Virus record (IMG/VR): IMGVR_UViG_3300027985_000918
Span: 124,001 to 188,000 of that record
Direction: 5' to 3' (one strand)
DNA length: 64,000 nucleotides
Shown: piece after piece, positions 1 to 64,000 of the stretch
Numbering within the stretch: the first letter of the stretch is position 1
Layout: the number at the start of each line of letters is the position of its first letter
Translations under genes and position numbers: made by a program
The notes under the pieces: model-generated
What the model was told of the DNA's origin: nothing
Databases searched by the model: none
What the model saw: the letters and a program-made list of their open reading frames with translations, nothing else

Positions 1-375
1 CGGGTCCTTGTAGTCGTCCGGCGTCAGCAGTCGGCCGTAGTGGCGGACCTGACGGAGGCTCGCCAGGAACTGGACCTGGCCGAGATCGGCATTCAGCCAG
101 ATGACCCGGATGGGCAGGCCCAGTTCCTTGGCGATGGCGACCGCAGCCATCCTCGACTCCTTCGTGCCGAATGTGTTGTCGAGGACAAACTTGCGGTGTC
201 CTTCCCCGTACTTCTCCCGTAGGGATTGGTAGATGGGGGCTCCGGCCATGCCCAGAGAACCACCGAGGCTGTCTCGGTTGAGACGGCAGTAGCCCTGCTC
301 CACCAGGGACTTGCTGTAGGTGGTCTTCCCGCAGGCGGGAGGGCCCATAACGAGAACGATCTCACCATTGAACAT
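1..375 (-). CDS. Polynucleotide kinase-like P-loop kinase (AAA_33/PNKP kinase domain), runs off window start; absent from ORF track
   Basis: Hand translation MFNGEIVLVMGPPACGKTTYSKSLVEQGYCRLNRDSLGG...FVLDNTFGT: Walker A plus NRD and DNT motifs of PNKP-type kinases; GAGGGAG RBS; no stop before position 1. Confidence 0.8.
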   Translation of the reverse strand, partial: MFNGEIVLVMGPPACGKTTYSKSLVEQGYCRLNRDSLGGSLGMAGAPIYQSLREKYGEGHRKFVLDNTFGTKESRMAAVAIAKELGLPIRVIWLNADLGQVQFLASLRQVRHYGRLLTPDDYKDP

Positions 376-386
376 GATGCACTCCC

Positions 387-1031
387 TCAGTTCAGGATTT
401 TGGGGAAAGTGATCTCCCCGGGCAAGTGGTCCCCCGTGAGCAGGTTCTTCGGGGGTAGGGGGTCGATGACAAACATGTCCGGGAACTGGCTGGCCAGGGA
501 TGTTACCAGCTCTTGAACATCGGGAAGATCGAGGACCCCCACAAGGTCCTCATGGCCCTCTGTGAGGGCCACAACGGCATGGAGCGTCTCTGTCTGGGGA
601 TCCCATTCCAGGGGGACACTCAAGTGTTCCCCCATATGGATGCAGACGGACAACCCTTCCTCCATGAAATTAGATGTGGTGAGGTAGCTGACCTTGGTCA
701 CGGAAGGCCACTCTTCGAGGGCCCTCAGGAACGGGGTTTGCTTGCATTCCCGTTCGAGGACACCGGCCATCTCGTTCAGCTCCCCCAACATCTTCCGTAG
801 ACTCAGCAGAACGGGCAACGTTCCGTCGGTGGCCGGGCGAATCAGCTCCGCCTCCAGCAGGTAACGTGCCATCTTCCCGATGGCGTACAGCGTCTCCGCC
901 CGGCTCACTGGTCGTAGGGAGGCGACGTCCAAGTTACCGATGGCCGTCCCGGTTTCTTTGACCTGGGAGAGAAGCCCGAGAGCCATCAAGCCCTCAGGGT
1001 TTTTGGGGGTGTAGCTAGGCTTATCGCTCAC
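387..1031 (-). CDS. Hypothetical protein
   Basis: Open frame; GTG start at 1031 follows GGAGG and a promoter motif at 1058-1083. Confidence 0.6.
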   Translation of the reverse strand: MSDKPSYTPKNPEGLMALGLLSQVKETGTAIGNLDVASLRPVSRAETLYAIGKMARYLLEAELIRPATDGTLPVLLSLRKMLGELNEMAGVLERECKQTPFLRALEEWPSVTKVSYLTTSNFMEEGLSVCIHMGEHLSVPLEWDPQTETLHAVVALTEGHEDLVGVLDLPDVQELVTSLASQFPDMFVIDPLPPKNLLTGDHLPGEITFPKILN

Positions 1032-1057
1032 GGGGCCTCCTTGTTTGCTCCGTCCCT

Positions 1058-1083
1058 GTACCCGAAACTGGTGCTTCGTTACC
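1058..1083 (-). promoter_or_regulatory. Phage promoter motif (variant)
   Basis: GGTAAC-N14-GGGTAC. Confidence 0.55.
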
Positions 1084-1151
1084 AGCCACTCTACTCGCTC
1101 AAGCTCCAGTCCTAGCCTTCCACCAGTTCTCAAGATTTGGGTTGTAGGGCT

Positions 1152-1847
1152 TCATGGCTTGGGCTCCCCCAGCGGGATGACATGTTTCCAGCTCCGCTGA
1201 GTCTTCATGGCTTCCCGAGCCATCCGGTCCGCCTGAGTGTTCAGGAACGCCGGGGTATCCTCAGCCCCTCGATGTCCCTTGACCCACTGCACAATCAGCT
1301 TCAACTCAGCGTCTTCCACCAACTGGTAGCTCCGGTGCAGAAGGTCAAGGACCTGGATCTTCTTGGGGAGCTTGGATGCTCCCCCATTCCACCCATACAG
1401 CCTTGCCACATGTTGACTGTCTGTCTTCAGGACCAGGATGTTCGCTTTGCCCGTGTCGAAATTCGACACTGCTGTCCAAATGGCGGCAAACACGGCGGTC
1501 AGCTCAGCGTCGTTCGAGGATTTGACCCAAGGGGGGCACGGACCACACCGTAAGATTCGGGTGTTGCTGTCCCGTAGCCAGATTCCCCACCCCGCCCGGT
1601 GGGTGTCCGAATGCAGGCTGGCATCCGAATAGCCCGAGATAAAGACAGCACGATCCGGGTTGCGCTGTCGGTTGACCAGTTGGAGACGACGAACGTCTTC
1701 TGACGTGGGTTTCACAACACCCCTCCAGGTTGGGGGGTCGTTCGGCTCAGGCAAAGTGCGGAAAGTCTGGACTGTAGGAAGACCCCCCACTTCTTGTGGG
1801 TCCAAATCCTCCAGGATGTCTCCCCACATGTCTGTCACGATTTCCAA
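1152..1847 (-). CDS. rnhA: Ribonuclease HI-like protein
   Basis: YSDAS, NDAELTAV, KTDSQ, QWVKGH, NTQADRMA motifs (D-E-D-D plus His). Confidence 0.85.
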   Translation of the reverse strand: MEIVTDMWGDILEDLDPQEVGGLPTVQTFRTLPEPNDPPTWRGVVKPTSEDVRRLQLVNRQRNPDRAVFISGYSDASLHSDTHRAGWGIWLRDSNTRILRCGPCPPWVKSSNDAELTAVFAAIWTAVSNFDTGKANILVLKTDSQHVARLYGWNGGASKLPKKIQVLDLLHRSYQLVEDAELKLIVQWVKGHRGAEDTPAFLNTQADRMAREAMKTQRSWKHVIPLGEPKP

Positions 1848-1940
1848 GTCCTCCAGCCGGGCGTTGCTGGTGAGGCAACTCTCAGGCCCTTCTGGTTCGC
1901 TGAGGGGTCCGGTACAAGGGGTTTTTTGGCAGGCTGGCTA

Positions 1941-2327
1941 TCAGTACCCGAGATCGGCGATGATGCTGTTCATGTCGAGTCCGTACTTCTGACAGACAGC
2001 CTCGAACCGGGCTTCCGTTTCGGGACTCTCGAACAGCGCCACCATGTTGCGGAACATCTTGGTGGCCCTCTCGACAGCCTTGGGATCTACGTAGACCCGA
2101 GTGTTGCCGCAGAGGTAGGGTTCCTGGCCCTTGACCACCTCGGGATTGGGGACTTCGGCCACCAGATAGGCTCCGGGCAGCCCGTTTTGGGTTACGCTGA
2201 CCACCAGGAAGGGGCGTTCCTCCATGATGATCACGTCGCCGGGGAAGATGGCGTCCGTGTCCAGGAACTCTCGCATGGCATCGGGGCTGCCGAAGACCTG
2301 CAGCATCTTGGTGAAATCGACCGACAT
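1941..2327 (-). CDS. Hypothetical protein
   Basis: GGAGG RBS, promoter motif at 2366-2391. Confidence 0.7.
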   Translation of the reverse strand: MSVDFTKMLQVFGSPDAMREFLDTDAIFPGDVIIMEERPFLVVSVTQNGLPGAYLVAEVPNPEVVKGQEPYLCGNTRVYVDPKAVERATKMFRNMVALFESPETEARFEAVCQKYGLDMNSIIADLGY

Positions 2328-2365
2328 GGGACCTCCGTTTTGGTGCGCTCAAGGTTTCGTAACGC

Positions 2366-2391
2366 CTACCCGAAAAGGGGTAGGCGTTACC
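2366..2391 (-). promoter_or_regulatory. Phage promoter motif within a 13-bp inverted repeat
   Basis: GGTAAC-N14-GGGTAG. Confidence 0.75.
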
Positions 2392-2395
2392 TGGT

Positions 2396-2503
2396 TTAGT
2401 TGCTGTCGGGGAAGAACTCCTCGATGAGAGTGTCCGCTTCGTACTCCAGCGAGAACACGGTCAGAGTGATCCCGTCTGGGGTGGTGTACTGCCCAAGGCT
2501 CAT
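2396..2503 (-). CDS. Small hypothetical protein (35 aa)
   Basis: ATG overlaps the upstream TGA (ATGA coupling). Confidence 0.35.
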   Translation of the reverse strand: MSLGQYTTPDGITLTVFSLEYEADTLIEEFFPDSN

Positions 2504-2835
2504 CGGACCCCCCGAAGGTACTGTTGGATGTCCGTGCGGAAGCACGGGCCTCGGCTGGGCCCCACGGGGATCCCGTCCTTGACCTTGGCCTTCCGCAGAG
2601 CCACCTGGGGATGGATCTCGATGCGGGGGGAGAACCCCGGAACGGTCTGTCCATCCACCCGTTCGTCCGTGACGAACCGGGGACTGAACCGCCTGGTCCA
2701 GAAGGCACGCCACAGGGAGGTCAGGTTCTCCAGAGTCCCCTCGATGTTGAGGGCTCCGTTGGGGAACACGACCGGCTTGCAGCCATGCTTGTGGGACATG
2801 CGGATGATCTCGCTTCCGGTGATCTGGTTGTTCAT
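2500..2835 (-). CDS. Hypothetical protein
   Basis: MNNQ start after GGGAG; promoter motif at 2898-2923. Confidence 0.55.
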   Translation of the reverse strand: MNNQITGSEIIRMSHKHGCKPVVFPNGALNIEGTLENLTSLWRAFWTRRFSPRFVTDERVDGQTVPGFSPRIEIHPQVALRKAKVKDGIPVGPSRGPCFRTDIQQYLRGVR

Positions 2836-2897
2836 AGCCCCAAGCTCCCTTGATCCTAAAGAGGATGTACTGAAGGGCACCCTCTAAGTTGCCCCAC

Positions 2898-2923
2898 CTA
2901 CTTGCTTCATCTCCGGTGTTACC
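2898..2923 (-). promoter_or_regulatory. Phage promoter motif
   Basis: GGTAAC-N14-AAGTAG. Confidence 0.75.
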
Positions 2924-3018
2924 TGAAATCGGCGGCTGCGGCTCCCAGAAGGCCGCTACGTCACCCCAGCCTCTCTACACTGGGAAAACAAATACGGTCA
3001 GCACTGGCCTTTTTAGGT

Positions 3019-3894
3019 CTAATCAGGGGCAGTAAGGCCGGGGAGAACCCGGAAGTTTTGGGGCCCTACACGGGACTTGGTCACGGAGAAGGGCAATCCT
3101 TCCCCGTGAGACTCGAACACCTTGGCTATGGTTTGGGTGACCCTTTGCGGAACCTCTACGGCAGTCTCAGGAACCTCGAATGTCCAGAGGATTCGGGTGT
3201 TCATCGACTCCGCCAGGAGTTGTGGCTGGCGGTTCAGCCCAGGAACCTGAATATCCACCACTACCAGATCTGAAAAGTTTGCCTGGGAGATGAATTCCAG
3301 GCTCTCCTCCCGGTGCTGGAAGACCTGGCTAGAAGGGAACTCAAATCCCCAACGGCTCCGGAAGGTTTCAAGGGCCTGGCTCCGGTGTGGGACATGTAGG
3401 ATAACCCTGGCTCCGCCCAATGCGAAATCCCGGGCCATACGGAAAGCCAGGAGTGTCTTGCCGGATCTCCGCTTACCAGCGATCAGGGCGGCCTGCCCCC
3501 TCCCCCAGTCGAGCTTAGACAAGTCCGTAGTCATGTCCAAGGGCATGGTCCCAGGGTGGTAGCAGATGCCCTCTCCTGAGAGAGGCCCCTCCGTTGTAAG
3601 AGGGGTTGGGAGTTGTGCTAGCCCCGCAAAGACCCGGTACGCTTCCCAAAGCCAGTCCCGAAGTTCGGGGATGCTGGGGCACTCCAAGTGCAAGTCGATG
3701 CCAAAAACAACCCCTCTGGGACTACGGTGGTCCCCCTCCAGCAGATCCACCTCCCACTCCCCCCGTTTCTTCAGGGTCAGGGTGTATTTGCGGTTCAAAG
3801 TCTTGTAGTAGGTTCTCTCAGCGGGATCCTCGTGCCAGGCTCCCTCCGGGAAGATCTCATCTACCCAGAATCGAAGTGTCTTCAGTCCCATCAC
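3019..3894 (-). CDS. Protein with C-terminal degenerate RecA/KaiC-like P-loop domain
   Basis: LIAGKRRSGKTLLAFRMA Walker A; VVVD Walker B-like. Confidence 0.5.
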   Translation of the reverse strand: MMGLKTLRFWVDEIFPEGAWHEDPAERTYYKTLNRKYTLTLKKRGEWEVDLLEGDHRSPRGVVFGIDLHLECPSIPELRDWLWEAYRVFAGLAQLPTPLTTEGPLSGEGICYHPGTMPLDMTTDLSKLDWGRGQAALIAGKRRSGKTLLAFRMARDFALGGARVILHVPHRSQALETFRSRWGFEFPSSQVFQHREESLEFISQANFSDLVVVDIQVPGLNRQPQLLAESMNTRILWTFEVPETAVEVPQRVTQTIAKVFESHGEGLPFSVTKSRVGPQNFRVLPGLTAPD

Positions 3895-4370
3895 CCCTCA
3901 CTGTCGAAGCGGCCCTCCCGCTCCTTGATGTGCTTGGGGCACAGGACAGCCACGTACCCCTGGAGGGTGACTTTCTCACCTGGCGCAGCACACTGTTCGC
4001 AGGTGCGGCTGGCTTCGAGAACCCCAGCGGACACAATGTCCTGGGCAATCTCGGGGAAATGACCACCAGGGTCAGGGTTATCCTGGATCCTCCCCATGCA
4101 GACCCCGTTGATGTACAGGAGGGTACCCCCCTCCCCTCCAGGTTCGGGGAAGTCGAGGTAGATGGTCAGGCGGCCGAATTTCTGTTTGATTTGGGCCACT
4201 ATGACATCTCGGCCATAAGCTCCAGACAAGCTGTCCAGCCGGGCCAAGATCCTCTCGACGATGGCGTTCCAACCAGGAGAAATCTCGATGCTACGACCTG
4301 AGGGGTAGCCGGAGAACAGCTTGGGGTATTCCTCCCGCAAACCGCACTCCCAAGCGAGTTGTTTGCTCAT
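3891..4370 (-). CDS. Conserved phage protein (QIKQKFGxL motif, C-terminal CxxC...C zinc site)
   Basis: PGWNAIV...QIKQKFGRLTIY...TCEQCAAPG...LCPKH, a pattern common in phage hypotheticals. Confidence 0.65.
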   Translation of the reverse strand: MSKQLAWECGLREEYPKLFSGYPSGRSIEISPGWNAIVERILARLDSLSGAYGRDVIVAQIKQKFGRLTIYLDFPEPGGEGGTLLYINGVCMGRIQDNPDPGGHFPEIAQDIVSAGVLEASRTCEQCAAPGEKVTLQGYVAVLCPKHIKEREGRFDSEG

Positions 4371-4411
4371 GGGGTCTCCAGGGGCCCTTAGGGGTTTCCG
4401 AAGTAAGAGCC

Positions 4412-5047
4412 TCAGGGGAGAAGGTGGAAGCCGAGCATATCCCATTTGGCCTGCTCGATGTACTGCACTTCTCCATTGGCCTGGAGGGTGATCCAGCCGC
4501 CGACGGGTACGTCGATTTCGGTTTCCACGTTCATTCCATCGATCGTCTGGTGAACGGTGCTAACTCGGTTGTTACCGGAGTCTACGTCCTCTTGAGTGAC
4601 CTGGTAGGCCTGCTGGGTGGTGTACTTTCGACGAACCCCTCGGAGGGCCATCACGATGGTTTTCTGTTGGAGGGGCGTCAGGTCATTGGCACTGACAAGA
4701 ACGTCGAGGGCGTCGTGGATAGAGTCCTCGGTTAGGGCTTGCCCGTAAGCTAGGGGTTGGTCTCCCCCGCCGGACTCGCATCCGTATACGTTGCCGGTGA
4801 GGTCCGTCATGGTGAAGTGACGAGTGCGGAGTACCTGGACGCCGTCGAATCCAGCCTCTACCAGAGCAGCCTTGACACCGTTGGCGGGGGCTTCCGGCAG
4901 GGGCACCCCGGTTTGGTACCCGGTGCCCTTGCTCCACCCACCCTTGACGTACAGGATAGGGTCAGAGGAGAGGTGGCCAATGGCTAGGGCCTCCTTCTGG
5001 TAGGTACCGGCTCGATCGAGAGGGAAATTGGCAGCAGTGATTTCCAT
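4412..5047 (-). CDS. Hypothetical protein
   Basis: Open frame in operon context. Confidence 0.6.
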   Translation of the reverse strand: MEITAANFPLDRAGTYQKEALAIGHLSSDPILYVKGGWSKGTGYQTGVPLPEAPANGVKAALVEAGFDGVQVLRTRHFTMTDLTGNVYGCESGGGDQPLAYGQALTEDSIHDALDVLVSANDLTPLQQKTIVMALRGVRRKYTTQQAYQVTQEDVDSGNNRVSTVHQTIDGMNVETEIDVPVGGWITLQANGEVQYIEQAKWDMLGFHLLP

Positions 5048-5052
5048 ACGGA

Positions 5053-6198
5053 TTACCCTTCCTGGCGGGCGACGGCCCACGAGAGCTGGGGGGTGATAGC
5101 CTGTTCCTCCACCTCGATGGCGGTGATTCCTCCGATGAAGGACATCGGGATCTCGGTGTCCAGGTACTCCCAGACGAAGGGTACGACGGATATGTGGGTC
5201 TGCTCAGAACCGGACTTCACATCGAAGCGGCTCGGTTTGTTCTGGTCGAACAGGGGGAACTTCCTACGAAGCACAGCCCGGAGACTCGGCTCACGGACCT
5301 GGATGCGGTCGAAGCTGTAGGTGCTGTTGGGGTCCCTCTCCATGCCGTCGTCTACCTCCATCACGTAGCCGACGAATGTGGCGGCCCATCCGCTGTAGGA
5401 ATCTCCACCCGATCCTCTGTAGTGCTTGTAGATCTGACTCCAGAAGGCCAGATCCGGCTGGGCTCCATTGTAGATGGCCTCAGCCTCCGTGGCGATCTTG
5501 GTGAGGACCGGCAGCAGAGCCGTGAAATAGTCCCCCAGGTGCTCGGGGAACACCTGGGAAAGCTGTTCAGCGGAGTTGACGACCTTGCGGTAGTCCTCTG
5601 GCTCTCCGAACAGCACGATGCGTGGGATGCCGCAGAGAGTCCTTACCCGGTAGTCATAGAAGGGTCTGGCAGCGTCCATGAACGTCACCAGGCTGGACAC
5701 CAGGGTCTCGTCGGTGTGGGTGCTCAGAGATGGCAGCATCCACTTCAGGATGCCGGACGGCACCCGAATCTGCAGCTCAGGCAGGAACAGGGCGATTGCT
5801 TCATTCCAGGGGGAATCCGGATTGCCGGGCCGCAACCCGTCGTGGAGGACCCGGATGACCTCCTTGCCGTGGGCGTTCGTGGTGAACAGCTCCCGGTATG
5901 CGTCCGGGTTCTGGTTGACGCATTCAGCCACCGTGGCGTTGACCAGAAACATCAACACCTCGGGGCGGATGCCGAAGGCGTGATGATCGGCGTAGGCCCG
6001 ATGCAGGGCCTGGAAGAACAGGCTGTGGGGTTTGACGTACTCGTTGACATTCAGAAGGTCACTTCGTGCAGCGGCCTCCAGGCGGAGATCCGGAAGGGCA
6101 GCCCGAAGCTGAGACTTGAGGTTCCTTCTCCTGGAAGGGACGGGAACCTCGGCGACATCCCCCGTGGAGATGTTGGCGACGATGAAAGATGAGGCCAT
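5053..6198 (-). CDS. DUF4419-like protein
   Basis: FFQALHRAYADHHAFGIRPE, GIPRIVLFGEPEDY, FWSQIYK, GSGG..YSGW, VPFVW. Confidence 0.65.
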   Translation of the reverse strand: MASSFIVANISTGDVAEVPVPSRRRNLKSQLRAALPDLRLEAAARSDLLNVNEYVKPHSLFFQALHRAYADHHAFGIRPEVLMFLVNATVAECVNQNPDAYRELFTTNAHGKEVIRVLHDGLRPGNPDSPWNEAIALFLPELQIRVPSGILKWMLPSLSTHTDETLVSSLVTFMDAARPFYDYRVRTLCGIPRIVLFGEPEDYRKVVNSAEQLSQVFPEHLGDYFTALLPVLTKIATEAEAIYNGAQPDLAFWSQIYKHYRGSGGDSYSGWAATFVGYVMEVDDGMERDPNSTYSFDRIQVREPSLRAVLRRKFPLFDQNKPSRFDVKSGSEQTHISVVPFVWEYLDTEIPMSFIGGITAIEVEEQAITPQLSWAVARQEG

Positions 6199-6226
6199 GA
6201 CAGGCTCCTTCTGCCCTCGGGGCAGT

Positions 6227-7309
6227 TCACGCATTCTCTTGGGAGAGCTTGACGGCGGCGTACACGTCCGCCAAGGCCACGTCCTGCTCCCAGCCCGGAT
6301 CCCCCACACCACCCTTGGAGTGGTACAAGCTGACGGCCTGGTCACGAGTCAACTTGCCGATCTCGATACGGCGGGACAACCGTCCGGGACGTCGCATGGC
6401 TTCGTCGATCCGATCCAGCGGCTGGTTGGTCGAGCAGATCAGACGGATGTTCAGGGCCTCGCCCAGAAGCCCGTCCCCGATGTTCAAGGCCGAGGTGATC
6501 GAGGTCATCGAGACGGCCATCCGATCAGAGAGCATCTGGTCAGCATCCTCCAGAACCAGGATCATTGGCTCGTCGTCCTTGTTGGCCAAGAGCACGGGCA
6601 GCAGCTCGGGCTTGCCCATCTCTCCCACCATGTCCGGGGGGACCACCACGAACTGGCATTCCGGATTGTGGTGGATCAGCGCCCGAATCAGCCAGGTCTT
6701 CCCCGTCCCCGGAGGGCCATCCAGGATCGTGATGCGTCCGAAGGGGTCATCCCGGTTCAGCTCCTTGCAGACGAACTTGAAGGACTCGACCACTTCGGGA
6801 GTGTAGTTCTCCTCCACCAAGGGGGCGTCCACCCAAGCCAGCTTGCGGATCACGTATCCGTTGAACCCCCGCATGATGGCATGGATGTCGTTGCCAGGAT
6901 TTTCCTGGAATTCCTCGAACCGCACATGCTCTTCCTGCCATTCCGTCAGGATCCTGTCATTGTCCGGGTTCATCGTCAGGTACGAGACGGTGATCGGTTT
7001 GTCGTCGGCGCCGCCGCTGACCTGGAGAAACCCATCGGCCCACACCCAGACCTCATCGAAGTCCTTCTCGGAGTTGTCAATGACCGCATGCCCCCCGAAC
7101 GAGGCCAGGATGTCACGGAAGGCGTTCATCCCTTTGGGGACCTCCTGCATCCAGGTCCGGCCTCTCCCGGACCAGTACCTCTGCCGAATGGTCCTCCCGT
7201 GCTCCAGGGCATAAGCCATCAAGGCTCCCCGGAACAGGTCCGAATCCAGATCGATGGCCAGCCCAATGGCGGAGGGTGCAAGGTGATGAATCCAGGGGTA
7301 GGTCGGCAT
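6227..7309 (-). CDS. AAA+ ATPase
   Basis: GPPGTGKT, LVLEDAD, STNQ sensor 1, DEAMRRPGR arginine finger. Confidence 0.9.
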   Translation of the reverse strand: MPTYPWIHHLAPSAIGLAIDLDSDLFRGALMAYALEHGRTIRQRYWSGRGRTWMQEVPKGMNAFRDILASFGGHAVIDNSEKDFDEVWVWADGFLQVSGGADDKPITVSYLTMNPDNDRILTEWQEEHVRFEEFQENPGNDIHAIMRGFNGYVIRKLAWVDAPLVEENYTPEVVESFKFVCKELNRDDPFGRITILDGPPGTGKTWLIRALIHHNPECQFVVVPPDMVGEMGKPELLPVLLANKDDEPMILVLEDADQMLSDRMAVSMTSITSALNIGDGLLGEALNIRLICSTNQPLDRIDEAMRRPGRLSRRIEIGKLTRDQAVSLYHSKGGVGDPGWEQDVALADVYAAVKLSQENA

Positions 7310-7337
7310 GTCACTCCTCAGTTTGGTTTCGGAAAGA

Positions 7338-7363
7338 CTACTCGAAAAGGGGATGGGGTTACC
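7338..7363 (-). promoter_or_regulatory. Phage promoter motif
   Basis: GGTAAC-N14-GAGTAG. Confidence 0.75.
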
Positions 7364-7373
7364 CTCCTCCCCC

Positions 7374-9425
7374 TTAGTTGGGCATGGGTTGTCCAAGAAC
7401 CTGGGTCCAGAAGTCGGAGAGGCCGATAACGGTGATGCTAGCCTTGCCCTCGGCGTTGAGCTGGCGGGCCTTGGTCGGCTTTCCCGATGTGGATGTGGGA
7501 TCGTCGCACACCAGGTAGTCGAGGCCCTTACCCACGCTGGACTTGAAGGTCCCTCCGAGCTGAGTCACGGCGTCCACCAGGTCCTTCTCCCGCTGCCCCC
7601 GGAACCCCGTAACGCAGAGGGTCTTGCCGGTGAGGGGGCCGACGATCTTCTTCTGGATGGTGACACCGTTGCCAAGGATCTTGGCGATCAGAGGCATCCG
7701 ATCCCAGAACCCCTGATAGAAGCTGGCGGCCTTCGTAGAGCCCACCCCCGGAATGGCGGCTACCTCTTGGGGGGTCATTTTCGCCATCTTGGAGAGGCTG
7801 TCGAAGCCCCCATCCACGATGGTCAGCGCCATGCTCCGGCCGATCAGGGGGATTCCGAGAGAGCCCACGAAGACGTCGAGAGGAAGGTTCTTGGTGGCGT
7901 GCAGGTTCTTGAATGCCTTGCCAGCCGTTCCACCCACCCTCACCCCGTTGGTGTACCGCAGGTCGGCAGCCTCGGCCGGGTCTACCTTGTACAGATCTGC
8001 GATGTCCTCCACCAGACCGGCGGAGATCAGGGCTTCGACCAGGGTGTCACCGAAGTGTAGGACCCCAATCTTCTTGATCCAGCGGGTGATCATGCCCTTG
8101 ATCTGAGCGGGGCAAGCGTCCCCGTTGCAGACTAGGTACTCACCATCCATGACCGTGGGGGACCCGCACTCAGGGCAGGTCTCGGGGGGCTCGAACACCT
8201 TGGCGTTGGGGTCCTGGGTATCCAGGAGGACCGTCTCGACAAAGGGGATCACGTCATTGCGCCGGCATACCAGAAGCCTATCCCCTGCAGCCAGGACCGA
8301 CTGACCCACAGCAGAGGCTAGGTCGTGGATGTTGCTGAGGTTGTGGAGGCTGGCCCGGCTCACAGTGGCCCCCGCTAGAAGAACCGGCTCGACGATGGCG
8401 ACAGGGGTAATCCGACCGGACTTACCGACCTGCCAGACGACCTCCTTGAGGGTAGTCTCCTTCTCCTCATGAGGGAACTTGAATGCGACGGCGCCCTTGG
8501 GGCCACGACCCTGGAGCCCCAGAGACTCCATCGTGGTGTCGTCGTCGAACTGGATGACGATGCCGTCGATGTCGTAGTCCAGCTTGGCCCGGAGGGTGTC
8601 TACGTAGAGTTGGTAGATGCTCTCGACTTCCGCCGTGGTCTTGACGACCTCATAGCGGGGGAGGATGAAGCCGGCCTTTTTGAGGGCGGCGAACTCGGCG
8701 CTTTTGCTCGGGAGGGGGCCGGAATCGGGAACCATCTGGAACATGACCACGGTCAGGTGCTTGCAGCCGTCGGCATCCGATTGGCGCTTCATTGTCCCAT
8801 TGGCCGTGTTCCGGGGATTGGACTGCCCAGGGAAGTACACATCGAAGTCATCGTGGGTGCAGATAACCTCGCCCCGGCAGAACCCCGTGAAGCTGGGAAA
8901 CACCTTGACCACGCCCTGCATGAGCTTGGCGTTGACAGTGATGTCCTCACCCGTCTCTCCATCCCCACGGGTGACCGCCTGGACGAACTGTCCGTTTTCA
9001 TAGCGGAAAGAGCAAGATGCTCCGTCCAGCTTGTCCATGACGATCAGGGGCTGGCCCCCTCGGTGTCCGCAGTCCTTCGCCCAACGGCGGAATTCTGGGA
9101 CTTCCTGGGCCTTGTTGAGTGAGCCCATTGGGATGCCGTGCTTGGTCTTCTGCCAGCCTGAGCTGACACTGGCTCCGATCTTGTTGAGCTGGGGATGGCT
9201 GGGGCTAATACGCCTCAGACCTTCGGTCAGCCCGTCGTAGTGGGCATCCGACATGAGGGGGTTGCCCCCGCCGTAGTAGGCGGAGTCCGCCCGGGACAGC
9301 AGATCAGCGACCTGAGCAGCGACCTGAGGCAACTCAGGATGGTTGGGAGGGGCTCCCAGCACAAGAGTTTCGAGCTGGGCATAGTCCCCCTGGGAGAGCA
9401 GGCTGGAGACTTGTTGGAGCATCAT
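7374..9425 (-). CDS. ligA: NAD-dependent DNA ligase with C-terminal BRCT
   Basis: YYGGGNPLMSDAHYD, KLDG, TRGDGETGEDIT, RGE, NPRNTANG, DIDGIVI, AFKF, Cys4 zinc finger, HhH, BRCT. Confidence 0.95.
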   Translation of the reverse strand: MMLQQVSSLLSQGDYAQLETLVLGAPPNHPELPQVAAQVADLLSRADSAYYGGGNPLMSDAHYDGLTEGLRRISPSHPQLNKIGASVSSGWQKTKHGIPMGSLNKAQEVPEFRRWAKDCGHRGGQPLIVMDKLDGASCSFRYENGQFVQAVTRGDGETGEDITVNAKLMQGVVKVFPSFTGFCRGEVICTHDDFDVYFPGQSNPRNTANGTMKRQSDADGCKHLTVVMFQMVPDSGPLPSKSAEFAALKKAGFILPRYEVVKTTAEVESIYQLYVDTLRAKLDYDIDGIVIQFDDDTTMESLGLQGRGPKGAVAFKFPHEEKETTLKEVVWQVGKSGRITPVAIVEPVLLAGATVSRASLHNLSNIHDLASAVGQSVLAAGDRLLVCRRNDVIPFVETVLLDTQDPNAKVFEPPETCPECGSPTVMDGEYLVCNGDACPAQIKGMITRWIKKIGVLHFGDTLVEALISAGLVEDIADLYKVDPAEAADLRYTNGVRVGGTAGKAFKNLHATKNLPLDVFVGSLGIPLIGRSMALTIVDGGFDSLSKMAKMTPQEVAAIPGVGSTKAASFYQGFWDRMPLIAKILGNGVTIQKKIVGPLTGKTLCVTGFRGQREKDLVDAVTQLGGTFKSSVGKGLDYLVCDDPTSTSGKPTKARQLNAEGKASITVIGLSDFWTQVLGQPMPN

Positions 9426-9463
9426 GGATTTCTCCCTTATCGGAATTTGGGTACACCCCCCGA

Positions 9464-9489
9464 TTACTCGTCGGGGAGGGGGTGTTACC
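9464..9489 (-). promoter_or_regulatory. Phage promoter motif upstream of ligA
   Basis: GGTAAC-N14-GAGTAA. Confidence 0.7.
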
Positions 9490-9643
9490 GGGGGGTTTGC
9501 TCTTTCTGGGCCTGGACCAGGGTTTGTGCCGCCTCCTTGTACAGACGGGAGGCCTCTTCGAGGTTTCCGGCTGCTTCGGCCTTGGCGGCCTTCTCCATCA
9601 ACCTGGCGGCTTCAAGGTTGCCCTTCGACGTAATCTTGCCCAT
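9485..9643 (-). CDS. Small helical protein with GNLE repeat (TPR/MIT-like)
   Basis: GGAGG RBS; KGNLEAARLMEKA / AGNLEEASRLYKEA internal duplication. Confidence 0.55.
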   Translation of the reverse strand: MGKITSKGNLEAARLMEKAAKAEAAGNLEEASRLYKEAAQTLVQAQKEQTPR

Positions 9644-9715
9644 AGCACCCTCCAGGGATCCCTGTTTGGGAACAGAAGTCTCCCTACTTGAGTCCTTCGT
9701 ACCCCTTTCCACCAC

Positions 9716-10588
9716 CTATCGACGGAAGGCGGCGAACACAGCGACCGTGGAAAAGATGAGGAAGTCGTACAGGAAATGAACCACCACGGCAGAAATCAAA
9801 CCGTATGTTACCACCATCCAGAAGAAGAACATCCCCAGGAACCAGGAGTTGATCCTGCCGAACAACCCTTGATACTTGTGGCCGTCCTGGTAGGTGGCAT
9901 TGCTCATTAGGATACCGGCACCAACAGTCCAGGAATACGGGTGGAATAGGTACCCCTCCAGGAATCCTAACGTCATCCAGTTCGCCAGAGGCCCGGCGAT
10001 GGCTTCGTACAGGAACTGGTAGTCCAGGCCGAACACGAGGCACACCCCAGCAAACAGGCCGAGGGCGAGGCCAGCGATTTTGTGGGCCCTCTCTCCAACA
10101 AGTAGCAAGATGACGGCGATGCCTACGAAGAACCACATCAAGCCGATCCAGATGTAGAGGAGTACGAGAGACCCGGCAATTCCCAGAAGCCAACGGCACC
10201 AACGGTAGTACACCTCTTCGGTGACCCCTGCCCGCAGGGACACCAGGAATCCTTCTTGCAAGATCGCCCCGGCAGAAAGGCGACCACCCAACCTTTTGGC
10301 TAGGAGCCGTTCCAGGGATGTCTGCCGCCGGCTGAGGAGCCGGGACACCACGTTGGTCCCGATGCCCCAGGCGAACAGCCCCAGGGCAGCCAGAAGCCAG
10401 TCCACCAACTCGCCACGGGCGACCCAGAACATGGGGTCATACAGGTCGAAGGGGATCACGTCGGGCCACAGGGCCTCAATAATGAATACGAGGCCACAGA
10501 CCACTACGATCCGAAAGATCCAGTCGGCCCATGTACGGTTTTCCTTGTTCAGGCGTTGGAAGAGTCGCTTCACGTGGATTCGATTCAT
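9716..10588 (-). CDS. CPBP (CAAX protease/Abi)-family intramembrane metalloprotease-like protein
   Basis: Multiple hydrophobic helices; AGVTEEVYYR, GHKYQG and VVHFLYD motifs. Confidence 0.65.
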   Translation of the reverse strand: MNRIHVKRLFQRLNKENRTWADWIFRIVVVCGLVFIIEALWPDVIPFDLYDPMFWVARGELVDWLLAALGLFAWGIGTNVVSRLLSRRQTSLERLLAKRLGGRLSAGAILQEGFLVSLRAGVTEEVYYRWCRWLLGIAGSLVLLYIWIGLMWFFVGIAVILLLVGERAHKIAGLALGLFAGVCLVFGLDYQFLYEAIAGPLANWMTLGFLEGYLFHPYSWTVGAGILMSNATYQDGHKYQGLFGRINSWFLGMFFFWMVVTYGLISAVVVHFLYDFLIFSTVAVFAAFRR

Positions 10589-10614
10589 GGTGGGGTTCAC
10601 CTCCTGGTGTGCTG

Positions 10615-10640
10615 CTACCCGAGACTATCCGGGGGTTACC
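10615..10640 (-). promoter_or_regulatory. Phage promoter motif
   Basis: GGTAAC-N14-GGGTAG. Confidence 0.75.
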
Positions 10641-10652
10641 ACCCTCTCGGAC

Positions 10653-11036
10653 TCAGGGGTTCAGATCCCCCGGCAGGAGGGGGATCGGGCCGTCGTAAGG
10701 GCGGACATCCTTGTGGTAAGCGCAGAGGAGAGGAGTGTCCACCTGCAAAGGTCCCCACCCGCAGGGAAGGCAACGGTGGACGCTGCCACTCGGGAGCATG
10801 ATGGCGTCGTTGACGCTGGTAGACCGCTGCTGGGGGCCGTCGGGCAGCTCGACCACCTCAGAGTTGATTGTCCAAGACATTCCGGTGTGGTTGGTCAACT
10901 CAAAAACCCTCCACACCTCGTCCGTCTTGACCTCGATGGTGCCAACGTGCTTGTAGTCGGCAGGGAACTGGAAACCCTCCCAAGCGCTTCGGCCGTGCTC
11001 GTCCTTCGCCTGGCAGTGGTACACCTTCACCTTCAT
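10653..11036 (-). CDS. Hypothetical protein
   Basis: GAGG RBS before MKVKVY; RSTSVNDAI resembles the phage RSxSVGD motif. Confidence 0.6.
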   Translation of the reverse strand: MKVKVYHCQAKDEHGRSAWEGFQFPADYKHVGTIEVKTDEVWRVFELTNHTGMSWTINSEVVELPDGPQQRSTSVNDAIMLPSGSVHRCLPCGWGPLQVDTPLLCAYHKDVRPYDGPIPLLPGDLNP

Positions 11037-11050
11037 GTCGTTCCTCACGA

Positions 11051-11335
11051 TCAACGGGCGGGGGATAGCCCCCACAGAGCCAGCTCTTCGGCCTCGTTCT
11101 CGGTCCACCATCGGTGGAACTCTTCCTTCTGCTGATCTTCGATCTCCCTCTCCAGGTCATCGGGGACCTTGCCGGCACCGTACACCCACTGCTCGGGACT
11201 GGCCGGTACGTGACCCATGGCGGCGCAGATGGCGAACTCAAACCGGGGCGGTTTGCTCCGACCCAGGGCGGTTTGAATCACGTAGTATTCGTGGCGAAGC
11301 CGGCGGTATTCGGTCCGGATCTTGATGTGGCTCAT
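11051..11335 (-). CDS. Hypothetical protein
   Basis: Promoter motif plus conserved GGAGGACACC leader. Confidence 0.65.
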   Translation of the reverse strand: MSHIKIRTEYRRLRHEYYVIQTALGRSKPPRFEFAICAAMGHVPASPEQWVYGAGKVPDDLEREIEDQQKEEFHRWWTENEAEELALWGLSPAR

Positions 11336-11359
11336 GGTGTCCTCCGTCGTCCGCATCGC

Positions 11360-11385
11360 CTACTTGCAGCTCCCTTGCCGTTACC
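11360..11385 (-). promoter_or_regulatory. Phage promoter motif
   Basis: GGTAAC-N14-AAGTAG. Confidence 0.75.
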
Positions 11386-11566
11386 CAGAATCGACATCCT
11401 TTTCAGGGTGACGGTGCCAACCACATCGGAAAAGTTTTTCTGGGGTGGTGGTTGCCAATTTGTCGGCGGCCGAGGTAACGCTGGCCTCGGGGCAAGTAGG
11501 TGAGGCGAACGTATGAATCTGACGCTTGCACGACAGAAGCGGGGTTCCTTTGAACGCCCCTAGCAG

Positions 11567-11592
11567 GGTAACTCGGTATCCCTAGCGAGTAG
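11567..11592 (+). promoter_or_regulatory. Phage promoter motif
   Basis: GGTAAC-N14-GAGTAG. Confidence 0.75.
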
Positions 11593-11619
11593 TTCTGGCC
11601 AAACCTAAAAGAGGTTAGC

Positions 11620-12813
11620 ATGTCACGTTACAACGCCCACATTCCCCTGAACCGGAATGACCTGGAAGTGCTGTCCTGGTATGCCGCTTGGACCCCCGAG
11701 ATCCACCAGGCCGACTGGCCGTCCCGTCGGCAATGGCAGCCGGGGTTCCGCTACATGGAAGATCTCTCCAATCCGGGATGGGCCGGCCACAAGAACTCGA
11801 TCGAGAACTCTGAGGCCCTGGCTTCGGCTGGCCCCGTGCTGAATGGTGAGTCCCCTACGGGCAAACGAGTCATCGCCAGGAGCTACGTACTGCCTAAGCT
11901 CCTGGCCTACGGTCTTGTTGAGGGATGCCTGTCTCGTGCCTGTCGCCTCACCGCTCGGGGTCGTGCCGCCCTGCTTTTTCACGGGTGGCCCTGCCCGGAC
12001 GTGTTCGAGAGCCACTGCCCGGAGATCTTCGACGCCCATTCGTTGAAGCCGATCAAGGGGATCAACGTCCACATCGACATCCAGGATGAAACCATGGGCC
12101 GCATCGGGCCGGAGTACAAGATCGAGCACGGGAGGCCCCTGCCCGACAACAAGACCACCTGGGGCATCATGCTGACCGAATACCAGGAAGATGGGTATCG
12201 GGGAAGAGGGACTCTCACCGGGTCCACCGCAGGGCTTCGGGTGACCACCGGCAACGGTATGTACTTGAACGGTTCTTTGCGAGAGCACCGTCAGGTCCTC
12301 TCCCTGACCGTAAGCGATGCTTACGAGCGGCAGGTGCTGGATGTGGCCCTGAGCTTTGAGCAACTGGCGGACCTCCTGGTCTCCCAGGGTGATGTTCCCG
12401 TCACCCTCAACTACTTCGTCGGCAAGGACGGGATGGCCTACAGCCGCCCCGCCCCGCCCCCGGTGTCGGTGTCCCGTCGGATGCAAGAACGGATCTCCCG
12501 AGGGACCCAGGACCTGTTGAACCGGATCGCCCGGATCCGGACGGCGGTCGACGGCAAGATGGGCAAGAAGCTCCAGTCCGAAGTCACGGGGCTCCTGGAT
12601 CTCGTCGAACGGGATGCGAAGGGGCTCGGGTCTTTCTCTGCTGAGCAGGCCATGGAAGAGATGTCCGCCTTGGCCGAGTCCTTGATGACGGTAGTGGCCG
12701 ACAGGGCTTCCTTCACGGGCGGCGACGCCCCGGGACTGCTTCTGAGGTCCCCCGAGAATCCCAGGCCGGTCACCACCCCCCTTCTGATCGAAGGGGAGGT
12801 TATCGAGGACTGA
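11620..12813 (+). CDS. Hypothetical protein
   Basis: 397 aa, GAGG RBS, promoter motif at 11567-11592. Confidence 0.75.
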   Translation: MSRYNAHIPLNRNDLEVLSWYAAWTPEIHQADWPSRRQWQPGFRYMEDLSNPGWAGHKNSIENSEALASAGPVLNGESPTGKRVIARSYVLPKLLAYGLVEGCLSRACRLTARGRAALLFHGWPCPDVFESHCPEIFDAHSLKPIKGINVHIDIQDETMGRIGPEYKIEHGRPLPDNKTTWGIMLTEYQEDGYRGRGTLTGSTAGLRVTTGNGMYLNGSLREHRQVLSLTVSDAYERQVLDVALSFEQLADLLVSQGDVPVTLNYFVGKDGMAYSRPAPPPVSVSRRMQERISRGTQDLLNRIARIRTAVDGKMGKKLQSEVTGLLDLVERDAKGLGSFSAEQAMEEMSALAESLMTVVADRASFTGGDAPGLLLRSPENPRPVTTPLLIEGEVIED

Positions 12814-12860
12814 GCTGTTCCGAGCTGCAATGGTGGCGACCGAACAAGAGGCCACGTTTG

Positions 12861-13499
12861 ATGATCGGATTCACTCCGCCTATCTATGAGGAAGTCATCC
12901 CGGGGGTTAGGATGGCCGTGTTCACGGTCTCGGATACCCCTGGAAGTCAGTACGTCTACCGGAACAGGGATATCCAGTGGTTCCGGGAGTTGCTGTCCCT
13001 GTACGCTGACAACCCGAGACTGTCTCCCCTTCGGGGAGATGTGCATGTCACCAACTACCACGGGCTAGGGCCTCTCCGGGAGCACATGAGGTCCGTTGAA
13101 TCCCTAGCCCGTTGGTGGATCGGCCAAAAAGACGTGTACCCTTTCAGTTCTACGGGAGAAGGGGCCCTTATCCGAGTGGCCAAGAAGCGGCGCACATGGA
13201 GGATGCCGGGAGATCTGTTCGTGTTCGTGATGATCCTGGGATCGTCGTTGGCGACCGGAAAGTGGGGGTACAAGCCCTGCCCTCTCTACTCGTACTGGTA
13301 TCACGGGTTCCCCAGGAAGAACCGGAGGCGCCGCAAGTGGGAAGTGCGGCAGAGAGAGGAATGGGCCTACAAGGGGTGGGCCGCTCGTTTGGGCCGTGAG
13401 CCTCCTTGGCCCTACGAAACGGATCTCTACCGCAACGTGTACTCTCCCCTCACCGAGGAACACCGACAGTTCCGGCTGTTGTTGGAGAATGAAGTATGA
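12861..13499 (+). CDS. Hypothetical protein
   Basis: Open frame coupled (ATGA) to the next gene. Confidence 0.55.
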   Translation: MIGFTPPIYEEVIPGVRMAVFTVSDTPGSQYVYRNRDIQWFRELLSLYADNPRLSPLRGDVHVTNYHGLGPLREHMRSVESLARWWIGQKDVYPFSSTGEGALIRVAKKRRTWRMPGDLFVFVMILGSSLATGKWGYKPCPLYSYWYHGFPRKNRRRRKWEVRQREEWAYKGWAARLGREPPWPYETDLYRNVYSPLTEEHRQFRLLLENEV

Positions 13500-13966
13500 G
13501 GCTCTGGTCTGTACACCCTGAAAACCTAGACAAAGCAGGACTCGGCGCCGCCTGGCGTGAGGGGCTGCTTGCCCAGAATGTGCTGTCCCGACTGGCTGCG
13601 GGGGAGCAAAGGGTGGGTTACCAAAACCACTCCCAGCTCGAACGGTTCAAGCGTCTTCCAGATCCTTTGCAGGGAATCTGTGACTGGCTCTGGGGGGTTC
13701 AGCGGGAGGCGGCGGGGCGAGGCTACAAGTACAACCCCAGTCTGATCGTGAGGCCCCCACAAGGCATTCGGATGAAGGTCACCCAGGGGCAACTCAGCTA
13801 CGAATTGGGCTGGCTGAGAAGGAAGCTGGAAAAGCGGGACCCTGGCCGAATCCCATCGCTAGTCAGTACCCCTCACCCGATGTTCGATTTGGTCGAAGGG
13901 GTAGTGGCCTCTTGGGAGAAGGTGTCCTCTGAGAGGGACAAGGATCCGGTGAGGGGTGCTGACTAG
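13496..13966 (+). CDS. Pyrimidine dimer DNA glycosylase / endonuclease V family
   Basis: MRLWSVHPENLDKAGLGAAWREGLLAQNVL...GYQNHSQLERF...EAAGRGYKY family signature. Confidence 0.85.
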   Translation: MRLWSVHPENLDKAGLGAAWREGLLAQNVLSRLAAGEQRVGYQNHSQLERFKRLPDPLQGICDWLWGVQREAAGRGYKYNPSLIVRPPQGIRMKVTQGQLSYELGWLRRKLEKRDPGRIPSLVSTPHPMFDLVEGVVASWEKVSSERDKDPVRGAD

Positions 13967-14943
13967 TCGAGGAAATTCTCGGCCTCCCTCCACCGGATCT
14001 CCGTGCAGCCGTCCTCCTTGAGGTGGTGGAGGGGCAGGATGCCATCCACCCGGCTCCCCGGCTTAGCGATCTGGCAGTGGGCGATGATCCCCTTCACGTT
14101 GGTCACCGGGTCCCCCGCCCCCAACCCACCAACCCGAAACGTCCTCCAATCCTCACAAGCCGTCAGCTCGATTCCTCGCAGCTCACAGTACCAGGGCAGG
14201 AACAGCTTCAGAGCTTCCCTCTGCTCCGGAGTCATCGACCAGCACTTCACCGTACCGTACTTCCTCTTCAGCGGGGGGACGCCGTCGTCCTTTCGGCCAA
14301 TTGCCATCTGGAGAGTCAGCTTCTCCTGACCCGGGGCTGGCGTGACGTTCCAGGAGAAGGGCCCGGCGATGTCGAGGCTGTCCGACTGCGAGTTGTGGTG
14401 GACGCAGTGGATGCCGTGGCGAAGACCCGGATCGAAGTGCTGGTAGATGGACCCATCCGTATCCATCGTGAACGTGGTCGAGCACCCTTTGGCATCGAGT
14501 ACCCTCTCCGTAGCATGGGCCAGAGACTTCTCGGACTTCATCTTCCTCTCCGCCCCACGGTGGAGGACCATCTGAATGGGCTGGCCCACTCGATTGCCGG
14601 TGTCATTCTTCTGGGAGGGGGCACCGTCGGGCTCCAGGTAGTTGATGACAGTGACCCCTGGAGGGGGCTGGAAAAAAACTCCGTTGATGATGACGCACCC
14701 CTTCGAGGTTTTGTCGCCATGCTTGACCTCGGCATGGTCATCAACCGGAGAATTGGCATTCTTGCGTGCCCACGCCTTCCACAGCTTGATGGACTTGGGC
14801 CCGAACCAGCCGTCCACCTCAGCACCGATCTTGGTCTGAAGGGGTTTGACCTCATCGGGTTCCCAGGAGCTGAGTCCGAGGTCGGAGAGGGAGAGGTTTG
14901 CCTGGGTGGCATACTTCTTGGAGTAGAGAGCCGACTGGGTCAT
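13963..14943 (-). CDS. Endolysin: peptidoglycan-binding domain plus N-acetylmuramoyl-L-alanine amidase (Amidase_2)
   Basis: LQTKIGAEVDGWFGPKS (PG binding); VLHRGA, DTDGSIYQ, HNSQS, IIAHCQI (Zn amidase). Confidence 0.8.
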   Translation of the reverse strand: MTQSALYSKKYATQANLSLSDLGLSSWEPDEVKPLQTKIGAEVDGWFGPKSIKLWKAWARKNANSPVDDHAEVKHGDKTSKGCVIINGVFFQPPPGVTVINYLEPDGAPSQKNDTGNRVGQPIQMVLHRGAERKMKSEKSLAHATERVLDAKGCSTTFTMDTDGSIYQHFDPGLRHGIHCVHHNSQSDSLDIAGPFSWNVTPAPGQEKLTLQMAIGRKDDGVPPLKRKYGTVKCWSMTPEQREALKLFLPWYCELRGIELTACEDWRTFRVGGLGAGDPVTNVKGIIAHCQIAKPGSRVDGILPLHHLKEDGCTEIRWREAENFLD

Positions 14944-14988
14944 AATGGAGCCTCCGCACATGTGGTTGCGGAGGCACTCTACCGGGTC

Positions 14989-15909
14989 CTACTGCATGGC
15001 GTCCGTGCGGCGGGATTCCAGCCGGGCGAGTTGCCATAGCTGAGCTTGCCAGGCTTTCCGCCATCGGCGGAGCCGTTGATAGTGCCTGGTTTCGTCGAAG
15101 CAACGCTCCGCCAGCATCATGGACTTCCGGTCCAGTTCCTTACGCCCAATCTGGAGAGCCCTGTTGCTGCTGATATGGGCCAGGTCCACCCCGTACTTGG
15201 TTTCGATCTCGGCCTGCCGTTTTTTGGGGAGTTTGCGGAGCTGCCGGCGGTAGCCCTTCGAGATGGATCCCCGAGCCGCACGGGCCTGACCGACCACCCA
15301 CGCCTTCTCGTCGCTGTACCCGCAGATCTGTTTGGCGACCTCCATCTGCTCCGACATGAAGGACAGGTAGGCTCTGACCGACTGGTGAGGGTTCTTCCGG
15401 TCAATTCCGTATCTCCCCTCCCACCAAGGCCACATCTGAACGAACCCGATGGCCTTCGGCTTCCCTTTGCGGGAGAATTTGTGATCTCCCTCTGCCCCAG
15501 ATTGAAGGCCACTTTCGAGGCACCCCGTCGCAAGGATGATCCCCCGCATGGAGTCAGGAAGAGGGAAATCTTCCTCGATCCGCAGAAGCTCCAGCAGGAC
15601 GTGGTAGGGAAGCCGCAGAGAGGGTCTCCCTCGTTCGCACTGGAGGGCCTGATCCAGAATGGCGGCCTCCAGAGGGGTCACCGATAGGACCTCAGGTTCC
15701 CCCAGCTCCATCGTTCTTTGGGAGGGGGGGTTCTCGTTGCTGATCTCAGCAACGCAGAGGCCGAGATCCAAGTCGGCCTCTGCGGTCGAGTATGCCGGAA
15801 TCTCAGGAGTCCCCACCTCCGGGGGTGGTGGCGTGATCTCCGTCGCTGGGTTCTGGCAACCGATCAGCGTCAGCAGAATCAGGGTCGTGAGCATCTTCCG
15901 CATGAACAT
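14989..15909 (-). CDS. Lipoprotein lytic transglycosylase (SLT-like)
   Basis: Signal and lipobox LTLIG-C; LESG catalytic Glu; AIGFVQM; NPHQSV. Confidence 0.75.
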   Translation of the reverse strand: MFMRKMLTTLILLTLIGCQNPATEITPPPPEVGTPEIPAYSTAEADLDLGLCVAEISNENPPSQRTMELGEPEVLSVTPLEAAILDQALQCERGRPSLRLPYHVLLELLRIEEDFPLPDSMRGIILATGCLESGLQSGAEGDHKFSRKGKPKAIGFVQMWPWWEGRYGIDRKNPHQSVRAYLSFMSEQMEVAKQICGYSDEKAWVVGQARAARGSISKGYRRQLRKLPKKRQAEIETKYGVDLAHISSNRALQIGRKELDRKSMMLAERCFDETRHYQRLRRWRKAWQAQLWQLARLESRRTDAMQ

Positions 15910-16429
15910 CTTCCTCCACTGAGTCGAAGACCTGACTGAAACCCTCCCAGAGAACGCCAACGTGCGGCTTCCGCAGCATGTCCACAGGGTCCTCTTCAGG
16001 ATAGGCTTTCAGAACCTTCGCCGCCATCCCGGCCTTGAAGGCCCAGATCAGGTGGCGCTCGGTCAACAGCCAAGCCAGGACTCGTTTTTGCACCCCTTTT
16101 CGGGGTTCTCCGTTGGCCTCATAGTGGGCCAGTGTCTTGTTCAGCAGCTCTTCCGGCTGGTAGAGCCGTCCTGTATACAGCTCTGGGAACAGAGGTGTCC
16201 AGTTCCCTTCCTGGTAGTCCGAGGCCAAGTAGTTGGCTCCGTGGGCCAGCCAGTACACGTATTCGGGCTCGGGGAGGAGCTGGTCGAGGTTCGGCACCTG
16301 AGAGGGCTGGTAGCCTCCCTGGCGCCTCTTCGCCTCCAGCTTGGCCCTGACCTCCCGGCGTCGGTGAGTGTCCCTGAGAGCCCTTTCCTGACGCTTCTTG
16401 GTGGCATTCCTCTGCTTGTTCTTCGCCAT
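15803..16429 (-). CDS. Hypothetical protein
   Basis: Coupled to tmk stop; basic N-terminus; overlaps next gene by about 107 nt. Confidence 0.6.
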   Translation of the reverse strand: MAKNKQRNATKKRQERALRDTHRRREVRAKLEAKRRQGGYQPSQVPNLDQLLPEPEYVYWLAHGANYLASDYQEGNWTPLFPELYTGRLYQPEELLNKTLAHYEANGEPRKGVQKRVLAWLLTERHLIWAFKAGMAAKVLKAYPEEDPVDMLRKPHVGVLWEGFSQVFDSVEEDVHAEDAHDPDSADADRLPEPSDGDHATTPGGGDS

Positions 16430-17109
16430 CAACTCACCTTTCCCTTGACGGCCGCCCAGATGGCATCGTGAGTTTCGTCACGAGACCCCGAGGCGTTGAT
16501 GACCAGCCGGAGGCAGCCGTCGGCCACCAGCCCCCCCAGGGGATCGTGGTCCGGGGCGGTCCCAGCGAGTGTTGGCCAGTTCTCTGCCCGCATGGTGTTG
16601 TCGGGGTCCACCAGTCTAAGATAGCGCTGGCGGTTCCTCTCCAGGATGTCGATCCTCTCGTAGACCTCTTTGTCAGACCCCCTCTTGCCAACCCGATCGA
16701 GACCTTCCTGGGGGTTGATGTCCAGATAGACGACCACGTTGGGTTTTGTCAACATCTGGCGGTGGATGTCGATGAGCCACCCCAGCGGCCAGTTCTCCTG
16801 CTGGTACACCAGTGTGGACAGGAACGACCGAACCGATACCACGGGGCGGCCCAGAGCCAAAGCGGGGGCCACGATAGCTTCCTGGAGAGCCATGCGGTCC
16901 GCCAAAAACAGGGGAGCGTGGCTAGCCTGGTACTCTCCCGATCGCAGCAATTCACGCAGCAGACGACCATGGGGTAGCTCTTCGCAGGGCTCCGCTACCC
17001 GAAGGGGGTCCAACCCGGCTTCGATGAGACGGGAGACCAGCATGTCAGCCTGGGTGTCCTTGCCGGACCCGTCAATCCCTTCCACGACTATCAGGGGGGC
17101 TTTGTTCAC
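16429..17109 (-). CDS. tmk: Thymidylate kinase
   Basis: VVEGIDGSGKDTQ, AEP, LFLADR, RSFLSTLVYQ, PNVVVYLD. Confidence 0.9.
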   Translation of the reverse strand: MNKAPLIVVEGIDGSGKDTQADMLVSRLIEAGLDPLRVAEPCEELPHGRLLRELLRSGEYQASHAPLFLADRMALQEAIVAPALALGRPVVSVRSFLSTLVYQQENWPLGWLIDIHRQMLTKPNVVVYLDINPQEGLDRVGKRGSDKEVYERIDILERNRQRYLRLVDPDNTMRAENWPTLAGTAPDHDPLGGLVADGCLRLVINASGSRDETHDAIWAAVKGKVS

Positions 17110-17181
17110 GCTTTACCTCTTTGAGTGGTCTATCTTGAGGGTTTTCAGCTCAGAACCTGCATGATACCCTCGTGGATCATC

Positions 17182-17808
17182 TCACGGCCGCCCCGCCATG
17201 GTCTTGTCCTTCCACCAGCGGACCGCCTCTCCGAGCTTGGACTCGAACTCAATGGGAGTCAAGCCGGTTGGGGTGCCCCCGGACAGGCCGTAGTGGTTCG
17301 ATAGGAGGGTCCACGGCTGAATGGGCGGGACCTCGGAGGTGGGGGACGAGTTGACCGACACGATCTCCCATGTGGCGATGGTGTCCTCTCCGTCAGCCTC
17401 CAACACCTCCCGGTGGTACAGGACGATCTGGGCGCTCTTCGACGGCCCCTTGCTCCGGTTCTTGGCGACGGTGTACGTTCGGGGGTCTTCTCCCGGCCTC
17501 CGGGCTTCGTACCGGGTCTCCAGCTCGTCCCCGGGATCCAGGACGATGACCCCGCACCGGAATAGGTGGAGCTTGTCCTCAGGGACGGGGACTACGCAGA
17601 TCCCGTTGTGGGGCAAGTGGGGGAACTTGGTCTCGGACCCCTGGTACCCGGGGCCGGCGTTGTCCAGGTTGTCCCCGGCGATAGCACACAGCTCTTCGTC
17701 GGAGCAGGTCCAGTGAGTGAACCGGGACTCAGGAGTCTGCCGTTTGGCGAAACCCACAGCGATGAGAGGAAGGTTGGCGATCATTTGATTACCCCTGTCG
17801 TCACCCAT
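17182..17808 (-). CDS. DUF3228-like protein
   Basis: YEARRPGE, IVLYHREVL, WEIVSV, PWTLLSN...SGGT, RWW pattern. Confidence 0.5.
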   Translation of the reverse strand: MGDDRGNQMIANLPLIAVGFAKRQTPESRFTHWTCSDEELCAIAGDNLDNAGPGYQGSETKFPHLPHNGICVVPVPEDKLHLFRCGVIVLDPGDELETRYEARRPGEDPRTYTVAKNRSKGPSKSAQIVLYHREVLEADGEDTIATWEIVSVNSSPTSEVPPIQPWTLLSNHYGLSGGTPTGLTPIEFESKLGEAVRWWKDKTMAGRP

Positions 17809-17892
17809 TTAGACCCCAGGGCTCGGCGCCGTGGGTCCGCTGGAGTCGGATCTCGAAGTCGTATCGATCAGGGTCAGATTCCTCGGTTTTTT

Positions 17893-18537
17893 TCAACCCA
17901 GGAGGGCTCCGATGTCGATACCCTCTTCCTTCTCTTGAACGACCTCACCTCGGGAGATGGCGAGCGCCATATCGAAGCGGACCTTGAAGTCGTCGTAGAT
18001 GCGGCGGGCTCGGATCTTGTCCTTCCGATCTCCCTTCAGCAGGCGCAGGAGGTAGCCAGGGTGGTAGGCCACCACCACCGGGATGCCCTCACCCGTCATG
18101 TGAGTCTGGAGGTTAGGGACCTCCTGGAGGCCCTGGACAGGGCCGTAGTGCCCGGTGCAAGACTGGGCTGCCGGACGGCCCAGGGTGACTACCACCTTGG
18201 GCTGGATGGCCTGGAGCTGGGCAGCGAGGTGCTGCCGACAGGCAGTGACCTCCTTGGTCTCGGGATCCCGGTTGTCGGGGGTCCGGCACTTGACTACGTT
18301 GGTGAGAAACACCTCACTCCGCTTGATCCCCGCATCCTTCAGGAGTCGGGTCAGAAGCTGCCCTGCGGGACCCACGAAAGGCTGGCCACTGAGGTCTTCC
18401 TCATTGCCGGGGCCCTCCCCAATGAGGACAATGCTGGCAGTTGAGGGGCCGTTCCCGGGAACGGGAAGGTGTCGCCTCTTGCATAGTTCGCAGGCTTCGC
18501 AGTCGGCAACGGTCTTGGCGATGGTTTCCAGGCTCAT
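17893..18537 (-). CDS. Uracil-DNA glycosylase family 4 (4Fe-4S)
   Basis: CEACELC, GEGPGNEED...PFVGPAG, TNVVKCR, YHPGY. Confidence 0.92.
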   Translation of the reverse strand: MSLETIAKTVADCEACELCKRRHLPVPGNGPSTASIVLIGEGPGNEEDLSGQPFVGPAGQLLTRLLKDAGIKRSEVFLTNVVKCRTPDNRDPETKEVTACRQHLAAQLQAIQPKVVVTLGRPAAQSCTGHYGPVQGLQEVPNLQTHMTGEGIPVVVAYHPGYLLRLLKGDRKDKIRARRIYDDFKVRFDMALAISRGEVVQEKEEGIDIGALLG

Positions 18538-19094
18538 GGGTCCTCGCAGAAGAAGTCATCGGGGTTGAGGCCCAGCGTCTGGGCCAAGAGGAGCAGCGCC
18601 CGCACGGTTACGAGTTGCTGCATCTCCTGTCGGGAGAGGGATGTGAGGCTATGCCCGCACACATCTGCTGTTGCGGTCTCCTGGTGGATAAAAAAAGCAG
18701 AGTTGATCCGGGTGTTCCATAGGCGAACCACGCAAATGTGGGCGTGAGGGCTCGTGACGCCCTGATCGGGATCGGGTTCGGCGTACCCCGTGGTGGCGAC
18801 GGCGATGTCCGCCTTGAACAGGCGGAGGCACCCTTCGGCCATCTCCAGAGCCACTCTTGGTGCCACGCAGTTGAAGGCAGCGGCGTGCTCCCGGTCCACC
18901 CCCAGAAGAGCCACCTTCTGATCGATATTGTAGGCGCACACCCCACCCACGAACGAATGGGAGGCCCCTGAGACAGAGCCCAGAGCCGCCTGGATGTTCC
19001 CTGCGGTCAGGGATTCTGCCGTGGCGATCGTGAACCCCTTGCTCCTTGCTTCGTTTTCGATGGCCTTCACCAGGCTCTGGATGTCTACGTCCAT
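18534..19094 (-). CDS. pncC: CinA C-terminal / PncC nicotinamide mononucleotide deamidase
   Basis: TAESLTAG, SGAS..FVGGVCAYNIDQK..LLGV, ALEMAEG, ATTGYA. Confidence 0.85.
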   Translation of the reverse strand: MDVDIQSLVKAIENEARSKGFTIATAESLTAGNIQAALGSVSGASHSFVGGVCAYNIDQKVALLGVDREHAAAFNCVAPRVALEMAEGCLRLFKADIAVATTGYAEPDPDQGVTSPHAHICVVRLWNTRINSAFFIHQETATADVCGHSLTSLSRQEMQQLVTVRALLLLAQTLGLNPDDFFCEDP

Positions 19095-19101
19095 GGGGTC
19101 T

Positions 19102-19127
19102 CTACCCTCCCGCTCAGAATCGTTACC
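19102..19127 (-). promoter_or_regulatory. Phage promoter motif upstream of pncC
   Basis: GGTAAC-N14-GGGTAG. Confidence 0.75.
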
Positions 19128-19716
19128 CTTCGAGGCTTGGGCCGCAAACCCACATGTGCCAGGTTTCACCATCTCGCAGTCCGGTCAACCTGGAAAAAGG
19201 GGCGTTGTCCGGAAAGTATCCCTTGGGGAGCCCGAGGCAATCCTCCACCACTGTAGTCAGCTCTCCCGCACTCCTTCCTTCGTCGTCCAGGAACAGGGCT
19301 TTGCAGAGCATGACCCTTTCCCCAGAGATTGTGGTTGGGCGGAAGCACACGGAATCGACCTCCATGCCAGCTTCCGTCAGCGCATCGTATACCTGGTCCG
19401 CAGTCCGACGGCGGTTCTCGTTCTCGTCCTCGATCATGTTGTGGATCAGGAGGGGGAGAGACAGCCTCGGGGGGCTCCTGTTTACTGCATGGAGGCCGAA
19501 CTCGGTCACTTTCCAGGTGGAGTGCCACGCCTGGGGGACGCTTTCTAGCATCCCCGCCGACTCCAACTCTTCAATCAAGGGAAGCACCTTTTCGTCTTCG
19601 GGGCCTCCCCGCAGCTCGAAGGTCCCCGGGTTCTTACGGATCAGATCGAGGGCGGCTTCCGAAACCTGGAATGTGATGGTCACCTGCCGACGGCTTGGAT
19701 TGAACTCTCTTTTCAT
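19123..19716 (-). CDS. Hypothetical protein
   Basis: MKREFNP start; the 5' extension in the ORF track overlaps the divergent gene. Confidence 0.55.
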   Translation of the reverse strand: MKREFNPSRRQVTITFQVSEAALDLIRKNPGTFELRGGPEDEKVLPLIEELESAGMLESVPQAWHSTWKVTEFGLHAVNRSPPRLSLPLLIHNMIEDENENRRRTADQVYDALTEAGMEVDSVCFRPTTISGERVMLCKALFLDDEGRSAGELTTVVEDCLGLPKGYFPDNAPFSRLTGLRDGETWHMWVCGPSLEG

Positions 19717-19864
19717 CGGGTATCTGTCCCTCTTTCTACTGGGGAGGGGCTTTTTCCGCCCCGTGTATCTACCGGGGTTACCCGAAATGCCTGGGTCCGT
19801 TACCAGGACGGTAGCGTCCCTATGCCCCTCCTGGAGTGCAAGCCTTAGCCTGGAGGTCACCCCG

Positions 19865-22846
19865 ATGAGCAGTCTTTTCCGCCACCTTCGGAGTCCCGGA
19901 ACCCTGAAAAGCCGACCCGCCCCTCTAGCCACCCCCACCCTCCCAGCTCCCCCGGTGAAACCCCAACGCTTGGCTTCCGTGTTCATCGCCACACACCACC
20001 GCCCAGAGCTGCTCAAGTTGTCCCTGGGGCAGTTTGCCCGAATGCCTGTCCCTCCGGGGTGGGCTGTGGAAATCCTGGTGTCCGGGGTCCCTGGAGACCC
20101 AGGGAAAGCAGTGGCTCTCCAGTTCCCGGGAGTTCAATACCTGGATAGCCCGACTGAGGTGGTCACCGACAAGATGAACCTTTGCCTCCAGGCAGCTCAG
20201 GGGGAACTGGCGATCCTAGGGGATGATGATGACATCCAACCCATGAACCGGATCTCGGAGTCTATCCGGGCCTTTGAAGAAGGGTTCGACTGGTCGGGGT
20301 CTGGGGATCTATGGTTCTACCACCCCGAGCCGGACCGCATGGTGTTCTGGTCAGGGCGGTCTTCCCGAGGGCTTGTGGGGACCAGCATGTCGTACAGCAT
20401 CACCATGCTCAGGCAGGCTGGGGGATGGCCCCGGAGGTCCAAGGGCAAAGACGGGGCATTGGCGTACCGGATGACCTCGTTGGGGGCCAAGTTCAAGGAT
20501 ATCTCCCTCACCGTCGGCCAGAGCCTGGTGGGAGTCCAGCACGGGAAGAACATCTGGCGAAGGCCCCCACTCGCCAAGGGGGCCAAAGAGACCCAGGGGA
20601 GGTTCCAGTTGGAGGGCCGGGGGACATTGGAAGAGTTGCAGGGGCAGCTCGACCCAACTGTGGTCTCAGCTTTGAAAGCGTTTCGCCAGACCCGGGCGGG
20701 GATCCCCCGAAATCAGAAGTCCCCAGACCTTCTTTGCACCGCTTCGATGGCCTCAATCCCTGGCCGAGAGGACCTGCTGAGGCAAGCTGTCCAGTCTCTC
20801 CTCCCCCAGGTGGACCACCTGAATGTCTATCTGAACGAGTATCCCGAGGTGCCCACCTTCTTGCAGGGCCACCCTCAGATCACGGTGGCCCGGAGCCAGG
20901 ATCACGGAAACAGGGGGGACGCCGGCAAGTTCTTTTGGTCGGCTGGCATCGAGGGATACCACTTCACCTGCGATGACGACATCGTGTACCCCCCGGACTA
21001 CGTCACCCGAGCGGTGAAGGCCGTTGAGCACTTCGGGCGTAGGGCGGTGCTCAGTTTCCACGGGACCATCCTCAGGGACAATCCGAAGGTCTACTACGAA
21101 GACCGGAAGGTCACCTACCACTGCCTCAGGCATGTCCCCCGAGACCATGCCGTGCATGTGGCGGGGACCGGGGTCATGGTCTACCACGCCAGCACGATCA
21201 AGGTGTCCCCAGACCTGTTCCGCCACCCCAACATGGCCGACATGTGGATGGCGAAGCACTGCCAGGAGTGCAGTATCCCTCAGGTTGTCGTTAACCACCC
21301 CGAAGGATGGATCAAAACTCACAGGGTGGTGGACACCATCTACTCCCGGTCTGCACGGTTGAAGGATGGATCGTTCATGGATTCGTCCGCCGTTCAGAAT
21401 CAGGTCGTCCGGGAAATTCCCTGGGTCCTGTTCCCGATCCCCCTTCCTCCCGCTGCCCGTTCAGGGGAGAAGAAGGTGGTTGTCACAGTGTTCACGTACA
21501 ACCGGCCCCACCAACTTCGTACCTTGCTCCAGGAGCTAAGGCTGGAAGCCCAGATGCCGGGGTTCAACGTGTCGGTACGGGTGTTCGACGATGCCTCTGA
21601 CATGGACAACTCGGAGGCCGAGAGAATCGCATCCTCGGAGGGATGGGAGTACCACAAGGCCTCTCAGAACCATGGTAAGAAGAAATTCTGGGAGTGGTAC
21701 ACCACTGCTCTACAAGGTCTCCGCAACACCCCCGCCGACTACTACGTGTTCCTGCCCGACGACGTGAGGTTGTGCTGCGGGTTCGTCAGCAGAGCCGTTC
21801 AGTCTTGGGAGGGCATTCGGGACCCCCGCAAAGCCACCTTGAACCTCATGGTGAATGAAGGCCGCCAGCACAAGGCGAACTGGACAGGGGTTCTCCCTTC
21901 CCGAAACGGCCGGGTATGGCACACCGGATGGGTGGATGGGTTGTTCATCTGCACTCGCAATACCCTGGAGGTGTTGGAGTTCCGCATCACCCCCCAGAAC
22001 AGGCCCTGGGAAACCCAGCCCCTCTTGGGGTCTGGGGTGGGGGCGGACATGAGCCGCAGGCTGCACCGGAAAGGGCACACGCTCTATCGGGTGGACCGCT
22101 CTCTGGTGGTCTCCTACCCCTTCAGCACGTCCAAGATGAACCCACAAGCCCGCAAGCAAGTCCCCCTGAAGACTATCCAGTACATCGACGAGCCCCAGAT
22201 CTCCGGTCAACGCCAGGTCGCTCGGGTAAGGGGTAGTCGGGACTACCTGATCGAGGTCATCCCTGGGGATCACGTCGGGCGTGCGTTGTCAACAGGAAAA
22301 TTCTATGAGGGGGAAATGCTGGCGGCAATCCGCCAGATGGGAGTCAAGGGGGTCTACGTGGACGTGGGGGCCTTTGTCGGCAGCCACACTACGTTCTTCG
22401 CCGGAGAGTGCCCCTCTTCGCACGTCATCGCCATCGAGCCCCAGGAGGTGGCCTACAGCCGATTGGTGGAGACCATCCGCCAGAATCGGCTGAACGCCAC
22501 TGCCATCCACGGTGCCATCCACGACGAATGGGCTAGGTGCTCCATCCAGAAACCCCCCTTGGGGAACTACGGCATGGCGAAGGTGGTGGAAGGGGGGAGG
22601 ATCCCCTGCTACGACCTGGACTCTCTTCTGGAGGGTCAGGAGATAGGGCTCATCAAGATTGATGTGGAGGGGAAAGAGATCAGTGTCCTGAAGAGTGCCC
22701 ACCAGACCATCGAGAGGTTCCGCCCCGTCATCATCACAGAGGCTCAGACGGAAGATGACCTCCGTTTGCTCAAAGAGGCACTTCCGGGATATGCCCCATC
22801 CAAGTCCTACAACTCCACCCCCACGTACATCTGGACCCCGAGCTGA
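19865..22846 (+). CDS. Multidomain glycosyltransferase (three GT-A/GT2-like domains) with C-terminal FkbM-like methyltransferase, about 993 aa
   Basis: GGAGG RBS; FIATHHRP...GDDDD; ASIPGRE...TCDDDIVYP; VFTYNRP...LPDD; VDVGAFVGSH...IEP...KIDVEG. Confidence 0.8.
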   Translation: MSSLFRHLRSPGTLKSRPAPLATPTLPAPPVKPQRLASVFIATHHRPELLKLSLGQFARMPVPPGWAVEILVSGVPGDPGKAVALQFPGVQYLDSPTEVVTDKMNLCLQAAQGELAILGDDDDIQPMNRISESIRAFEEGFDWSGSGDLWFYHPEPDRMVFWSGRSSRGLVGTSMSYSITMLRQAGGWPRRSKGKDGALAYRMTSLGAKFKDISLTVGQSLVGVQHGKNIWRRPPLAKGAKETQGRFQLEGRGTLEELQGQLDPTVVSALKAFRQTRAGIPRNQKSPDLLCTASMASIPGREDLLRQAVQSLLPQVDHLNVYLNEYPEVPTFLQGHPQITVARSQDHGNRGDAGKFFWSAGIEGYHFTCDDDIVYPPDYVTRAVKAVEHFGRRAVLSFHGTILRDNPKVYYEDRKVTYHCLRHVPRDHAVHVAGTGVMVYHASTIKVSPDLFRHPNMADMWMAKHCQECSIPQVVVNHPEGWIKTHRVVDTIYSRSARLKDGSFMDSSAVQNQVVREIPWVLFPIPLPPAARSGEKKVVVTVFTYNRPHQLRTLLQELRLEAQMPGFNVSVRVFDDASDMDNSEAERIASSEGWEYHKASQNHGKKKFWEWYTTALQGLRNTPADYYVFLPDDVRLCCGFVSRAVQSWEGIRDPRKATLNLMVNEGRQHKANWTGVLPSRNGRVWHTGWVDGLFICTRNTLEVLEFRITPQNRPWETQPLLGSGVGADMSRRLHRKGHTLYRVDRSLVVSYPFSTSKMNPQARKQVPLKTIQYIDEPQISGQRQVARVRGSRDYLIEVIPGDHVGRALSTGKFYEGEMLAAIRQMGVKGVYVDVGAFVGSHTTFFAGECPSSHVIAIEPQEVAYSRLVETIRQNRLNATAIHGAIHDEWARCSIQKPPLGNYGMAKVVEGGRIPCYDLDSLLEGQEIGLIKIDVEGKEISVLKSAHQTIERFRPVIITEAQTEDDLRLLKEALPGYAPSKSYNSTPTYIWTPS

Positions 22847-22848
22847 CC

Positions 22849-23619
22849 TTAGCCCCCAGAAGCGCAGCTCATCTTGTGGTGCCGGGTGACGGTTCCACAT
22901 TCCTTGCAAGGAGCCATCTCCTGGACGTCGGGACACCCCAGATCAGGGTAGTACGTCCTTCTCTCTTCGGGGTACCAGTGCCTGTTGGGGGTCCTCAGGA
23001 TGCCTCCAGCGGGCTTTGCTGCTTGCCTCCCCAGCATCCTCAGAGCCTTCCTGACGTGCTTGTCATGGAACCCCCCCGTGCTGCTGGCCGTCCTAAGGTG
23101 GACAGCCCTCAGCCTCCCAAAGTCGGAGTGATCGTCTAGGATGATGAACGGAGTTTCCAGCATCTCGGCCCGGGGCAGATGCGTCAGAAGCCACTGCTCG
23201 ATCTCCATCCCTCGTTGGATGTGGCCCGTCTGATCAGGGGTGTAGTCGAACCCCCCCCAGAGAATTCCTGTGACGGAGATGACCCTCTGGGGCTGCCGGA
23301 GGCCCCTCTGAGACAGAAGGTTCCTCAACTCCTCCAGAGTAAAGGACTTCCGCCACGTCGAGGACACAACGATCCGGGCACATGTCCGCTCGGCCAGGTC
23401 GTTGAGGTGTTTGACGTTCCTGGGATCGATGTCCGTCAGACCCTGCAAGTTGCAGTAGACATCCCGCACATTCCCGTTACGGGGCCGGCCGGCCAATTGC
23501 CACTGGTAGTAGGCCTCATCGCACTGCCGAGAGAGAGGCTTCCGAAAGGAAGACTTCCAGAACCGACGATTGTTCAGGACGCCGTCAATGTCCAGGAACA
23601 GGATGGGATCAGGTTGCAT
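22849..23619 (-). CDS. HAD-family 'Swiss Army knife RNA repair-like' phosphatase
   Basis: LFLDIDGVLN, IVVSSTWR, RGMEIEQWL, FIILDD. Confidence 0.8.
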   Translation of the reverse strand: MQPDPILFLDIDGVLNNRRFWKSSFRKPLSRQCDEAYYQWQLAGRPRNGNVRDVYCNLQGLTDIDPRNVKHLNDLAERTCARIVVSSTWRKSFTLEELRNLLSQRGLRQPQRVISVTGILWGGFDYTPDQTGHIQRGMEIEQWLLTHLPRAEMLETPFIILDDHSDFGRLRAVHLRTASSTGGFHDKHVRKALRMLGRQAAKPAGGILRTPNRHWYPEERRTYYPDLGCPDVQEMAPCKECGTVTRHHKMSCASGG

Positions 23620-23628
23620 TGGGTTTCC

Positions 23629-23826
23629 TTAGACTAGCCCTAGTTCGATAGCCTTCTCTTCGGGGATGGCGATGGTGCCAGTTTCCCCGATTTCCGAGTC
23701 CTCGTCCAGGGAGGACTCTTCGGGATCGATGAGTTTGTAAAGGACCCACCCCTCCACATCCCCATCGGTCACTAGCATGGCATTGTCCCGGTGCTCCAAA
23801 ATTTCAACATCAATCTCCGCCAGCAT
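23629..23826 (-). CDS. Small acidic hypothetical protein
   Basis: GGAAACCAAGG leader; coupled to upstream gene. Confidence 0.6.
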   Translation of the reverse strand: MLAEIDVEILEHRDNAMLVTDGDVEGWVLYKLIDPEESSLDEDSEIGETGTIAIPEEKAIELGLV

Positions 23827-24226
23827 CCTTGGTTTCCTCCTTGATGGCATCCCAGATCAGGTCGTCCGACCCTTTGAACTCGAACTCCAGATCTGTGTCC
23901 TCGCCTTCAATACCCACCAAAATAGCTGCGGCGATCCCTGCTAGTGTCAAAATAGCATCGGTGACGAACGCATGGACCTCCCGGAAGTCCAAAGTAGTCC
24001 GCTTGCGGACGGTGAGAGCGTGCCGGATGTCTTTTCTGGGCTGCTGCATCAATCGCAGTTGGGCAGCATTCCCTTCAATGCGGGCCTCCAGAGTGAACTG
24101 CCAAACTCTGGCAGCGATGGTCTCTACGCCCAAAAGCTCCCGACGAGACACTTCTGCTCCGGGGAGCTTTTCTTCCAGCAGCATCTCCACAGAGTCTGCG
24201 TCAATGGTGACAGGCCGATTGGTCAT
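23810..24226 (-). CDS. Hypothetical protein
   Basis: Open frame, GAGG RBS. Confidence 0.6.
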   Translation of the reverse strand: MTNRPVTIDADSVEMLLEEKLPGAEVSRRELLGVETIAARVWQFTLEARIEGNAAQLRLMQQPRKDIRHALTVRKRTTLDFREVHAFVTDAILTLAGIAAAILVGIEGEDTDLEFEFKGSDDLIWDAIKEETKDAGGD

Positions 24227-24239
24227 CAACCCTCGGGTT

Positions 24240-24275
24240 CCGGGAGCCCCCGCATTCGAGGGCGGGGGCTCCCGG
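24240..24275 (-). terminator. GC-rich hairpin, probable terminator
   Basis: 14-bp perfect inverted repeat CCGGGAGCCCCCGC/GCGGGGGCTCCCGG immediately after the stop at 24282. Confidence 0.6.
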
Positions 24276-24281
24276 GGTTGG

Positions 24282-25166
24282 TTACCCCAGATTCACGATG
24301 ATGCCGTCGTTGCTCACGACGACCGTGAACTCGTCTCCCGGATTCCAGGTGTACCCGTTGTCCGTGTCGGGGTAGAAGGCGATCCGGCCGGAGCCCTGCC
24401 AGATCGTGTACTCCTTGCCTCCGTTGTCCTGGAACGACACCAGGGCGTGGGGGCGGCCGAGATCATCGTCGAATGCCACGTAGACCTTCGTGTTGCCGTC
24501 GATGATGTGGCCAAGGGAGCAGTAGGCGTCCACCACCTTACGAGGGAGGTAGAGACGGTTGTCCGAGCCCACCTTGACCGTCGGAAGCCCGATGCTCACG
24601 CTGGCAGGGGTCCGGGGGGCCGGAGGCTGAGCAGGCCACGGGCTGGCATCCCGGTTCGCCACATCGCTCTGGGTCTGGCCGGGGACCGGGACGTAGACCT
24701 CGAAGTCGTGGGCCAGTGCCGAGGCGGCATCCGGGCCGTACACGAACACGTCTCTGTTGGCCGGGGTCCGGTCGGGGAACAGTCCCTGAGTCTGGCGGTA
24801 GACCTGGACGGGCATGGCGCCGAGTCCGTTGCCGTCGTCGTACAGACCGAGGTTCCCCTGGAAGTAGTTGTCCCGGATGTACTCCCCCACCTGGGAGACT
24901 GCGAACCGGAGGTTCGGGTTGACCATGCGGAGGAACCGAGCGACTTCACCGGACGAGAAGCACTCGTTGTTGGCGATGAGGTGGCGGCACACGTTCACGG
25001 AGGCGTCACGCCAGCTATCCCCACCTTCCTTGACAGCCTCGTCCACCGTCCGGAAATCGGAGACGGTCGGGACGGAGTCCGCCGGGCTCGGGGCGAGCGG
25101 CTGGCTGGGCTGTCCGGTGGCGGAGGTCTGAGCAGCGGCGTTGGGATCGAAGTTCAACATGTTCAC
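24282..25166 (-). CDS. Hypothetical protein, possible DNA-binding (helical N-part; AbrB-like VKVGSDNRLYLP C-part)
   Basis: Own promoter motif; domain guesses by eye. Confidence 0.6.
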   Translation of the reverse strand: MNMLNFDPNAAAQTSATGQPSQPLAPSPADSVPTVSDFRTVDEAVKEGGDSWRDASVNVCRHLIANNECFSSGEVARFLRMVNPNLRFAVSQVGEYIRDNYFQGNLGLYDDGNGLGAMPVQVYRQTQGLFPDRTPANRDVFVYGPDAASALAHDFEVYVPVPGQTQSDVANRDASPWPAQPPAPRTPASVSIGLPTVKVGSDNRLYLPRKVVDAYCSLGHIIDGNTKVYVAFDDDLGRPHALVSFQDNGGKEYTIWQGSGRIAFYPDTDNGYTWNPGDEFTVVVSNDGIIVNLG

Positions 25167-25180
25167 CTTCCTCTCTGGTG

Positions 25181-25206
25181 CTACCCGAGAAGCTGTTGCG
25201 GTTACC
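25181..25206 (-). promoter_or_regulatory. Phage promoter motif
   Basis: GGTAAC-N14-GGGTAG. Confidence 0.75.
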
Positions 25207-25783
25207 CGATACCGTGAAGATGCCGGAAGGCACCCAAATCCATACCTTGGAGCTGCTGGTAAGCGCTGACGATCTGCTCGACGGTCAAGGCTTCCCTCTC
25301 CACGAGATAGGCCAACACATCCGTGGCGTCGAAGGGATCCAGCTTATTGATGCGATCCCCGAAAGTCTGCTCCCTCATCACGCTGTTCTGGAGGAACAGC
25401 TCCACGAATCTCAGGATCTTACGCTCCCTCAGGTCCAGGTGACCTACCTCCCCGTAGGTGAGGTCAAAAGGGTCGTCGCCGTAACTACTGCCGGCATGGT
25501 AGAAGGGTTCAGTCACCCCCGCTAGACTCACCTGGTTCCAGTGGACGGCGTCAGATCTGAAAGTTCTCCGAGATACTCGGAACAAAAAGCCCGCCGCTAC
25601 CGTAGGTGAGCCAATCAGACCGGAACCGTTCTTGCGGTAGAGAGGGTTAGAGAACCCTTTACAAATTTCGTAAGTACCCTCTCGGAGGGCGGCATAACCC
25701 TCATTGATGGCGTCTACCTGGGTGCTGCTGTCGTAGGCAGGGATGCGTTCCATAGCTACCACCCTAAAACCTTCGTTGTTCAC
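25202..25783 (-). CDS. Hypothetical protein
   Basis: Promoter motif at 25789-25814; start may be 25753. Confidence 0.6.
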   Translation of the reverse strand: MNNEGFRVVAMERIPAYDSSTQVDAINEGYAALREGTYEICKGFSNPLYRKNGSGLIGSPTVAAGFLFRVSRRTFRSDAVHWNQVSLAGVTEPFYHAGSSYGDDPFDLTYGEVGHLDLRERKILRFVELFLQNSVMREQTFGDRINKLDPFDATDVLAYLVEREALTVEQIVSAYQQLQGMDLGAFRHLHGIG

Positions 25784-25788
25784 AGGGG

Positions 25789-25814
25789 CTACTTACGTAG
25801 GCGAGGGTGTTACC
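25789..25814 (-). promoter_or_regulatory. Phage promoter motif
   Basis: GGTAAC-N14-AAGTAG. Confidence 0.75.
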
Positions 25815-25853
25815 CCAAAAACGACATTCCTTCGCCGGACGCCGGATCTGACC

Positions 25854-27683
25854 TCAGGTGAGCCAGTCGAACTCGACCACGTAGCGGATTCGCTGGTAGT
25901 CGGGGGAGAAGATGATGTGCTCATCGTTCTCTAGCCCGTGCCCGTTATCTCCACCGACCCCGAAGACCGAGTCGGACTGGACCTGGGCCCCGCCACACTG
26001 ACAGGTCGTGGCCCCACCCCGGTTACCGTAGGAGCGGTAGGTGCCCTGCATGTTGTTCGGGCGGTGGCACTTGACACAGCTCTGGGGAGGGCTGCTCCAG
26101 GAGCCCGTCGAAGGCGCCCGGTAGGCATGCCCCATGATCATGTCCGTGACGAACATGAAACATCCCCGGTTCTGGACCCCGCCCCCACCCCCGCCGCTGT
26201 AGTAGCCTCGCCCCGTGTAGCCGTAGCTCTTCCGCCAGTCGGTGGCGAAGTAGATACCGTGTCCGAAATTGGCCCCGGTGATCTGGGCTCCCGGCAAGCT
26301 CTGAGGGAGCCGGAAATTAGTCCCCATGATGGGGGCGATGTTGACCGGGCGGGTGCCGTGGATGCTCAGGATGACGTTCGCCTGGGCGTACTCATCGGAG
26401 AGACCCGCCAGGTCGGTCCGGCGAGGTTGGAGATTGCCCCGGAGGGAGAACTTACCCTGGACACGGGCACCAACCCTTTGAACTTCCGCCAGGAAGCGGG
26501 CGTCTCGATCGGGACGTTCCACAGCAAACAGAGAACGGACCTTGGGAGACTTGGATCCCATGTAACCGTGCCGGTTGTTGCTCATGTGGACGAAAGCATC
26601 CCAGAGCCACTTCCCCTCGGTCCCGTTCGGATCGATCCAGCGGAGCTGAGCGTTCAGCAGGGAATCCGGATCGATGGACTGGACCGGAGTTGTCGTCGTG
26701 AAGTCCTCGGTCGTCAGAGCGGTCTCGAAGGCGTCGAGGTCCGCCTGGAGGGACAGGAGGTTGCCTGAGTTCAGGATGGCCTGCTCGTCGGTCCATCCCG
26801 TCCGGGGGATAGGACGGGGAACCAGACTGTTGACCGTGGTCGAGATGGTCCGCAGAGCGGAGTCCTTGACCTGGGCGGCCACCAGGGCATCGTTGTCCCG
26901 GAAGTTGGTGCCCACGGCGGCCAGTCGCTGAAGGGCCGCCGGGATGAGCTGGTCTCGAACCTTCGAGATGGCCCGCATGGTCGGAGTCACACCGCTGGCC
27001 TGGGACAGGGAGCGGGTGTACGTCTGGGTGCCGCCGACGAGGTCCCTGGCGAGTTGGACGACCTCGGGCTGCCACGACTTCAGAGACTTGACCACAGCGG
27101 GGGCGGCCGTCTTGACCGGCGTGGGAGCAGGCATGGCGACCCCGGACCCGTCTTTGACGGTCAGCACGTCGGGGAGCCCCTTCTCACGAGTTGCTAGGTC
27201 CTGGATGAGATAGCCGTCTTTGCCAGCCTTGGCACACCACAGGTCGATGCCCCCGATGCTCTTGCACTCCAGACGGGCCAGGTTCTTGTCTCGGACCTGC
27301 CCAGCGAACCAGGAACGGGCCTGGTCGAGGGTGGCCCCCACGGTGAACTGGAAATCCTGGTAGGCCCCCGTCCAGGAGCCGTGCTCCCAGCTCTTCCCCG
27401 GACGGGAACGACCCCACTCGAAGTAGGCGTGGTACTGGCCCGTCTTCTTGTCCCGCACCACCCCGGCGTGGTAGCCCTTGGCGTTGTTCGCTTCCCCGAA
27501 CTGGTTGACGCACACCATGTCCACGAGCCCGATGTCGGGGTTGGGCATGGAACCGTTCAGGTACCCATTTTCGTCGATGGCGGGCTTTCCGACGTACTCG
27601 AAGTCGTCAGGAGAGCAGCCTGCGGGGAGCTGGCGCTTGCCCAACTTGTCGTTGGTCCCAGGTTTCTTGACGGCGATGGTCAT
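25854..27683 (-). CDS. PARP1-like ADP-ribosyltransferase (WGR + PARP regulatory + catalytic domains)
   Basis: NNAKGY...YFEWGRS (WGR); PEVVQL...NSLVPR (regulatory); IHGTR, FGHGIYFA..RKSYGY, NDEHIIF (H-Y-E triad). Confidence 0.88.
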   Translation of the reverse strand: MTIAVKKPGTNDKLGKRQLPAGCSPDDFEYVGKPAIDENGYLNGSMPNPDIGLVDMVCVNQFGEANNAKGYHAGVVRDKKTGQYHAYFEWGRSRPGKSWEHGSWTGAYQDFQFTVGATLDQARSWFAGQVRDKNLARLECKSIGGIDLWCAKAGKDGYLIQDLATREKGLPDVLTVKDGSGVAMPAPTPVKTAAPAVVKSLKSWQPEVVQLARDLVGGTQTYTRSLSQASGVTPTMRAISKVRDQLIPAALQRLAAVGTNFRDNDALVAAQVKDSALRTISTTVNSLVPRPIPRTGWTDEQAILNSGNLLSLQADLDAFETALTTEDFTTTTPVQSIDPDSLLNAQLRWIDPNGTEGKWLWDAFVHMSNNRHGYMGSKSPKVRSLFAVERPDRDARFLAEVQRVGARVQGKFSLRGNLQPRRTDLAGLSDEYAQANVILSIHGTRPVNIAPIMGTNFRLPQSLPGAQITGANFGHGIYFATDWRKSYGYTGRGYYSGGGGGGVQNRGCFMFVTDMIMGHAYRAPSTGSWSSPPQSCVKCHRPNNMQGTYRSYGNRGGATTCQCGGAQVQSDSVFGVGGDNGHGLENDEHIIFSPDYQRIRYVVEFDWLT

Positions 27684-27716
27684 ATAGTAGGTCCTCACAT
27701 TCAGTCTCAGAAAGGG

Positions 27717-27742
27717 CTACCCGATCTCAGCTCAGGGTTACC
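27717..27742 (-). promoter_or_regulatory. Phage promoter motif upstream of PARP
   Basis: GGTAAC-N14-GGGTAG. Confidence 0.75.
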
Positions 27743-28040
27743 TGATCTTCTCGGGGGACTTCTGGGCCTTGAATAGCTCGAACCGGAGACGGGCACGGGC
27801 GTTCAGAATGGCGATGTTGATGAGGGAGAGGCCGATTCGGGCGTCCGGGTTGTCCATCTCCGCCACCAGCTTTCGGAGGGTGGCCTCGGCCAGGACCGCA
27901 CATTCCTCAGCGGCCTGGAGATCCCCCGCATGGATATAGCGGTCGATCTCCGGGATTCCTACACGGTCTTCCAGGCGACTCTGGGCTTCGGTAGCCTGGG
28001 CAACCAGGATGGCGTCCCGCTCAATGTCCCCACGGGTCAT
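27738..28040 (-). CDS. Hypothetical protein
   Basis: Promoter motif plus conserved leader. Confidence 0.7.
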   Translation of the reverse strand: MTRGDIERDAILVAQATEAQSRLEDRVGIPEIDRYIHAGDLQAAEECAVLAEATLRKLVAEMDNPDARIGLSLINIAILNARARLRFELFKAQKSPEKIR

Positions 28041-28063
28041 GGTGTCCTCCGTTGTTCGTCCCC

Positions 28064-28089
28064 CTACTCACCAGGTGAGGAAGGTTATC
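28064..28089 (-). promoter_or_regulatory. Phage promoter motif (variant)
   Basis: GATAAC-N14-GAGTAG. Confidence 0.65.
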
Positions 28090-28345
28090 CGTTCTGAGAC
28101 CACCCTTGGGTTTCCTCGGAGGCTTCCGCCAGGGCTTCCTCAGCTTTGTCCACGAATTCCGCCCAGGTCTCCTGAGCGTACCCCTCGTAGCCGTCGCCAT
28201 TGTCGTCGAAGTCCTTCGTGAACTCGTCATGGCCCCAGGAGAAGTCCTCGGGGCTGTCACCCTGCTCGGGCACGTACCCATTGAGGTCTTGGAACGGGGT
28301 GAGACGGGAGCCGAACGATCCGAAGTTGCTGATATGCACGCTCAT
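28085..28345 (-). CDS. Small, highly acidic protein (20 D/E vs 3 K/R in 86 aa)
   Basis: Promoter motif plus conserved leader. Confidence 0.7.
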   Translation of the reverse strand: MSVHISNFGSFGSRLTPFQDLNGYVPEQGDSPEDFSWGHDEFTKDFDDNGDGYEGYAQETWAEFVDKAEEALAEASEETQGWSQNG

Positions 28346-28369
28346 GGGGTCCTCCGTTGTTCGCCTCAC

Positions 28370-28395
28370 CTACTTGCCAGGGAACCCGTGTTACC
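28370..28395 (-). promoter_or_regulatory. Phage promoter motif
   Basis: GGTAAC-N14-AAGTAG. Confidence 0.75.
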
Positions 28396-28416
28396 TGCTT
28401 GTACCTTACGGAAGAT

Positions 28417-28450
28417 TGAAGGGGGGTGGGGATTCCCCCACCCCCCTTCA
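28417..28450 (-). terminator. Perfect 15-bp hairpin, probable terminator
   Basis: TGAAGGGGGGTGGGG-ATTC-CCCCACCCCCCTTCA after the stop at 28460. Confidence 0.6.
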
Positions 28451-28459
28451 CCTTTCGCC

Positions 28460-28972
28460 TTAGTTCTCGTACTTGGCCTTCAGGGAGGCGAGTTGTTCTC
28501 GCTCCCTCTTCTCCGCAGCTTCCTTCTGGCGGGCATCCTCTTCGGCCTGACGGGCTTCCTCGGCCATCTTCTCGGCTTCCGCCTTGGCCTTGATGTCCGC
28601 CAAAACCTCCGACTGGTCGAGCCAGAGGTAGGAGGTGGGAAACCGGAAGTAGTGCCGGTCGTCCCCGCAACACCCCCGGCCGCAGGCGGGGGCCTCGGCC
28701 TGGATTTCGACCTCGTCGCTGTTGATCTCGATGGTCTTGATATGGGGGCGATATTGGAACAGGTCCTGCCACTCGGGATCGGCGGCGTACCGCTTCCAGA
28801 AATAGCTCTGGGCCAGGTTCTCCATCACGTCCTTGCTCTCCACCAGCAGGTGGATCAGGCTTTCGGATAGGTTGCTTTCGACGTACTTCTGGAGGGTTTG
28901 GTACACCTTGCCGTTGGCGTCCTCCCAGTAGGTGTCACCGTGATCATTCGTCTTCTTGGTCAGCCCTAGCAT
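28460..28972 (-). CDS. Hypothetical protein with C-terminal coiled coil
   Basis: ATGA-coupled start; ACGRGCCG motif. Confidence 0.65.
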   Translation of the reverse strand: MLGLTKKTNDHGDTYWEDANGKVYQTLQKYVESNLSESLIHLLVESKDVMENLAQSYFWKRYAADPEWQDLFQYRPHIKTIEINSDEVEIQAEAPACGRGCCGDDRHYFRFPTSYLWLDQSEVLADIKAKAEAEKMAEEARQAEEDARQKEAAEKREREQLASLKAKYEN

Positions 28973-29277
28973 CACGCAGCCCTCCGATAGCAGTTGGAAG
29001 TCTTCCGCCCCAGGAGGGGCAGTTCCAGCCGGCCAGCGTCCGTGGCGAACGCCGTGGCCTCGTTGTTCAGGTCCGGCTCCCGCCAGAGGATAGTCCTGCC
29101 TTCCTTGGGGAGGCAGGCCATGAGATCGTCCTCGGAAGGAACAGCATACACGATAACCGTTCCTCGATGAGGGCCGTGAGCGTGGCACCACTCATCCATA
29201 GCGTGGATTGCCATCGCAGCACGTCTCCCTTCGGAGAGGTCAGTGCGGGTCACGAAGTAGAGACGGTTGGGAGCCAT
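28972..29277 (-). CDS. Peptidyl-tRNA hydrolase 2 (PTH2)-like protein
   Basis: LYFVTRTDLSEGRRAAMAIHA, VIVYAV.SEDDL, WREPDLNNEATAFA, LPLL. Confidence 0.65.
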   Translation of the reverse strand: MAPNRLYFVTRTDLSEGRRAAMAIHAMDEWCHAHGPHRGTVIVYAVPSEDDLMACLPKEGRTILWREPDLNNEATAFATDAGRLELPLLGRKTSNCYRRAA

Positions 29278-29712
29278 CTACGCTGCCTCCCCCTGCTTGG
29301 CCTGCTTCTCGGTCCACTCCTTGCGGAGACGGTCCTGGAGGTCAGCGGCAGTCCCGGACTGGACGGCCATGCGCCATTCCGTCATGTACTCCAAAGCGGT
29401 CCCCATAAGAGCCTTGCGGTCCACTCCGGAACCCTCGAAGTGCATGCCCACGAGTGCCACCACCCGAGACGAGGCTGGGAACGACCAATTGGACCAGCGG
29501 GTGTTCGGGCTCTCGGAAAGAGCCGGGTGACGACCCCGGAGGATGTGGTAGGCCAGCAGGTGTTCCCTGGCATCGGAACCCACCTCATTGGCCTCAGCCT
29601 TGAGGTGGTAGCGCTCCATGTGGGAAGTCTGCCGGGCTTCGTTGCGCTTCTGGCGGCCCTCGGCGGCGAGGGTCTTGATGGCGGTCTGGATCTTGGTCAG
29701 GTACGGCTTCAT
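29278..29712 (-). CDS. Hypothetical protein
   Basis: Promoter motif at 29882-29907; ends TAG directly before the PTH2 ATG. Confidence 0.7.
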   Translation of the reverse strand: MKPYLTKIQTAIKTLAAEGRQKRNEARQTSHMERYHLKAEANEVGSDAREHLLAYHILRGRHPALSESPNTRWSNWSFPASSRVVALVGMHFEGSGVDRKALMGTALEYMTEWRMAVQSGTAADLQDRLRKEWTEKQAKQGEAA

Positions 29713-29881
29713 AGGGATTCTCCTTGTGGTTCGTTGTACCGTTTCTCGTCTCAGGAAAAGAGAAGCGGACGAACCGGAGGACCCCGGGGCCGTTGAACCT
29801 ACTCGTGGCGGAAAGCGTAACTCATGTTTAGAACCTATCCACGTTGGTGGGACGTGTCAAGCCCCCCCTGTCACACTAAAG

Positions 29882-29907
29882 CTACCCTATTCTCGGAAAT
29901 CGTTACC
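29882..29907 (-). promoter_or_regulatory. Phage promoter motif
   Basis: GGTAAC-N14-GGGTAG. Confidence 0.7.
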
Positions 29908-30728
29908 TACTCAGAATCGTTTTCCGCCACCACGAGGCCTCCTGCATAGCCCCGCTGGGCGTCCCCGTAAACCCGGTCGAGCCGGCCTTCATAGATGTCA
30001 GGACTCCCAGACAGGAACGCCTCAATGAACTCGGAAGTCGTGTGCCCGGCGATCCGAATCCAGACTTCTTCTCCCATCTGAATCGGGGCCATGACGGCCA
30101 AGCGCTGCTGGAGGGCGGCCTCCCGCAGCAACAGCCACTCCTGCTCGTCGATGCTGTGGCCAACCTTGCGGTGGAGGCGGGTGCCATAGAGTTCCACCCA
30201 TTCCGCCCGCATAAACCGAGACTGCCATTTGAAGATGCCCCGCATAACCTCTTTCAGATCCTTGTTGGAGGACCTGGCGATCTGCTCAGCGGAAAACACC
30301 ATCACGTCGTAGGAGGCCACCCCAGGACACTCGTCGCTGTAGGCAGCATGGGGGCAGTGGTCCGTGGCAGCGATCAGACGCAGACCCTCAGGGGGCTTGT
30401 CGCCCCCGCCGATGGCATCCCAAACCTGACCGAGGCTCGAAGCCTCCCAGAACTCTGCCGGGGGTCGTCCGTATCCGGGATCCCCCGGATAGTGGTGGTC
30501 CACGAAGTGGAGCGTTTCCTTGCCCGCCAGGGGGGAACACTCCACCCAGAGCTGCCCTTTCTCCACCTCGGGCCAGTCGGCTTGGTACATGTTGGAATAG
30601 GTGACGGGCTTGCCGTCCTTCTTCGCCCAGAGCACGTTCAGCCTCTTGCTAACGGCGAGTCGGGCGATGGCTTCCATCTCGGGGTCGATCACCCCCAAAA
30701 CGAGGGTGGCAGGCTTGTCAGTAAGCAT
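29907..30728 (-). CDS. DHH-motif hypothetical protein (possible phosphoesterase)
   Basis: FVDHHYPGDPGYG...ASSLGQV...ATDHCP. Confidence 0.5.
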   Translation of the reverse strand: MLTDKPATLVLGVIDPEMEAIARLAVSKRLNVLWAKKDGKPVTYSNMYQADWPEVEKGQLWVECSPLAGKETLHFVDHHYPGDPGYGRPPAEFWEASSLGQVWDAIGGGDKPPEGLRLIAATDHCPHAAYSDECPGVASYDVMVFSAEQIARSSNKDLKEVMRGIFKWQSRFMRAEWVELYGTRLHRKVGHSIDEQEWLLLREAALQQRLAVMAPIQMGEEVWIRIAGHTTSEFIEAFLSGSPDIYEGRLDRVYGDAQRGYAGGLVVAENDSE

Positions 30729-30810
30729 CCCGGTCTCTCTTCCAGCAGTTGAACCACCTTGTGACTCAACATAGGTGGTCTACCGTGTAGGCGGAAAGGG
30801 GGGGTACTGC

Positions 30811-31599
30811 TCAGAGGGTCTTGGCGGCGTTCACGTACTCCGCATCGGTGACCGAATCCTCCTCGATCCTTTGCCTCAAGGCGAGGAGGGAGGCCATCGG
30901 CTGAGGCTCGACGGGAATAGCGGCCACCATGTCGAATTCGGCGGCGAACTCCGACAGGGCATCCTGTTCCAGAACTTCGTGCTCGACCTCGGACATCACC
31001 CAGGCGTTGCCGGAGTTGGCCTCGGCGGCGACTCGGGTGCGGCCCTGGGCGTTGGTGATCTGCTCGTTGAGGCTCTTCTCCAGGTCGGAGAGCCCCTGCC
31101 CGTCCGGGTTGAACGTCAGCTCGGAAGCCATCTCCGAGAGCTTGGCCTGGGCGTTTGCCATTTCCGCCTGGGAGATCTTGCCCCTGACCGTTTCGATCTT
31201 CGTCATCGACTGCTTGACGAAGATGTCCCTCTGACGGGTGAGCTGCTGGAACTGCTCTTCGGCGGCCTGGAGCTGGCGCTCGTTCTCGGTGATGTTGGCC
31301 TGTACCATCTTGCGTTGGCCGGCGAGTTGGCCGGCAAGGGTGGCTTTGCCAGCCTTCATGAGGGCCTTGATTCGGATTACGAGTTGGGCTTCTTTGGCCC
31401 GATCGTCCTGAAGCTGAAGCTCCAGGCGGCGGCGGAAGGCATCCTGTTTCGCCAGATTCTGGTTGAACGTCGCCTGGTTCTTCTGAAACTCCTGGATGTG
31501 CGCATCCAGAAGGGCCTTCGGGTTCGACTTCTCGATCCCGCCGATGAACAGGCCGAGGAACCCTCGGATGAGTCGCATGATGCGTCGGAAGAAACTCAT
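30811..31599 (-). CDS. pspA: PspA/IM30 (ESCRT-III-like) family protein
   Basis: Amphipathic MSFFRRIMRLIRG, ExxNPKALL, long coiled coil, LAGQL, AQAKL...F. Confidence 0.8.
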   Translation of the reverse strand: MSFFRRIMRLIRGFLGLFIGGIEKSNPKALLDAHIQEFQKNQATFNQNLAKQDAFRRRLELQLQDDRAKEAQLVIRIKALMKAGKATLAGQLAGQRKMVQANITENERQLQAAEEQFQQLTRQRDIFVKQSMTKIETVRGKISQAEMANAQAKLSEMASELTFNPDGQGLSDLEKSLNEQITNAQGRTRVAAEANSGNAWVMSEVEHEVLEQDALSEFAAEFDMVAAIPVEPQPMASLLALRQRIEEDSVTDAEYVNAAKTL

Positions 31600-31659
31600 G
31601 GATGTTCTCTCCTTGTCCCTTTTCAGTGATGGGCCCTAGCCGGGGCCGGGATGGAAGCT

Positions 31660-31685
31660 CTACCCGACCCCGGGTGATCGTTACC
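31660..31685 (-). promoter_or_regulatory. Phage promoter motif upstream of pspA
   Basis: GGTAAC-N14-GGGTAG. Confidence 0.75.
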
Positions 31686-31696
31686 TGGTTGGGGGT

Positions 31697-34318
31697 CTAC
31701 CAGCCGTCGGAACCACCGAAGCTGCCACCGCCCCCGCCGAAGCTGCTGGAGCTGCCCCAGGAGCTACCCCCGCCGAAGCTGCTGGTGCTGCCCCAGGAGC
31801 TGCCTCCTCCGAAGCTGCTGGTGCTGCTGTGGTACCTGGACCGGCGGCGACGGTCCTCTTCTTCCTGCCGCCGCCGACGGTGCCGGGCCTCCTCCTCCCG
31901 GCGGCGCTCTTCCTCCCGGCGGAGGCGGGCTTGCTCTTCCTCGTACCTCTGCCGGGCGGTGCGAACCAGGCGGTCCCACCCCTTCTCCTGGGAATCGAGG
32001 GACAGCAGGAGAGCAGCGTAGTCCACCAGACCCCGGCCGACGAGGGGTGCCTGGTAGCTGAGGTTGGCAGTTCCCCCGAATTCCCGGATCTTGTGGGCCT
32101 TGCTGGACCGCAGGGACTCCATCTGGCTCAGCTTCTTCTCGAAGGCAGCCTTGCGGCGGTCGAGGGTCTTGCAGTGGGCGCTTGCATCGTTGAAAGAGGC
32201 CTTGGCCTTCTCCCAGGACCGCTGGGCGTCGGAGAACAGCCGGCAGGCGTCCAGGTGCCGGTTGGCGGCCACAGCCTCCTCGGCGGAGGTAAACTCGATG
32301 GAAGCCCCAGACTGGGCGATTTCACCGGCCTCGATGTTCCGGTTGGCTTGGAGCATGTCCGTGTGGACCTGACGGGCGGAAGACACCGCCAAGTTGGCGG
32401 CTCGGAAAGCCAGGGCTGCGTTTTGACGTGCGTCCTCAGCACCCTTGCGAGCAGCGGCGATGCCACGGACGGCGGCCTGAATCTCAGCCACCTGCCCCCG
32501 CACCTTGCGATACAGGGTCTCTACCCTGTCGGCTTGTACCTGAAGGGCCTTGATGTCCTTGCTGGAGGCGGCTGTCTGGAGCATCGCTTGGAAGCGGTCT
32601 TCAGCACTCATGGCGGTGTCGAGGGTGACCTTCGGATCGTTCTTCGGGTCCACCCTGGTGTCGATGTCCTCGTACTGCGTGACCCGGGACTTCTCCACTC
32701 TCTGGATGATCTCGGAGACTTCCTGGATGCGAGCCAGGATGGCGGTCTCCATCTCGGCCAGCTCTTCCAGCCGCTTCAGGTAGGCCAGAGGATCCGCCCA
32801 GCGGACGGAGTTGATCGTCTGGTAGAAGGCGGCATCGGACTCGTCGTCTCCGTAGAGGGGGTGGTCATCCACCCAGGTGTTGGGCATACCAGCCGCCTCG
32901 CACATCTTGAACAGACGATCCATCGTGCGGTGCGGGAAGGCCTTCTCTGCTTCCTGCATCCGTGCCTCGGCGGCCCGCTTAAGAGTGTCCCAGCCCTCCT
33001 TGGCTTTCCGGAACGTATTCGCCTGCTCGGCGGCGAACTTGATTGGGTCCACGGTGATCTTGACGGTTTCCCCGCCGAACAAGTCGGACGAGTTGACTTC
33101 TGCGGTGTCCATCGAGAAAGGCTCGGCAAGGGCGGCCAAGGCATCCCGCAGAGGCTGAACCTTGAAGAAAGTGGCAGTCCTGCCTAGTTCCTCACAGCGG
33201 CGGACGTGCCGTTCCAACCCAAGGATGTTCATGTAGATGGTGTCGATGGAGGAAGTGACCCAGTCGTACAACTTGCGGGTCTCCCCCACTACGTCATCGA
33301 AGGCGACCAAGTCCTCACGGTCTTTGAAATGGAATTCGGTGTACTTGGCCTGAGCATGGGACAGCTTCTCGTCCCACTCCCTGAGTGCCGTCTCCAGGTT
33401 TTCCCGAAGCACGGTGAACAGGACAAAGCGGCGGTAGAGCAGCCGCAACAGGAACCCAAGGACAATTGGAAAAGCCAGGATCGCCAAAGTCAGCAGCAAG
33501 ATTTTGAGGATCAGAGCAAACTGGGCCTGCTGAACGGAGAGCCGCAATGGCTCCATGCTGGTGTTCAGCTCCTGGGTGGCCTGGATAAGGGTGTCGGGGT
33601 CCGTAGAGTCTTTCACCGCCAGGGCCTGCTGGTAGGCGGCCTCGTAGGCCCCCACTCCCGTCGAAGGGTGATGTTGACGGGCGGCCAGCAGGCCTTGGGC
33701 CTTCCCGAGCATCTCCAGATAGTTTGTTTGAGCGGCCCGGAATTTTCGGGCAGCGATCTGCACAGGGTCAATCTGCGGCCAGACCCGGGAGATAGCGGCC
33801 CGGAGGGTGTTGATGATTCCCCCCTTCAAATCCTGGGGGCTCTTCGCCACCTTCGGGATGAAGTATGCCTTCCGGTCAGAACTCTGGGTGGAATGGGGGT
33901 ACACGGCCCCCAACGTCTCCGGCATGGAGAATCCCACCTGGCAGAAATCTTTGCCCGAACGCCGGTAAAACGGCTTTCTGTCGCAGTCCGAGGACCAAGC
34001 CACGGTCAGGATCAGGAACCGCTCGGAGTCCAAACCCTGGCTGGCCCACTTGGTGGCGAACCCGTCCCCGAGGATGTGAGGCTCGATGCGGTAACCGTCC
34101 GAGTTGACCAGCACGACATAGCTGGGGATCGGCAGGGTGCGGGCGAACTCCTCTACGGCTTGGGCCTGGGGGATCCCAAACCCTGTGGGGAAGAACCCCT
34201 CCGGCGAGCTGTAGACGTGAACGCCCTGTTGGAACTCCGGGGTCGCCGGGGCCGCTTGGGCGAGGGGTGTGGCAGCCAATACGGCCAAGGCTAGGAAGCT
34301 CCGGATGAACCGTTTCAT
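31697..34318 (-). CDS. Secreted TPM-like domain + TM helix + long coiled coil + Gly/Ser-rich tail ending GW
   Basis: Signal peptide ALAVLAATPLAQA; TM ALILKILLLTLAILAFPIVLGFLL; tail GGGSSWGSTSSFGG...GGSDGW typical of TPM (DUF477) proteins. Confidence 0.65.
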   Translation of the reverse strand: MKRFIRSFLALAVLAATPLAQAAPATPEFQQGVHVYSSPEGFFPTGFGIPQAQAVEEFARTLPIPSYVVLVNSDGYRIEPHILGDGFATKWASQGLDSERFLILTVAWSSDCDRKPFYRRSGKDFCQVGFSMPETLGAVYPHSTQSSDRKAYFIPKVAKSPQDLKGGIINTLRAAISRVWPQIDPVQIAARKFRAAQTNYLEMLGKAQGLLAARQHHPSTGVGAYEAAYQQALAVKDSTDPDTLIQATQELNTSMEPLRLSVQQAQFALILKILLLTLAILAFPIVLGFLLRLLYRRFVLFTVLRENLETALREWDEKLSHAQAKYTEFHFKDREDLVAFDDVVGETRKLYDWVTSSIDTIYMNILGLERHVRRCEELGRTATFFKVQPLRDALAALAEPFSMDTAEVNSSDLFGGETVKITVDPIKFAAEQANTFRKAKEGWDTLKRAAEARMQEAEKAFPHRTMDRLFKMCEAAGMPNTWVDDHPLYGDDESDAAFYQTINSVRWADPLAYLKRLEELAEMETAILARIQEVSEIIQRVEKSRVTQYEDIDTRVDPKNDPKVTLDTAMSAEDRFQAMLQTAASSKDIKALQVQADRVETLYRKVRGQVAEIQAAVRGIAAARKGAEDARQNAALAFRAANLAVSSARQVHTDMLQANRNIEAGEIAQSGASIEFTSAEEAVAANRHLDACRLFSDAQRSWEKAKASFNDASAHCKTLDRRKAAFEKKLSQMESLRSSKAHKIREFGGTANLSYQAPLVGRGLVDYAALLLSLDSQEKGWDRLVRTARQRYEEEQARLRREEERRREEEARHRRRRQEEEDRRRRSRYHSSTSSFGGGSSWGSTSSFGGGSSWGSSSSFGGGGGSFGGSDGW
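31737..31827. repeat. 36-bp tandem repeat (2.5 copies) encoding GGGSSWGS(T/S)SSF
   Basis: CCGAAGCTGCTGG(A/T)GCTGCCCCAGGAGCT at 31737 and 31773; partial copy at 31809. Confidence 0.85.
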
Positions 34319-34358
34319 GATGCTTTCGTCCTTCGTTGAAGGGTAGTTCTCGGCCCCT

Positions 34359-34385
34359 CTACCCCAAAATAGATGTGCTGTTACC
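34359..34385 (-). promoter_or_regulatory. Phage promoter motif upstream of the TPM gene
   Basis: GGTAAC-N15-GGGTAG. Confidence 0.7.
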
Positions 34386-34402
34386 TACTTGACGGAACGC
34401 AG

Positions 34403-34477
34403 TGCGCCCGGGGGGACTCGAACCCCCGCATCACCAAGTTTTAGAGACTCGGGCTCTAACCTCTGAGCTACGGGCGC
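34403..34477 (-). tRNA. tRNA with anticodon CUA (amber suppressor type); CCA not encoded
   Basis: Acceptor GCGCCCG/CGGGCGC, D stem GCTC/GAGC, anticodon stem CGAGT/ACTTG with loop CT-CTA-AA (anticodon 34444-34442), T stem GGGGG/CCCCC with TTCGAGT, discriminator A. Confidence 0.9.
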
Positions 34478-34515
34478 ATACTGGGGCCTCGTGGCCCCGT
34501 CGTTGTTCGGGGGGA

Positions 34516-34542
34516 CTACTTCGGCACCCTCCTGCTGTTACC
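34516..34542 (-). promoter_or_regulatory. Phage promoter motif upstream of tRNA(CUA)
   Basis: GGTAAC-N15-AAGTAG. Confidence 0.7.
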
Positions 34543-34656
34543 AGGCTTTCATCGAAAAGCCCTAACTAACCGAACAGGAAAGGTTATTCAATTTCCCGGG
34601 GGGTGCCTATGTAGAGGAGAGCCAACCAAAACTGGCGGCTGAGAGGGGAAAAGAGA

Positions 34657-35085
34657 TCAGGTGGGCTCTAGGCGGGGGAGTAGCACCACTCCCCCCCAGT
34701 ACCTCTTCATGGTGCGGAGGGCCGCCTCAGACAGAGGTTTCGCCACGTAGCTGTTCGCTCCCCCCTGATACCCTCGAAGGATGTCCGTATCGGACTTGCT
34801 GGCCGTCATGACGACCACGGGGATATGGCTCAACAGAGGGTCCTTGCGGATCTGGGCAAGAGCCTCATGTCCCCCCATCCTTGGCATCTTCAAATCCAGT
34901 AGGATCATGTCGGGCAGGGTTTTAGAGGGGTCCCTCAGCCTCTCCAGCAATTCCACTCCATCCTTGACCCTCTCCAGCTTGTTCGGACTCTGGCACTCGT
35001 CGAAGCTGTCAGCTATGAGCATCCAGTCTTCATCGTCATCTTCGGCAAAAAGAAGCAGCGGGTTGCGTTTTGAAGCTGTGAGCAT
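34657..35085 (-). CDS. Single-domain response regulator (Rcp1-like)
   Basis: FAEDD, PDMILLDLKMP, VVMTAS, GANSYVAKP. Confidence 0.9.
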   Translation of the reverse strand: MLTASKRNPLLLFAEDDDEDWMLIADSFDECQSPNKLERVKDGVELLERLRDPSKTLPDMILLDLKMPRMGGHEALAQIRKDPLLSHIPVVVMTASKSDTDILRGYQGGANSYVAKPLSEAALRTMKRYWGGVVLLPRLEPT

Positions 35086-35089
35086 GGGA

Positions 35090-36253
35090 TCAATCCACCT
35101 TTCTCTTTGGGAGGCCAACGTGGAACGTGGCCCCTTCTCCGGGCATAGCCTCGCAGTCGATCCAGCCTTGGTGACGATCTAGAATCTTCTTCACCAGTGC
35201 CAGACCGATGCCCGTGCCCGGATAGTCAAACCGGGTGTGAAGCCTCTCGAAGAGCTGGAACACCTTGTCTTTGAATGCCATGTCGAACCCGATCCCGTTG
35301 TCCGACACTGAAATCACCCAGTCCTCGTCGGTCTCCTGGGCGGTGAACTGGATCAAGGGCACCCTGTCGGGGTGCCGGAACTTGATGCTGTTGCTGATCA
35401 GGTTCTGAAGCACGGTCCGCATCTGGTAGCGGTCTGCCCAGACGGTAGGTAGGTCCTGTGCCAAAACCCGGGCATTGGCCTGTTCGATGGGGATGGCCAG
35501 GTCTTCCAGAATGCTGCGGAGGATCTTGTTGAGGTCCACTGCCTCAAAGGGGTCTTCCAGCCTCCCCACCCGGCTGTAGGACAGGAGGTCATCCATCAAC
35601 GACTGCATGCGCTCCGTGGCGTTCAACATCACGTCGATATATGACTGCCCCTTGTCGTCCAGCACTTCGGCGTACTTCTCCTTGAGCCTTTGGCCGAAGG
35701 CCCTCACTTTGAGCAGGGGTTCTCGGAGGTCATGGCTGGCAGCGTAAGCGAACTGACGTAGCTCATCGTTGGACAGTTGAAGCTCTTCCGTCCGGGCCCT
35801 CACTAGAGCTTCCAAATCCTGGACATTCCCTCGATGCTCCGTCACATCCCGTACCAGGACTAGGCACTCGTCCTCATGACTGCGGGCGAACCGAGCCTCG
35901 AACACGGAATTAGGATGATTGGGGACCTTGAACTCCCAGGTGATTACCTCTCCAGTGTCCATCGCTTGGAGGGCTTTATGCAGGGTGGCGTTTGCGAATT
36001 CCGGCCTGCCTACATCGAGAACCCGCCGGCCGATAACGTTCTGGTGATCCGCCAAGGGGGAGGCATTCAGCCCCGGCGCCATGTCGGCATAGAACCCTTC
36101 TCGGGTGATGATGCAGATCAGGTCGGGAGAGGCAATGCGGAGGGCATCCAGACGACCGGGATCATTGACTCGGCCGTAAGAGGGATCCTGCTGGCACCGA
36201 TTCAGAAACGGACAGCTCTTGCCCTGCAGGCACCAGTCGGGAGAACTGGACAT
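35090..36253 (-). CDS. PAS-domain sensor histidine kinase (Cph1/BphP-type transmitter)
   Basis: FAYAASHDLREPL (H box), QNLISNSIKF (N), SDNGIGF (G1), FQLFERLH (F), GTGIGLA (G2). Confidence 0.92.
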   Translation of the reverse strand: MSSSPDWCLQGKSCPFLNRCQQDPSYGRVNDPGRLDALRIASPDLICIITREGFYADMAPGLNASPLADHQNVIGRRVLDVGRPEFANATLHKALQAMDTGEVITWEFKVPNHPNSVFEARFARSHEDECLVLVRDVTEHRGNVQDLEALVRARTEELQLSNDELRQFAYAASHDLREPLLKVRAFGQRLKEKYAEVLDDKGQSYIDVMLNATERMQSLMDDLLSYSRVGRLEDPFEAVDLNKILRSILEDLAIPIEQANARVLAQDLPTVWADRYQMRTVLQNLISNSIKFRHPDRVPLIQFTAQETDEDWVISVSDNGIGFDMAFKDKVFQLFERLHTRFDYPGTGIGLALVKKILDRHQGWIDCEAMPGEGATFHVGLPKRKVD

Positions 36254-36257
36254 GCCC

Positions 36258-37013
36258 TCACCCTACACTCTTGAGCGCCCGGATGGCTTCGACATCCACC
36301 ACCTGGACCAGGAGGGTTAGAAGAACCACGATGGTGATCAAACCCAGGAACAACATAACCGAAGCGACAGGGTGCAATGTGACCCATTCGGCCGTGTCCC
36401 GGACCCTATCCCAAGGGGTCTTCTTGATATTCTTGAGGATCTCTTCCTTTTGCTGGTCCAGCTTGACATCCAAGCGGCCGAACCCCTCTTTGAACTCGGA
36501 CCTCAGCTCACTTAGCTGAAAGGCAGTGCTGGTCTGAGCGGACGCACCCTCTCGGGTAAGGGATACTAGCTCCTGAACCTGGAGACCCACCCCTCCTGAT
36601 TCCGAGCCGTTTCGGATCTGCCTCTCATGTAGCCCGATGGCGTACAGGCAGGTCCGCTCCAGGAGGTCAGACGAGAAAGTCCCCTTCTCCAAGAATTCCG
36701 CCACCCCCGCCTCCAGAGCTTCATCCTGGAGACGGCGGTCCCCGTGGCTGGTGATAAGCACCACGGGGATGTGAAAATGCAGTCGCACCATCTCGGACAG
36801 CAGATCCATTCCGGACTGGTCGGGGAGACGATAGTCAAGGAGCATCACGTCGTAGCGGTGCTTCTTGACCTTCTCCAGGGCGGCGGCGGCGGTTTCGACG
36901 GCATCCACGCCAAACTTGGCCCGCTTGGAGTCATCGAGCAGGTCGATGACCAGCCGGGCGTCGTCCCGGTCGTCCTCAACCAACAGCACTCGAACAGTTG
37001 CGGGCGGGGGCAT
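36258..37013 (-). CDS. Receiver (REC) domain fused to coiled coil and C-terminal TM anchor
   Basis: LLVEDD, LLDYRLP, LITS, FLEKG; C-terminal VASVMLFLGLITIVVLLTLLVQV. Confidence 0.85.
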   Translation of the reverse strand: MPPPATVRVLLVEDDRDDARLVIDLLDDSKRAKFGVDAVETAAAALEKVKKHRYDVMLLDYRLPDQSGMDLLSEMVRLHFHIPVVLITSHGDRRLQDEALEAGVAEFLEKGTFSSDLLERTCLYAIGLHERQIRNGSESGGVGLQVQELVSLTREGASAQTSTAFQLSELRSEFKEGFGRLDVKLDQQKEEILKNIKKTPWDRVRDTAEWVTLHPVASVMLFLGLITIVVLLTLLVQVVDVEAIRALKSVG

Positions 37014-37160
37014 GTCTCGAACCTCCAAAAACAGCAGGACCCTCCTAAGTTGGGGCCGCTACCACGTATGGATTATCGAGCATCTACCATTCTCGGGGCC
37101 GACTTCACGATAGTGGTCCCTAGTCCCCCATCTTCTGGCCAGTGTTGTGATCCCTCACAG

Positions 37161-37553
37161 CTATTTCCGCAGCACGAGATCGAGAGATTCCTCAGTCAGA
37201 TCATCTCTACAGACAAGGTTCTGAAGCTCTCGACAGAGCCGGCGCCACCAATAGATGCGATCCCGATCCCCATAATCGCACATCCCCACGTCAATACGGG
37301 GGGACCCTTTCCGGCGTTTCCTGCAGTTGCAGTACCATACGGTACTCTTTTTGAGGCGACCGGGCTCTTCTGCCCGGAAGTTGGTCCCGTAGGCCACCCG
37401 AGTCCAGTCCCGTACTCGGCGTTCACAGATGCGAAGGGTGGCAGCCCTCCGGGCTGCTCTCTTTGATGTCTCTTCCATTGTTCTTCTCCGCATGCGGGCG
37501 CTACCCGCCCGGGTATGTTGGGATGCGGGGAGAGGGGTGAAGATGCTGGTCAT
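37161..37553 (-). CDS. Basic hypothetical protein
   Basis: Arg-rich ORF with CNC/C residues. Confidence 0.5.
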   Translation of the reverse strand: MTSIFTPLPASQHTRAGSARMRRRTMEETSKRAARRAATLRICERRVRDWTRVAYGTNFRAEEPGRLKKSTVWYCNCRKRRKGSPRIDVGMCDYGDRDRIYWWRRLCRELQNLVCRDDLTEESLDLVLRK

Positions 37554-37574
37554 GGACTTCTCTGTTCGGGTCAG

Positions 37575-37814
37575 TCAGCCGTTGGTCTCCAGGAGGGAGA
37601 TCAAGCCCGCCTTGTTCAGTTTGGAGTAGCCGGAGAGACCCTTGTCTCTGGCGGTGGCCTTCAGCTCTGGCATGGTCATTGACTCGAACCCGCCGTCCAC
37701 AGGCTTCGCCTTGGGCTTGGGGGGAGGGCCGATCGGAAGCTGGATGCCTGGACGTTCGGATCCGGGCCGCTGCTCCCGCCTGAGTTGTTCAAGATGTTCA
37801 GTCACCCAACACAT
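37575..37814 (-). CDS. Small protein with Rho_N-like nucleic-acid-binding motif
   Basis: MTMPELKATARDKGLSGYSKLNKAGLISLL. Confidence 0.7.
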   Translation of the reverse strand: MCWVTEHLEQLRREQRPGSERPGIQLPIGPPPKPKAKPVDGGFESMTMPELKATARDKGLSGYSKLNKAGLISLLETNG

Positions 37815-37845
37815 AGGGAATGCTCCTTTGCCGGTTCTTCCGCAT

Positions 37846-37871
37846 CTACTCATTCCAACACTGCTGTTACT
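37846..37871 (-). promoter_or_regulatory. Phage promoter motif (variant)
   Basis: AGTAAC-N14-GAGTAG. Confidence 0.65.
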
Positions 37872-38052
37872 CCATGATTGCATAACCCTGGAGGCCTATC
37901 CAGGTAACAGTCGGTTTCCGGGCCAACGGAACCCATCGCCTCCGCAGGGGGTGGGTGGACTGCGGGGGCGGTCTCTGCCAGGTCACCGACCGCCCCGCTT
38001 CTTCGCAGGAAGCGGCCCAGATTGCGATGGGGAAAGTGTTGTCGTAGGGACA

Positions 38053-38079
38053 GGTAACACCTTCCCCCCCCGCAAGTAG
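38053..38079 (+). promoter_or_regulatory. Phage promoter motif
   Basis: GGTAAC-N15-AAGTAG. Confidence 0.7.
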
Positions 38080-38109
38080 GGGATGCAGGACGAGCGAAGG
38101 AGAAACACA

Positions 38110-38532
38110 TTGAAGACCGACAACAAGATCCACACCACCTTGGCCGGGAACTTTGGAGCCAACTGCTCCGCCATCATGAGTGAGCAGGCCCCCTGCACCT
38201 TCGGGTTTGGGACCCTGTACAACTCGGACACCGAGTTCGGCAAACGGTACCTGGGCGTGGTGGTGGAATGCAAGATCCTCCCCAAGGACGAGCGGCGGCG
38301 CCCGGAGGACCTGCCGGAGAACTACACCCTCGCCGGGGTCACGGAGAAGTCGTGGGACATCTGGGACAACGTGTGGCTCAAGGTCCAAACCCACGCCGCC
38401 AACGGCGTGACCTCCCAGACCAAGTGGGTCTGGTGTGGGAACCGGCATGGCGGGGTCCAGGAGTACGCCAAGGTCGTTGCCCCGGTCCTGGCCGCCCTGG
38501 CCGTCCAGGAGTCCCGGGAGTCCGCTGAGTGA
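38110..38532 (+). CDS. Hypothetical protein
   Basis: TTG start after AAGGAG; promoter motif at 38053-38079. Confidence 0.6.
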   Translation: MKTDNKIHTTLAGNFGANCSAIMSEQAPCTFGFGTLYNSDTEFGKRYLGVVVECKILPKDERRRPEDLPENYTLAGVTEKSWDIWDNVWLKVQTHAANGVTSQTKWVWCGNRHGGVQEYAKVVAPVLAALAVQESRESAE

Positions 38533-38720
38533 CTCTTCCCCCGACCACTTGGGTCATGTCCCTCCGGCCTCGCCGGGGGGACACATACGAGGTTGCCCTG
38601 AAAGACTCTGGGCTGCAAGCCAATGTCCTTGCCTACCTCCAGACAGAGTTGGCTTCCCAGCCCGCCCTAGCCCTCTTTACAGCCGACCTGGCGGTCGAAG
38701 GACCCGATGCCGATGTGTGA
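38529..38720 (+). CDS. Small hypothetical protein
   Basis: GTGA coupling. Confidence 0.4.
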   Translation: MTLPPTTWVMSLRPRRGDTYEVALKDSGLQANVLAYLQTELASQPALALFTADLAVEGPDADV

Positions 38721-39522
38721 CGAAAGCGACAAGAACGCCACCCCCGACGAGATCACCGTGGATGAGGGCTCGACTAGCCTGGACGACGTGTACATCTCCA
38801 CGGCACGACTCGTGGAGGACCTGTTCGTCGAGAACGACCGGATGACCCAGCTTCTGCACATCTACGAAGAAGCACGAGACAGCAGGTACGGCTGGTTCGA
38901 GACCGTGTACGAGATGATGGAGGCTCTGGGTTACCGCCGGGAGGCCCAGGACAACACGTACAACAACCCCAACGATCTCGATGACGACTTCGTGTACGAG
39001 GTCTGGGTGTCCCCCGACTGGAAAGGCGATTGGATCTACCGCACCGAGATGAACGATGACGGCTACATCCCGGAACCTGATCACCGCCCCGAGTGGGCTA
39101 AGCCCATCCTGGACGAGATGGACGAAGACGGAAACGAGACCCTGCCTCAACTGGTGGTGGTCTGCCACTACCACATCGGGGGGGACTCCAGGTACGAGGG
39201 CAACTACAACAGCCCGGTGCTGGGCTACTTCGAGGGCGACTACACGGTGCCCTTCGACCTGTGCCTCCAGTGGCATCTGGAGCCCTGCGAAGAAGACGAC
39301 GACGAAGCCGCCCAGTTCTTCGCCCAAAATGCCAACGAGGGGGGCTACCTGGACAGTAGTGAGGCCACCTACCATCTGGAGTCCAAGTACGGCATCGAGG
39401 TCGTCGTGGACGAAGACGGGAACTCAGTCCCGTTCAACCCGGAAAAGCGGGCATTCCTGGTCCAGAACGAGAACGGGCAGCGGTTCTGGGCGTACCCCGA
39501 CCGACACTATTTCGGGCAATGA
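38707..39522 (+). CDS. Highly acidic hypothetical protein
   Basis: 271 aa, D/E-rich, strong GC3 codon bias. Confidence 0.7.
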   Translation: MPMCDESDKNATPDEITVDEGSTSLDDVYISTARLVEDLFVENDRMTQLLHIYEEARDSRYGWFETVYEMMEALGYRREAQDNTYNNPNDLDDDFVYEVWVSPDWKGDWIYRTEMNDDGYIPEPDHRPEWAKPILDEMDEDGNETLPQLVVVCHYHIGGDSRYEGNYNSPVLGYFEGDYTVPFDLCLQWHLEPCEEDDDEAAQFFAQNANEGGYLDSSEATYHLESKYGIEVVVDEDGNSVPFNPEKRAFLVQNENGQRFWAYPDRHYFGQ

Positions 39523-39524
39523 GG

Positions 39525-39550
39525 GGTAACCTGCCGTCCTCCCCGAGTAG
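39525..39550 (+). promoter_or_regulatory. Phage promoter motif heading the CYTH-MBL operon
   Basis: GGTAAC-N14-GAGTAG. Confidence 0.75.
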
Positions 39551-39574
39551 TTGATGAGAACAACGGAGGCCACC

Positions 39575-39823
39575 ATGAACACGGAAACCACCCGTGGTGG
39601 CCTCCACCAGCCTGGCGTAGGAGTTCGATTACTTATGGCTTCCAAGTGGCCCCTTCAGATCAAAGTCGGCAAGACCCGGTTCAAGATCATGCACCCGGAA
39701 CAGGGTCGGCACCAGATCATCAACACCAAGACAGGTGAGGTGGTGGGACATCTGGTAGAGCACCAGGTGCCGTTCAACGGACTCAAGGTCGCAGCCCGGG
39801 AAGTCATCGAGCAGGTCGCATGA
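39575..39823 (+). CDS. Hypothetical protein
   Basis: Promoter motif plus conserved leader. Confidence 0.65.
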   Translation: MNTETTRGGLHQPGVGVRLLMASKWPLQIKVGKTRFKIMHPEQGRHQIINTKTGEVVGHLVEHQVPFNGLKVAAREVIEQVA

Positions 39824-40287
39824 TGGGCATCGAGATCGAACGCAAATATCTCGTTGCCGACGACGGCTGGAAGCAGGAGCACGTCATCTCCCACCAGTCC
39901 ATTCGCCAGGGGTTCCTGTCCACGGACCCACTGCGGGTGGTCCGGGTGAGAGTTACCGAAGACCAGGGGTTCTTGACCGTCAAAGGGGCGGGCCATCTGT
40001 CCCGCCCCGAATACGAGTACGAGATCCCCACTGAGGATGCTGAAGCTCTCCTTCTGCTCTGCAAAGGGAAGATCATCCAGAAGACCCGCTGGACGCTGGT
40101 TTTCTCCGGCCGACACTGGGAGGTGGACGTATTCGAGGGCCAGCACGCAGGACTGGTCCTGGCTGAGACCGAAATGAAGGTCGAGAACGAGATCTTCAAG
40201 GTCCCTTCCTGGGCGGATCTGGATGTTACGATGTACCCCAGATACAAGAACATGAACCTCGCCTTGGAAGGGGAAGACATCCCATGA
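39820..40287 (+). CDS. CYTH / triphosphate tunnel metalloenzyme
   Basis: EIERKYLV, IRQGFL, VRVRV, LTVKG, EYEYEIP, KTR, WEVDVF, LAETE. Confidence 0.9.
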   Translation: MMGIEIERKYLVADDGWKQEHVISHQSIRQGFLSTDPLRVVRVRVTEDQGFLTVKGAGHLSRPEYEYEIPTEDAEALLLLCKGKIIQKTRWTLVFSGRHWEVDVFEGQHAGLVLAETEMKVENEIFKVPSWADLDVTMYPRYKNMNLALEGEDIP

Positions 40288-41096
40288 GCTTGACCATCAT
40301 CTCTCTCGGTCATGGAGGGGGCGTTCCTGTCTTCCCCTACGGGACCGCCGGCAACACCAACTTCGCTCTGGTCCCTGGGCGGCACGAAGGACCCGTGGTG
40401 GGCATCCTCCGGTCCAACCCCTACTGGCTCATCGACTGCGGGCCGGAAACCTTGATGAGGATCGCAGGGACGGGACAGATCCCGGAACCCATGGTTCAGA
40501 ACCTCCAGGGGGTCATTGTCACTCACTGCCATGGGGATCATTCTGGGGGGCTCTACGGTCTGGCTTGGAGGACTCACTTCATCGAAGAGAGGAAGGTCAA
40601 CCTGGTCTACCGGGAAGAGCTGATCCCGTTTTTGGAGGATCAGCTCATCGAGATCCAGTACCTGTCCGGAGACACCCCTCGGGTGCCCTGGACCTACTAC
40701 TGGGAGACCGTCGCCTGTTCTCCCACCCGGATATGGATGGACCTAGGGGATTTCAAGATCTGCTTTTTCAAGGTGGACCACAACATCCCCGGTTTTCCCA
40801 GCTTCGGAGTCGAGGTGCAGACCGTAGAGGGGGGCAGAGCTGTCTTCAGTGGAGACAGCGCCCACCCCATCGACGCCCACCGCTTCAGTGGTGCCGACGT
40901 GGTGTTCCACGATGTGCAGTTCTACACGAGCGACCCGAGGGTAGCCGTACACTGCCCATACGAGGCCCTGGAAACCGCTGTGAGCCCCGAGTTGCGGAAA
41001 AAGGTACACCTGGCCCATACCGGCCAGAAGCCGCCGGGGGCGGCCTTAGAGGCGTTCTCCTGGGCTTCTCTTGATACGATCGTAGTGGTGGATTAG
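40284..41096 (+). CDS. MBL-fold metallohydrolase resembling Apyc1 cyclic-nucleotide phosphodiesterases
   Basis: LIDCG, THCHGDHSGG, VDH, FSGDS, VFHDVQF, VHCPYEAL, VHLAHTG. Confidence 0.8.
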   Translation: MSLTIISLGHGGGVPVFPYGTAGNTNFALVPGRHEGPVVGILRSNPYWLIDCGPETLMRIAGTGQIPEPMVQNLQGVIVTHCHGDHSGGLYGLAWRTHFIEERKVNLVYREELIPFLEDQLIEIQYLSGDTPRVPWTYYWETVACSPTRIWMDLGDFKICFFKVDHNIPGFPSFGVEVQTVEGGRAVFSGDSAHPIDAHRFSGADVVFHDVQFYTSDPRVAVHCPYEALETAVSPELRKKVHLAHTGQKPPGAALEAFSWASLDTIVVVD

Positions 41097-42682
41097 CGGG
41101 AGGAACCCGAACGGCTATTGCTGTCGGTGGTGAGGCGCCGGCTCAGAAGGTACGTGTCGGTGTCGTGCTTGTCCGACAGGTCCTCCAAGAAGTTGATCAT
41201 TCCGACCGTGAGCACATCGAGGCGTTCACCAAGGTCCAGCACCTGCTTGATGTTCCCCTTGAAATCCTGCTCAGCAGCCAACGCCTGATCGAAATTGTCC
41301 CCAGGAATCTCATCCCACTGCTTGATCCAAAACGCCGTCCACATGGCCTGCTGCTTGGGATCCACAGCATCGACACCGTACATGTCCACCAGCTTCTCAG
41401 CCAGGCCGTCGATCTGATCGTCCATCGCCTCATACAGGCGCTGGAACAGGAGATGATCCCCGTAGTAGCCCGTCCCCGAAGCGGTCCAGTGGCAGTTGAG
41501 AATGAAGTCACGAAGGGCTCGGAGCTGACTCAGGAGGCGCATCAAAGCCAACTGGGCTGAGGCTTTGCCAGCGGCATCGGCCTTTTTTCCCGCTGCTGGG
41601 GGAACTACCTGAGTGATTCGACCGTCATTTGTCCCTACCCACAAAGGGACTTGGTGCAGAGCGGGAATGCTGGAATGCAGGTTCCTCCGTCCGACAAGCC
41701 CCTTGAAAGCCCGCAGGCCAAACCGGGTGGCCTGCCCTGAAGAAATGTCAGCGTAGATGAACCACGCCTTGTGTGGCTGGACGTAACGGAACTTGTGCTG
41801 GGCCAACTCAATGACTTTGTTGTCTTTCATCATGGAGGGGGCCAGCTCCCGAATCTGGGACATCCCGAACTTGCGCTCGAACTCCGCTAGCGCTTTCATC
41901 TCTGGGGTCTCTTCGGGCTCTGGTCCCACATCGTCGAACAAAGTGAACCCATCCAGCATGGCCCTCTTCCCTACCGGCTCGACCACCCAGTCGTCCACAT
42001 CATCGAACCTATCGAGCTGGGGGCGAACCATCGTTGCCGCCTTGTTGTCGGCGTCCTTGTCGTCCCGAGCCGTGAATTCCTTGGACCATAGCTCCTCCCC
42101 TGAGTCACTGAACAGGTAGACTCGGTACTTCCCGCCCGCCGCCGCCTGCTTGGACACCCATTTTGAAGCCAGGGAGTAGACGTAGCTCTCCACCTCATCG
42201 GTGGAAACCCCTGCCTTGTCCGCCAAGCCGTGAACCTTCGAGTCAGGCACGGCTTTCCCCCCATACTCCCTCAGGAGGGCGTGGAGCTGATCCTTCAGAT
42301 CCTTAGGGATGGCGGCCTTCTTGTCGCACTTGCCGGCCTCCATCCTCTCCAGCTTATCGTAGTAGGCCGGATCTTCGGTGAGGTGGTCCCGAGCAATCTC
42401 CCGAGCAAGGGATGGATCATCCGTGTGCTCCATCTCGACCTTCTGCCCCTTGGCAACAGCTTTGGGATCGAAGTCGGAGGGCTTCTTTTTGTCAGAGAGT
42501 CCGCCAGGAATCTGGTCCTTAGCCGTTTTGAACTCGTGGGAAGGTTTCATCTTCTTGTAGATCCCCATCACATAGGCGTAGAAATCCTTGTCGGACTCTT
42601 TGCGGCCGTCATCCTTGGCAATTTCCACCGCTTTGGTCCACTTCTCTTCATCACGCCTCGTGTGGACCACGTTGCTGGGCAT
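41093..42682 (-). CDS. Multidomain phage protein: ChaB-like N-terminus, DUF5661-like module, C-terminal ferritin/Dps-like four-helix bundle
   Basis: GQKVEMEHTDD..LAREIARDHLTEDPAYYDKL; HWTASG...HLLFQRLYEAMDDQIDGLAEK. Confidence 0.6.
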   Translation of the reverse strand: MPSNVVHTRRDEEKWTKAVEIAKDDGRKESDKDFYAYVMGIYKKMKPSHEFKTAKDQIPGGLSDKKKPSDFDPKAVAKGQKVEMEHTDDPSLAREIARDHLTEDPAYYDKLERMEAGKCDKKAAIPKDLKDQLHALLREYGGKAVPDSKVHGLADKAGVSTDEVESYVYSLASKWVSKQAAAGGKYRVYLFSDSGEELWSKEFTARDDKDADNKAATMVRPQLDRFDDVDDWVVEPVGKRAMLDGFTLFDDVGPEPEETPEMKALAEFERKFGMSQIRELAPSMMKDNKVIELAQHKFRYVQPHKAWFIYADISSGQATRFGLRAFKGLVGRRNLHSSIPALHQVPLWVGTNDGRITQVVPPAAGKKADAAGKASAQLALMRLLSQLRALRDFILNCHWTASGTGYYGDHLLFQRLYEAMDDQIDGLAEKLVDMYGVDAVDPKQQAMWTAFWIKQWDEIPGDNFDQALAAEQDFKGNIKQVLDLGERLDVLTVGMINFLEDLSDKHDTDTYLLSRRLTTDSNSRSGSSR

Positions 42683-43956
42683 TAGCGGATCTCCTTGTAT
42701 GTGAGGGTCGACAGGGCCTCTCCGGACCCCGTCACCAATCGGGCACACACCCACAACTCATCGGGCGTACCGTCATAGGCCGAAACCACAGGCACAGATT
42801 CGATTAGAGTACCCGAAACAGCATTGCCACGGGACTGAGCTCCCCCCCCAAGCACCCCGGAGCTGAGAACTAGAGAGCGGGCCCCATTGGGCAATCCGCT
42901 CCCGTTTACCCCCACCGCAATCTGGCTGCGGCTGTACTGGGCAATGGAATCCGCCCCTGGGACATCTGCCCAGACGGCAGCTCCTGTCCCACCGGGATTT
43001 AGCACCAAGCACCACAACAGGGCTTCGGTGTCCAGGTTGATGAAGCTATGCTCCAGAGCCCGGAGAGTGGCGTGGATGTTGGCGGCTTGAAGCCGGATAC
43101 CTAGAATGGTGGTGAGAGTGGTACTGGTCGCAGCCAACCCCGTTCCAGAGTCGGGCTGAGACCAAACCGATCGTTGGGCGCCAGGCTCATCCACGGCACC
43201 TTCCCGGTTTACTGCCGAACAGATCTGCATCAACTCTGTGGGGCCCGCAGTGGCCCCGGTGTTCTCGATTTCGTAGCGGACGGGGAGCTTCGGGGAACGG
43301 ATGTAGGGGAGAGTGTTCCCCCCCTGGTTGGCATGCTTGAACTCATGGACGTAGATGATCATCCCGTCGATGTCGAAGCCCATACGGACTCGCCCAACCC
43401 CCAACCATTGGAAATCGCACACCCAAATCTGGGTCTTGGTTAGATCCAGGGTGATACCGCTAGGCCCGGTTCCGTCAAGGGGATCCATGTTCCAGGAAGA
43501 CTGAGGGATGCGTTCGTAGGTGGTGGCCCCGGAGGCAACGGACCGGATGACCATTTCAGGGTCATCGTTATCCCTCACCTCCAAATACATCCCTTCGGCC
43601 CCATTGAAGTAGCCAACCTTCTGAGTCATATTGGCCTGGGGAGGCGCCATCAAAAAAGTGGCTAGGACAAGCTGACCCTGGGCTGCACGGTAAGAATAGA
43701 ATTCTTTGGACTGTCGGACTACACGGTCTCCGGCTGCCGCCGTCACTGCCAACCGCATGGTTCCCGAGCTAGGATGATATGTAGCCGTTCCGGCCCCCGC
43801 CACAGTGCCGTCCCAATACAGAGTACGATCTGCCGTGTCAAACAACGTCGAGAACTGGAGATGAGGATAGCTAACCCTCACCCGACTGAACGGGTCCAGG
43901 TTGGGGCCGTCAGAAATACCCACGTCCTCGGGGAAAGTGCTACCGGGATAACTCAT
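42682..43956 (-). CDS. Probable virion structural protein (beta-rich, lectin/LamG-like)
   Basis: Ala/Gly/Thr-rich and beta-strand-rich; late-type cluster; inference only. Confidence 0.5.
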   Translation of the reverse strand: MSYPGSTFPEDVGISDGPNLDPFSRVRVSYPHLQFSTLFDTADRTLYWDGTVAGAGTATYHPSSGTMRLAVTAAAGDRVVRQSKEFYSYRAAQGQLVLATFLMAPPQANMTQKVGYFNGAEGMYLEVRDNDDPEMVIRSVASGATTYERIPQSSWNMDPLDGTGPSGITLDLTKTQIWVCDFQWLGVGRVRMGFDIDGMIIYVHEFKHANQGGNTLPYIRSPKLPVRYEIENTGATAGPTELMQICSAVNREGAVDEPGAQRSVWSQPDSGTGLAATSTTLTTILGIRLQAANIHATLRALEHSFINLDTEALLWCLVLNPGGTGAAVWADVPGADSIAQYSRSQIAVGVNGSGLPNGARSLVLSSGVLGGGAQSRGNAVSGTLIESVPVVSAYDGTPDELWVCARLVTGSGEALSTLTYKEIR

Positions 43957-44651
43957 GCCAGACTCCACTCAGTGCCGGAGAACACGAACTTGAGGGCTGC
44001 GTAGTTTCCGTTGATGACGATGCTACCAGCACCGTCAATAGTTTCTGCCCCGTCTGCGTTGATGGTGATGTTGTTGACCGTTGCGGTCCCGGTTTTGTCC
44101 TTGACAGTCACCACCCCAGTCGTATGGGTAGCTCCCGCAGGGAGGTTGACCACGAAAGGGACGGGGATTGCGGGATTGACCAGCACATACTCGTCCCCCA
44201 CCGCTACAGCATATGGGGTAACCAGAGCTTCCACGATGCTGGGGGACCCGGGGCTGAACGACTGATTCTCCCACCGGGAATGAGCGGCGCTGTATCGCAG
44301 GAACTGACCATCCGCAAGGGCAAGGGGGTACTGAACGTCTCCCAAATCCTCCAACAGGATCTCAGACGTGAGGGCCGACCCTAGGATGAACTGAGCGCTG
44401 ATCTCTCCCTGGTCGCATAGGCGGCGGATATCCCCAGACTCGAACGATCTGGCAACTGCTGTGCCGTAAGTCAGATCGATGGACCCACCGGCAGGGACGT
44501 AGAAGGGTTCTGGGGAGAGACCCCGGATCTCGGCAGCGGCCCGCAGGTCATCAAGCAGCAAGGAACTGCCCCGCACCGTACCTGCAAGGTACGGAGGGCT
44601 CGGCAGGGTCTTCCCAAGATGGATGAGCCGGAGTTGAATGCCTTCGGCCAT
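43953..44651 (-). CDS. Probable virion/tail-associated protein
   Basis: C-terminal VNLPAG...VTVKD.TG.A..NNITI...GAETIDG module typical of tail-fibre/baseplate proteins. Confidence 0.55.
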   Translation of the reverse strand: MAEGIQLRLIHLGKTLPSPPYLAGTVRGSSLLLDDLRAAAEIRGLSPEPFYVPAGGSIDLTYGTAVARSFESGDIRRLCDQGEISAQFILGSALTSEILLEDLGDVQYPLALADGQFLRYSAAHSRWENQSFSPGSPSIVEALVTPYAVAVGDEYVLVNPAIPVPFVVNLPAGATHTTGVVTVKDKTGTATVNNITINADGAETIDGAGSIVINGNYAALKFVFSGTEWSLA

Positions 44652-44721
44652 GCAGGTTTCCTCCACACCCGTCCCCCGGGTTGGTCTCTACCGACAGAGG
44701 CCTATAGGCGTTTGACCGGGC

Positions 44722-45627
44722 TTATGCGCCGAACAACTCTCCGATGAGGTCTTCTTCGCCCACTCCCGTCCACTTGGACGGGAACTTGGAGATCAGGGCT
44801 TCCCCCAGGTTCTTGAGGTAGTCGTAGCCGTAATCCCCATTCTCGGCACATCGGGAGAGGGTGTCGGGGATGTCATTCTCGATCTCCGAGCAGAAGAACA
44901 CGGCGGGGGCGGCAATAGCCGCAGAAGTGTCCACGTCCCCTGTGAGAGACACGATGTGCTTGAGAATAGCCGAGGCACTGTCGTAGCGTTGGATCGCCCC
45001 AATGGCCGCACGAACGTGCTGAAAGCCTTTCTCCTGAATGGGAGTAACCCAGCCATCTGCCCAACCCCATCCTGGAATCAGCTCTTCGATGTACGCTCCC
45101 GCATCCGCCTTGGGGCCGATGTGGTGGTATGTGTAGTGGGTGAGCAAAGCCGAGGCGGCAGCGGCCTCCAGCCCCGCCCTGGTGGCGTGCGTGAGACACC
45201 CCTGGAGGTAAGCGGCGTCAATGACTCCCTGCTCTTCCTTGAGCAATCCCAGGACCGGAGCCCGCATAGCGGCCCCCGACTTGTCACTGTAGGGACGGAT
45301 GCCCTTCAGAAACTCGGCCGGAGTTTGGACTCTCGCCAGAAAGTCGTAGAACGCCCCGGCGTATCCCTTGCGGGGGTCCCGTCGGAATGTGCTCAAAAAA
45401 GACTGGGCGATGTCACCCAAGCTCCAGGTGGACGGGAGTGGCTGCCGAAGCATCAACTCGGCCAACGCTACCTGCATCTGGGTGTCGTCCGAATATGTCC
45501 CGGGCTTCGTCTTCCACTTGGGGTGGCTCTGGAAGGTCCGAAGGTTGTTCCTCTTGGCGACGAATTTGGGGTCGGCATACTCGAAGCCGAAACCGTATCC
45601 GTCAAAAATCGCCGTATAGTGGAGCAC
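44722..45627 (-). CDS. ADP-ribosylglycohydrolase (ARH/DraG family)
   Basis: AIFDGYGFGFEY, YSDDTQM, SGAAMR, LTH, GDVDT. Confidence 0.88.
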   Translation of the reverse strand: MLHYTAIFDGYGFGFEYADPKFVAKRNNLRTFQSHPKWKTKPGTYSDDTQMQVALAELMLRQPLPSTWSLGDIAQSFLSTFRRDPRKGYAGAFYDFLARVQTPAEFLKGIRPYSDKSGAAMRAPVLGLLKEEQGVIDAAYLQGCLTHATRAGLEAAAASALLTHYTYHHIGPKADAGAYIEELIPGWGWADGWVTPIQEKGFQHVRAAIGAIQRYDSASAILKHIVSLTGDVDTSAAIAAPAVFFCSEIENDIPDTLSRCAENGDYGYDYLKNLGEALISKFPSKWTGVGEEDLIGELFGA

Positions 45628-45659
45628 TCTTTGGACTCTCCTTTGATGGGGCAGCCTAT

Positions 45660-45686
45660 CTACCCGGGAATCCTACCCCCGTTACC
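45660..45686 (-). promoter_or_regulatory. Phage promoter motif upstream of ARH
   Basis: GGTAAC-N15-GGGTAG. Confidence 0.7.
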
Positions 45687-46851
45687 GGCTGAGGTCTCTA
45701 CGGCGGGGATCCGGCGGAGGGGCGCTCGGCCCACCCGGCACCATCGAGAGGGATGCGTGAACCGTCCCCAGGTTCTCGTCAGTGTACCGGGTGCCGGCCT
45801 GACGGGCGGAGAGAGCCTGGGTGAACGTGTCGTACTGACTGGTCACCTTGGCGACCGCCCCCAACATCACATCTACTACCCGACGCTGGTCGTGCAGCGG
45901 GAGGACATGATCCGATCCCAGAACCCGATTCCAGTACCCGTCGATATCGTAAGAACAGGATTTGACATAATAGTTGTGGTCTGCAGTGTGGGCCAGAACG
46001 GTGAACACTTCCCCCTTGCGCCGGAGGCAGGAGAACGTGTCCTTAGCCGTGTCCAGCTCCTCGTCTTTGCTGATCCCGACCCCCTGCAAACAGTAGCGGC
46101 TCGCCATGCTCTCGGCACCGGCCTCGTCGGTGATAAAGAACGTGAAGACGTGTTTGGCCGACCCAGTGTCCACGGCGTGCAGGAGCCAGTGGGCGACGAT
46201 CTCCGGGCTCTCTTCACCGTCCCCCCCACCCGAGGCCTCGGTGTTCAGGGCCTCCAAATGGTCGTCGAGAAGGGGTCCGCTGGCGAAGTCGATAACCTCG
46301 ATCACGTCACCGTACTTCACATCGCCGTATGTGATGAACAGGATCTGAAGGTCATCCCCCAGGAACTTCTGGGCCTCCCCGAACATCAACGGGAGGCGAC
46401 GGAAGATCTCGGGAACCCAGGACCGGATAGACCCAGTCACATCCACGACGACCTGGATGACGGCCTTAGCCGTGCTCTTAAGCGTCTTGCCGTGGGGCCT
46501 CCGGTTGAAGGAGTGCGGCGGCACCGGGACGTGGTTATGCTGCCAAACCACAGAAGCGGCAGGCTTAGGGGCGGGCTTCGGCGGCGCCTGAACGGCAGGG
46601 CTAGGGTTCCACGCCCTGGACGCCTGGTCCTTGACAGCCTTATCCTTGGCAGCCTTGTCTTTGCACCCCCAGCACAGATCACCGCTGTAGTTCACCTCCT
46701 TGCCACAGGAGCAGCGGTAAGTAGGGGCTGGGGTGCTATAACCTCTCCGGGCTCGGCTGTAATCAGTTCTGCTGTAGATATCCTCGCTGGAGTCACTCCG
46801 ATCACGATAGTCACGTCGGTCACTGCCGCCCCATCCAAAGGATCCACTCAT
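45682..46851 (-). CDS. vWA-domain protein with RS-rich/zinc-finger N-terminus
   Basis: VVDVTGSI MIDAS, TYGD, SGGGDGEESPE, FITDE; CSC...CWGC. Confidence 0.75.
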   Translation of the reverse strand: MSGSFGWGGSDRRDYRDRSDSSEDIYSRTDYSRARRGYSTPAPTYRCSCGKEVNYSGDLCWGCKDKAAKDKAVKDQASRAWNPSPAVQAPPKPAPKPAASVVWQHNHVPVPPHSFNRRPHGKTLKSTAKAVIQVVVDVTGSIRSWVPEIFRRLPLMFGEAQKFLGDDLQILFITYGDVKYGDVIEVIDFASGPLLDDHLEALNTEASGGGDGEESPEIVAHWLLHAVDTGSAKHVFTFFITDEAGAESMASRYCLQGVGISKDEELDTAKDTFSCLRRKGEVFTVLAHTADHNYYVKSCSYDIDGYWNRVLGSDHVLPLHDQRRVVDVMLGAVAKVTSQYDTFTQALSARQAGTRYTDENLGTVHASLSMVPGGPSAPPPDPRRRDLSR

Positions 46852-47642
46852 CGGTCCCTCCACTGCTCCTCGCAGCTCTCTCGCCCCCACACATCCATAC
46901 GGATGTGGTACAGCTCTCGCCGTACATCATCCGCCGAGGGGGGTCTCTTAGCCGGGTCTCGTGCAATCATCTGCTCCAACAGATCAGCCAGGGGCTCGAC
47001 CATGTCGGAAGGCACGGTTCCCTTGTGAATGTCTCCCCCGGCCAGGGCAATACCTACCTTGCCGACGGAGTAGATGTCCGACTCAGGAAGAGGTGGGAAC
47101 CCCTGCTGGAACTCAGGAGCCATGTAGCCAGGGGTTCCCCCTTTGGCCTTCGTCTTCTCATTGGGTTCTAGCGTTGCCATACCCAGGTCTACCAGGGTGA
47201 CCTGGTGATCCTCGATGTCGAGGATGGCGTTGGCCGGCTTGATGTCGCAGTGGACGATTCCGTGCCGGCGGTGCAGATAGTCCAGAGCACCCAAGACCCG
47301 ATCCAACACCCAGCAGATGTGCTCGTCCGCCACAGGACCCCGGGTTTCCAGGTGCTTGTCTAGGGGGGTCCCCGGAATGTAGCTCAGGACCATGATCTGG
47401 CCGATGTCTCCACCCACCTCGAAGTAGTCCAACAGGCTGGGGAACTGGAAGTGGCGGAGCTTCGCCAACAGCTCCGCCTCCTGGCGGAACATCCTGGTGA
47501 ACGGATCCTTGTGGGTCTTCTCCTGTTTGATGACCACAGGAAGACCCCTGCCGAGGATACAATGCCGCCCTAGATACACGTCTCCGAAAGCACCCCCTCC
47601 GAGCTTTTTACGAATCTCCCAGCTTCCGATGACGTGTCCCAT
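46848..47642 (-). CDS. Hanks-type Ser/Thr protein kinase
   Basis: LGGGAFGDVY, VIK, EAELL, HCDIKPAN, DLG, GTPGYMAPE, SDIYSVG, RPP. Confidence 0.93.
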   Translation of the reverse strand: MGHVIGSWEIRKKLGGGAFGDVYLGRHCILGRGLPVVIKQEKTHKDPFTRMFRQEAELLAKLRHFQFPSLLDYFEVGGDIGQIMVLSYIPGTPLDKHLETRGPVADEHICWVLDRVLGALDYLHRRHGIVHCDIKPANAILDIEDHQVTLVDLGMATLEPNEKTKAKGGTPGYMAPEFQQGFPPLPESDIYSVGKVGIALAGGDIHKGTVPSDMVEPLADLLEQMIARDPAKRPPSADDVRRELYHIRMDVWGRESCEEQWRDR

Positions 47643-47739
47643 CTCAACAACACTCCCCGAACAGCTTGCCCCGCACCCTGTCGTACCCGGAATGAACCCG
47701 TTCCCATCCTCCAGACGGCGGATGGCGTGGTGACTCAGC

Positions 47740-48210
47740 TCATGGAAAGGGGGACTTGTGGGATGTCCGGAAGTGGCGAGACCACAGCTCCCGGACAACT
47801 TCTGGGGGAGCATCCGTGGCGAGGCCCTGAGGCGAACAGCCCCTCCCACCCCCGTACCCGTACACATGGTACTTGCCCCAACGACCGAGGAACACACTTG
47901 CGTCCCACCAGAAATCCCAGAGGGGAGTCCCCTCAGAGTTCAGCTCCCCCGTGTCATAGTAGCAGAGTTCCACTCCACTCTTCCCCAACTCCCGAAACGG
48001 CTCAGGGGTGTCACCCCAGGAATCGGGATCGATATACACAGCCCCCTCATCCTGCATGAGCTGCCAATCTCCGGGCCAGCAGTCGTTGCCGGAGGCGGAC
48101 TTGGCGACTGCAGGGGCCATCCTGGTGAGCTGCCCCAGCAACTCACCCACCCGGGCTTCGGCCCTCTGACGGGTGGTGCGGGGTTCAGTTCCGAAAGTGA
48201 ACGTCTTCAT
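47740..48210 (-). CDS. Hypothetical protein
   Basis: ATGA-coupled to upstream gene. Confidence 0.6.
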   Translation of the reverse strand: MKTFTFGTEPRTTRQRAEARVGELLGQLTRMAPAVAKSASGNDCWPGDWQLMQDEGAVYIDPDSWGDTPEPFRELGKSGVELCYYDTGELNSEGTPLWDFWWDASVFLGRWGKYHVYGYGGGRGCSPQGLATDAPPEVVRELWSRHFRTSHKSPFP

Positions 48211-49442
48211 ACGTCGTCGCCGGTCGCTTTGCCGTAGTAGGCGGGCAAACTGGGCATAGCCTCGTAGAGGCATGACCGTAGGTAGGGGTACCCGAGATCG
48301 TCCCAAATGCGGAAATACGGGATAACATTCCCGAACTTCTCCCTTTCGTTGAGGATCTGGATACGTCTGATCTTCTCATCCTCTGGTAGGTGTTGCTCGT
48401 CGAAGCGAGCCTGGGTGTTGGGGTCCACACCTCTTTTTGCCAAGAGTTTGCTTTGGTCTGAGTTTCGCACTACGATCACGTTGCCGTTGACCAAAGAGGC
48501 CATGTCATTCTCGACCAGGAGAGCCCACTCCAGGATGATGACCCCCGCCTTGTCCGCCAACCACTCCCGCATTTTCCGGAGGACGTGAGGCTTGGTCCTC
48601 GTGTGGATCTGCTTGAGCATGTCCGGGGTGATCTCCCCGCTAGAGATCTTGGCCTTGAGCACAGCCGTGTTGACATTGTCTCCAAGGGGCATCAACACAT
48701 CCTTGCCCACGAGGTCAGCGATATCGTCCCGGACCTTCTGAGCGCCTGGCGTGTCCTCCTCGTATAGGTCACGGATGCACTTATCGAGGTTCAGGTGGTG
48801 GGCGGGGATGCCGTCGAGCCTGAGCCTCTTCTCCAGCTCCTTCGCCACCCAGGTCTTGCCTGTCGCCACCCGACCGCAGATACCAACCATGAATTGGCGA
48901 TGCAGTTTGACCTCCAAGCGATGCTTCACTCGGAGTGGCACTAGATGACCGATATCGACGTGCCGCTGGGCCATAGCCTTGACCAAACTGGAGCTGACGT
49001 GAGCCCAGTCAGGATCCGGGTGGACGAACACCACCATGTCCTTGATGCCGGGCATGATCCGGTCGTGGTGGCCCATCTGAGACTCCTCGTAAGCACGGTC
49101 ACGAGCGTCCCTCACCCCCCGAAAAATCACGTCGATCCCCTCCCGGAGGACGACGTCCACCAGAAGGTCGTTGGACCCGATGACCCGCCATCTCCCCCGA
49201 CAATCACCCGGAAGGAAAGTCGAGAGAGCATGGGTGACATGAAGCATCCTCTCGTTCATCTCTAGGAGGTACTTGCCCGCCTTATCGTCGTTGTTTCCGA
49301 CCCAGACCACCAGCTCGTCGATGACGGGTGCCCCCGGATCGTACTTCCCGAGGCACTTCCGAATGATGTGCAGGTGCCCCCGGGTCACGGGGTCTCCCGA
49401 CAAAGCGAACAATCCACGCACGGAGAACCTCCTTTCGTCCAT
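48207..49442 (-). CDS. Bifunctional phosphopantetheine adenylyltransferase / dephospho-CoA kinase (CoaD-CoaE fusion)
   Basis: SGDPVTRGH, IFRGVR..D..YE, HVSSSLVK (CoaD); VGICGRVATGKT, LDKCIR, EWALLVE (CoaE). Confidence 0.8.
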   Translation of the reverse strand: MDERRFSVRGLFALSGDPVTRGHLHIIRKCLGKYDPGAPVIDELVVWVGNNDDKAGKYLLEMNERMLHVTHALSTFLPGDCRGRWRVIGSNDLLVDVVLREGIDVIFRGVRDARDRAYEESQMGHHDRIMPGIKDMVVFVHPDPDWAHVSSSLVKAMAQRHVDIGHLVPLRVKHRLEVKLHRQFMVGICGRVATGKTWVAKELEKRLRLDGIPAHHLNLDKCIRDLYEEDTPGAQKVRDDIADLVGKDVLMPLGDNVNTAVLKAKISSGEITPDMLKQIHTRTKPHVLRKMREWLADKAGVIILEWALLVENDMASLVNGNVIVVRNSDQSKLLAKRGVDPNTQARFDEQHLPEDEKIRRIQILNEREKFGNVIPYFRIWDDLGYPYLRSCLYEAMPSLPAYYGKATGDDV

Positions 49443-49447
49443 GACCC

Positions 49448-49473
49448 CTACCCGTTTTGGGTAGCTCGTTACC
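49448..49473 (-). promoter_or_regulatory. Phage promoter motif upstream of coaD-coaE
   Basis: GGTAAC-N14-GGGTAG. Confidence 0.75.
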
Positions 49474-49513
49474 CGTCCCTCGGGGGGTATGGTCCACCAC
49501 ACAGGAGGTCCCC

Positions 49514-50488
49514 ATGAGCAACCTGCGGCTGATTTCCGGAGGTCAGAACAAAGCCCCGGGGGGGTCCCCATCCCAAATCGCCAACATCAAAGGCATCGGG
49601 ATGGCCGACTACGTCTGGCCCGCCCAGGATGGGGGGATTTATTGGAGGAAGCGTCCCGTAGTCTTGATTAAGGGTGGCACTGTTCGGGACGCCTCCGATA
49701 CAGTCCCCATCATCGAGGTGTGGACTTTCGCCACGACGCTGCCAGGGGAATCCCCGGAGGTGAATGTCCTCAACCAGTACGCCCTGAACCCCTGCTACTA
49801 CCTTCCGGATCCGACCCGGCCCGAGGGATCTTTCCTCGTGTGCTGCGAGGTTAAGACCCTTGACGGAAACCCCACCGCCTCAAACTCCAGGGCCACATTG
49901 AGGGCCACCCATGAATCCGTGGGGGGACTGCAAGACTCTCTGGACCACCGAGGTTCGGCCTGGGGTTGGATTCAGGGGTATAGCCTGATCGATGCCAAAG
50001 GCAACGAGGTGACGTTCGAGATCAGCAACGAGGTGTTCGAGCACCACTTCGGAGCTTGCATCGACGCCGGCCTCATGATCATGGCGGGGGACCCGCTCTC
50101 TCTGGGGTTCTGGTCCTACACTCTGGGAGACCGGGGTTTCCCCGAGATCCTGGAGCCGGACCTCCCGAACCCCATCATCATGGGGGATCAGGTCATCCTC
50201 TCCCGGCATCTCCTGAGCAAAATCGCTCGGGACCGAGGACTCCGAGTCCTCTGGGACAGCACCATGCTGACCTACACGGATGAGTCCCTCGCTGAGTCTG
50301 AAGACCCCCTGGAGCTTCTGGATAGAGTCGAGGGAGCGTACCCATACCGAACCTGGAACCCCAACAGCCGGGAGTTCCAGATCTCCCACATCGCCGTCAG
50401 CGTTCCCCCGAACGCTGATCCCTATCACCAGGCCGCTAAGGTGTTGGCGGCTATCCACCATAAGGGCAACAATCGTGCCGCAGAATAG
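49514..50488 (+). CDS. Glutamine synthetase type II-like protein, catalytically degenerate
   Basis: ADYVW, LNP....DP.R...FLVCCEV....P..SNSR, VFEHHFGACIDAGL, GDQVILSRHLL; the EQEY motif appears as IQGY. Confidence 0.65.
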   Translation: MSNLRLISGGQNKAPGGSPSQIANIKGIGMADYVWPAQDGGIYWRKRPVVLIKGGTVRDASDTVPIIEVWTFATTLPGESPEVNVLNQYALNPCYYLPDPTRPEGSFLVCCEVKTLDGNPTASNSRATLRATHESVGGLQDSLDHRGSAWGWIQGYSLIDAKGNEVTFEISNEVFEHHFGACIDAGLMIMAGDPLSLGFWSYTLGDRGFPEILEPDLPNPIIMGDQVILSRHLLSKIARDRGLRVLWDSTMLTYTDESLAESEDPLELLDRVEGAYPYRTWNPNSREFQISHIAVSVPPNADPYHQAAKVLAAIHHKGNNRAAE

Positions 50489-51191
50489 CAAGGTCATCAT
50501 CGTCGAAGGGCTGATCGGAAGTGGGAAGACCACCCTCACCAGAGAGTTGGGTAGAGCCCTCGGACCCAATACCCTCACCCTGTTCGAGCCGGACGAAAAG
50601 GAGGGCAAGGAAGCCAGCAATCCTTACCTGGCCTCCTTCTACGGCGACGCCCCCCGCTGGGCATTCACTATGCAGGCACACCTCCTAGCAGAGCGGTTCC
50701 GCATGCACCTGCACGCACAGTGGCACGCTTTGCAGGGCCACGGGGACGCTGTCCTGGATCGGAGCTTCTATGGTGACACCGCCTTCGCCCACCTACAGCT
50801 CCAGCTCGGCCAGATGACTCAGCATGAGTTCGACACTTACTCCCGCCTCTACCACGCCATGACAGCCTCCGTCCTGCTACCTACCGTCTGCGTGCGGGTG
50901 CTCACCAGTCCGGAGATCTGCAACGAACGGGTCTCCCGCCGGATGACGGTTGAGACCGGCCGGAAATGCGAGACCGCCATTGACCTGGACTATCTACAGG
51001 GTCTCGACCGGGAGATCGACCACATGGTCGGTGTCCTCCGTTCCCAGGGTGTGACCGTGCTCGATGTCCCCTGGGATGAATCCCGACCAAAAGAGGAGGA
51101 CCGCAAAGAAGCGGTGAGCGCCCTGGTATCCCGTATCCAAGGGGTACTCCCCTTCAACTCGTTCCTGGACACCCACCGCCGGAGGATTTGA
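50475..51191 (+). CDS. Deoxynucleoside kinase
   Basis: IVEGLIGSGKTT, EP, RWAFTMQ, VLDRSFYGD, R..R...E..IDLDYL. Confidence 0.9.
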   Translation: MPQNSKVIIVEGLIGSGKTTLTRELGRALGPNTLTLFEPDEKEGKEASNPYLASFYGDAPRWAFTMQAHLLAERFRMHLHAQWHALQGHGDAVLDRSFYGDTAFAHLQLQLGQMTQHEFDTYSRLYHAMTASVLLPTVCVRVLTSPEICNERVSRRMTVETGRKCETAIDLDYLQGLDREIDHMVGVLRSQGVTVLDVPWDESRPKEEDRKEAVSALVSRIQGVLPFNSFLDTHRRRI

Positions 51192-51321
51192 CACCACATA
51201 GGAGACGCTAACTCCTCCGTCCCACCTGCCACTAAACCCCTGTTTACCCCCAACCCCCATTGACCTCCCGTACTACGGGGGGTGCGGCCCCGATTTTGTA
51301 CTCCAACCCTGTTGCTAAAGA

Positions 51322-51457
51322 GCAGAAGTTGCGACATGCACATCGCAACTTTGCCTGGGCGTGAGAGTACTCACCCAGAGGGTGGGGCTTGGGCTCTTGG
51401 GACTTTGCGGGCGGTATAGCTGTGCCGGGTTGGGTCCGATTTCCGGACCCAACCCGG
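51322..51457. other. Cluster of inverted repeats in a 375-bp intergenic gap between convergent genes
   Basis: AAGTTGCGA/TCGCAACTT, GTGAG/CTCAC and a perfect 14-bp CCGGGTTGGGTCCG/CGGACCCAACCCGG. Confidence 0.7.
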
Positions 51458-51567
51458 TGCTTCCCCAGATTCCCCCAAACTCCCCCAACTTGCTGTTGGG
51501 GGTGGAGAATGTCCTTCGGTAGCTTCGATAGTAGCGGTAGGAACGGGGGGTTGGGGCGGGTTTGATT

Positions 51568-53478
51568 CTACAAGGGCTCGAACGTGACCCTCAGACCCTG
51601 GGCCGCAGCCATCTTGATGAGGTCGAGAGGGTTGAGGCTGGTCGTCTGGGGCTGCCTCTCCTGTGTACCCTGAAGAGTGTCCAGGGTCTTCTGGAGGATG
51701 TCCAGGCGGGTGTTCAGGCGGGTGCTCATGCTGGAGAGATCCATCCCCACCCCCACCGTCTTATTGGAAGACAGCCCCGAAATGGAAACCTCGATGGCCT
51801 TCAGTTGATCGCCCACCTCGGACATGAGCACTTCGGGGGTCAGATCCTCGGAGTTGAGGGCCTGCACCTTCTGGTTGATGTTGCGGAGCCAGGTTCGGAT
51901 GTCCGTGGCGATGTTGCGGGAGGCCTCCACCTGATCGGAGACCTGCTTGATCACCGCCGCCGAGTGACGGCTGTGGATGTCCGCCAAAGACTCGTGGGCC
52001 CCCTTCATCTCCGAGGACACCACCCGGACGATTGCATCCGTGAGGGGGGTCAGGGCGGATTGGATGGTCTCGACCAGCTTGTCTCCATACTCCAGGAGCC
52101 CGGAGCGCTGGGACTTGAGCACCCCCTCGGTGACCAGATCGGCCATCACCGAGGACAGCTCCAGCATCCGCCCCTCGACGATACGGGTCACGGCCTCGAC
52201 GAACGACTCCCCCAGGTCAGGGATCTCCGGATCGGGGACATCCTGTTCCTCGATGGTGGGCTTTTCCTCGGGCTCCGGGGAGACATCCTTCGCAGGCACC
52301 CTTTCACTCAGCTCAGCCAGCAGAGCGACCTCCTCCGGATCCGGCTCACTCGGGGCCGGAAGCTGGAACTGGCGTGAGGGCATATCCGGGGGCAGCATCT
52401 GCTTCTTGGCCTTCTCCGAGGCGAGCGCCTGGACGTACTCGTCGATAGCGGCGGTGGATGTCCACCAACGCCTTCCCGCCAAGAACCCCTTAACCAGGCC
52501 GTTCTCAAGCAGATACTTGAGATCTCCGGGACAGGATACCTCCAGAGCCTTGCAGATCTTCCCCAGGTAGAACTGGAGCTGGTTGTGGGGGGAGACCTCA
52601 CGAGCCCAGTCCCCCAACACTTCCATCCTGCCTTGCACCACGTACTCGTGGGAGATGTGGCGCCCGAACACCTCGATCCCCATCCTCTTGATGTAGGTGC
52701 TCCCAGGGTACTCTCCGGTCCCCTCCTTCCATTCCTGCCAGATTCGGCGGGCCCAGCGGCGGACCGCCTTCTTGCGGACCTCGATGTTGCTCTCCCACTC
52801 CTCTCGGAGCGCTTTGACCTCCATCTGCACCAACTCCCCCAATGTCTCCGGCCAGTGGCACTCTCCCGAAGGCTTCGACAGCTCCTTCACTTGGGCTACG
52901 AGTTCGTTGGCGGACTCCGGGGTGGTGAGAGCCGGAGAATCCTCCACGAGGGCCCGGGCGGCCGACCGGATAGTATTCCCGTCGACAACGGGGGGCATCG
53001 GGGCGGTCCTCCCAAGCTGAAACCAACGACCCAACTCGTTCTGAGAGATCTTGGTGTTGGGGCCGAACTGGGCTCGCAGAAGCCCCCGGATCTCTCCTGG
53101 GCTGGGATCCCTTCCGGCCTTCCTCTGATCCTTGATGTAGTCGACAGCCGTGGTCTGTTTGTCACTGCTGCTGGGCTGCTTCCCCGACTTGCTGGGAGGG
53201 ATGAGCCCCTCGGCTCGCAACACCGGCTCGGCTTTGGCCCAACGACGAGAGACCCTCAGCACTTTGGCCCCTACCCGAGCGGCGGCGGAGTCCAGGTTGT
53301 TGGTGTTCAAGTCGGAGCAGGCGTCACCCAACAGCACGACCACGTCAGTTTGGGAAGGGATGTCCTTGACCGCTTGACGTAGATCGAAATGCTCCAGGAT
53401 CACGTTGTGCTCTCGAAGAGCTGCCATGTAGGCCTGGTTGGCGAAGATGGCCTCTCCGCCGACAACGGTGATGTTCAT
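51568..53478 (-). CDS. Large hypothetical protein with C-terminal coiled coil
   Basis: GGAGG RBS, promoter motif at 53514-53540. Confidence 0.7.
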   Translation of the reverse strand: MNITVVGGEAIFANQAYMAALREHNVILEHFDLRQAVKDIPSQTDVVVLLGDACSDLNTNNLDSAAARVGAKVLRVSRRWAKAEPVLRAEGLIPPSKSGKQPSSSDKQTTAVDYIKDQRKAGRDPSPGEIRGLLRAQFGPNTKISQNELGRWFQLGRTAPMPPVVDGNTIRSAARALVEDSPALTTPESANELVAQVKELSKPSGECHWPETLGELVQMEVKALREEWESNIEVRKKAVRRWARRIWQEWKEGTGEYPGSTYIKRMGIEVFGRHISHEYVVQGRMEVLGDWAREVSPHNQLQFYLGKICKALEVSCPGDLKYLLENGLVKGFLAGRRWWTSTAAIDEYVQALASEKAKKQMLPPDMPSRQFQLPAPSEPDPEEVALLAELSERVPAKDVSPEPEEKPTIEEQDVPDPEIPDLGESFVEAVTRIVEGRMLELSSVMADLVTEGVLKSQRSGLLEYGDKLVETIQSALTPLTDAIVRVVSSEMKGAHESLADIHSRHSAAVIKQVSDQVEASRNIATDIRTWLRNINQKVQALNSEDLTPEVLMSEVGDQLKAIEVSISGLSSNKTVGVGMDLSSMSTRLNTRLDILQKTLDTLQGTQERQPQTTSLNPLDLIKMAAAQGLRVTFEPL

Positions 53479-53513
53479 TCGGCCTCCCTTGGGGGGGTGT
53501 ACGTTCTCAGGCA

Positions 53514-53540
53514 CTACCCTTTTTGGGCCGAGATGTTACC
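53514..53540 (-). promoter_or_regulatory. Phage promoter motif
   Basis: GGTAAC-N15-GGGTAG. Confidence 0.7.
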
Positions 53541-53562
53541 GGGGGGCCTCCCCCGCTCCTAC

Positions 53563-54051
53563 CTACACACGCTTGTTGCCATGACGGTAAGGGCGCTGGA
53601 GATTGAAGGCGTGCTTCTGGGCCATGATGGACTGCATGTCGATACCAACTCGGCCGCAGTAGTCCAGGATACGGATGACCACGTCGGCCAACTCGGTGGG
53701 GACTCCCTCGGGTTTGTCGGGCTTGCTTTCGTTGAAATAGGTCTCGGTGACATCGTGGCCGTTTCGCCACTCTTCGTAGGCCTCACTCACTTCAGAGGTG
53801 AACAGGGCGCAGAAGTCCCCGAATGTGCGGTCATCCCGGTCCCACCAACCCTTGTCCTGGGCATACTGGTGGATGACCCCCTGCCAGTCCCGGATGGTCT
53901 GGGGGTCTTGCAGCCCCACCTGCTTTTCGAGATCTCCGTACTCCTTTTCGATGGAGTCGAGAAGGCCCAGGGCGGCCCCCCGGATGTCCCCGGAATCCAC
54001 ACCGATAGCCACAGCCCGCTTGAGGCTACGAGCGGCATCCAAATCGATCAT
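53563..54051 (-). CDS. MazG-like nucleotide pyrophosphohydrolase
   Basis: KGWW, SEVSEAYE, ELADVVIRILD, K.AFN..RPYRHG. Confidence 0.88.
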   Translation of the reverse strand: MIDLDAARSLKRAVAIGVDSGDIRGAALGLLDSIEKEYGDLEKQVGLQDPQTIRDWQGVIHQYAQDKGWWDRDDRTFGDFCALFTSEVSEAYEEWRNGHDVTETYFNESKPDKPEGVPTELADVVIRILDYCGRVGIDMQSIMAQKHAFNLQRPYRHGNKRV

Positions 54052-54605
54052 ACCTTGTCTCCCTTGTGGTAGCAGGCCCGGCACCGAGCCTCGTACTGAT
54101 CAGCCCCCACCTCGACCACATTGGAAGTCCCCGATTTCCGATAGCTTCGAGTAGCGTCACCGCCGCAGATCATGCAGACGGCGTGGAGCTTCGTCACGTA
54201 GTCGGCCCTGACAATCAGATCCGCCATCGGGCCGAACGGCTTCCCGAAAGCGTCCATGTCCAGCCCAGCGACGATCACCCTCTTACCCTCATTGGCGAGA
54301 GCATCCACCACGGCCACGATGCCGGGGGAGAAGAACTGGGCTTCGTCGATGGCGACAACGTCACAGTCCTCGTAGCAGTGCCCCGAGAGTTGAGTGACAT
54401 TGTCCACGGGGATACAGGGGACCTCTCCTTTAACATGGGTGACGACAGCGTGAGTGGCATAGCGGTCGTCGATGGACGGCTTGAGCACCTTGACGGTCTG
54501 CTTGGCGTACTCGGCTCGGCGGATCCGGCGAATCAGCTCTTCGGTCTTGCCGGAGAACATGCAGCCGCAGATTACCTCGACCTGTCCCTTGACGTTTCGT
54601 GGCAT
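54048..54605 (-). CDS. tdk: Thymidine kinase
   Basis: GCMFSGKTEEL, KPSIDDRY, IDEAQFF, AGLDMD, CxxC...Y...CRAC. Confidence 0.95.
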   Translation of the reverse strand: MPRNVKGQVEVICGCMFSGKTEELIRRIRRAEYAKQTVKVLKPSIDDRYATHAVVTHVKGEVPCIPVDNVTQLSGHCYEDCDVVAIDEAQFFSPGIVAVVDALANEGKRVIVAGLDMDAFGKPFGPMADLIVRADYVTKLHAVCMICGGDATRSYRKSGTSNVVEVGADQYEARCRACYHKGDKV

Positions 54606-54677
54606 GTGGCCCTCCTGGTGTTTTGCCAGGGGGACCTTACCCTTAATGGACCTGCCAGATACGGGGGTCCTGCTCGT

Positions 54678-55178
54678 TTAGGATCTCCCCCAGCGTACAG
54701 GATCCGGGTGGAGGTAGTCGTGCGTGCAGTTCCCCCGGGATAGGTACACGGCAGCGAGCCTCTTGCGGGCCTCAACTCCCCGGGGGTCATACACCAGGGG
54801 GACCAGCTTTTTGCGCCAGGACCGGAGCTTCTGCCCAAGGTCCCGGATGGCGTAACTGTCCTGGGCGTCTGCCACCGCCATGATGGCTTGGCGAGCCACC
54901 TCAGCCAGGGCGGCGGGGAGTCCCCCGTACAGGTTCCCCGTGTCCAGGGCCTGGGCTTCTTCTGCGAATGCCTCAATGGTTAGCAGGTGCTTGCGGATGC
55001 AGTCACTGCAGTAGTGGTGCTGGAGATGGTCTTCCAACAACAAGAGCTGCTTGGCGATCTCACGGAGATTAAACGCCGGGTGCATCAAGTTAAGGCGGTC
55101 CCCGCTCGCCCTCCGGAACTGGTGGGCGGCGAGGCGTCTCTCAGTCTGGTGATTTCGGGGCACGGCGGCGTCCTCCAC
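54678..55178 (-). CDS. Hypothetical protein
   Basis: H..C.DCIRKH pattern; start 55178 or 55163. Confidence 0.6.
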   Translation of the reverse strand: MEDAAVPRNHQTERRLAAHQFRRASGDRLNLMHPAFNLREIAKQLLLLEDHLQHHYCSDCIRKHLLTIEAFAEEAQALDTGNLYGGLPAALAEVARQAIMAVADAQDSYAIRDLGQKLRSWRKKLVPLVYDPRGVEARKRLAAVYLSRGNCTHDYLHPDPVRWGRS

Positions 55179-55211
55179 AAGGGTCCCACCCTGAGCAAGG
55201 GGATAGGAGGA

Positions 55212-55841
55212 CTACCGTTTGAGGCCTTCGGCCACTGCCTGAGCGGCTTCCACCTGGTCAACCTTGCGGATCCGCTCAGCTCCCTGTTCGAGGTTGTGCA
55301 GCATCTTCTTCCGGACGGAGTCCAGCTTCATGTTCCCCTCTGCGGTCATCAATCCGGTGTCCCGGTCCTGGCGCCGACTTGTCAGCCCCAAAGCCCCCGG
55401 TTTGATGGCTTTGACCAGTTCGGGGTCCATCGACTTGATGGCGATGTCCCACTGCCACTCGACGAACGTGCTGCCGTCGATCAGGATAGGGGGTGTGATG
55501 GCTTTCATCTCCCGGAAGAGCGTCATCCCTGCCCGAGTCCTCAGCTCCATGTCCAGGTAGCTCAGGGGTCGGGAGACAGCAGTACCCTCGAAGTCGATGC
55601 GGAACCGGATGCCAACTCGGTGGTCCCCAGCGATGATGTCGGGGTGCTCCAGCACCCCCCAGCCGTGGGCAACCACCTCCAGGTCATCCGTCTCGATGAG
55701 ACGGTGGATAACCTCCTGCTCATCCTCCGACATGGGGACGTACAGCCCATGAGGGTTCAGCCCTCCAAAAGGGTTTTTGCCGTCCAACATGGGTAGAGGG
55801 TTGAACTGCCCGTGTTGGGGGGTCCACTTTTTGCCGTTCAT
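55212..55841 (-). CDS. Hypothetical protein
   Basis: ATGA-coupled to upstream gene. Confidence 0.65.
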   Translation of the reverse strand: MNGKKWTPQHGQFNPLPMLDGKNPFGGLNPHGLYVPMSEDEQEVIHRLIETDDLEVVAHGWGVLEHPDIIAGDHRVGIRFRIDFEGTAVSRPLSYLDMELRTRAGMTLFREMKAITPPILIDGSTFVEWQWDIAIKSMDPELVKAIKPGALGLTSRRQDRDTGLMTAEGNMKLDSVRKKMLHNLEQGAERIRKVDQVEAAQAVAEGLKR

Positions 55842-56335
55842 CCGCACACCTTCACATGGCAAGCTCGGGGGCGACCCTGACGGGTGCCGCCGTAGAACAT
55901 GATAGCCTGGCCCACAGTTGGGATGCGCCCATCCAAGATCTCGGACTTGTGCAGATGGTAGCTCAAGCCGTCGTCCCCTTTGGCAAACCCATACCCTCGA
56001 TGGCCGTCGAACGTGTCCACCTTCCCCTGGATGACCCGGATGGGTTCCAGCCGGGTGACCAGGTCGGCCCGAGGGGCCTTCCCAGGATCTACGGAGGACA
56101 GGTCCACTTCGACATCCACCAGCTCCCCCAAGATGGGGGGAGGGGTTGAGTTCACCCAGGAACAGCCCTCAGAGGGACAGTGCATGCAACGCTGCTCCCC
56201 CTCGGCCTTCCCCGAACGGAAAGACCCAAGGTGGAAGAACACCTCCTGACCAGTCTCCGGGTGCTTACAGAACCCGAACAACTTCGAGGGGATGTACTTG
56301 TGGACCCGCATCTTTACGGTCTGTGACACGGGCAT
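55838..56335 (-). CDS. Tandem cold-shock (CSD/OB) domain protein with Cys-rich insert
   Basis: KLFGF...VFFH and GKV..F...GYGF......YHLH RNP motifs. Confidence 0.75.
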   Translation of the reverse strand: MPVSQTVKMRVHKYIPSKLFGFCKHPETGQEVFFHLGSFRSGKAEGEQRCMHCPSEGCSWVNSTPPPILGELVDVEVDLSSVDPGKAPRADLVTRLEPIRVIQGKVDTFDGHRGYGFAKGDDGLSYHLHKSEILDGRIPTVGQAIMFYGGTRQGRPRACHVKVCG

Positions 56336-56342
56336 CCCTCCG

Positions 56343-56771
56343 TCAGCCCCTAGCGGCCAAAATGGCGTCGATGACGGCCTGCTTGTTCGCCAGCTTGTCA
56401 GGGCGCTCGATGCCCTCATCCATCGCCATCTCGTTCAGATCCCGACGGGACATGTCCAGGGTCGGGACCCCGTCTTCAACGGTCGGAATGGGGAGGGGCG
56501 CAGGCACCGGCTCTTCCTCGACCACCGGCTCTTCCTCGACCACCGGCTCTTCCTCGACCACCGGCTCTTTCTCGAAGATGGGATCAGGGTCCACATTATC
56601 CAGGGGATACGGGCTTTCCTCCACCTCAGGCATCGCCTTCAGAGCTTCTGCGACATTGGCCGGCTCCGCCGGACCTTCGGCGGTGTGGTAGTGGGTCCCC
56701 CGAAAGGTGGGGTGGTCCCTCTTGATCTTCCGCATTCGGGCAAACGGGGGCATGTAGGGGTTGTTACTCAT
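56343..56771 (-). CDS. Hypothetical protein with EEEPVV repeats and a C-terminal Rho_N-like motif
   Basis: AAGGAG RBS; repeats; MSRRDLNEMAMDEGI...KQAVIDAI. Confidence 0.65.
   Translation of the reverse strand: MSNNPYMPPFARMRKIKRDHPTFRGTHYHTAEGPAEPANVAEALKAMPEVEESPYPLDNVDPDPIFEKEPVVEEEPVVEEEPVVEEEPVPAPLPIPTVEDGVPTLDMSRRDLNEMAMDEGIERPDKLANKQAVIDAILAARG
56506..56575. repeat. 18-bp tandem repeat (3 full copies plus a partial)
   Basis: ACCGGCTCTTCCTCGACC at 56506, 56524, 56542; encodes VVEEEP. Confidence 0.9.
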
Positions 56772-56787
56772 TGTTTCAGTTCTCCTT

Positions 56788-57168
56788 TCAGGAAAGCAAG
56801 CCCTTGATGAATCCACCAAGGACATCTCCAAGGACGTGGCCGACCTTCGTCATGAAATCCTTGGCTGCCGACTTCCGGCCGGCTTCAGCGTTCTGGAAGT
56901 GGGCCAGGATATCCGACCCTGTCGCCAGGTCTGCCCACTCGGGGACTTCGTCCCCTCCGTCTAGCAAGTTAGTGATAGCCTCCACGGCCATATGGAGGCC
57001 CTGCAAGCCGTAGGCGGCCACCCCCTCAGAGAGGAGAGAGAGGATTGCTTTCTGCCAAGACTCAGAGGATTCCGCTCCAATGCCTACCAGCTCACCCTCC
57101 AATTTCTTGACACCCCACTCCCCCAGAACGGGAAGCAGGCTCTCCAGCATCTTGCCGAAGTCCATCAT
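56788..57168 (-). CDS. Hypothetical protein
   Basis: GGAGG RBS; coupled. Confidence 0.6.
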   Translation of the reverse strand: MMDFGKMLESLLPVLGEWGVKKLEGELVGIGAESSESWQKAILSLLSEGVAAYGLQGLHMAVEAITNLLDGGDEVPEWADLATGSDILAHFQNAEAGRKSAAKDFMTKVGHVLGDVLGGFIKGLLS

Positions 57169-57518
57169 CGACCTCCCGGGCACAACGTCTCTGCGACAGG
57201 AATCTCTGGGGGTGTCTCAGAGGGGCGTTCGGCCACCATCCCCGCATTGAAGAGGGCCATGGCAGTGTGCCACGGGGCCCTCGTCTTGGCGGTGAGGGCC
57301 GTTTTGGCGGCCTTCTCACACTGGGGGTCGTCAAACTTCCTCTCAGTGCATGTGCAGTGCTGAGGAAGGGACCACTCCAGATAGCGGGCCTGCTCCACCG
57401 CTGCCTGAGTGTACCATGTCATCTCTGCCCTGTAGACATTAGCCTCACGGACGATGGTGGGGGTACAGCCATTCAAGGTCAGGAGGACGAGAAGAAAAAC
57501 AGCCAAGCCTCGGATCAC
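57165..57518 (-). CDS. Lipoprotein
   Basis: MIRGLAVFLLVLLTLNG-C lipobox. Confidence 0.7.
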   Translation of the reverse strand: MIRGLAVFLLVLLTLNGCTPTIVREANVYRAEMTWYTQAAVEQARYLEWSLPQHCTCTERKFDDPQCEKAAKTALTAKTRAPWHTAMALFNAGMVAERPSETPPEIPVAETLCPGGR

Positions 57519-57886
57519 TGGTCACCTCTCTCTGGGGACTGCACCGGCGCTTCCGCCTTGGATTCCGTCTTCCGCAGCTCCGCCCCCTTGGGGATCACGA
57601 TACCCTGACCAGCATCGGCGGCGATCCTAGCGAGCCCCAGATACTTGTCGAGGCTGGCCTGCCCGATGATGTAGCCTGCCTCGACGAACCCTACGATGGT
57701 GGTAGCGAACAGGACGATGGATCCGAGCATCAAGTCGATGTCTCCGTCCTTCATCCCCATGATCACCACGATGGAGATGATGATCTTCCATGTGCTCTCG
57801 GCCACCAGGAAGGCGATGAACTTGCGACTCTGCAACGGAGTCTTAACAACTTCGCTCTTGACCTCGACCTCCTCATCGAGTCCCAT
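57515..57886 (-). CDS. Holin-like membrane protein
   Basis: SRKF followed by two to three TM segments and a charged C-terminus. Confidence 0.5.
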   Translation of the reverse strand: MGLDEEVEVKSEVVKTPLQSRKFIAFLVAESTWKIIISIVVIMGMKDGDIDLMLGSIVLFATTIVGFVEAGYIIGQASLDKYLGLARIAADAGQGIVIPKGAELRKTESKAEAPVQSPERGDQ

Positions 57887-58200
57887 TAGTTGCCTCCAAT
57901 TCGGGTCCCACCTCGGGGACCTGTGGTGTGAATACCTGCCCTATTCCAGTTGTTCTGGATGCGGTCCGAGTACACTTTGCCATCCGTTGTGGCAGAAGCT
58001 GTCAGGGCGAACTTATACAGGGGAGATACCCTCTCCTGATCCTCGGCGGATAGGTTTGGGTAGAGACGGAGGTAGGAATCCCGAGCCGCTCGGATGCGGG
58101 TTAGGAAGTCCTGAATGTAGTCGTTGGGGAGAAGAGGTCGCCCTGCTTCATCACTCTCCAGCAGGTTCTGACCTACCTCATCAATCCACCACTCTCCCAT
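57886..58200 (-). CDS. Hypothetical protein
   Basis: TAATG coupling. Confidence 0.6.
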   Translation of the reverse strand: MGEWWIDEVGQNLLESDEAGRPLLPNDYIQDFLTRIRAARDSYLRLYPNLSAEDQERVSPLYKFALTASATTDGKVYSDRIQNNWNRAGIHTTGPRGGTRIGGN

Positions 58201-58255
58201 CCTGATCCTCCGGGCAAAGTCTTCACCTCTGCCCGGTTATAGGAGGGAAAACGGC

Positions 58256-59044
58256 TCAGTCGTCGGAGATCAGGGACAAAATGTCAAGCTCAGAGTCGTC
58301 CTCCGGTTCAGAGGGGGCTTTCACCTCAGCAAGGTCCACCTCTGTTTTCGCCTTGGCGGCAAGAGCAGCCATCCCCCCCATCCCCCCCTTCATTCGGAGA
58401 ACTGGGGACTTCGGTTTGGAGACCTCGAATTCCACAACAGTGGCCTTGCCGAGGGCGGGGGACAGCTTGACCCTCTTGGGCTTCTCCTCCTCCGGTTGAT
58501 AGGGCTGAAGCTCTCCCACTTCAGGGATGACAGCCACACCATTCAGCTCTGCCGGCTCTCCGAGCTTGGCCACATTCAGGAGGGAGGGCTGAGCCTTCGC
58601 CTGGTGGATGGCCTCCATGAGAGCCGTCTTGCTACGGCCGAAAGAGGCCGGGTCAATCCCTAGGTCTTGGGCCTCCAGACGAAGCTGGTCAAGCGGGGGG
58701 AGGTTCGAGCGCCAAGACCGCCTGGCGGTGGCAGATGGGGGGTTGGGGACCGGAGAAGGACTAGACCCCTGATACGTGACCACCAGGTCAATGTTCCCCT
58801 GGTCGCTCACGTCGATGGATGGGGTCCCCCGCCGATTCAACCTGGACATGGCAGCTACGGCCACCACTGCCGACAGTGGGTTCTGGTCGATGGCCGAGCG
58901 GGCTTCTTGCTGCGCTTCCAGCAGTTCCTTCCGGGCTGCCATCAAGCGGTCGTACACCGAACCCTCGAACGCTCCTGACTGGGTGGAAAGCAATGACTGT
59001 GCCCAGCTATCATCCAGAGGTTCCCGGTGCTTTTTTCCGATCAT
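58256..59044 (-). CDS. Hypothetical protein
   Basis: 262 aa open frame. Confidence 0.6.
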   Translation of the reverse strand: MIGKKHREPLDDSWAQSLLSTQSGAFEGSVYDRLMAARKELLEAQQEARSAIDQNPLSAVVAVAAMSRLNRRGTPSIDVSDQGNIDLVVTYQGSSPSPVPNPPSATARRSWRSNLPPLDQLRLEAQDLGIDPASFGRSKTALMEAIHQAKAQPSLLNVAKLGEPAELNGVAVIPEVGELQPYQPEEEKPKRVKLSPALGKATVVEFEVSKPKSPVLRMKGGMGGMAALAAKAKTEVDLAEVKAPSEPEDDSELDILSLISDD

Positions 59045-59179
59045 CGGCTTGGTCCCTTAAGCTCGAAAGTTTCCGTCTTGGCTCTCAGCCTCTACCCTAC
59101 CAGCCGAGCCGCAGCACCCCCTGGGCCAGCTCGAAACTTTGCACCCCCGAAACTTCGGGGTCAAATGTGAAACTTTCCA

Positions 59180-59205
59180 GGTAACCCCAGGCTCCAGGAA
59201 AGTAG
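59180..59205 (+). promoter_or_regulatory. Phage promoter motif
   Basis: GGTAAC-N14-AAGTAG. Confidence 0.75.
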
Positions 59206-59228
59206 GTGGGCGAACAACGGAGGACCCC

Positions 59229-59621
59229 ATGCTGAGCAGAACCGAAATCGAAGCCCTCATGACCGAGAAGTCCATCCTGGCCGAGAAGGCCCAGCTCTCC
59301 AATGTGGATCTCGACCGCTTGGGCGAAATCCATCTGGTGCTGGACTCCCTCCCCGAGCTGACGATGGACATGCTTGGTCTTCTGAACCAAGACCTCTGCG
59401 ACGTGGAGGTTGATGTGGAGGAGGACGACGACGAGTTCACCGAAGCGGAGCCGAAGATCTCGGTCCAGGTGACAGACGGCGTGCTCACCTCGGTCTGGAT
59501 GGGCTACGCCGATGCCCCCCCGTGGGTCCAGGACATGGTGGACCGCCAATTCGAGGCGGAGTATGAGGTCACCGCCGAGGCCCGCTCCGAGCGCCAGCAG
59601 CTCTACGGGGGGCACTACTAG
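59229..59621 (+). CDS. Acidic hypothetical protein
   Basis: Promoter motif plus conserved leader; TAG-TAA double stop. Confidence 0.7.
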   Translation: MLSRTEIEALMTEKSILAEKAQLSNVDLDRLGEIHLVLDSLPELTMDMLGLLNQDLCDVEVDVEEDDDEFTEAEPKISVQVTDGVLTSVWMGYADAPPWVQDMVDRQFEAEYEVTAEARSERQQLYGGHY

Positions 59622-59691
59622 TAACGTCTGCCAAATCGAGGGGGGGGGGTCACCCCCAGCAATGGCGGGCCACCCTCAAAAAGGTGCTGAG

Positions 59692-60591
59692 ATGACTCGA
59701 TTCGTCTCTGTCCGAGTTCCCGCTTCAGGTACCCCCACTCTGCTCGACCTAGATGTTCCCGAAGACATCTTCGTGTCCCCGGGAGACCTAACGGGGACCT
59801 TCGGTGTTCCTGCGGATACGAGCTGTTCATGGGATCCCGATTCTGCGGAGGATGTGGGACCCCAACCAGCTCGGAGGTCATCCGGGTATCTAAAAGGTCA
59901 CCTCGACACTTCGGAGGACCTCTTGAAGAAATCCCTACTTGATGAAAAGCTCCTTGCCTTCTGCGACCTGGAGACCACTGGACTGCACCCCGACATCAAC
60001 GAGATCATCTCGATCGCCGGGCAGAAGTACACCCGTGCAGGTGAGCTGGTTGAGGAGATCGAGTTCAAAATCCAGTTCAACCACATCACCGAACCTCCCC
60101 CCTATGCGGGAGCCGTCTGGCCTGGCCCGAAACCTTTCTCCGTCGAGGACTGGAAGGAGGGTGTGGACTTCGCCCTCAAGCTGAACGGCTACCGGGAAGA
60201 GGACTGGGAGAACGCCATCCCCCTTCGGGAAGCCATCAAGCGGATCATGACGTTCCTGAATGGCTGCGTGATTGTGGGGCACAACCCACACTTCGACCGG
60301 GAGTTCATCGCCACGAAGGCCAAGCGCCTCGGGTTCAAGGACAAGCTCCCTTACCACAAGATCGACACCGTCACCCTGGCCTACGAGCACCTGGCCCCCC
60401 TCGGTTTGGGGTACCTGTCCCTGTCGAGACCGGGAGGGGTCTGCGACTTCTTGGGCATCCCCATCACCCAGGCTCATGAGGCCCTAGACGACGTGAGGCG
60501 GACCGCTCAGGCGTTCTTCAAGATGGACCGGGCAACATGGGCCCAGCGGCTCTGGTGGGCACTCCGGTGGAACATGAAGCACCGCCAGTAG
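59692..60591 (+). CDS. DEDDh 3'-5' exonuclease (DnaQ/Pol III epsilon-like)
   Basis: CDLETTG, VGHNPHFD, IDT, AHEALDD. Confidence 0.9.
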   Translation: MTRFVSVRVPASGTPTLLDLDVPEDIFVSPGDLTGTFGVPADTSCSWDPDSAEDVGPQPARRSSGYLKGHLDTSEDLLKKSLLDEKLLAFCDLETTGLHPDINEIISIAGQKYTRAGELVEEIEFKIQFNHITEPPPYAGAVWPGPKPFSVEDWKEGVDFALKLNGYREEDWENAIPLREAIKRIMTFLNGCVIVGHNPHFDREFIATKAKRLGFKDKLPYHKIDTVTLAYEHLAPLGLGYLSLSRPGGVCDFLGIPITQAHEALDDVRRTAQAFFKMDRATWAQRLWWALRWNMKHRQ

Positions 60592-60611
60592 ATGCCAAAA
60601 AGAACAAACTC

Positions 60612-62030
60612 ATGACTGATCTGCTTCCATACACCACTATTTCCGCTGTTGTCTCCAACCGGAATGCCGCCGTCTCCAAAGCCCGAGAGGCTGCTGATAT
60701 GATTGCAGCAGGACTCCTATTGGCAGAGGAGGCTCAAACCCTGGCCCAACAAGCTCACGGGGCGACTACGTTCACACTGGCCGATCATTCCCGCCGAGAG
60801 GCTTACCAGAAGCTATTCCAGTCTTTCGACGCTGACCAATCTGTGGAGTGTTTCCGCCAGCAGACCGACGCCCGCACATGGATGAACCTTATCACCCTAA
60901 CGGGTATGAACGCCCTCATGGACAAAACCGCCAAAGATGAACTCTATGCGGGGCTGTGCGGGGCTGTCCCCGAAATCACCGAGGACAACATCGAGGCCAC
61001 GTTTTTGCACCTAGTGGGAGACGCCAAACTCATCTTCCAACGGGGGCTGGCACGAGCCTTCAGCGGCCTGGACCGCCGGTTCAAGAGCCACGGCGCCTTC
61101 AAGTTGGGATCCCGGATCATCCTAACCAACGTCTTCGACGACTGGGGAGGGTGGAACTACCACACCCGCATGGAAGACACCATGGCCGACATCGAACGGG
61201 TGTTCGCCGTGCTGGACGGCAACAAGATTCCGGACCCGGGAGCCCTCACCCGAGCCATCCGGAAAGACCGCCAGGGTGGCTGGTACCCCCGACAGTCCGT
61301 TACGGAGACCCCTTACTTCCGAGTGATGTGCTACAAGAACGGCAATGCCCACTTGTGGTTCCAGCGGGACGACCTGGTCGAGAAAGCCAATCAGGTCCTG
61401 GCGGAATACTATGGCGAGGTGCTTCCTGACGGCGTACCCGACGACATGCCGGTCTCTGATATCAAGACCAAGTCGGGTGCCTTGTGCAAAGACCTGGCGT
61501 TCTACCCGACCCCTGACGCTGTCGTGAACACCATCCTTAGCCAGAGCGGCGTTTTCCTGACCGATGACTCTGTAATCCTGGAGCCTTCGGCAGGTACGGG
61601 GAACCTCGTGCGGGGCGTCCTGTCCAAGAACATACGTCGAGTGGATGCTGTCGAAATTCATCCGGACCGTGTGCGGGCTCTGAAGGCCATTGATGACCCA
61701 CGGCTAAACGTCTTGGAGGCGAATTTCCTGCGGATGGGGGCCCGCCAGGATTACACCCACGTCTTCATGAACCCTCCCTTCTACGGCACCCACTGGATGG
61801 AGCACGTCACCCACGCTTTTGATTTCCTGGTTCCCGGGGGAACCCTCGTTGCTATTCTCCCCATCTCTGCCGAATTGGGGACATCAACGAAACACCAGAC
61901 GTTTCGTAAGTGGGCGGCCGCCCATACTGGATGGGATGACCTTCGATTCACAGATCTCCCTGCCGAATCGTTCAAGGATTCCGGCACCCGAGTCAACACC
62001 GTGTTCTTGGTTCTCCACAAAAAAAGGTAA
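60612..62030 (+). CDS. DUF4942-like domain plus N6-adenine DNA methyltransferase
   Basis: FYPTP, ILEPSAGTG, NPPF; N-terminal YKNGNAHL. Confidence 0.85.
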   Translation: MTDLLPYTTISAVVSNRNAAVSKAREAADMIAAGLLLAEEAQTLAQQAHGATTFTLADHSRREAYQKLFQSFDADQSVECFRQQTDARTWMNLITLTGMNALMDKTAKDELYAGLCGAVPEITEDNIEATFLHLVGDAKLIFQRGLARAFSGLDRRFKSHGAFKLGSRIILTNVFDDWGGWNYHTRMEDTMADIERVFAVLDGNKIPDPGALTRAIRKDRQGGWYPRQSVTETPYFRVMCYKNGNAHLWFQRDDLVEKANQVLAEYYGEVLPDGVPDDMPVSDIKTKSGALCKDLAFYPTPDAVVNTILSQSGVFLTDDSVILEPSAGTGNLVRGVLSKNIRRVDAVEIHPDRVRALKAIDDPRLNVLEANFLRMGARQDYTHVFMNPPFYGTHWMEHVTHAFDFLVPGGTLVAILPISAELGTSTKHQTFRKWAAAHTGWDDLRFTDLPAESFKDSGTRVNTVFLVLHKKR

Positions 62031-62051
62031 TCCCAACGCATATGTAAGTAG
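62026..62051 (+). promoter_or_regulatory. Phage promoter motif (variant)
   Basis: GGTAAT-N14-AAGTAG. Confidence 0.65.
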
Positions 62052-62075
62052 TGCTGGGATGGTAAGGAGAACGCC

Positions 62076-62330
62076 ATGAGAGAGAAAACGCAGTTAGTCG
62101 CCACCATCCTGATTTTTTTGGCTCTATGTGTGGCTTGGTTCTTCTTCTACGTGAAGCCGGCTGAGGATCATCGCAATAAGGTGTGGAGCTGCATGGCCGA
62201 ATTGCCGAACATGCCTCGTTTCGAGGCATACAAGGCCTGCCACAATGACAATATCGGTCAGGCCGGTCTCCTCATTGGTTTTTTCGACCCACCCATCCCC
62301 GTCGGCTACCACCCGCCCCGTCGTCGTTAG
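62076..62330 (+). CDS. Small membrane-anchored protein
   Basis: AAGGAG RBS, N-terminal TM helix, promoter motif. Confidence 0.65.
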   Translation: MREKTQLVATILIFLALCVAWFFFYVKPAEDHRNKVWSCMAELPNMPRFEAYKACHNDNIGQAGLLIGFFDPPIPVGYHPPRRR

Positions 62331-64000
62331 ACCCCGTCGATGTACGCCAGGTAGATGGCGGAGATATCCACCACCACGGCATCCCCACCATATGTGTCCG
62401 CCCCCGCCCCCGCCGCCCTTTTGACCGTGATATAGAGAATGTCCCCATGCCCACCGGCTCGGCGAGCCCTCGCCTGAGAGATCTTCAGGACGAACTCACT
62501 ATCCACCTCTTGCCGGGCAACCCCCGGGGTTGCGGTCACCACGGGAAGACTCTGCTCATTCGGATGGGGGATTCCTGGGTTAGCGAAACCCAGTACCTCT
62601 CCGCTTGCCACGAAAGTCCAGTATACGGTCCACTCAACGTTGCCTACAGTGGCGTCGGAAGGACACCATTTCCACGAAATTCTGATAGGGGTGGAAGTGT
62701 CCGTATTCTCGGGAAGAGTGCCTGACCGAGTCACCCGGGAGTCGAACCCTGCTCGGAAGTTGTTCTCAACCGTAGGTGCGGCGATATTCATAGAGACCCA
62801 GATGTTCTGGTCAGTCGGAGCGGTGCCGAACCCTACCACCTTCCCGAACTCCCCCAGTGCCCAAGGCAGCGATTCCTCCACCCGAGCCAGCCCATCCATC
62901 TCTCGAAGGCCGTTCTCGTCAAACCGAGTCCTGGTGGGGACCATCTTGATGAGGTCTACGATGGGAGATGTGGCGATGGGAGCAGTGATGCGGAACCGCA
63001 CCCAGTACAGGTCTACCCCCAGAGCCATCGGGTCATTAGCCACCCAGAGAGGTGGCATGTTTCTGTCGAACCTCAGGTGTTCCCCTCCGTTGAGGTTCTG
63101 CCACAGATCCATCGCCTGGGGGATAAACGGTGACTCTTCCTCGGTCACCATGAACGTAAAGGCCGTCCAGGCTCCGCCGTCCCAATATTCTGCCTCCACC
63201 GTCCCGCCCCCCAGGGCCATCACCTGAGAGATAGGGGAGAATTCCAGGCCGTAGAAAGGAAACCCACCGTCAAGCTGCCATCCCACGTAGAGGGACGTGT
63301 CGACATTCGTGTTGGGAAACACGGTGACTGGGGAACCCTCAGTTACCGCAGCCACCGACACGTCTGCGAATGCCGTCCCATCCCAGGTGAATGCTCGAAC
63401 TCCAAGGGTTGTCACGTCCCCTTGGCCCGTGACCAGCTCTCGGCCGATGCCAGGGGTACCAACATGTAGGGCCGACCAGACGGTGAGGGACGGGTCGATT
63501 CCCGCTCCGGAGCGGTCGCCATATCCCGTAATCTTGGAGTAATCCTCGGCCCTTACCCTCTCGGCATCCAAGGTAACCCCGTGCAGAACAATATATCCGT
63601 TGATGTCCTCCTGCAGTACATCGAGGGCTGCTGAAACGGTATGTATCCGACTTACACCATTAGCTACGATAACCCCTCCTCCAACCCCCGTGTGCATCAC
63701 TGCCGTCGTTGCCCCCAACACAAATGCACCTTCCCCCCTAATCTCACCCCCGTTTTCGACATACAACGCCGAAGCACACCCTTCCATAGAAGTAGACGAA
63801 AATGCAGAGAAAGCTCCCGCCCCAATAGACTCAAGAGGGTGAATCACCGCACGGTTTACCAGGCCGTGGTTTATGACGGTAGACGCTGGTTGTGCCCGTA
63901 GGCCGTAGGAAATGCCGTCGTTAATCAACCCGTGGCGGACGTACAAGATCGAGCCGTCTTTCGCCGTAGCAGCACCAAACCCCCCCAAAAACACCACACT
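62327..64000 (-). CDS. Probable virion structural protein (5' partial)
   Basis: Frame stays open to the window end; Gly/Ala/Thr beta-rich composition. Confidence 0.55.
   Translation of the reverse strand, partial: SVVFLGGFGAATAKDGSILYVRHGLINDGISYGLRAQPASTVINHGLVNRAVIHPLESIGAGAFSAFSSTSMEGCASALYVENGGEIRGEGAFVLGATTAVMHTGVGGGVIVANGVSRIHTVSAALDVLQEDINGYIVLHGVTLDAERVRAEDYSKITGYGDRSGAGIDPSLTVWSALHVGTPGIGRELVTGQGDVTTLGVRAFTWDGTAFADVSVAAVTEGSPVTVFPNTNVDTSLYVGWQLDGGFPFYGLEFSPISQVMALGGGTVEAEYWDGGAWTAFTFMVTEEESPFIPQAMDLWQNLNGGEHLRFDRNMPPLWVANDPMALGVDLYWVRFRITAPIATSPIVDLIKMVPTRTRFDENGLREMDGLARVEESLPWALGEFGKVVGFGTAPTDQNIWVSMNIAAPTVENNFRAGFDSRVTRSGTLPENTDTSTPIRISWKWCPSDATVGNVEWTVYWTFVASGEVLGFANPGIPHPNEQSLPVVTATPGVARQEVDSEFVLKISQARARRAGGHGDILYITVKRAAGAGADTYGGDAVVVDISAIYLAYIDGV

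What the first reader, a model, noticed from the sequence alone, without database searches (positions are those of the whole stretch)
34403..34542. Amber-suppressor tRNA (anticodon CUA) with its own promoter in a genome that still stops at TAG
Seen: a canonical cloverleaf whose only well-paired anticodon register gives loop C-U-[CUA]-A-A. A copy of the phage promoter motif lies about 40 nt upstream. I counted 17 genes here that end in TAG, including convergent CTAG overlaps, and found no gene broken by internal TAGs, so this window is not wholesale recoded. The body is not tRNA-Pyl-like (normal D loop GG and TTCGA). It resembles tRNA-Arg(UCU) scaffolds (GCGCCC.TAGCTCAG...TAGAGC) but lacks the Arg identity elements A20 and C35, and it has an odd 6-7 nt variable region, so the charged amino acid is unknown. 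Known: CUA tRNAs occur in TAG-recoded phages. Inference: here it may drive partial, timed readthrough rather than a full code change.
Basis: partly seen in the sequence, partly recalled or inferred. Interest (0 to 1): 0.85.

Follow-up and report, generated by a model that had tools for sequence, protein, structure and literature searches.

The report
Orphan amber-suppressor tRNA in jumbo phage
A 402-kb, GC-rich phage that uses the standard genetic code and ends about a fifth of its genes in TAG still carries a well-formed tRNA, with its own promoter, that should read TAG as an amino acid; a few such unexplained cases are already known, so it is a real oddity but not a new kind of thing.

Summary
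A canonical 75-nt tRNA with anticodon CUA lies at 34403-34477 on the minus strand (ARAGORN; Rfam 60.8 bits). A copy of a phage promoter motif (GGTAAC-N14-17-RGTAG) ends 38 nt upstream of it. That motif occurs 22 times in the window, always between genes and always facing the next gene, against 0.4 expected by chance.

The window belongs to a 402,383-bp metagenomic jumbo-phage contig. In the 162.7 kb (40%) I could fetch, code 11 gives 174 genes at 89% coding density. Stops are TGA 101, TAG 37 and TAA 36. Reading TAG as sense gains nothing, and no gene is interrupted by TAG, including lysis, virion and 2,000-aa genes.

So this is an orphan amber suppressor in a standard-code, 60% GC phage where TAG is not depleted.

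The Arg-scaffold idea is not supported. The D-arm is the type found in bacterial tRNA-Ile2(CAU). The odd 7-nt variable loop matches other viral CUA tRNAs from low-GC, TAG-poor contigs, which suggests horizontal acquisition. The amino acid is unresolved; Gln or Lys is most likely.

A cultured precedent exists: Stenotrophomonas phage Summit (58.5% GC, purpose unknown). Timed readthrough remains untested.

The parts
34403..34477 (-). tRNA gene, anticodon CUA (amber suppressor type). Acceptor stem 7 bp, G1:C72, discriminator A73. D-loop AGAGGUUA with G18 G19. T-loop UUCGAGU. Anticodon loop CUCUAAA. Variable region 7 nt (6 nt if C26:G44 pairs). No encoded CCA.
   Evidence: ARAGORN; Rfam tRNA 60.8 bits; cloverleaf minimum-energy fold; helices covary across 17 viral CUA tRNAs, 97% of cells paired and 16 of 21 pairs with compensatory changes
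34516..34542 (-). Promoter-like motif GGTAAC-N16-AGTAG dedicated to the tRNA. It ends 38 nt upstream of tRNA position 1.
   Evidence: Motif scan: 22 copies in the window, all intergenic and correctly oriented, 0.4 expected. The phage tRNA-Ser(GCU) has the same arrangement, with the motif ending 34 nt upstream.
34478..34515 (-). Predicted 5' leader of the tRNA precursor. It contains GAACAACGA, the box that precedes the ribosome-binding site in this phage's mRNA leaders, and a G+C-rich hairpin (34482-34499). RNase P would have to remove it.
   Evidence: Sequence; hairpin in the fold and in the terminator-like scan, where it is reported on the opposite strand. Processing is inferred.
34359..34385 (-). 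Second copy of the promoter motif, just downstream of the tRNA, serving the 873-aa gene. It shares the 10-mer GGTAACAGCA with the tRNA's promoter.
   Evidence: No terminator-like site lies between the tRNA and this promoter.
31697..34318 (-). Downstream neighbour: an 873-aa protein with no family match. It ends in TAG, and a 335-codon non-coding-like in-frame extension follows.
   Evidence: Its homologue in a related phage (45% identity) has the promoter motif upstream but no tRNA.
34657..35085 (-). Upstream neighbour: response-regulator receiver protein, the last gene of a histidine-kinase/response-regulator cluster. It ends in TGA.
   Evidence: Pfam Response_reg; gene table

Best explanation
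This is a genuine, independently transcribed elongator tRNA with anticodon CUA, carried by a 402-kb, 60% GC jumbo phage that otherwise uses the standard code.

It was probably acquired horizontally from the pool of phage amber-suppressor tRNAs, because it shares an atypical enlarged variable loop with CUA tRNAs of unrelated, TAG-poor phages. It was then placed behind a copy of the phage's own early/middle-type promoter.

Likely mechanism (all steps inferred):
- The precursor is trimmed by host RNase P and given CCA by the host.
- It is charged by a host synthetase that keys on U35, giving Gln or Lys.
- It competes with release factor 1 at UAG.
- The result is partial readthrough of UAG on phage and host messages, not decoding of a recoded gene set.

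Shown: the gene, its fold, the promoter motif, standard-code usage, and abundant TAG stops. Inferred: expression, charging, the identity of the amino acid, and any benefit.
For: tRNA quality:
- establish the gene and its fold.
- All canonical tertiary positions can be read directly from the sequence: U8, A14, G15/C48, G18 G19, U33, A37, U54-A58, G53:C61.
- The A36-A37-A38 loop is the one used by tRNAs that read U-starting codons.

Own promoter.

Standard code:
- Window: 75 complete genes, 90% coding density, stops TGA 41, TAA 18, TAG 16.
- 162.7 kb sampled: 174 genes, stops TGA 101, TAG 37, TAA 36. Coding density is 0.886 in code 11 and 0.877 with TAG read as sense.
- In-frame stops with coding sequence on both sides are no more common for TAG (4) than for TAA (3) or TGA (3). 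Three of the four TAG cases are gene-gene junctions with a ribosome-binding site and a start codon; the fourth (record 192875) lies antisense to the DNA polymerase gene and is most likely an artefact.
- ORFs of 2114 and 1969 aa and of 1264 and 1235 aa, a holin-like gene, an amidase and a virion protein are all uninterrupted.

Family link:
- The 7-nt variable loop GUGAUGC matches GUCAUGC in L040/L053, and 6-nt relatives occur in five other viral CUA tRNAs.
- Those contigs are 29-50% GC with rare TAG stops.

Lineage-specific:
- A related phage with 75% identical PARP and the same promoter motif has no tRNA at the syntenic site.
- No other contig in IMG/VR, the metagenome set or 185,579 genomes carries this tRNA's 5' half or anticodon arm.

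Charging: PMC1483225 reports that E. coli amber suppressors without their own anticodon-independent identity are charged mainly with Gln or Lys through U35. It lists A73 as a Lys element, and G73, U1-A72 and G2-C71 as Gln elements. This tRNA has A73, G1:C72 and C2:G71.
Against: - No expression, processing, aminoacylation or readthrough data exist.
- 60% of the genome was not seen.
- Efficient suppression should be costly here. 21% of genes stop at TAG. Their in-frame extensions are not short (median 29 codons, against 12-23 for TAA and TGA). The gene immediately downstream would gain 335 junk codons. There is therefore no sign that the genome has adapted to readthrough.
- The host is unknown, so E. 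coli identity rules may not apply.
- The family link rests on a short variable loop plus a D-arm that my search pattern itself required.
Confidence: 0.55

Rival explanations
1. Block-wise recoding: the tRNA serves a set of late genes with in-frame TAG that lie in the roughly 240 kb of the genome I could not fetch, as in crAss-like, Lak and other code-15 phages.
For: Known recoded phages confine in-frame TAG to structural and lysis genes and keep replication genes in the standard code (10.1101/2021.08.26.457843). Capsid, portal, terminase and sheath genes were not seen in my 40% sample. The tRNA resembles CUA tRNAs from contigs that look partly TAG-recoded.
Against: The lysis-type and virion-type genes that were sampled carry no in-frame TAG: holin-like, amidase, phrog_1645 virion protein, baseplate-like, and five ORFs of 1235-2114 aa. 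TAG is a frequent true stop (21%) in genes driven by the same promoter class as the tRNA. Described recoded phages and their relatives are TAG-depleted and low in GC.
Confidence: 0.15
2. Passenger or relic: the tRNA is a recently acquired or leftover gene with little or no effect, being poorly charged or outcompeted by RF1. It is neither selected for nor yet purged.
For: It is absent from the syntenic site of the closest relative found. It is unique in the collections searched. The genome shows no adaptation to suppression. Phage Summit's equivalent tRNA also has no identifiable target (PMC9022506).
Against: The structure is flawless. A complete promoter motif sits at the same distance as for a sense tRNA of the same phage. 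A harmful or useless gene would be expected to decay or lose its promoter.
Confidence: 0.2
3. Non-translational role: a tRNA-shaped decoy or substrate, for example for a host anticodon nuclease or a tRNA-modifying enzyme, or a primer or integration-site remnant.
For: The phage encodes a polynucleotide kinase-phosphatase-type protein and a ligase near the window, which are parts of RNA-repair toolkits in other phages. The D-arm is of the Ile2(CAU) type.
Against: Nothing specific points this way. The anticodon loop is the one best suited to decoding UAG. No integrase or att-like repeat is nearby.
Confidence: 0.05
4. Artefact: the CUA anticodon is an assembly or sequencing error in a sense tRNA.
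For: It comes from a single population. The two IMG/VR contigs have the same length and may share reads.
Against: The sequence is identical in both entries. No single-base change yields an anticodon that fits the scaffold's closest relatives, since CAU is two changes away. The variable loop links it to other CUA tRNAs.
Confidence: 0.02

Closest known systems
Suppressor tRNA(CUA) of TAG-recoded (code 15) phages: crAss-like, Lak and other clades (10.1101/2021.08.26.457843; PMC9523058)
   Same: A phage-encoded, canonical class I tRNA with anticodon CUA and loop CUCUAAA. The enlarged 6-7 nt variable loop and the D-arm are shared with CUA tRNAs on other viral contigs, some of which look TAG-recoded.
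   Different: Here there are no in-frame TAG codons in 40% of the genome. TAG is 21% of stops rather than depleted. GC is 60% rather than low. No RF2 or synthetase gene was seen in the sampled part.
Orphan amber-suppressor tRNA of Stenotrophomonas phage Summit (MZ326862; PMC9022506)
   Same: A standard-code, high-GC (58.5%) phage with a predicted CUA tRNA, 12 TAG-terminated genes, no identifiable target gene and no synthetase. Its authors state that the purpose is unknown.
   Different: Summit is a 96-kb siphophage and not a relative. Its tRNA is 71 nt with a 4-5 nt variable loop and a different D-arm. No dedicated promoter was described for it.
Classical bacterial and T4 nonsense suppressors (supE, supF, su7; T4 psu)
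   Same: Anticodon CUA in an otherwise normal tRNA, competing with RF1. The loop CUCUAAA is identical to the supF and su7 loops (from my own knowledge).
   Different: Those are single-base mutants of sense tRNAs selected in the laboratory. This one is a wild-type gene with its own promoter, and no one-step sense parent was identified.
Bacterial tRNA-Ile2 (anticodon CAU, lysidine-modified)
   Same: Identical 19-nt D-arm. C4:G69, C5:G68, U12:A23 and A73 are all present. It is up to 59/75 identical to Fimbriimonadaceae CAU tRNAs.
   Different: The anticodon differs at two positions, there is a 2-nt insertion in the variable loop, and base pair 2:71 is different. With U35 and A36 it lacks the main isoleucine determinants (PMC9976931).

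Membership tests
Canonical elongator tRNA (Rfam RF00005) | Cloverleaf with 7/4/5/5-bp stems, conserved D- and T-loop residues, and a score above the family threshold | tested here: met
   60.8 bits against a gathering score of 29, full-length match; ARAGORN; the minimum-energy fold is the cloverleaf
Amber-suppressor tRNA (by anticodon) | Anticodon CUA at positions 34-36 in a 7-nt loop with U33 and a purine at 37 | tested here: met
   Loop C-U-CUA-A-A in the ARAGORN, Rfam and thermodynamic registers
Amber-suppressor tRNA (by function) | Is aminoacylated and inserts an amino acid at UAG in vivo | not testable with these tools
   Needs a reporter assay with mass spectrometry, or tRNA sequencing
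Phage code-15 recoding system | Genes with in-frame TAG that give full-length proteins only when TAG is read as sense, and a coding-density gain in code 15 | tested here: not met
   Coding density is 0.886 in code 11 and 0.877 with TAG as sense over 162.7 kb. There is no excess of coding-flanked TAG. The one candidate antisense ORF was rejected. 60% of the genome is untested.
Phage code-15 recoding system | TAG depleted or absent as a true stop; low GC | tested here: not met
   TAG is 37 of 174 stops (21%) and GC is about 60%
Phage code-15 recoding system | Accessory code-change genes (RF2, a synthetase) in some members | tested here: inconclusive
   None appear among the precomputed Pfam hits of the gene tables covering the sampled 40%. 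The rest was not seen, and these genes are optional in the family.
tRNA-Pyl | 3-nt variable loop, small D-loop without G18 G19, no T54-Psi55-C56, one base between the acceptor and D stems, and pylS/pylBCD genes | tested here: not met
   6-7 nt variable loop, D-loop AGAGGUUA with GG, T-loop UUCGAGU, U8 and A9 both present. No Pyl genes appear in the gene tables. Only the possible 6-bp anticodon stem resembles Pyl. ARAGORN's 'Pyl' label is its default name for any CUA anticodon.
   U20 and U35. The phage's own tRNA-Arg(CCU) has a different D-loop and a 5-nt variable loop. The D-arm matches CAU/Ile tRNAs in 119 of 120 bacterial hits.
tRNA-Ile2(CAU)-type scaffold | D-arm GUAGCUCAG-R/U-GGUUAGAGC, C4:G69, C5:G68, A73, 5-nt variable loop, anticodon CAU | tested here: inconclusive
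   D-arm, C4:G69, C5:G68 and A73 are met. The variable loop (7 nt) and the anticodon are not. Overall identity is at most 79%, and the hit set was selected on the D-arm.

The most novel reading that the evidence does not exclude
The phage deliberately runs an ambiguous UAG during infection. A suppressor tRNA under an early/middle promoter partly overrides termination at the 21% of phage genes, and at all host genes, that end in TAG. This would serve as host takeover, as a way to make C-terminally extended or fused isoforms (four in-frame gene pairs across TAG exist in the window), or as the first 'ambiguous intermediate' step towards recoding. The lineage is GC-rich and TAG-rich, which contradicts the published route of low GC, then TAG depletion, then suppressor acquisition.
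Probability: 0.2. Interest if true: 0.75.

Novelty: new member of a known kind. Interest (0 to 1): 0.5.

Why it matters
Published models of phage stop-codon recoding start from low GC and loss of TAG stops; the suppressor tRNA arrives afterwards. This phage, like phage Summit, holds a flawless CUA tRNA with its own promoter while still using TAG as a common stop in a 60% GC genome.

If the tRNA is active, the phage tolerates or exploits genome-wide ambiguous termination. That would be a natural test case for how codes begin to change and for what suppression does to an infected cell.

If it is inactive, it shows that suppressor tRNAs move between phages faster than they are put to use.

Practically, it warns annotators that a CUA tRNA alone does not mean code 15.

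Tried and rejected
- **In-frame TAG fusions.** Four gene pairs are in frame across a TAG (stop codons at 14989, 9716, 29278 and 55212, minus strand). Each downstream gene has its own GGAGG site and start codon. No Pfam domain spans a junction. The frequency (4 of 9 co-directional, non-overlapping cases) is near the one-third expected.
- **A possible recoded gene.** A 495-codon minus-strand ORF with four TAGs at record 52289-53776 is the antisense shadow of a real plus-strand gene. Its translation is junk, and CTA codons at 4.3 per 1000 explain the TAGs.
- **Isotype by BLAST.** Results are ambiguous: Lys, Trp and Arg among phage tRNAs, Val in E. coli, all at most 79%.
- **The same tRNA elsewhere.**
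  - The exact anticodon arm in IMG/VR returned only this contig plus one chance hit.
  - The exact 5' 25 nt in 185,579 genomes returned nothing.
  - The D-arm plus CUCUAAA in the metagenome set returned four unrelated low-GC contigs, and did not return this contig itself.
- **Relatives of the phage.** Searches via the 873-aa neighbour and via PARP found one close relative (no tRNA at the syntenic site, only 14 kb seen) and one distant 230-kb relative (seven tRNAs, none CUA).
- **Fetching the whole contig.**
  - Walking with exact-protein look-ups reached 40% of the genome. One look-up returned no DNA.
- **Host identification.** RuvB from the contig carrying a bacterial homologue was uninformative. 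The best tRNA-body matches, to Fimbriimonadaceae, are only a weak hint.
- **Lysidine idea.** If C34 were modified, the tRNA would read UAA. I set this aside because near-identical loops occur in phages whose dominant stop is TAA.
- **No GenBank phage is close** at the DNA or protein level.

Full report
**1. The observation**

ARAGORN finds exactly one tRNA in the 64-kb window, at 34402-34477 on the minus strand, with anticodon CUA. Rfam's tRNA model matches 34477-34403 end to end at 60.8 bits, against a gathering score of 29.

The 75-nt RNA folds by energy alone into a cloverleaf (-35.5 kcal/mol, z = -3.2). Its parts are:
- a 7-bp acceptor stem with G1:C72;
- U8 and A9;
- a 4-bp D stem with loop AGAGGUUA;
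- an anticodon stem of 5 bp, or 6 bp if C26:G44 pairs;
- anticodon loop C-U-CUA-A-A;
- a 7-nt (or 6-nt) variable region;
- a GGGGG/CCCCC T stem with loop UUCGAGU;
- discriminator A73.

CCA is not encoded. All the usual tertiary-contact residues can be read directly in the sequence.

ARAGORN's 'tRNA-Pyl' label is only its default name for any CUA anticodon. The D-loop, T-loop, variable loop and the 8-9 linker are all unlike tRNA-Pyl.

**2. The promoter**

Upstream of the tRNA, on its own strand, lies GGTAAC-N16-AGTAG (34516-34542), ending 38 nt before position 1. A scan for GGTAAC-N14-17-GTAG gives 22 sites in the window. Every one is intergenic and points at the next gene. Shuffles give 0.4 sites.

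The sampled genome holds 41 sites in 162.7 kb. They concentrate around DNA-metabolism genes and are sparse around the giant ORFs at record 213-239 kb.

Many sites are followed by a conserved leader, GAACAACGGAGG...ATG. The tRNA's own leader keeps GAACAACGA but replaces the ribosome-binding site with a G+C-rich hairpin.

The phage's tRNA-Ser(GCU) has the same motif, ending 34 nt upstream. The arrangement is therefore how this phage drives stand-alone tRNA genes.

A second motif copy (34359-34385) directly after the tRNA serves the next gene. It shares the 10-mer GGTAACAGCA with the tRNA's promoter, which hints at a local duplication when the tRNA was installed.

No sigma-70-type promoter is predicted on either strand, and no terminator-like site on the tRNA's own strand.

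**3. What the genome is**

An exact-protein look-up places the window in JGI contig Ga0259481_10000009, which is IMGVR_UViG_3300027985_000918 and is 402,383 bp long. Record coordinate = window coordinate + 124,000. An identical-length contig exists in sample 3300028422, and there are Logan assemblies of SRR7216773.

Gene content is that of a jumbo phage:
- NAD-dependent ligase, two PARP-like proteins, RNase H, thymidine and thymidylate kinases;
- DNA polymerase A with an intein;
- a phrog_1645 virion protein and a baseplate-like protein;
- a holin-like protein;
- ORFs of 1,235-2,114 aa.

No GenBank phage is close.

**4. Is TAG recoded?**

I built a codon-usage gene caller trained on the window's long ORFs. 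In the window it gives 75 complete genes plus one truncated at the window edge, at 90% coding density. Stops are TGA 41, TAA 18 and TAG 16. The CTAG and TTAG convergent overlaps are there.

By pattern scans and contig walking I assembled 162.7 kb, or 40.4% of the genome. The record ranges are 3.3-10.7, 25.7-31.6, 48.8-60.3, 61.3-64.5, 87.9-196.3 and 212.8-239.1 kb.

| Reading | Genes | Coding density | Stops |
|---|---|---|---|
| Code 11 | 174 | 0.886 | TGA 101, TAG 37, TAA 36 |
| TAG as sense | 154 | 0.877 (lower total score) | TGA 110, TAA 44 |
| TGA as sense | 116 | 0.740 | TAG 68, TAA 48 |

(All.)

In-frame stops with coding-like sequence on both sides number 4 for TAG, 3 for TAA and 3 for TGA. 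Three of the four TAG cases have a GGAGG site plus a start codon for the downstream gene. The fourth, at record 192875, lies antisense to the DNA polymerase gene and is probably an artefact.

One apparent 495-codon ORF with four TAGs is the antisense shadow of a real gene.

Genes of the classes that recoded phages typically recode are all uninterrupted: holin-like, amidase, virion and baseplate proteins, and the giant ORFs.

TAG-terminated genes are not followed by nearby backup stops. Their median in-frame extension is 29 codons, against 12-23 for the other stops (p = 0.046). The 873-aa gene just downstream of the tRNA would run on for 335 codons.

So the genome is standard-code wherever I could look, and it shows no adaptation to suppression.

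**5. Where the tRNA comes from**

BLAST against annotated phage and E. coli tRNAs is uninformative. Lys, Trp, Arg and Val all score 73-79%.

More specific probes tell more:
- The exact 5' 25 nt occur in none of 185,579 bacterial and archaeal species genomes.
- The 19-nt D-arm, followed by any anticodon in a CU-NNN-AA loop, gave 120 rows before the limit. Anticodons were CAU 110, UAU 5, GAU 4 and UCC 1. This is an Ile2(CAU)/Ile-type D-arm. The best overall identity is 59/75, to Fimbriimonadaceae CAU tRNAs that share the T stem, C4:G69, C5:G68 and A73.
- CAU is two substitutions from CUA, so this is not a one-step mutant of such a tRNA.

In IMG/VR, the pattern 'same D-arm type + CUCUAAA' finds 16 further viral contigs. 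Six are 183-517 kb.

After alignment, the window's odd variable loop GUGAUGC lines up with GUCAUGC in L040 and L053, and with 6-nt versions in L038, L039, L041, L044 and L048. My search pattern did not constrain this feature.

Across 17 viral CUA tRNAs, including Summit's, the four helices covary strongly. 97% of cells are paired, 16 of 21 pairs carry compensatory changes, and 0 of 500 shuffles match.

Those other contigs are 29-50% GC. Their genes rarely stop at TAG, and several gain coverage when TAG is read as sense. That is the published profile of recoded phages and their relatives.

The window's phage is the outlier that carries the same kind of tRNA in a TAG-rich, GC-rich genome.

Its closest relative found has PARP 75% identical and the same promoter motif. 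That relative has the promoter directly upstream of the homologue of the 873-aa gene, with no tRNA. A distant 230-kb relative has seven tRNAs nearby, none CUA.

Together this favours horizontal acquisition and local installation behind a duplicated promoter. It does not favour inheritance or a recent point mutation.

**6. Which amino acid?**

This is unresolved. The tRNA lacks:
- the anticodon-independent identities (G3:U70 for Ala, a long arm for Ser, Leu or bacterial Tyr, G-1 for His);
- the Arg elements A20 and C35;
- the Ile anticodon elements.

In E. coli, amber suppressors without such identities are charged mostly with Gln or Lys through U35. Suppressors built from tRNA-Ile1 and tRNA-Ile2 took Gln and Lys respectively. 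Lys elements include A73. Gln elements include U1-A72, G2-C71, G3-C70, G10, U38 and G73 (PMC1483225).

This tRNA has A73, G1:C72, C2:G71, G3:C70, G10 and A38, which leans towards Lys by E. coli rules. Every phage TAG reassignment described so far is to Gln. Near-identical family members differ at position 73, so the discriminator may not matter in the real hosts.

The host is unknown.

**7. Mechanism and alternatives**

The best reading is a functional amber suppressor made from an early/middle-type promoter, charged by a host enzyme, and competing with RF1 to give partial UAG readthrough. My confidence is 0.55.

The main rivals are:
- TAG-containing late genes in the unsampled 60% (0.15);
- a passenger or relic with little activity (0.20);
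- a non-translational tRNA-like role (0.05);
- an assembly or sequencing artefact (0.02).

**8. Comparison with what is known**

Suppressor tRNAs are a hallmark of code-15 and code-4 phages. One standard-code close relative of recoded phages carrying a suppressor has been reported, within a model that starts from low GC and stop-codon depletion (10.1101/2021.08.26.457843; jumbo-phage survey PMC13037316).

The nearest precedent for this exact puzzle is Stenotrophomonas phage Summit. It has 58.5% GC, the standard code, 12 TAG-ending genes and a predicted amber suppressor. [quoted passage not shown] Its tRNA is not closely related to this one.

I therefore file this as a new member of a known, unexplained kind. 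The added points of interest are the jumbo genome, a dedicated phage promoter, a clear link to the suppressor family of TAG-poor phages, and clear non-depletion of TAG.

**9. Verdict**

Interest is 0.5: a real and testable oddity that runs against the current recoding model, but with precedent, no functional data, an unknown host, and 60% of the genome unseen.

Noticed in passing
window, 22 sites, e.g. 2366-2391(-), 11474-11499(+), 28370-28395(-), 59180-59205(+): A phage-wide promoter-like motif, GGTAAC-N14-17-RGTAG. It is always intergenic and always faces the next gene (0.4 sites expected by chance; 41 sites in 162.7 kb). The AAC-containing upstream box with 15-16 nt spacing looks more like an ECF-type sigma promoter than a sigma-70 one. 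The motif is also present in a related phage (L169, 8 sites in 14 kb). The sigma factor that reads it was not identified.
   Followed up: partly
window 28343-28362(-), 28038-28057(-), 11333-11352(-), 39558-39577(+), 59212-59231(+): A near-identical 5' leader, GRACRACGGAGGMCMCCATG (ribosome-binding site plus start codon), is reused by five genes. The tRNA's leader keeps the first part of it (GAACAACGA).
   Followed up: partly
window 34657-37058(-): The phage encodes a two-component-like cluster directly upstream of the tRNA: a PAS/HisKA/HATPase histidine kinase (35090-36253) flanked by two response-regulator receiver proteins.
   Followed up: no
window 25854-27683(-), 44722-45627(-), 7374-9425(-), 48207-49442(-); L010:16994-17914: An NAD/ADP-ribose toolkit: two PARP-like proteins (609 aa and 306 aa), an ADP-ribosylglycohydrolase-like protein, an NAD-dependent DNA ligase, and a cytidylyltransferase-like/CoaE-like fusion.
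   Followed up: no
window 39820-41096(+): Adjacent genes for a CYTH-domain protein and a metallo-beta-lactamase-fold protein that hits the anti-Pycsar Apyc1 family (precomputed Pfam). These are candidate counter-defence genes against cyclic-nucleotide signalling.
   Followed up: no
window 13963-14988, 9485-9715, 28972-29277, 54678-55211 (all minus strand): Four genes lie in frame immediately after a TAG-terminated upstream gene. If the suppressor is active, fusion proteins would result, for example a 306-aa protein joined to an amidase_2-domain protein. Each downstream gene has its own ribosome-binding site and start codon, so these are probably ordinary neighbours.
   Followed up: yes
L038-L053, L292-L295 (viral and metagenome contigs): A set of CUA-anticodon tRNAs on unrelated viral contigs (29-50% GC, six of them 183-517 kb). 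They share an Ile2-type D-arm, and many share an enlarged 6-7 nt variable loop. On several contigs they sit at the edge of large tRNA arrays, and on three of those next to a tmRNA.
   Followed up: partly
window 31731-31838 and 56505-56593: In-gene tandem repeats: three 36-nt units at the 3' end of the 873-aa gene, and four 18-nt units inside the gene at 56343-56771.
   Followed up: no
L007:16602-20255 (record about 192.7-196.3 kb): The family-A DNA polymerase gene is interrupted by an intein with a LAGLIDADG endonuclease domain (precomputed Pfam).
   Followed up: no
L417 and L300 (record about 88-107 kb): A long run of same-strand genes with no family match and recurring product lengths (270, 270, 270; 201, 201; 178, 178; 155, 155). 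This suggests an expanded paralogous gene family.
   Followed up: no
L171:3698-6521: The only distant homologue of the 873-aa neighbour (30% identity) lies on a bacterial-looking 59% GC contig, directly downstream of a tRNA-Gly(GCC). That tRNA is unrelated to the suppressor.
   Followed up: partly

What the first reader, a model, noticed from the sequence alone, without database searches (positions are those of the whole stretch)
34657..37013. Complete two-component operon in a phage, led by a membrane-anchored REC protein
Seen: REC-coiled coil-TM, then PAS-HisKA-HATPase, then an Rcp1-like single REC, all with intact phospho-sites. There is no DNA-binding output domain and no ECF-type promoter. 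The REC protein's C-terminus (coiled coil plus one TM) looks like a small phage membrane or holin-like module. The operon sits just upstream of tRNA(CUA), TPM and pspA. Inference: a phage sensing circuit with a membrane output, possibly controlling lysis timing.
Basis: partly seen in the sequence, partly recalled or inferred. Interest (0 to 1): 0.65.

Follow-up and report, generated by a model that had tools for sequence, protein, structure and literature searches.

The report
Phage kinase circuit wired to lysis-type membrane protein
A 402-kb phage carries its own complete sensor-kinase circuit, and the first protein of that circuit is a phosphorylation switch fused to a small membrane protein whose free-standing relatives sit next to the cell-wall-cutting enzyme in other phages, which suggests that the phage may time host cell bursting from a signal it senses inside the cell.

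Summary
Three tightly packed minus-strand genes encode REC-coiled coil-one TM (36258-37013), a soluble PAS-HisKA-HATPase kinase (35090-36253) and an Rcp1-like single REC (34657-35085). All catalytic residues are intact.

The contig is a real huge phage: 402,383 bp, terminal repeats, terminase, portal and prohead protease. It has no other kinase or receiver.

The cassette is not a one-off. The same gene order recurs in six other fetched loci, several on 120-530 kb contigs. The lead protein defines a rare family of about 45 clusters among 1.84 billion representatives, with no full-length member in 185,579 bacterial species genomes or 50,697 GenBank phage records. The kinases form one clade apart from named cellular kinases.

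New here: the C-terminal 125 residues are homologous (hhalign 99.5%, E 2e-23) to free-standing 120-153-aa phage membrane proteins. In at least three contigs these lie directly 5' of a PG_binding_1-Amidase_2 endolysin, the classic holin position, and two short contigs are consistent. This supports, but does not prove, phosphorylation-gated lysis control.

The linkage to tRNA(CUA), the 873-aa protein and PspA is specific to this phage. The "TPM" call was not confirmed.

The parts
36258..37013 (-). Lead gene: REC - helical stalk - single C-terminal TM protein (251 aa; the stop codon is included)
   Evidence: Pfam Response_reg E 1e-21. The database gene model P0001 is 251 aa. The ATG at 37013 has GGAGG 8 nt upstream. 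The 34-member alignment is A1. The AlphaFold2 model has mean pLDDT 85.
36639..37001 (-). Receiver (REC) domain, residues about 5-125, with D14, D15, D60, T88 and K110
   Evidence: pLDDT above 93 across the domain. The active-site quintet is invariant or nearly invariant in the family. The closest solved REC-plus-linker is 6oap.
36261..36635 (-). C-terminal membrane module, residues 127-251: a conserved helix (LTRE-type motif), a variable coiled coil, an invariant Trp, the TM and a short outer helix with a conserved Asp
   Evidence: Alignments A3 and A4. hhalign against the stand-alone lysis-cassette proteins gives 99.5%, E 2e-23. Pairwise tblastn gives 1e-7 to 3e-16. No Pfam, PHROG or PADLOC family matches.
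36300..36371 (-). Predicted transmembrane helix, residues 215-238
   Evidence: Helix 215-238 in the model. Hydropathy peak 2.87. Net basic residues lie before the helix and acidic or neutral residues after it, so the orientation is N-in/C-out (read from the sequence).
35090..36253 (-). Soluble sensor histidine kinase (387 aa): an N-terminal Cys-containing stretch, PAS_4, HisKA and HATPase_c. It has no TM.
   Evidence: Pfam. Catalytic motifs are invariant in A2. It holds the only HATPase_c in the genome. The PDB neighbours are 8f71 and bacteriophytochrome kinase modules.
34657..35085 (-). Single-domain response regulator (142 aa), Rcp1/RcpA-like
   Evidence: Pfam Response_reg 2e-19. The best PDB matches are phytochrome response regulators. 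The ATG lies 4 nt after the kinase stop.
34402..34477 (-). tRNA with CUA anticodon (amber suppressor type), downstream of the operon. It is not part of the conserved cassette.
   Evidence: ARAGORN. No evidence that TAG is recoded: TAG ends 84 of 363 called genes.
13963..14961 (-). Candidate endolysin of this phage (332 aa, divergent PG-binding-like N-terminus plus Amidase_2), 21 kb from the cassette
   Evidence: Pfam Amidase_2 E 6e-5 at 23.8 bits, just under the cut-off of 26. phrog_1493 endolysin E 0.006. BLASTP E 5e-8 to the L013 endolysin. No small TM ORF lies next to it.

Best explanation
This is a self-contained, phage-borne two-component phosphorelay with a non-transcriptional membrane output.

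The sensor is a soluble cytoplasmic kinase with a PAS domain. In relatives the sensor part is GAF plus PAS, or carries an added N-terminal extension. It senses an intracellular cue in the infected cell and autophosphorylates on H174. It then transfers the phosphoryl group to two receivers encoded on either side of it.

The lead receiver is fused, through its extended alpha-5 helix and a helical stalk, to a tail-anchored membrane module (N-in/C-out, one TM). That module belongs to the same family as small stand-alone phage proteins encoded directly 5' of the endolysin gene, which is the holin or antiholin position. Phosphorylation of D60 is proposed to change the packing of the stalk. That would switch the membrane module between inactive and active states, either hole formation or its inhibition. 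The timing of membrane permeabilisation and endolysin release would then depend on the sensed cue.

The small Rcp1-like receiver most likely acts as a competing phosphate sink or a second protein-protein output that sets the threshold.

Shown here: the gene structure, the intact catalytic residues, the phage identity, conservation of the cassette, restriction of the family to phage-like contigs, homology of the tail to lysis-cassette proteins, and monophyly of the kinases.

Inferred: phosphotransfer to both receivers, the membrane topology, the effect of phosphorylation, and the link to lysis.

The confidence of 0.5 applies to the lysis-gating mechanism. The structural and evolutionary part (a real, conserved phage two-component system with a tail-anchored receiver) I put at about 0.9.
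For: - Domains and motifs are established.
- The phage carries TerL, a portal and a protease. It has terminal repeats and 30 tRNAs. It has exactly one HATPase_c and two REC domains in 402 kb.
- The cassette order REC-TM, then kinase, then REC recurs in L010-L013, L099 and L101 (L100 and L102 are second contigs carrying the L099 and L101 proteins). Genes abut or overlap, and the sensor domains vary.
- There are 34 full-length homologues at 36-62% identity. The next hits are REC-only and the E-value drops steeply, from 4e-38 to 1e-19.
- No full-length homologue exists in the genome-contig collection (GTDB species representatives) or in GenBank phages.
- In the kinase tree, all 13 cassette-linked kinases fall in one side of 51 rows (SH-aLRT 98). 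That side holds only unnamed metagenomic sequences. Every named cellular kinase lies on the other side.
- The tail profile, run against 1.84 billion representatives, gave 70 hits. Nearly all are REC plus tail, with a few stand-alone proteins.
- The stand-alone proteins P0211, P0213 and P0260 abut a PG_binding_1-Amidase_2 endolysin in L103, L104 and L111. P0214 (L105) abuts a cut gene that starts with the same endolysin N-terminus. L112, a second contig carrying P0260, has a cut downstream gene that was not examined. The endolysin matches phrog_1493 at 5e-20.
- hhalign of tail against stand-alone proteins gives 99.5%, E 2e-23 over 121 columns, with shared motifs.
- An endolysin homologue lies 1.3 kb upstream of the cassette in L013, 3.4 kb upstream in L101, and about 5 kb downstream in the contig of L012.
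- The window's own candidate endolysin has no signal or SAR segment (read from its N-terminus, printed) and no adjacent small TM ORF. A holin must therefore be encoded elsewhere.
Against: - In this phage the cassette is 21 kb from the candidate endolysin. No endolysin was found near the cassette in the L010, L011 or L099 loci.
- The stand-alone proteins are assigned to lysis only by position. Their cassettes also hold another small protein with an N-terminal hydrophobic segment that could be the true holin. The module could therefore be an antiholin or another lysis accessory.
- The module matches no known holin family in Pfam or PHROGs.
- The stand-alone forms come from one low-GC phage lineage that is only distantly related to this phage.
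- There are no expression data; no RNA run holds the locus.
- At 251 aa with a folded cytoplasmic domain, the protein is atypical for a holin.
Confidence: 0.5

Rival explanations
1. The receiver is membrane-tethered to act as a localisation or scaffold device that is unrelated to lysis. In this reading the tail only anchors REC at the inner membrane. There, REC~P modulates a host or phage membrane process such as proton-motive force, transport, envelope-stress handling or membrane remodelling. In this phage it might work together with the downstream 873-aa membrane protein and PspA.
For: The cassette sits next to a PspA/IM30 gene and a large single-TM protein in this phage. In the family the conserved residues cluster at the two ends of the TM and in the short outer helix, which suggests a specific partner rather than bulk hole formation. 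The candidate endolysin is 21 kb away.
Against: The PspA and 873-aa linkage is absent from all other cassette loci. The tail is not a generic anchor: it is a 125-residue conserved module, homologous over its whole length to proteins in endolysin cassettes. A mere anchor would not need the conserved cytoplasmic helix.
Confidence: 0.22
2. The system is a phage-encoded conflict system, for superinfection exclusion, abortive killing or anti-defence. The kinase would sense a competitor or a host defence signal, and the REC-TM protein would depolarise the membrane as an effector.
For: The cassette lies in an accessory region rich in conflict-type genes: a PARP-like protein, a CYTH protein, a metallo-beta-lactamase fold protein with a weak Apyc1 hit, and a ferritin-like protein. 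GmrSD and an antitoxin lie near it in other loci. Single-TM effectors are common in defence systems (general knowledge).
Against: PADLOC gave no system match, only weak partial REC hits. The flanks are not conserved. The only functional context tied to the module itself is the endolysin cassette.
Confidence: 0.15
3. The genes are a recently captured host two-component system (a passenger or auxiliary gene set) with no phage-specific role, or an assembly chimera with cellular DNA.
For: The kinase core is 45-50% identical to many cellular kinases. Two-component systems are overwhelmingly cellular.
Against: The cassette is conserved in the same gene order across phage contigs with 45-64% GC from marine and vent samples. 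The kinases form a single clade apart from named cellular ones. The lead protein has no cellular full-length homologue. GC content is uniform and a separate assembly of the same (probable source) sample is continuous across the locus. All active-site residues are invariant.
Confidence: 0.04

Closest known systems
Phytochrome-type two-component pairs (Cph1-Rcp1; Deinococcus BphP-BphR; RcpA and RcpB)
   Same: The small receiver is most similar to these single-domain response regulators (E 1e-14 to 8e-21). The kinase core resembles bacteriophytochrome kinase modules (E about 1e-28). As in those systems, the output is not a DNA-binding domain.
   Different: There is no PAS-GAF-PHY photosensory module, only a PAS_4 domain. 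The system is encoded by a phage. A second, membrane-anchored receiver leads the operon.
Class III single-TM holins and pinholins with N-in/C-out topology (T4 gpT; N4 gp63, PMC12642591)
   Same: Both have one TM, N-in/C-out orientation, and a soluble region through which lysis timing is regulated (for N4 gp63 a conserved region next to the TM; PMC12642591). The stand-alone relatives of the tail occupy the gene position directly 5' of the endolysin.
   Different: There is no sequence family match. The bulk of the protein is cytoplasmic and N-terminal. Regulation would be by aspartyl phosphorylation from a dedicated kinase, which I found no report of for a holin in the literature searches run. 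Hole formation is untested.
XhlA-type lysis accessory proteins (coiled coil plus C-terminal TM, PBSX lysis cassette; recalled from memory)
   Same: The overall layout is an N-terminal coiled coil followed by a C-terminal TM, encoded in a cassette with an Amidase_2 endolysin.
   Different: No XhlA or any other Pfam family is listed for the tails or for P0212/P0215 at the thresholds used; the four stand-alone proteins were scanned only against PHROGs, and P0213 also against PADLOC. There is no evidence of common ancestry.
LytSR-type control of cid/lrg holin-like genes in bacteria (for example PMC3507848)
   Same: A two-component system governs a holin-like membrane function.
   Different: In LytSR control is transcriptional, through a LytTR DNA-binding regulator. 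Here the receiver is physically fused to the membrane module and no DNA-binding domain exists.
N-terminal REC with long helical linker in the dual-sensor histidine kinase 6oap
   Same: It is the best solved match to the lead protein, covering REC plus the alpha-5 continuation (profile positions 6-173, E 4e-21). This suggests signalling through a continuous helix.
   Different: In 6oap the output is a soluble sensor and kinase, not a membrane tail.
cREC domains of jumbo phages (Iyer et al. 2021, PMC7824862)
   Same: Both are receiver-fold domains encoded by very large phages.
   Different: By that paper's description cREC is never associated with histidine kinases and is linked to NAD/ADP-ribose systems. 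Here both receivers are classical: Response_reg scores 70-77 bits, against a sub-threshold cREC score of 23 bits (cut-off 27) for the lead protein only. They are also flanked by a kinase.

Membership tests
Classical two-component system (HisKA-family kinase plus REC) | HisKA dimerisation domain with a phospho-accepting His in the H-box | tested here: met
   Pfam HisKA 46.3 bits against a cut-off of 26.9. H174 in the SHDLREP motif is invariant in 15 orthologues.
Classical two-component system (HisKA-family kinase plus REC) | HATPase_c domain with N, G1, F and G2 boxes | tested here: met
   Pfam HATPase_c 79.4 bits. N284, N288, D318, G320, G322, G346, G348 and G350 are invariant.
Classical two-component system (HisKA-family kinase plus REC) | Receiver domain with the acidic pair, the phospho-acceptor Asp, and the conserved Thr/Ser and Lys | tested here: met
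   In REC-TM, D14, D60, T88 and K110 are invariant and D15 is at least 90% conserved. The small REC has D16/D17, D64, T94 and K116, read from the sequence.
Classical two-component system (HisKA-family kinase plus REC) | Phosphotransfer from kinase to receiver | not testable with these tools
   Inferred only from operon structure (4-nt gaps) and from the absence of any other kinase or receiver in the genome.
Phytochrome / Rcp1-type signalling pair | Single-domain receiver of the Rcp1/RcpA/BphR type next to the kinase | tested here: met
   The best PDB hits are 6xvu, 5te9, 8avv, RcpA, RcpB and Rcp1.
Phytochrome / Rcp1-type signalling pair | Bilin-binding PAS-GAF-PHY photosensory core in the kinase | tested here: not met
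   Only PAS_4 lies N-terminal to HisKA. Some orthologues add GAF, but none shows PHY.
Holin (functional class) | Small membrane protein gene adjacent to the endolysin gene | tested here: not met
   For the window's REC-TM gene the candidate endolysin is 21 kb away. The feature is met for the stand-alone homologues P0211, P0213 and P0260, and is consistent for P0214, whose downstream gene is cut. An endolysin lies within 1.3-5 kb of the cassette in 3 of 7 cassette loci.
Holin (functional class) | Membership of a described holin sequence family | tested here: not met
   No Pfam hit (tails) and no PHROG hit (tails and stand-alone proteins). ESM Atlas gave only generic helical matches for the window's tail.
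Holin (functional class) | Forms lethal membrane lesions that release endolysin at a programmed time | not testable with these tools
   This needs a lysis or complementation assay.
XhlA (PF10779) | Match to the family profile | tested here: not met
   XhlA is not among the Pfam hits at E<=5 for three family tails.
Huge (jumbo/mega) tailed phage | Genome above 200 kb with terminal repeats and terminase, portal and head-maturation genes | tested here: met
   402,383 bp with overlapping ends. IMG/VR classes it as having direct terminal repeats. PHROG hits: TerL 5.5e-28, portal 1.4e-25, prohead protease 5.6e-13. TerL is 54% identical to the 485-kb uncultured phage LR745208.1.
   No Pfam family at E<=5 for the N-terminal 273 aa or the remainder. 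There is no PDB sequence match. A fold comparison was not done.
PspA/IM30 | Match above Pfam's gathering score | tested here: met
   window 30811-31599(-): PF04012 at 43.8 bits against a cut-off of 33.9, covering 4-214 of 262 aa.

The most novel reading that the evidence does not exclude
The REC-TM protein is a phosphorylation-gated holin or antiholin. A phage-encoded cytoplasmic PAS kinase reads the physiological state of the infected cell and sets the moment of membrane permeabilisation by phosphorylating a receiver domain fused to the lysis membrane protein. This would be a direct post-translational, two-component control of phage lysis timing, evolved by fusing a receiver to a pre-existing lysis-cassette protein.
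Probability: 0.35. Interest if true: 0.88.

Novelty: new variant of a known kind. Interest (0 to 1): 0.74.

Why it matters
Two-component systems are the main bacterial sensing device, yet complete classical ones are rare in phages. None of 50,697 GenBank phage records carries this lead protein.

Here a clade of very large phages has kept a private kinase and two receivers with every catalytic residue intact. The output is neither a transcription factor nor an enzyme. It is a membrane module related to proteins of endolysin cassettes.

If the link to lysis holds, it would be a new way of setting the lysis clock. Known controls work through holin concentration, dual-start antiholins or periplasmic antiholins. 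This one would use aspartyl phosphorylation driven by an intracellular signal.

It would also add a new output class to the census of response regulators. It would give a compact, three-gene, testable example of a virus sensing the state of its host. The fusion itself is a Rosetta-stone type hint that assigns a functional context to an otherwise unannotated small phage membrane protein family.

Tried and rejected
- **Hallmark genes by Pfam:** Terminase_6N and Phage_capsid searches of the genome found nothing. The hallmarks were found instead with PHROGs on selected ORFs.
- **TAG recoding by the tRNA(CUA):** all three stops end genes. In-frame TAG candidates were antisense frames or adjacent same-frame genes. 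The one multi-TAG frame translates to low-complexity nonsense. Rejected; code 11 was used throughout.
- **TPM in the 873-aa protein:** no support.
- **Known families for the tail:** no Pfam family, and XhlA is not among the hits. No PHROG and no PADLOC system. NCBIfam gave domain-level hits only. ESM Atlas gave only generic helical look-alikes with TM scores under 0.5.
- **'Split' cassettes, a REC-less tail next to a kinase:** all three are artefacts. P0223 is a frameshifted gene (L107). P0226 is cut by the contig end (L106). P0243 follows a scaffold gap of N (L108).
- **P0212 and P0238 contexts:** uninformative.
- **Conserved neighbours of the cassette:** none is consistent. A ferritin-like gene lies within about 7 kb in three loci and a WGR protein lies directly upstream in two.
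- **Lysozyme, SLT and Amidase_2 family scans of the genome:** all empty. The divergent amidase was found only by homology to the L104 and L013 endolysins.
- **Homodimer prediction of the lead protein:** no verdict, score 0.02. This is not evidence either way.
- **Expression:** no RNA run holds the locus.
- **Literature:** I found no report of a phage two-component system with a membrane-anchored receiver. The 'Receiver domain' of N4 gp63 is an ad hoc name, not a REC fold.
Full report
**What is at the coordinates**

On the minus strand lie three genes with coding-type GC3 (0.71-0.75). Pfam identifies them as follows:
- 36258-37013: REC followed by a region with no family.
- 35090-36253: PAS_4, HisKA and HATPase_c.
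- 34657-35085: a single REC.

The longest ORFs begin at TTG codons, but the sequence shows better starts. The lead gene has an ATG at 37013 with GGAGG 8 nt upstream. The kinase ATG lies 4 nt after the lead gene's stop, and the small-REC ATG lies 4 nt after the kinase stop. The database gene model for the lead protein is also 251 aa (P0001). The packing indicates one translationally coupled operon.

None of the three proteins has a DNA-binding domain.

**The proteins look functional**

- In the lead protein, D14, D60, T88 and K110 are invariant and D15 is at least 90% conserved across 34 homologues.
- In the kinase, the H-box His (H174) and the N, G1 and G2 boxes are invariant across 15 orthologues.
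- The small REC has the equivalent residues (D16/D17, D64, T94, K116; read from the sequence).
- The kinase core resembles 8f71 and bacteriophytochrome kinase modules, but it has only a PAS_4 sensor and no TM segment.

AlphaFold2 with the family alignment gives a confident REC domain (pLDDT above 93). Its last helix runs on to residue 139. A long, low-confidence helix follows (145-196), then a short helix (200-213), one hydrophobic helix (215-238) and a short terminal helix. Every one of the 34 family members has a single strongly hydrophobic C-terminal segment. Basic residues before the TM and acidic or neutral residues after it fit an N-in/C-out, tail-anchored topology. This is an inference.

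**The contig is a phage**

The window is bases 124001-188000 of a 402,383-bp single contig whose ends overlap. It is an IMG/VR virus record classed as having direct terminal repeats. It has 30 tRNAs. It encodes a large terminase, a portal and a prohead protease at 342-355 kb.

Its TerL is 54% identical to that of the 485-kb uncultured phage LR745208.1. It is 56% identical to that of a 435,804-bp IMG/VR phage with terminal repeats.

GC content is uniform across the window. The sample is a hydrothermal vent metagenome. A separate Logan assembly of the same sample, which is probably the source of this DNA and so not independent, covers 33000-38900 in one piece with no differences. The whole genome has exactly one HATPase_c and two REC domains, all in this operon. 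All three stop codons terminate genes, and I found no sign that TAG is recoded despite the tRNA(CUA).

**The cassette is conserved, and the lead protein is restricted to phage-like contigs**

A word-indexed search of 5.8 billion proteins found 34 full-length homologues of the lead protein, 249-287 aa long and 36-62% identical. Beyond them, E-values fall abruptly from 4e-38 to 1e-19, and the remaining hits match the REC domain only. Several homologues sit on contigs of 266-531 kb.

The gene order lead protein, kinase, small REC recurs in four IMG/VR contigs (L010-L013), in a 531-kb contig (L099) and in a Tara Oceans marine contig (L101; L100 and L102 are second contigs carrying the same two proteins). 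Genes abut or overlap. Sensor modules differ: PAS alone, GAF plus PAS, or an added N-terminal extension.

Flanking genes are not conserved. In particular, the 873-aa protein and PspA have no counterparts near any other cassette, and no tRNA scan of the other loci was run.

In one genome for each of 185,579 prokaryotic species, the best 80 hits match the REC domain only. They belong to long multidomain proteins with no C-terminal TM. None of 50,697 GenBank phage records has a full-length homologue, including LR745208.1.

In a maximum-likelihood tree of the kinase core of the 120 best hits, all 13 kinases that I could tie to a lead-protein contig fall on one side of a branch with SH-aLRT 98. They share that side with 38 unnamed metagenomic sequences. 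Every kinase with a cellular organism name is on the other side. This fits one acquisition followed by diversification within these phages. The cassette label rests on matching contig lengths, and the tree is unrooted.

**What the tail is**

The tail (residues 127-251) matches no family in Pfam (E<=5), PHROGs or PADLOC. ESM Atlas gives no useful look-alike.

Because the claim rests on absence of relatives, I ran the exhaustive profile search with the tail alone (alignment A3). Among 1.84 billion representatives only 70 proteins scored E<=1e-3, and 38 scored E<=1e-10. Nearly all are 217-294 aa with a family-type REC in front and a C-terminal TM. The family as a whole is therefore rare, about 45 clusters at 50% identity.

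A few hits lack REC. Three that sit next to a kinase turned out to be artefacts:
- P0223 is a frameshifted gene (L107).
- P0226 is cut by a contig end (L106).
- P0243 follows a scaffold gap of N (L108).

Four are genuine small proteins of 120-153 aa: P0211, P0213, P0214 and P0260.
- P0211 (L103), P0213 (L104) and P0260 (L111) each lie immediately 5' of, or overlap by one base, a gene for a PG_binding_1-Amidase_2 protein that matches PHROG endolysin families (best E 5e-20).
- P0214 (L105) abuts a cut gene that starts with the same endolysin N-terminus.
- L112, a second contig carrying P0260, has a cut 41-residue downstream gene that I did not examine.
- L104 and L111 also carry phage replication genes.

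The stand-alone proteins align with the tail over its whole length, about 30% identical. They share four features: the LT-x-x-SV-x-AQ helix, the E-x-x-ELR-x-D motif, the invariant Trp before the TM, and the Q-x-x-(D/N) ending followed by a short amphipathic helix. Profile-profile comparison gives 99.5% probability, E 2e-23 over 121 columns. Plain tblastn gives E 1e-7 to 3e-16. The lead protein is therefore a receiver domain fused to a member of a small phage membrane protein family whose free-standing members occupy the classical holin position.

**Link to lysis in cassette-bearing phages**

The distance from the cassette to an endolysin homologue varies between loci:
- L013: 1.3 kb upstream on the same strand, with one WGR-domain gene between.
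- L101: 3.4 kb upstream.
- The contig of L012: about 5 kb downstream.
- This phage: 21 kb away. The only candidate is a divergent amidase-like protein at 13963-14961. It scores Pfam Amidase_2 E 6e-5, just below the cut-off, and BLASTP E 5e-8 to the L013 enzyme.
- The records of L010 and L011: none found.

The window's candidate endolysin has no signal or SAR segment in its printed N-terminus. It is preceded by a lipoprotein-like gene and has no small TM ORF nearby. The association is suggestive, but it is not uniform.

**Most likely mechanism**

The soluble PAS kinase senses a cytoplasmic cue and phosphorylates both receivers. Phosphorylation of the lead receiver is transmitted along the continuous alpha-5 helix and stalk to the tail-anchored module. 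This changes the module's self-association or partner binding in the membrane, and so the time at which the membrane is permeabilised and the endolysin gains access to the wall. The small Rcp1-like receiver would compete for phosphoryl groups or provide a second output.

Established: the architecture, conservation, phage restriction and homology. Inferred: phosphotransfer, the topology, the conformational coupling and the lysis role.

The main rivals are:
- a membrane-tethered regulator of a process other than lysis;
- a conflict or exclusion effector;
- a passenger host system, which is now unlikely.

**Comparison with what is known**

- The signalling core is an ordinary HisKA two-component system of the phytochrome/Rcp1 sequence type, without the photosensory module.
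- The output has no described counterpart.
- LytSR-type systems control holin-like genes through transcription.
- T4 and N4 regulate single-TM holins through protein partners (PMC12642591).
- The cREC domains reported in jumbo phages are explicitly not linked to kinases (PMC7824862).
- I found no paper describing a receiver fused to a lysis-cassette protein or a membrane-anchored receiver in a phage.

**Verdict**

The emphasis on the tRNA, 'TPM' and PspA neighbours is not supported. The finding is a new variant of known kinds, a two-component system and a lysis membrane protein, with a credible and directly testable route to a new mode of lysis control.

Noticed in passing
window 34402-34477 (-): An amber-suppressor-type tRNA (anticodon CUA, called tRNA-Pyl by ARAGORN) sits alone, far from the genome's two tRNA clusters at 9-14 kb and 46-57 kb. 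TAG nevertheless ends 84 of 363 called genes, and no convincing in-frame TAG was found. Its role is unexplained.
   Followed up: partly
window 31697-34318 (-): An 873-aa protein has a signal-like N-terminus, one TM near residues 262-296, a long helical cytoplasmic part and a C-terminal tail of Gly/Ser/Trp-rich repeats. It matches no Pfam, PHROG, NCBIfam or PDB entry. It is followed by a PspA/IM30 gene at 30811-31599.
   Followed up: partly
window 13963-15960 (-): This looks like a lysis region. A divergent amidase-like endolysin candidate (13963-14961) is preceded by a 323-aa ORF with a lipoprotein-type signal (lipobox-like L-I-G-C) and a lytic-transglycosylase-like Glu-Ser motif. No holin-like small TM gene lies beside them.
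   Followed up: partly
window 35090-36253 (-), residues 1-25 of the kinase: The kinase N-terminus carries three Cys residues in 13 positions ahead of the PAS domain. Several orthologues have different Cys clusters, either at the N-terminus or inserted in the PAS region (alignment A2). These may be metal or redox sites.
   Followed up: no
window 37161-37553 (-): A 130-aa basic, Cys-containing ORF lies directly upstream of the operon. It has weak coding signal and no family hit, but it has homologues (34-36% identity) in the related phage loci L010 and L011. There it lies 6-7 kb from the cassette on the other strand.
   Followed up: partly
window 37575-37883 (-): A 102-aa ORF has a C-terminal Rho_N/SAP-like motif (Pfam E 3e-5, just under the cut-off).
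   Followed up: no
window 25854-27698 (-), 39820-41096 (+), 41093-42754 (-), 13496-13966 (+): The accessory region holds several notable genes: a PARP catalytic-domain protein, a CYTH protein followed by a metallo-beta-lactamase-fold protein with a weak Apyc1-like hit, a DUF5661 plus ferritin-like protein that also occurs near the cassette in L010 and L012, and a DenV-type pyrimidine-dimer glycosylase.
   Followed up: no
L012 6928-8001 and L013 6921-7976: A WGR-domain protein of about 355 aa lies immediately upstream of the lead gene in two related contigs. In L013 it sits between the endolysin and the cassette.
   Followed up: no
L104 4550-4735, L103 455-658: The endolysin cassettes that hold the stand-alone module also encode a 61-67-aa protein with an N-terminal hydrophobic segment and a conserved 59-74-aa soluble protein just upstream. 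Either could be a further lysis component, for example the true holin or a regulator.
   Followed up: no
run X3 laid on window 33158, 36952, 37370: Loose ends of the small contigs carry loxP-like adaptor sequence. This is a mate-pair library artefact, not a feature of the phage.
   Followed up: no

What the first reader, a model, noticed from the sequence alone, without database searches (positions are those of the whole stretch)
39525..41096. CYTH gene translationally coupled to an Apyc1-like cyclic-nucleotide phosphodiesterase
Seen: the MBL protein has LIDCG, THxHxDHxGG, FHDxQF, VH..L and V.L.H.G, the pattern I recall for anti-Pycsar Apyc1 rather than RNase Z. It overlaps (ATGA) a CYTH enzyme under an early-type promoter and leader. 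Known: Apyc1 cleaves cCMP/cUMP, and CYTH enzymes are triphosphatases or nucleotide cyclases. Inference: a two-gene module for destroying or rewiring nucleotide second messengers; the pairing is unfamiliar to me.
Basis: partly seen in the sequence, partly recalled or inferred. Interest (0 to 1): 0.7.

Follow-up and report, generated by a model that had tools for sequence, protein, structure and literature searches.

The report
Apyc1-like phosphodiesterase beside a stray CYTH gene
A 402-kb phage from a hydrothermal vent carries a divergent relative of the anti-Pycsar enzyme Apyc1 directly after a bacterial-type triphosphatase gene, but the two sit together only in this phage, so they look like independent accessory genes rather than a two-enzyme module.

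Summary
The genes are real. A CYTH/TTM gene (39820-40287) overlaps by ATGA a metallo-beta-lactamase (MBL) gene (40284-41096). No promoter-like site or recurring motif lies upstream.

The MBL is not RNase Z. Its family profile, its AlphaFold model and its nearest neighbours among 1.84 billion proteins all point to Apyc1, and the phage has a separate true RNase Z inside its tRNA array. It is still not a canonical Apyc1. It scores 17 bits against Pfam's 50-bit cut-off. It sits in a small large-phage clade on a long branch. It lacks Glu74, which Apyc1 needs to hydrolyse cCMP. Cyclic-nucleotide hydrolysis is therefore likely but unproven.

The CYTH protein is a NeuTTM-type triphosphatase with every tunnel residue intact, closest to stand-alone CYTH proteins, those with names being bacterial.

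The pairing is not conserved. None of ten other clade contexts has a CYTH, none of 79 other viral CYTH loci has this MBL, and the nearest relative has two small ORFs where the CYTH sits. ATGA overlaps are routine in this genome.

Verdict: a new variant of a known counter-defence enzyme plus an unrelated accessory gene. The module idea is unsupported.

The parts
38707..39522 (+). 271-aa acidic protein of unknown family, second ORF listed of the same-strand block (after 38083-38532) that ends with the MBL
   Evidence: ORF; no Pfam or PHROG hit; 50% identical to the 305-aa protein at the syntenic place of L002
39575..39823 (+). Conserved 82-aa protein of unknown function. GGAGG lies 5 nt before the ATG, there is an alternative TTG start at 39551, and its stop overlaps the CYTH start (ATGA, 39820-39823)
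   Evidence: 44% identity, E 2e-19, to the 70-aa ORF at L002 4415-4627; no family hit
39820..40287 (+). CYTH / triphosphate tunnel metalloenzyme of the NeuTTM type, 155 aa (homologues begin at the second ATG, 39823)
   Evidence: PF01928 E 1.6e-10 and phrog_6660 E 3e-23. PDB: only NeuTTM 2FBL/3TYP (E 3e-18 for the single sequence, 100 bits for the profile). E5, E7, K9, R42, R44, K55, E64, E66, K88, R90, E101, D103, E116 and E118 are all conserved
40284..41096 (+). Apyc1-like binuclear MBL-fold phosphodiesterase, 270 aa, of a divergent large-phage clade. Its ATG overlaps the CYTH stop (ATGA), an SD-like GGAAGGGGAAG lies 7 nt upstream, and its TAG stop abuts the convergent gene 41093-42754

Best explanation
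These are two neighbouring but evolutionarily independent accessory genes at the end of a short plus-strand block of a 402-kb jumbo phage.

(1) The MBL belongs to a small, discrete clade found on large-phage and metagenomic contigs. Its nearest relatives are the anti-Pycsar Apyc1 cyclic-nucleotide phosphodiesterases. It keeps the full binuclear metal site: D51, H81, H83, D85, H86, H166, D191 and H223. It most likely hydrolyses a cyclic phosphodiester of a nucleotide second messenger and so blunts cNMP-type host immunity. This step is inferred. The substrate may have shifted, because the clade lost Apyc1's Glu74 and gained its own invariant residues (N24-T25-N26 and E123).

(2) The CYTH protein is a NeuTTM-type triphosphatase. 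Its closest relatives are stand-alone CYTH proteins, those with names being bacterial, so it was probably captured from a bacterium. It most likely cleaves inorganic triphosphate or another triphosphate. That too is inferred from homology.

The ATGA overlap reflects the dense gene packing that is normal in this genome, not a dedicated two-enzyme pathway.
For: MBL identity:
- The single sequence hits Apyc1 first in the PDB (7u2r 3e-7, 7t28 2e-6), ahead of RNase Z (1.7e-5).
- The clade profile without P0029 scores Apyc1 at 87, 74 and 71 bits over the full length, ELAC2/RNase Z at about 54 bits and YhfI at 33 bits.
- The AF2 model has pLDDT 93.
- Foldseek TM-scores (normalised to target length) are 0.80-0.84 for Apyc1, 0.71-0.76 for YhfI and 0.57-0.67 for RNase Z.
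- VIA-align Z is 28.4, 27.7 and 26.0 for Apyc1, 23.5 for YhfI and about 21 for RNase Z.
- An exhaustive search gives 34 representatives at E<=1e-30, then a drop from 143 to 116 bits.
- Of the next 40 hits, 37 are PF23023 at E<=1e-12.
- In the tree the clade is monophyletic (SH-aLRT 100) among phage Apyc1-like proteins, including SBSphiJ Apyc1.
- A separate RNase Z (PDB 7xgt, E 2e-46) sits between tRNA genes at genome position 47.5-48.3 kb.

CYTH identity. NeuTTM is a specific PPPase with no cyclase activity (PMC3440374).

Independence of the two genes:
- None of ten other MBL-clade contexts holds a CYTH.
- None of 79 other viral CYTH loci (+-4 kb) holds this MBL.
- There is no recurrent neighbour family among 71 distinct CYTH loci.
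- Synteny with L002 shows the CYTH in the place of a 64-aa and a 49-aa ORF.
- ATGA junctions are common in this genome.
Against: - There is no biochemical evidence for either enzyme.
- The MBL scores only 17 bits on PF23023 (cut-off 50), and clade members score 17-27 bits on the generic N-terminal motif region only.
- Glu74, required for cCMP hydrolysis in Apyc1 (PMC9117128), is Tyr91 here and varies across the clade.
- Apyc1 homologues with altered nucleotide-binding loops cleave cNMPs weakly or not at all (PMC11724313).
- The stem branch of the clade is long, 2.2 substitutions per site.
- A loose association of CYTH with phosphoesterases does recur. In L024 a metallophosphoesterase, a CYTH and an Apyc1 lie within 2.5 kb. 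In Bacillus phage Nachito a TTM overlaps a DHH phosphoesterase. In a 548-kb phage a CYTH and an Apyc1-like MBL lie 7.5 kb apart. Some functional link is therefore not excluded.
Confidence: 0.6

Rival explanations
1. CYTH and MBL act together on one nucleotide-signalling pathway. For example, the CYTH removes or cleaves a triphosphate, or depletes an NTP-derived precursor or product, while the MBL opens the cyclic or linear phosphodiester. Translational coupling would ensure stoichiometric synthesis.
For: There is a 4-nt ATGA overlap. CYTH lies next to phosphoesterases of other folds in two Bacillus-type phages: L024 has a metallophosphoesterase then a CYTH, with an Apyc1 1 kb downstream, and Nachito has a TTM overlapping a DHH phosphoesterase. 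In a 548-kb phage a CYTH and an Apyc1-like MBL lie 7.5 kb apart on one strand.
Against: The adjacency is absent from all ten other contexts of the MBL clade and from 79 other viral CYTH loci. The closest relative (66% identical MBL, syntenic flanks) has two small ORFs instead of the CYTH, and its MBL is ATGA-coupled to one of them. CYTH neighbours in phages are heterogeneous: NAPRTase, capsid protein, TnpB, UvrD and hypothetical proteins. ATGA overlaps are routine here. The complex prediction gave no answer and counts neither way.
Confidence: 0.08
2. The MBL is an RNA-processing or RNA-repair phosphodiesterase, either an RNase Z/BN-like 3' tRNA trimmer or a 2',3'-cyclic phosphodiesterase. It would serve the phage's 30 tRNAs or repair tRNAs cut by host anticodon nucleases.
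For: The phage encodes 30 tRNAs, among them a CUA-anticodon tRNA. RNase Z models give partial hits of 42 bits on residues 43-171. JGI names two clade members 'ribonuclease BN'. One clade member lies 1.2 kb downstream of an RNA ligase gene.
Against: RNase Z ranks clearly below Apyc1 by profile and by structure, and the TIGR02651 score is 42 against a cut-off of 293. A bona fide RNase Z is already encoded inside the tRNA array 116 kb away. The MBL is not near any tRNA array, and the RNA ligase neighbour appears in only one context.
Confidence: 0.12
3. The MBL clade is a counter-defence hydrolase whose substrate has moved away from 3',5'-cNMPs to another immune messenger, such as a cyclic di- or oligonucleotide, a 2',3'-cNMP or an ADP-ribose-derived cyclic signal.
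For: The clade has a long stem branch and its own invariant residues (N24-T25-N26, E123). It has lost Apyc1 Glu74 and carries a variable insert at residues 29-46. Loop changes abolish cNMP cleavage in other homologues (PMC11724313). Neighbours in several contexts deal with ADP-ribose or nucleotides: an ADP-ribosylglycohydrolase, a Macro domain, NT5C and nucleoside deoxyribosyltransferases.
Against: Nothing points positively to a particular alternative substrate. The distance from GGL to the motif-3 His (76 residues) matches the active Apyc1 proteins (75-83). The fold superposes on Apyc1 at 2.2 A over about 235 residues.
Confidence: 0.17

Closest known systems
Apyc1 anti-Pycsar phosphodiesterase (Bacillus phage SBSphiJ/Bsp38, Paenibacillus; Pfam PF23023; PDB 7T28, 7U2R, 7U2S)
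   Same: Both have an MBL fold of about 250-270 aa and the LIDCG...HxHxDHxGG motif plus the downstream His and Asp metal ligands. Both are encoded by phages. Apyc1 is the best profile and structural match, and Apyc1-family proteins are the nearest sequence neighbours of the clade.
   Different: Identity is only 17-27%. The score is far below the Pfam cut-off (17 against 50 bits). Glu74 of the GGLEE motif is replaced (Y91-G92). The clade has its own invariant N24-T25-N26 and E123 and a variable insert at 29-46. Clade members sit on large-phage and metagenomic contigs (up to 536 kb), not in Bacillus or Staphylococcus phages. No activity data exist.
RNase Z / ELAC tRNA 3' endonuclease (TIGR02651; PDB 1Y44, 2FK6)
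   Same: Both belong to the same MBL subgroup and share the metal-binding motifs.
   Different: Profile and structure scores are lower (about 54 bits; Z about 21). The score of 42 falls far short of the 293-bit cut-off. The phage has a separate RNase Z in its tRNA array.
Bacillus subtilis YhfI / BA1088 MBL phosphodiesterases (PDB 6KNS, 1ZKP)
   Same: They are similar in size and fold and are class II cyclic-nucleotide phosphodiesterase-like.
   Different: They are more distant than Apyc1 (33 and 30 bits; Z 23.5 and 23.3). YhfI prefers cAMP and cGMP (PMC9117128).
NeuTTM (Nitrosomonas europaea NE1496; PDB 2FBL/3TYP), a specific inorganic triphosphatase of the CYTH/TTM superfamily
   Same: The window's CYTH protein has the same length, the EIERK (ExExK) motif and all acidic and basic tunnel residues, including Lys52 (K55 here). 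NeuTTM is the only significant PDB match.
   Different: Tyr28 of the proposed Tyr28-Lys52 dyad (PMC3440374) is Phe32, as in 73 of 120 close homologues. The C-terminal PYxxW tail is missing. The gene is phage-encoded and its role in infection is unknown.

Membership tests
Apyc1 (Pfam PF23023; Hobbs et al. 2022) | MBL fold with HxHxDH and the further His and Asp ligands of a binuclear metal site | tested here: met
   D51, H81, H83, D85, H86, H166, D191 and H223 are invariant in the clade. The AF2 model has pLDDT 93 and an MBL fold.
Apyc1 (Pfam PF23023; Hobbs et al. 2022) | Score at or above the curated family cut-off (50 bits) | tested here: not met
   The window protein scores 17.0 bits, on residues 49-112 only. 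The clade members tested either score 20-27 bits or give no PF23023 hit at E<=0.001. Only the outlier P0029 passes, at 112 bits.
Apyc1 (Pfam PF23023; Hobbs et al. 2022) | Closer to characterised Apyc1 than to RNase Z, YhfI or other MBL phosphodiesterases | tested here: met
   Profile scores are 87, 74 and 71 bits for Apyc1, about 54 for RNase Z/ELAC2 and 33 for YhfI. Structural Z is 26-28 against 21-23.5. Of the nearest outgroup proteins, 37 of 40 are PF23023. See also the tree.
Apyc1 (Pfam PF23023; Hobbs et al. 2022) | Glu74 (first E of GGLEE), required for cCMP hydrolysis | tested here: not met
   The aligned position is Y91 and varies across the clade (Y, A, P, K, T and others). It is nearly invariant Glu in the Apyc1-like outgroup A6. 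The requirement comes from PMC9117128.
Apyc1 (Pfam PF23023; Hobbs et al. 2022) | Nucleotide-binding loop and Tyr112 reaching into the pocket of the opposing protomer | tested here: inconclusive
   Y126 aligns with Tyr112 in one profile alignment and lies two residues away in another. The distance from GGL to the motif-3 His is 76 residues, against 75 in P. sp. J14 and 83 in Bsp38.
Apyc1 (Pfam PF23023; Hobbs et al. 2022) | Homodimer | not tested
   The single complex job scored only the CYTH partner and returned 'no answer'.
Apyc1 (Pfam PF23023; Hobbs et al. 2022) | Hydrolysis of cCMP and cUMP (broad cNMP specificity) and rescue of phage from Pycsar | not testable with these tools
   This needs enzyme assays and plaque assays.
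RNase Z (TIGR02651) | Score at the equivalog cut-off, with a full-length match | tested here: not met
   42.2 bits against 292.95, on residues 43-171 only.
RNase Z (TIGR02651) | It is the genome's tRNA 3'-processing enzyme | tested here: not met
   A different ORF (genome 47,506-48,342; PDB RNase ZS1 E 2e-46) lies between tRNA-Gly and tRNA-Ile in the tRNA array.
CYTH / TTM, NeuTTM subgroup (PF01928) | Pfam cut-off, ExExK motif and charged tunnel residues | tested here: met
   41.5 bits against 23.2. E5-I-E7-R-K9, R42, R44, K55, R62, E64, E66, K88, R90, E101, D103, E116 and E118 are conserved.
CYTH / TTM, NeuTTM subgroup (PF01928) | Tyr28-Lys52 catalytic dyad proposed for NeuTTM | tested here: inconclusive
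   The Lys is present (K55). The Tyr is Phe32, and Phe occurs in 73 of 120 close homologues. The dyad proposal is from PMC3440374.
CYTH / TTM, NeuTTM subgroup (PF01928) | Specific PPPi hydrolysis, no cyclase activity | not testable with these tools
   This needs an enzyme assay.
Class IV adenylate cyclase (CyaB / YpAC-IV type CYTH) | Detectable closeness to characterised cyclases | tested here: not met
   No class IV cyclase chain appears at E<=1 with the single sequence or with the profile. Only NeuTTM and two marginal archaeal CYTH proteins appear.
Conserved two-gene module (CYTH + MBL) | The adjacency recurs in related and unrelated genomes | tested here: not met
   It occurs in 0 of 10 other clade contexts and 0 of 79 other viral CYTH loci. 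The only looser co-locations are L024 (1 kb) and G009 (7.5 kb), both with canonical-type Apyc1-like proteins.

The most novel reading that the evidence does not exclude
The CYTH triphosphatase and the Apyc1-like MBL work together as a counter-defence pair, attacking one triphosphate-bearing or triphosphate-derived nucleotide immune signal from two ends. On this reading the loose co-location of CYTH genes with MBL, DHH or metallophosphoesterase genes in unrelated large phages reflects a previously unrecognised role for phage TTM enzymes in immune evasion.
Probability: 0.06. Interest if true: 0.75.

Novelty: new variant of a known kind. Interest (0 to 1): 0.35.

Why it matters
If the clade does cleave cyclic nucleotides, Apyc1-type immune evasion extends from Bacillus and Staphylococcus phages to environmental phages with large genomes. 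The clade is also a natural variant lacking Glu74, which could reveal how substrate choice is set in this enzyme family. If it cleaves something else, it marks a new messenger-degrading counter-defence.

NeuTTM-type CYTH genes turned up on at least 117 viral contigs and in 39 GenBank phage records, yet the library searches that paired CYTH, TTM or inorganic triphosphatase with phage terms returned no study of a phage-encoded one. That is a small open question in its own right.

The practical lesson is that start/stop overlap in a densely packed phage genome is not evidence of a functional pair.

Tried and rejected
- Promoter and leader. The sigma-70 scan found nothing in 38300-41500. Neither half of the 39523-39558 gap recurs in the window beyond near-chance 3-mismatch matches. 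Genome-wide 9-mer enrichment flagged only the start-codon context CCACCATGA.
- Near-identical phage records: none in GenBank phages.
- Physical CYTH-MBL complex. 
- Transcription evidence. Only DNA runs from hydrothermal-vent metagenomes hold the sequence, so no reads were laid.
- Locus search with the broad CYTH alignment A3 failed for lack of conserved stretches. The narrower A4 worked.
- The genome search with PF01928 missed the divergent CYTH of L024's record that my own HMM finds. Its '0 of 5' tally is therefore weak.
- A crude stop-codon recoding test (ORF length with TAG, TGA or TAA read as sense) was uninformative in this GC-rich genome.
- The first profile, A1, contained a true Apyc1 (P0029) that could inflate the Apyc1 scores. 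It was rebuilt without P0029 as A2.
- The idea that the CYTH is a class IV adenylate cyclase was considered and rejected.
Full report
WHAT IS THERE. The window is bases 124,001-188,000 of a 402,383-bp virus record with direct terminal repeats (IMG/VR UViG_3300028422_000919). Its GC content is 60% and the DNA is held by hydrothermal-vent metagenome runs.

The flagged region is the end of a short plus-strand block:
- 38083-38532, 149 aa
- 38707-39522, 271 aa
- 39575-39823, 82 aa
- CYTH, 39820-40287
- MBL, 40284-41096

The block runs tail-to-tail into a minus-strand block. That block begins with a 553-aa DUF5661 plus ferritin/Dps-like protein and virion proteins.

Both ATGA overlaps are in the sequence, at 39820-39823 and 40284-40287.

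The 'early-type promoter and leader' is not correct. The stretch is a protein-coding gene. It is preceded by GGAGG and conserved at 44% identity (E 2e-19) at the syntenic position of the nearest related contig. No sigma-70-like site or convincing recurring motif lies in the 52-nt gap upstream.

THE MBL. Pfam gives only the generic MBL families above their cut-offs. The Apyc1 model PF23023 gives 17 bits against a cut-off of 50, and only over the LIDCG-HxHxDH region. Even so, the single sequence already ranks Apyc1 structures first in the PDB.

A word-index search found 28 close homologues at 33-66% identity. All come from metagenomes, several on contigs of 119-241 kb. It also found one distant protein, P0029. 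P0029 is a true Apyc1 (112 bits), whereas the clade members tested give 20-27 bits or no PF23023 hit at all. I therefore rebuilt the profile without it.

The evidence then lines up as follows:
- The rebuilt profile scores the three solved Apyc1 proteins at 87, 74 and 71 bits over their full length. ELAC2 and RNase Z score about 54 bits, and YhfI scores 33.
- The AF2 model is confident, with pLDDT 93.3 and pTM 0.92.
- Foldseek and VIA-align both rank Apyc1 first. Z is 28.4, 27.7 and 26.0 at 2.2-2.6 A rmsd over 231-238 residues. Next come MBLBt2 (25.2), YhfI (23.5), PhnP and PqqB (about 22-23) and RNase Z (about 21).
- An exhaustive HMMER search of 1.84 billion representatives finds 34 proteins at E<=1e-30 (143-356 bits). 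The score then drops to 116 bits.
- Of the next 40 proteins, 37 are PF23023 at E<=1e-12, and they keep the Glu of GGLE.
- A maximum-likelihood tree makes the 32 clade rows one group (SH-aLRT 100) on a stem of 2.2 substitutions per site. The group sits among phage Apyc1-like proteins, including the experimentally validated SBSphiJ enzyme. The root is the phage's own RNase Z. Support for nesting inside Apyc1 is weak (82), and no YhfI or PhnP rows were available.
- The genome encodes 30 tRNAs. Inside one tRNA array lies a separate MBL protein whose best PDB match is RNase ZS1 (E 2e-46).

The protein is Apyc1-like.

WHY IT IS NOT SIMPLY AN APYC1. Hobbs et al. (PMC9117128) found that the metal ligands, Glu74 and Tyr112 are required for cCMP hydrolysis, and that an Apyc1-specific loop enters the pocket. 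Tesson et al. (PMC11724313) showed that homologues with a shortened or lengthened loop cleave cNMPs weakly or not at all.

In the window's clade:
- The metal ligands are invariant.
- The Glu74 position is Tyr91 and is variable.
- The Tyr112 position may be Y126.
- The clade has its own invariant E123 and N24-T25-N26, plus a variable insert at residues 29-46.
- The spacing from GGL to the motif-3 His is 76 residues, within the range of active Apyc1 proteins (75-83).

I therefore file it as a new variant. It is a sister or derived clade of Apyc1 whose cyclic-nucleotide phosphodiesterase activity is probable but unproven.

THE CYTH. It passes PF01928 and phrog_6660. Its only significant PDB relatives are NeuTTM 2FBL and 3TYP, at 100 bits with a profile. 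No class IV adenylate cyclase appears.

All tunnel residues and the ExExK motif are kept. Tyr28 of NeuTTM's proposed dyad is Phe, as in 73 of 120 close homologues. NeuTTM is a specific inorganic triphosphatase without cyclase activity (PMC3440374).

The closest homologues, at 48-56% identity, are stand-alone CYTH proteins of mostly 150-160 aa. Those that carry names are bacterial: Flavobacteriales, Verrucomicrobia, Polyangiales, Magnetococcales and Thiogranum. Viral-contig CYTH proteins are more distant, at 47% or less. This suggests capture from a bacterium.

IS IT A MODULE? From the MBL side, none of ten other clade contexts has a CYTH. These are the contexts of P0001, P0012, P0015, P0002, P0004, P0018 and P0026, plus loci L007-L009.

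In the closest one (L002, 66% identical MBL) the flanks are syntenic. The shared genes are the 271/305-aa protein, the small ORF, the ferritin-like protein, the ADP-ribosylglycohydrolase and the response regulator with its histidine kinase. Two ORFs of 64 and 49 aa occupy the CYTH slot, and the MBL is ATGA-coupled to the 49-aa ORF.

From the CYTH side, 80 viral loci were examined at +-4 kb. Only the window's own contig has the MBL. No neighbour family recurs in more than 4 of 71 distinct loci. The larger neighbours are NAPRTase, capsid protein, TnpB, UvrD, UDP-glucose dehydrogenase and proteins without a Pfam match. In cultured phages the CYTH sits among hypothetical genes.

ATGA junctions number at least 74 in this genome. 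The pair therefore looks like a chance juxtaposition in a variable accessory region.

The caveat is a loose, fold-independent association with phosphoesterases:
- In L024 a metallophosphoesterase, a CYTH and an Apyc1 lie within 2.5 kb.
- In Bacillus phage Nachito a TTM gene overlaps a DHH phosphoesterase gene.
- In a 548-kb phage a CYTH and an Apyc1-like MBL lie 7.5 kb apart.

This keeps a small probability for a functional link. It may equally reflect shared residence in accessory or counter-defence islands. No paper in the library mentions CYTH together with Apyc1.

VERDICT. The Apyc1-like reading of the MBL is supported as homology, with defined departures. The promoter/leader claim is refuted. 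The two-gene module is not supported. I rate it a new variant of a known kind, of moderate-to-low interest.

Noticed in passing
window 34402-34477 (-): ARAGORN calls this tRNA 'Pyl' because its anticodon is CUA, so it is a putative amber suppressor. It lies about 5 kb from the locus, and the genome has 29 further tRNAs in arrays. The MBL gene ends in TAG, but homologues end at the same place, so that TAG is a real stop. Whether the phage recodes TAG late in infection was not resolved.
   Followed up: partly
G000 genome 47,506-48,342 (+), outside the window (L116 2007-2843): A bona fide RNase Z-type MBL (PDB RNase ZS1, E 2e-46) lies between tRNA-Gly and tRNA-Ile inside a tRNA array. It is a phage-encoded tRNA 3'-processing enzyme.
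   Followed up: yes
window 35090-36253 (-) and 36258-37028 (-): The phage encodes a PAS-HisKA-HATPase sensor kinase and a response regulator, with a weak hit to the cyclic-phosphate-processing receiver domain cREC_REC. The pair is conserved in the related contig L002.
   Followed up: partly
window 44722-45627 (-): ADP-ribosylglycohydrolase (PF03747), 68% identical in L002. It is a candidate for reversing host ADP-ribosylation.
   Followed up: no
window 46848-47897 (-): Eukaryotic-type Ser/Thr protein kinase domain (PF00069, E 1e-33).
   Followed up: no
window 48207-49571 (-): A 454-aa fusion of a pantetheine-phosphate adenylyltransferase-like (CoaD) domain and a dephospho-CoA kinase-like (CoaE) domain. 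This would be a CoA-synthase-like auxiliary gene.
   Followed up: no
window 41093-42754 (-): A 553-aa protein with DUF5661 and a C-terminal ferritin/Dps-like domain. It converges on the MBL gene with overlapping stop codons. The ferritin-like part is conserved in L002.
   Followed up: no
L030 3992-5471 (Bacillus phage Nachito, OP380492); L024 3601-6645: In two Bacillus-type phages the CYTH gene abuts a phosphoesterase of another fold. In Nachito it is a DHH phosphoesterase, with overlapping genes. In L024 it is a calcineurin-like metallophosphoesterase, with an Apyc1 1 kb downstream.
   Followed up: partly
L080 4484-5683; L034 (Xanthomonas phage RTH11) 6054-6528: A nicotinate phosphoribosyltransferase gene follows the CYTH directly in the viral contig L080 and lies 2.5 kb downstream in RTH11. 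This may be a link to NAD salvage genes.
   Followed up: no
L003 2611-3789: An RNA ligase (PF09414) lies five genes upstream of a clade MBL (P0012). It is the only context that hints at an RNA-repair role.
   Followed up: no
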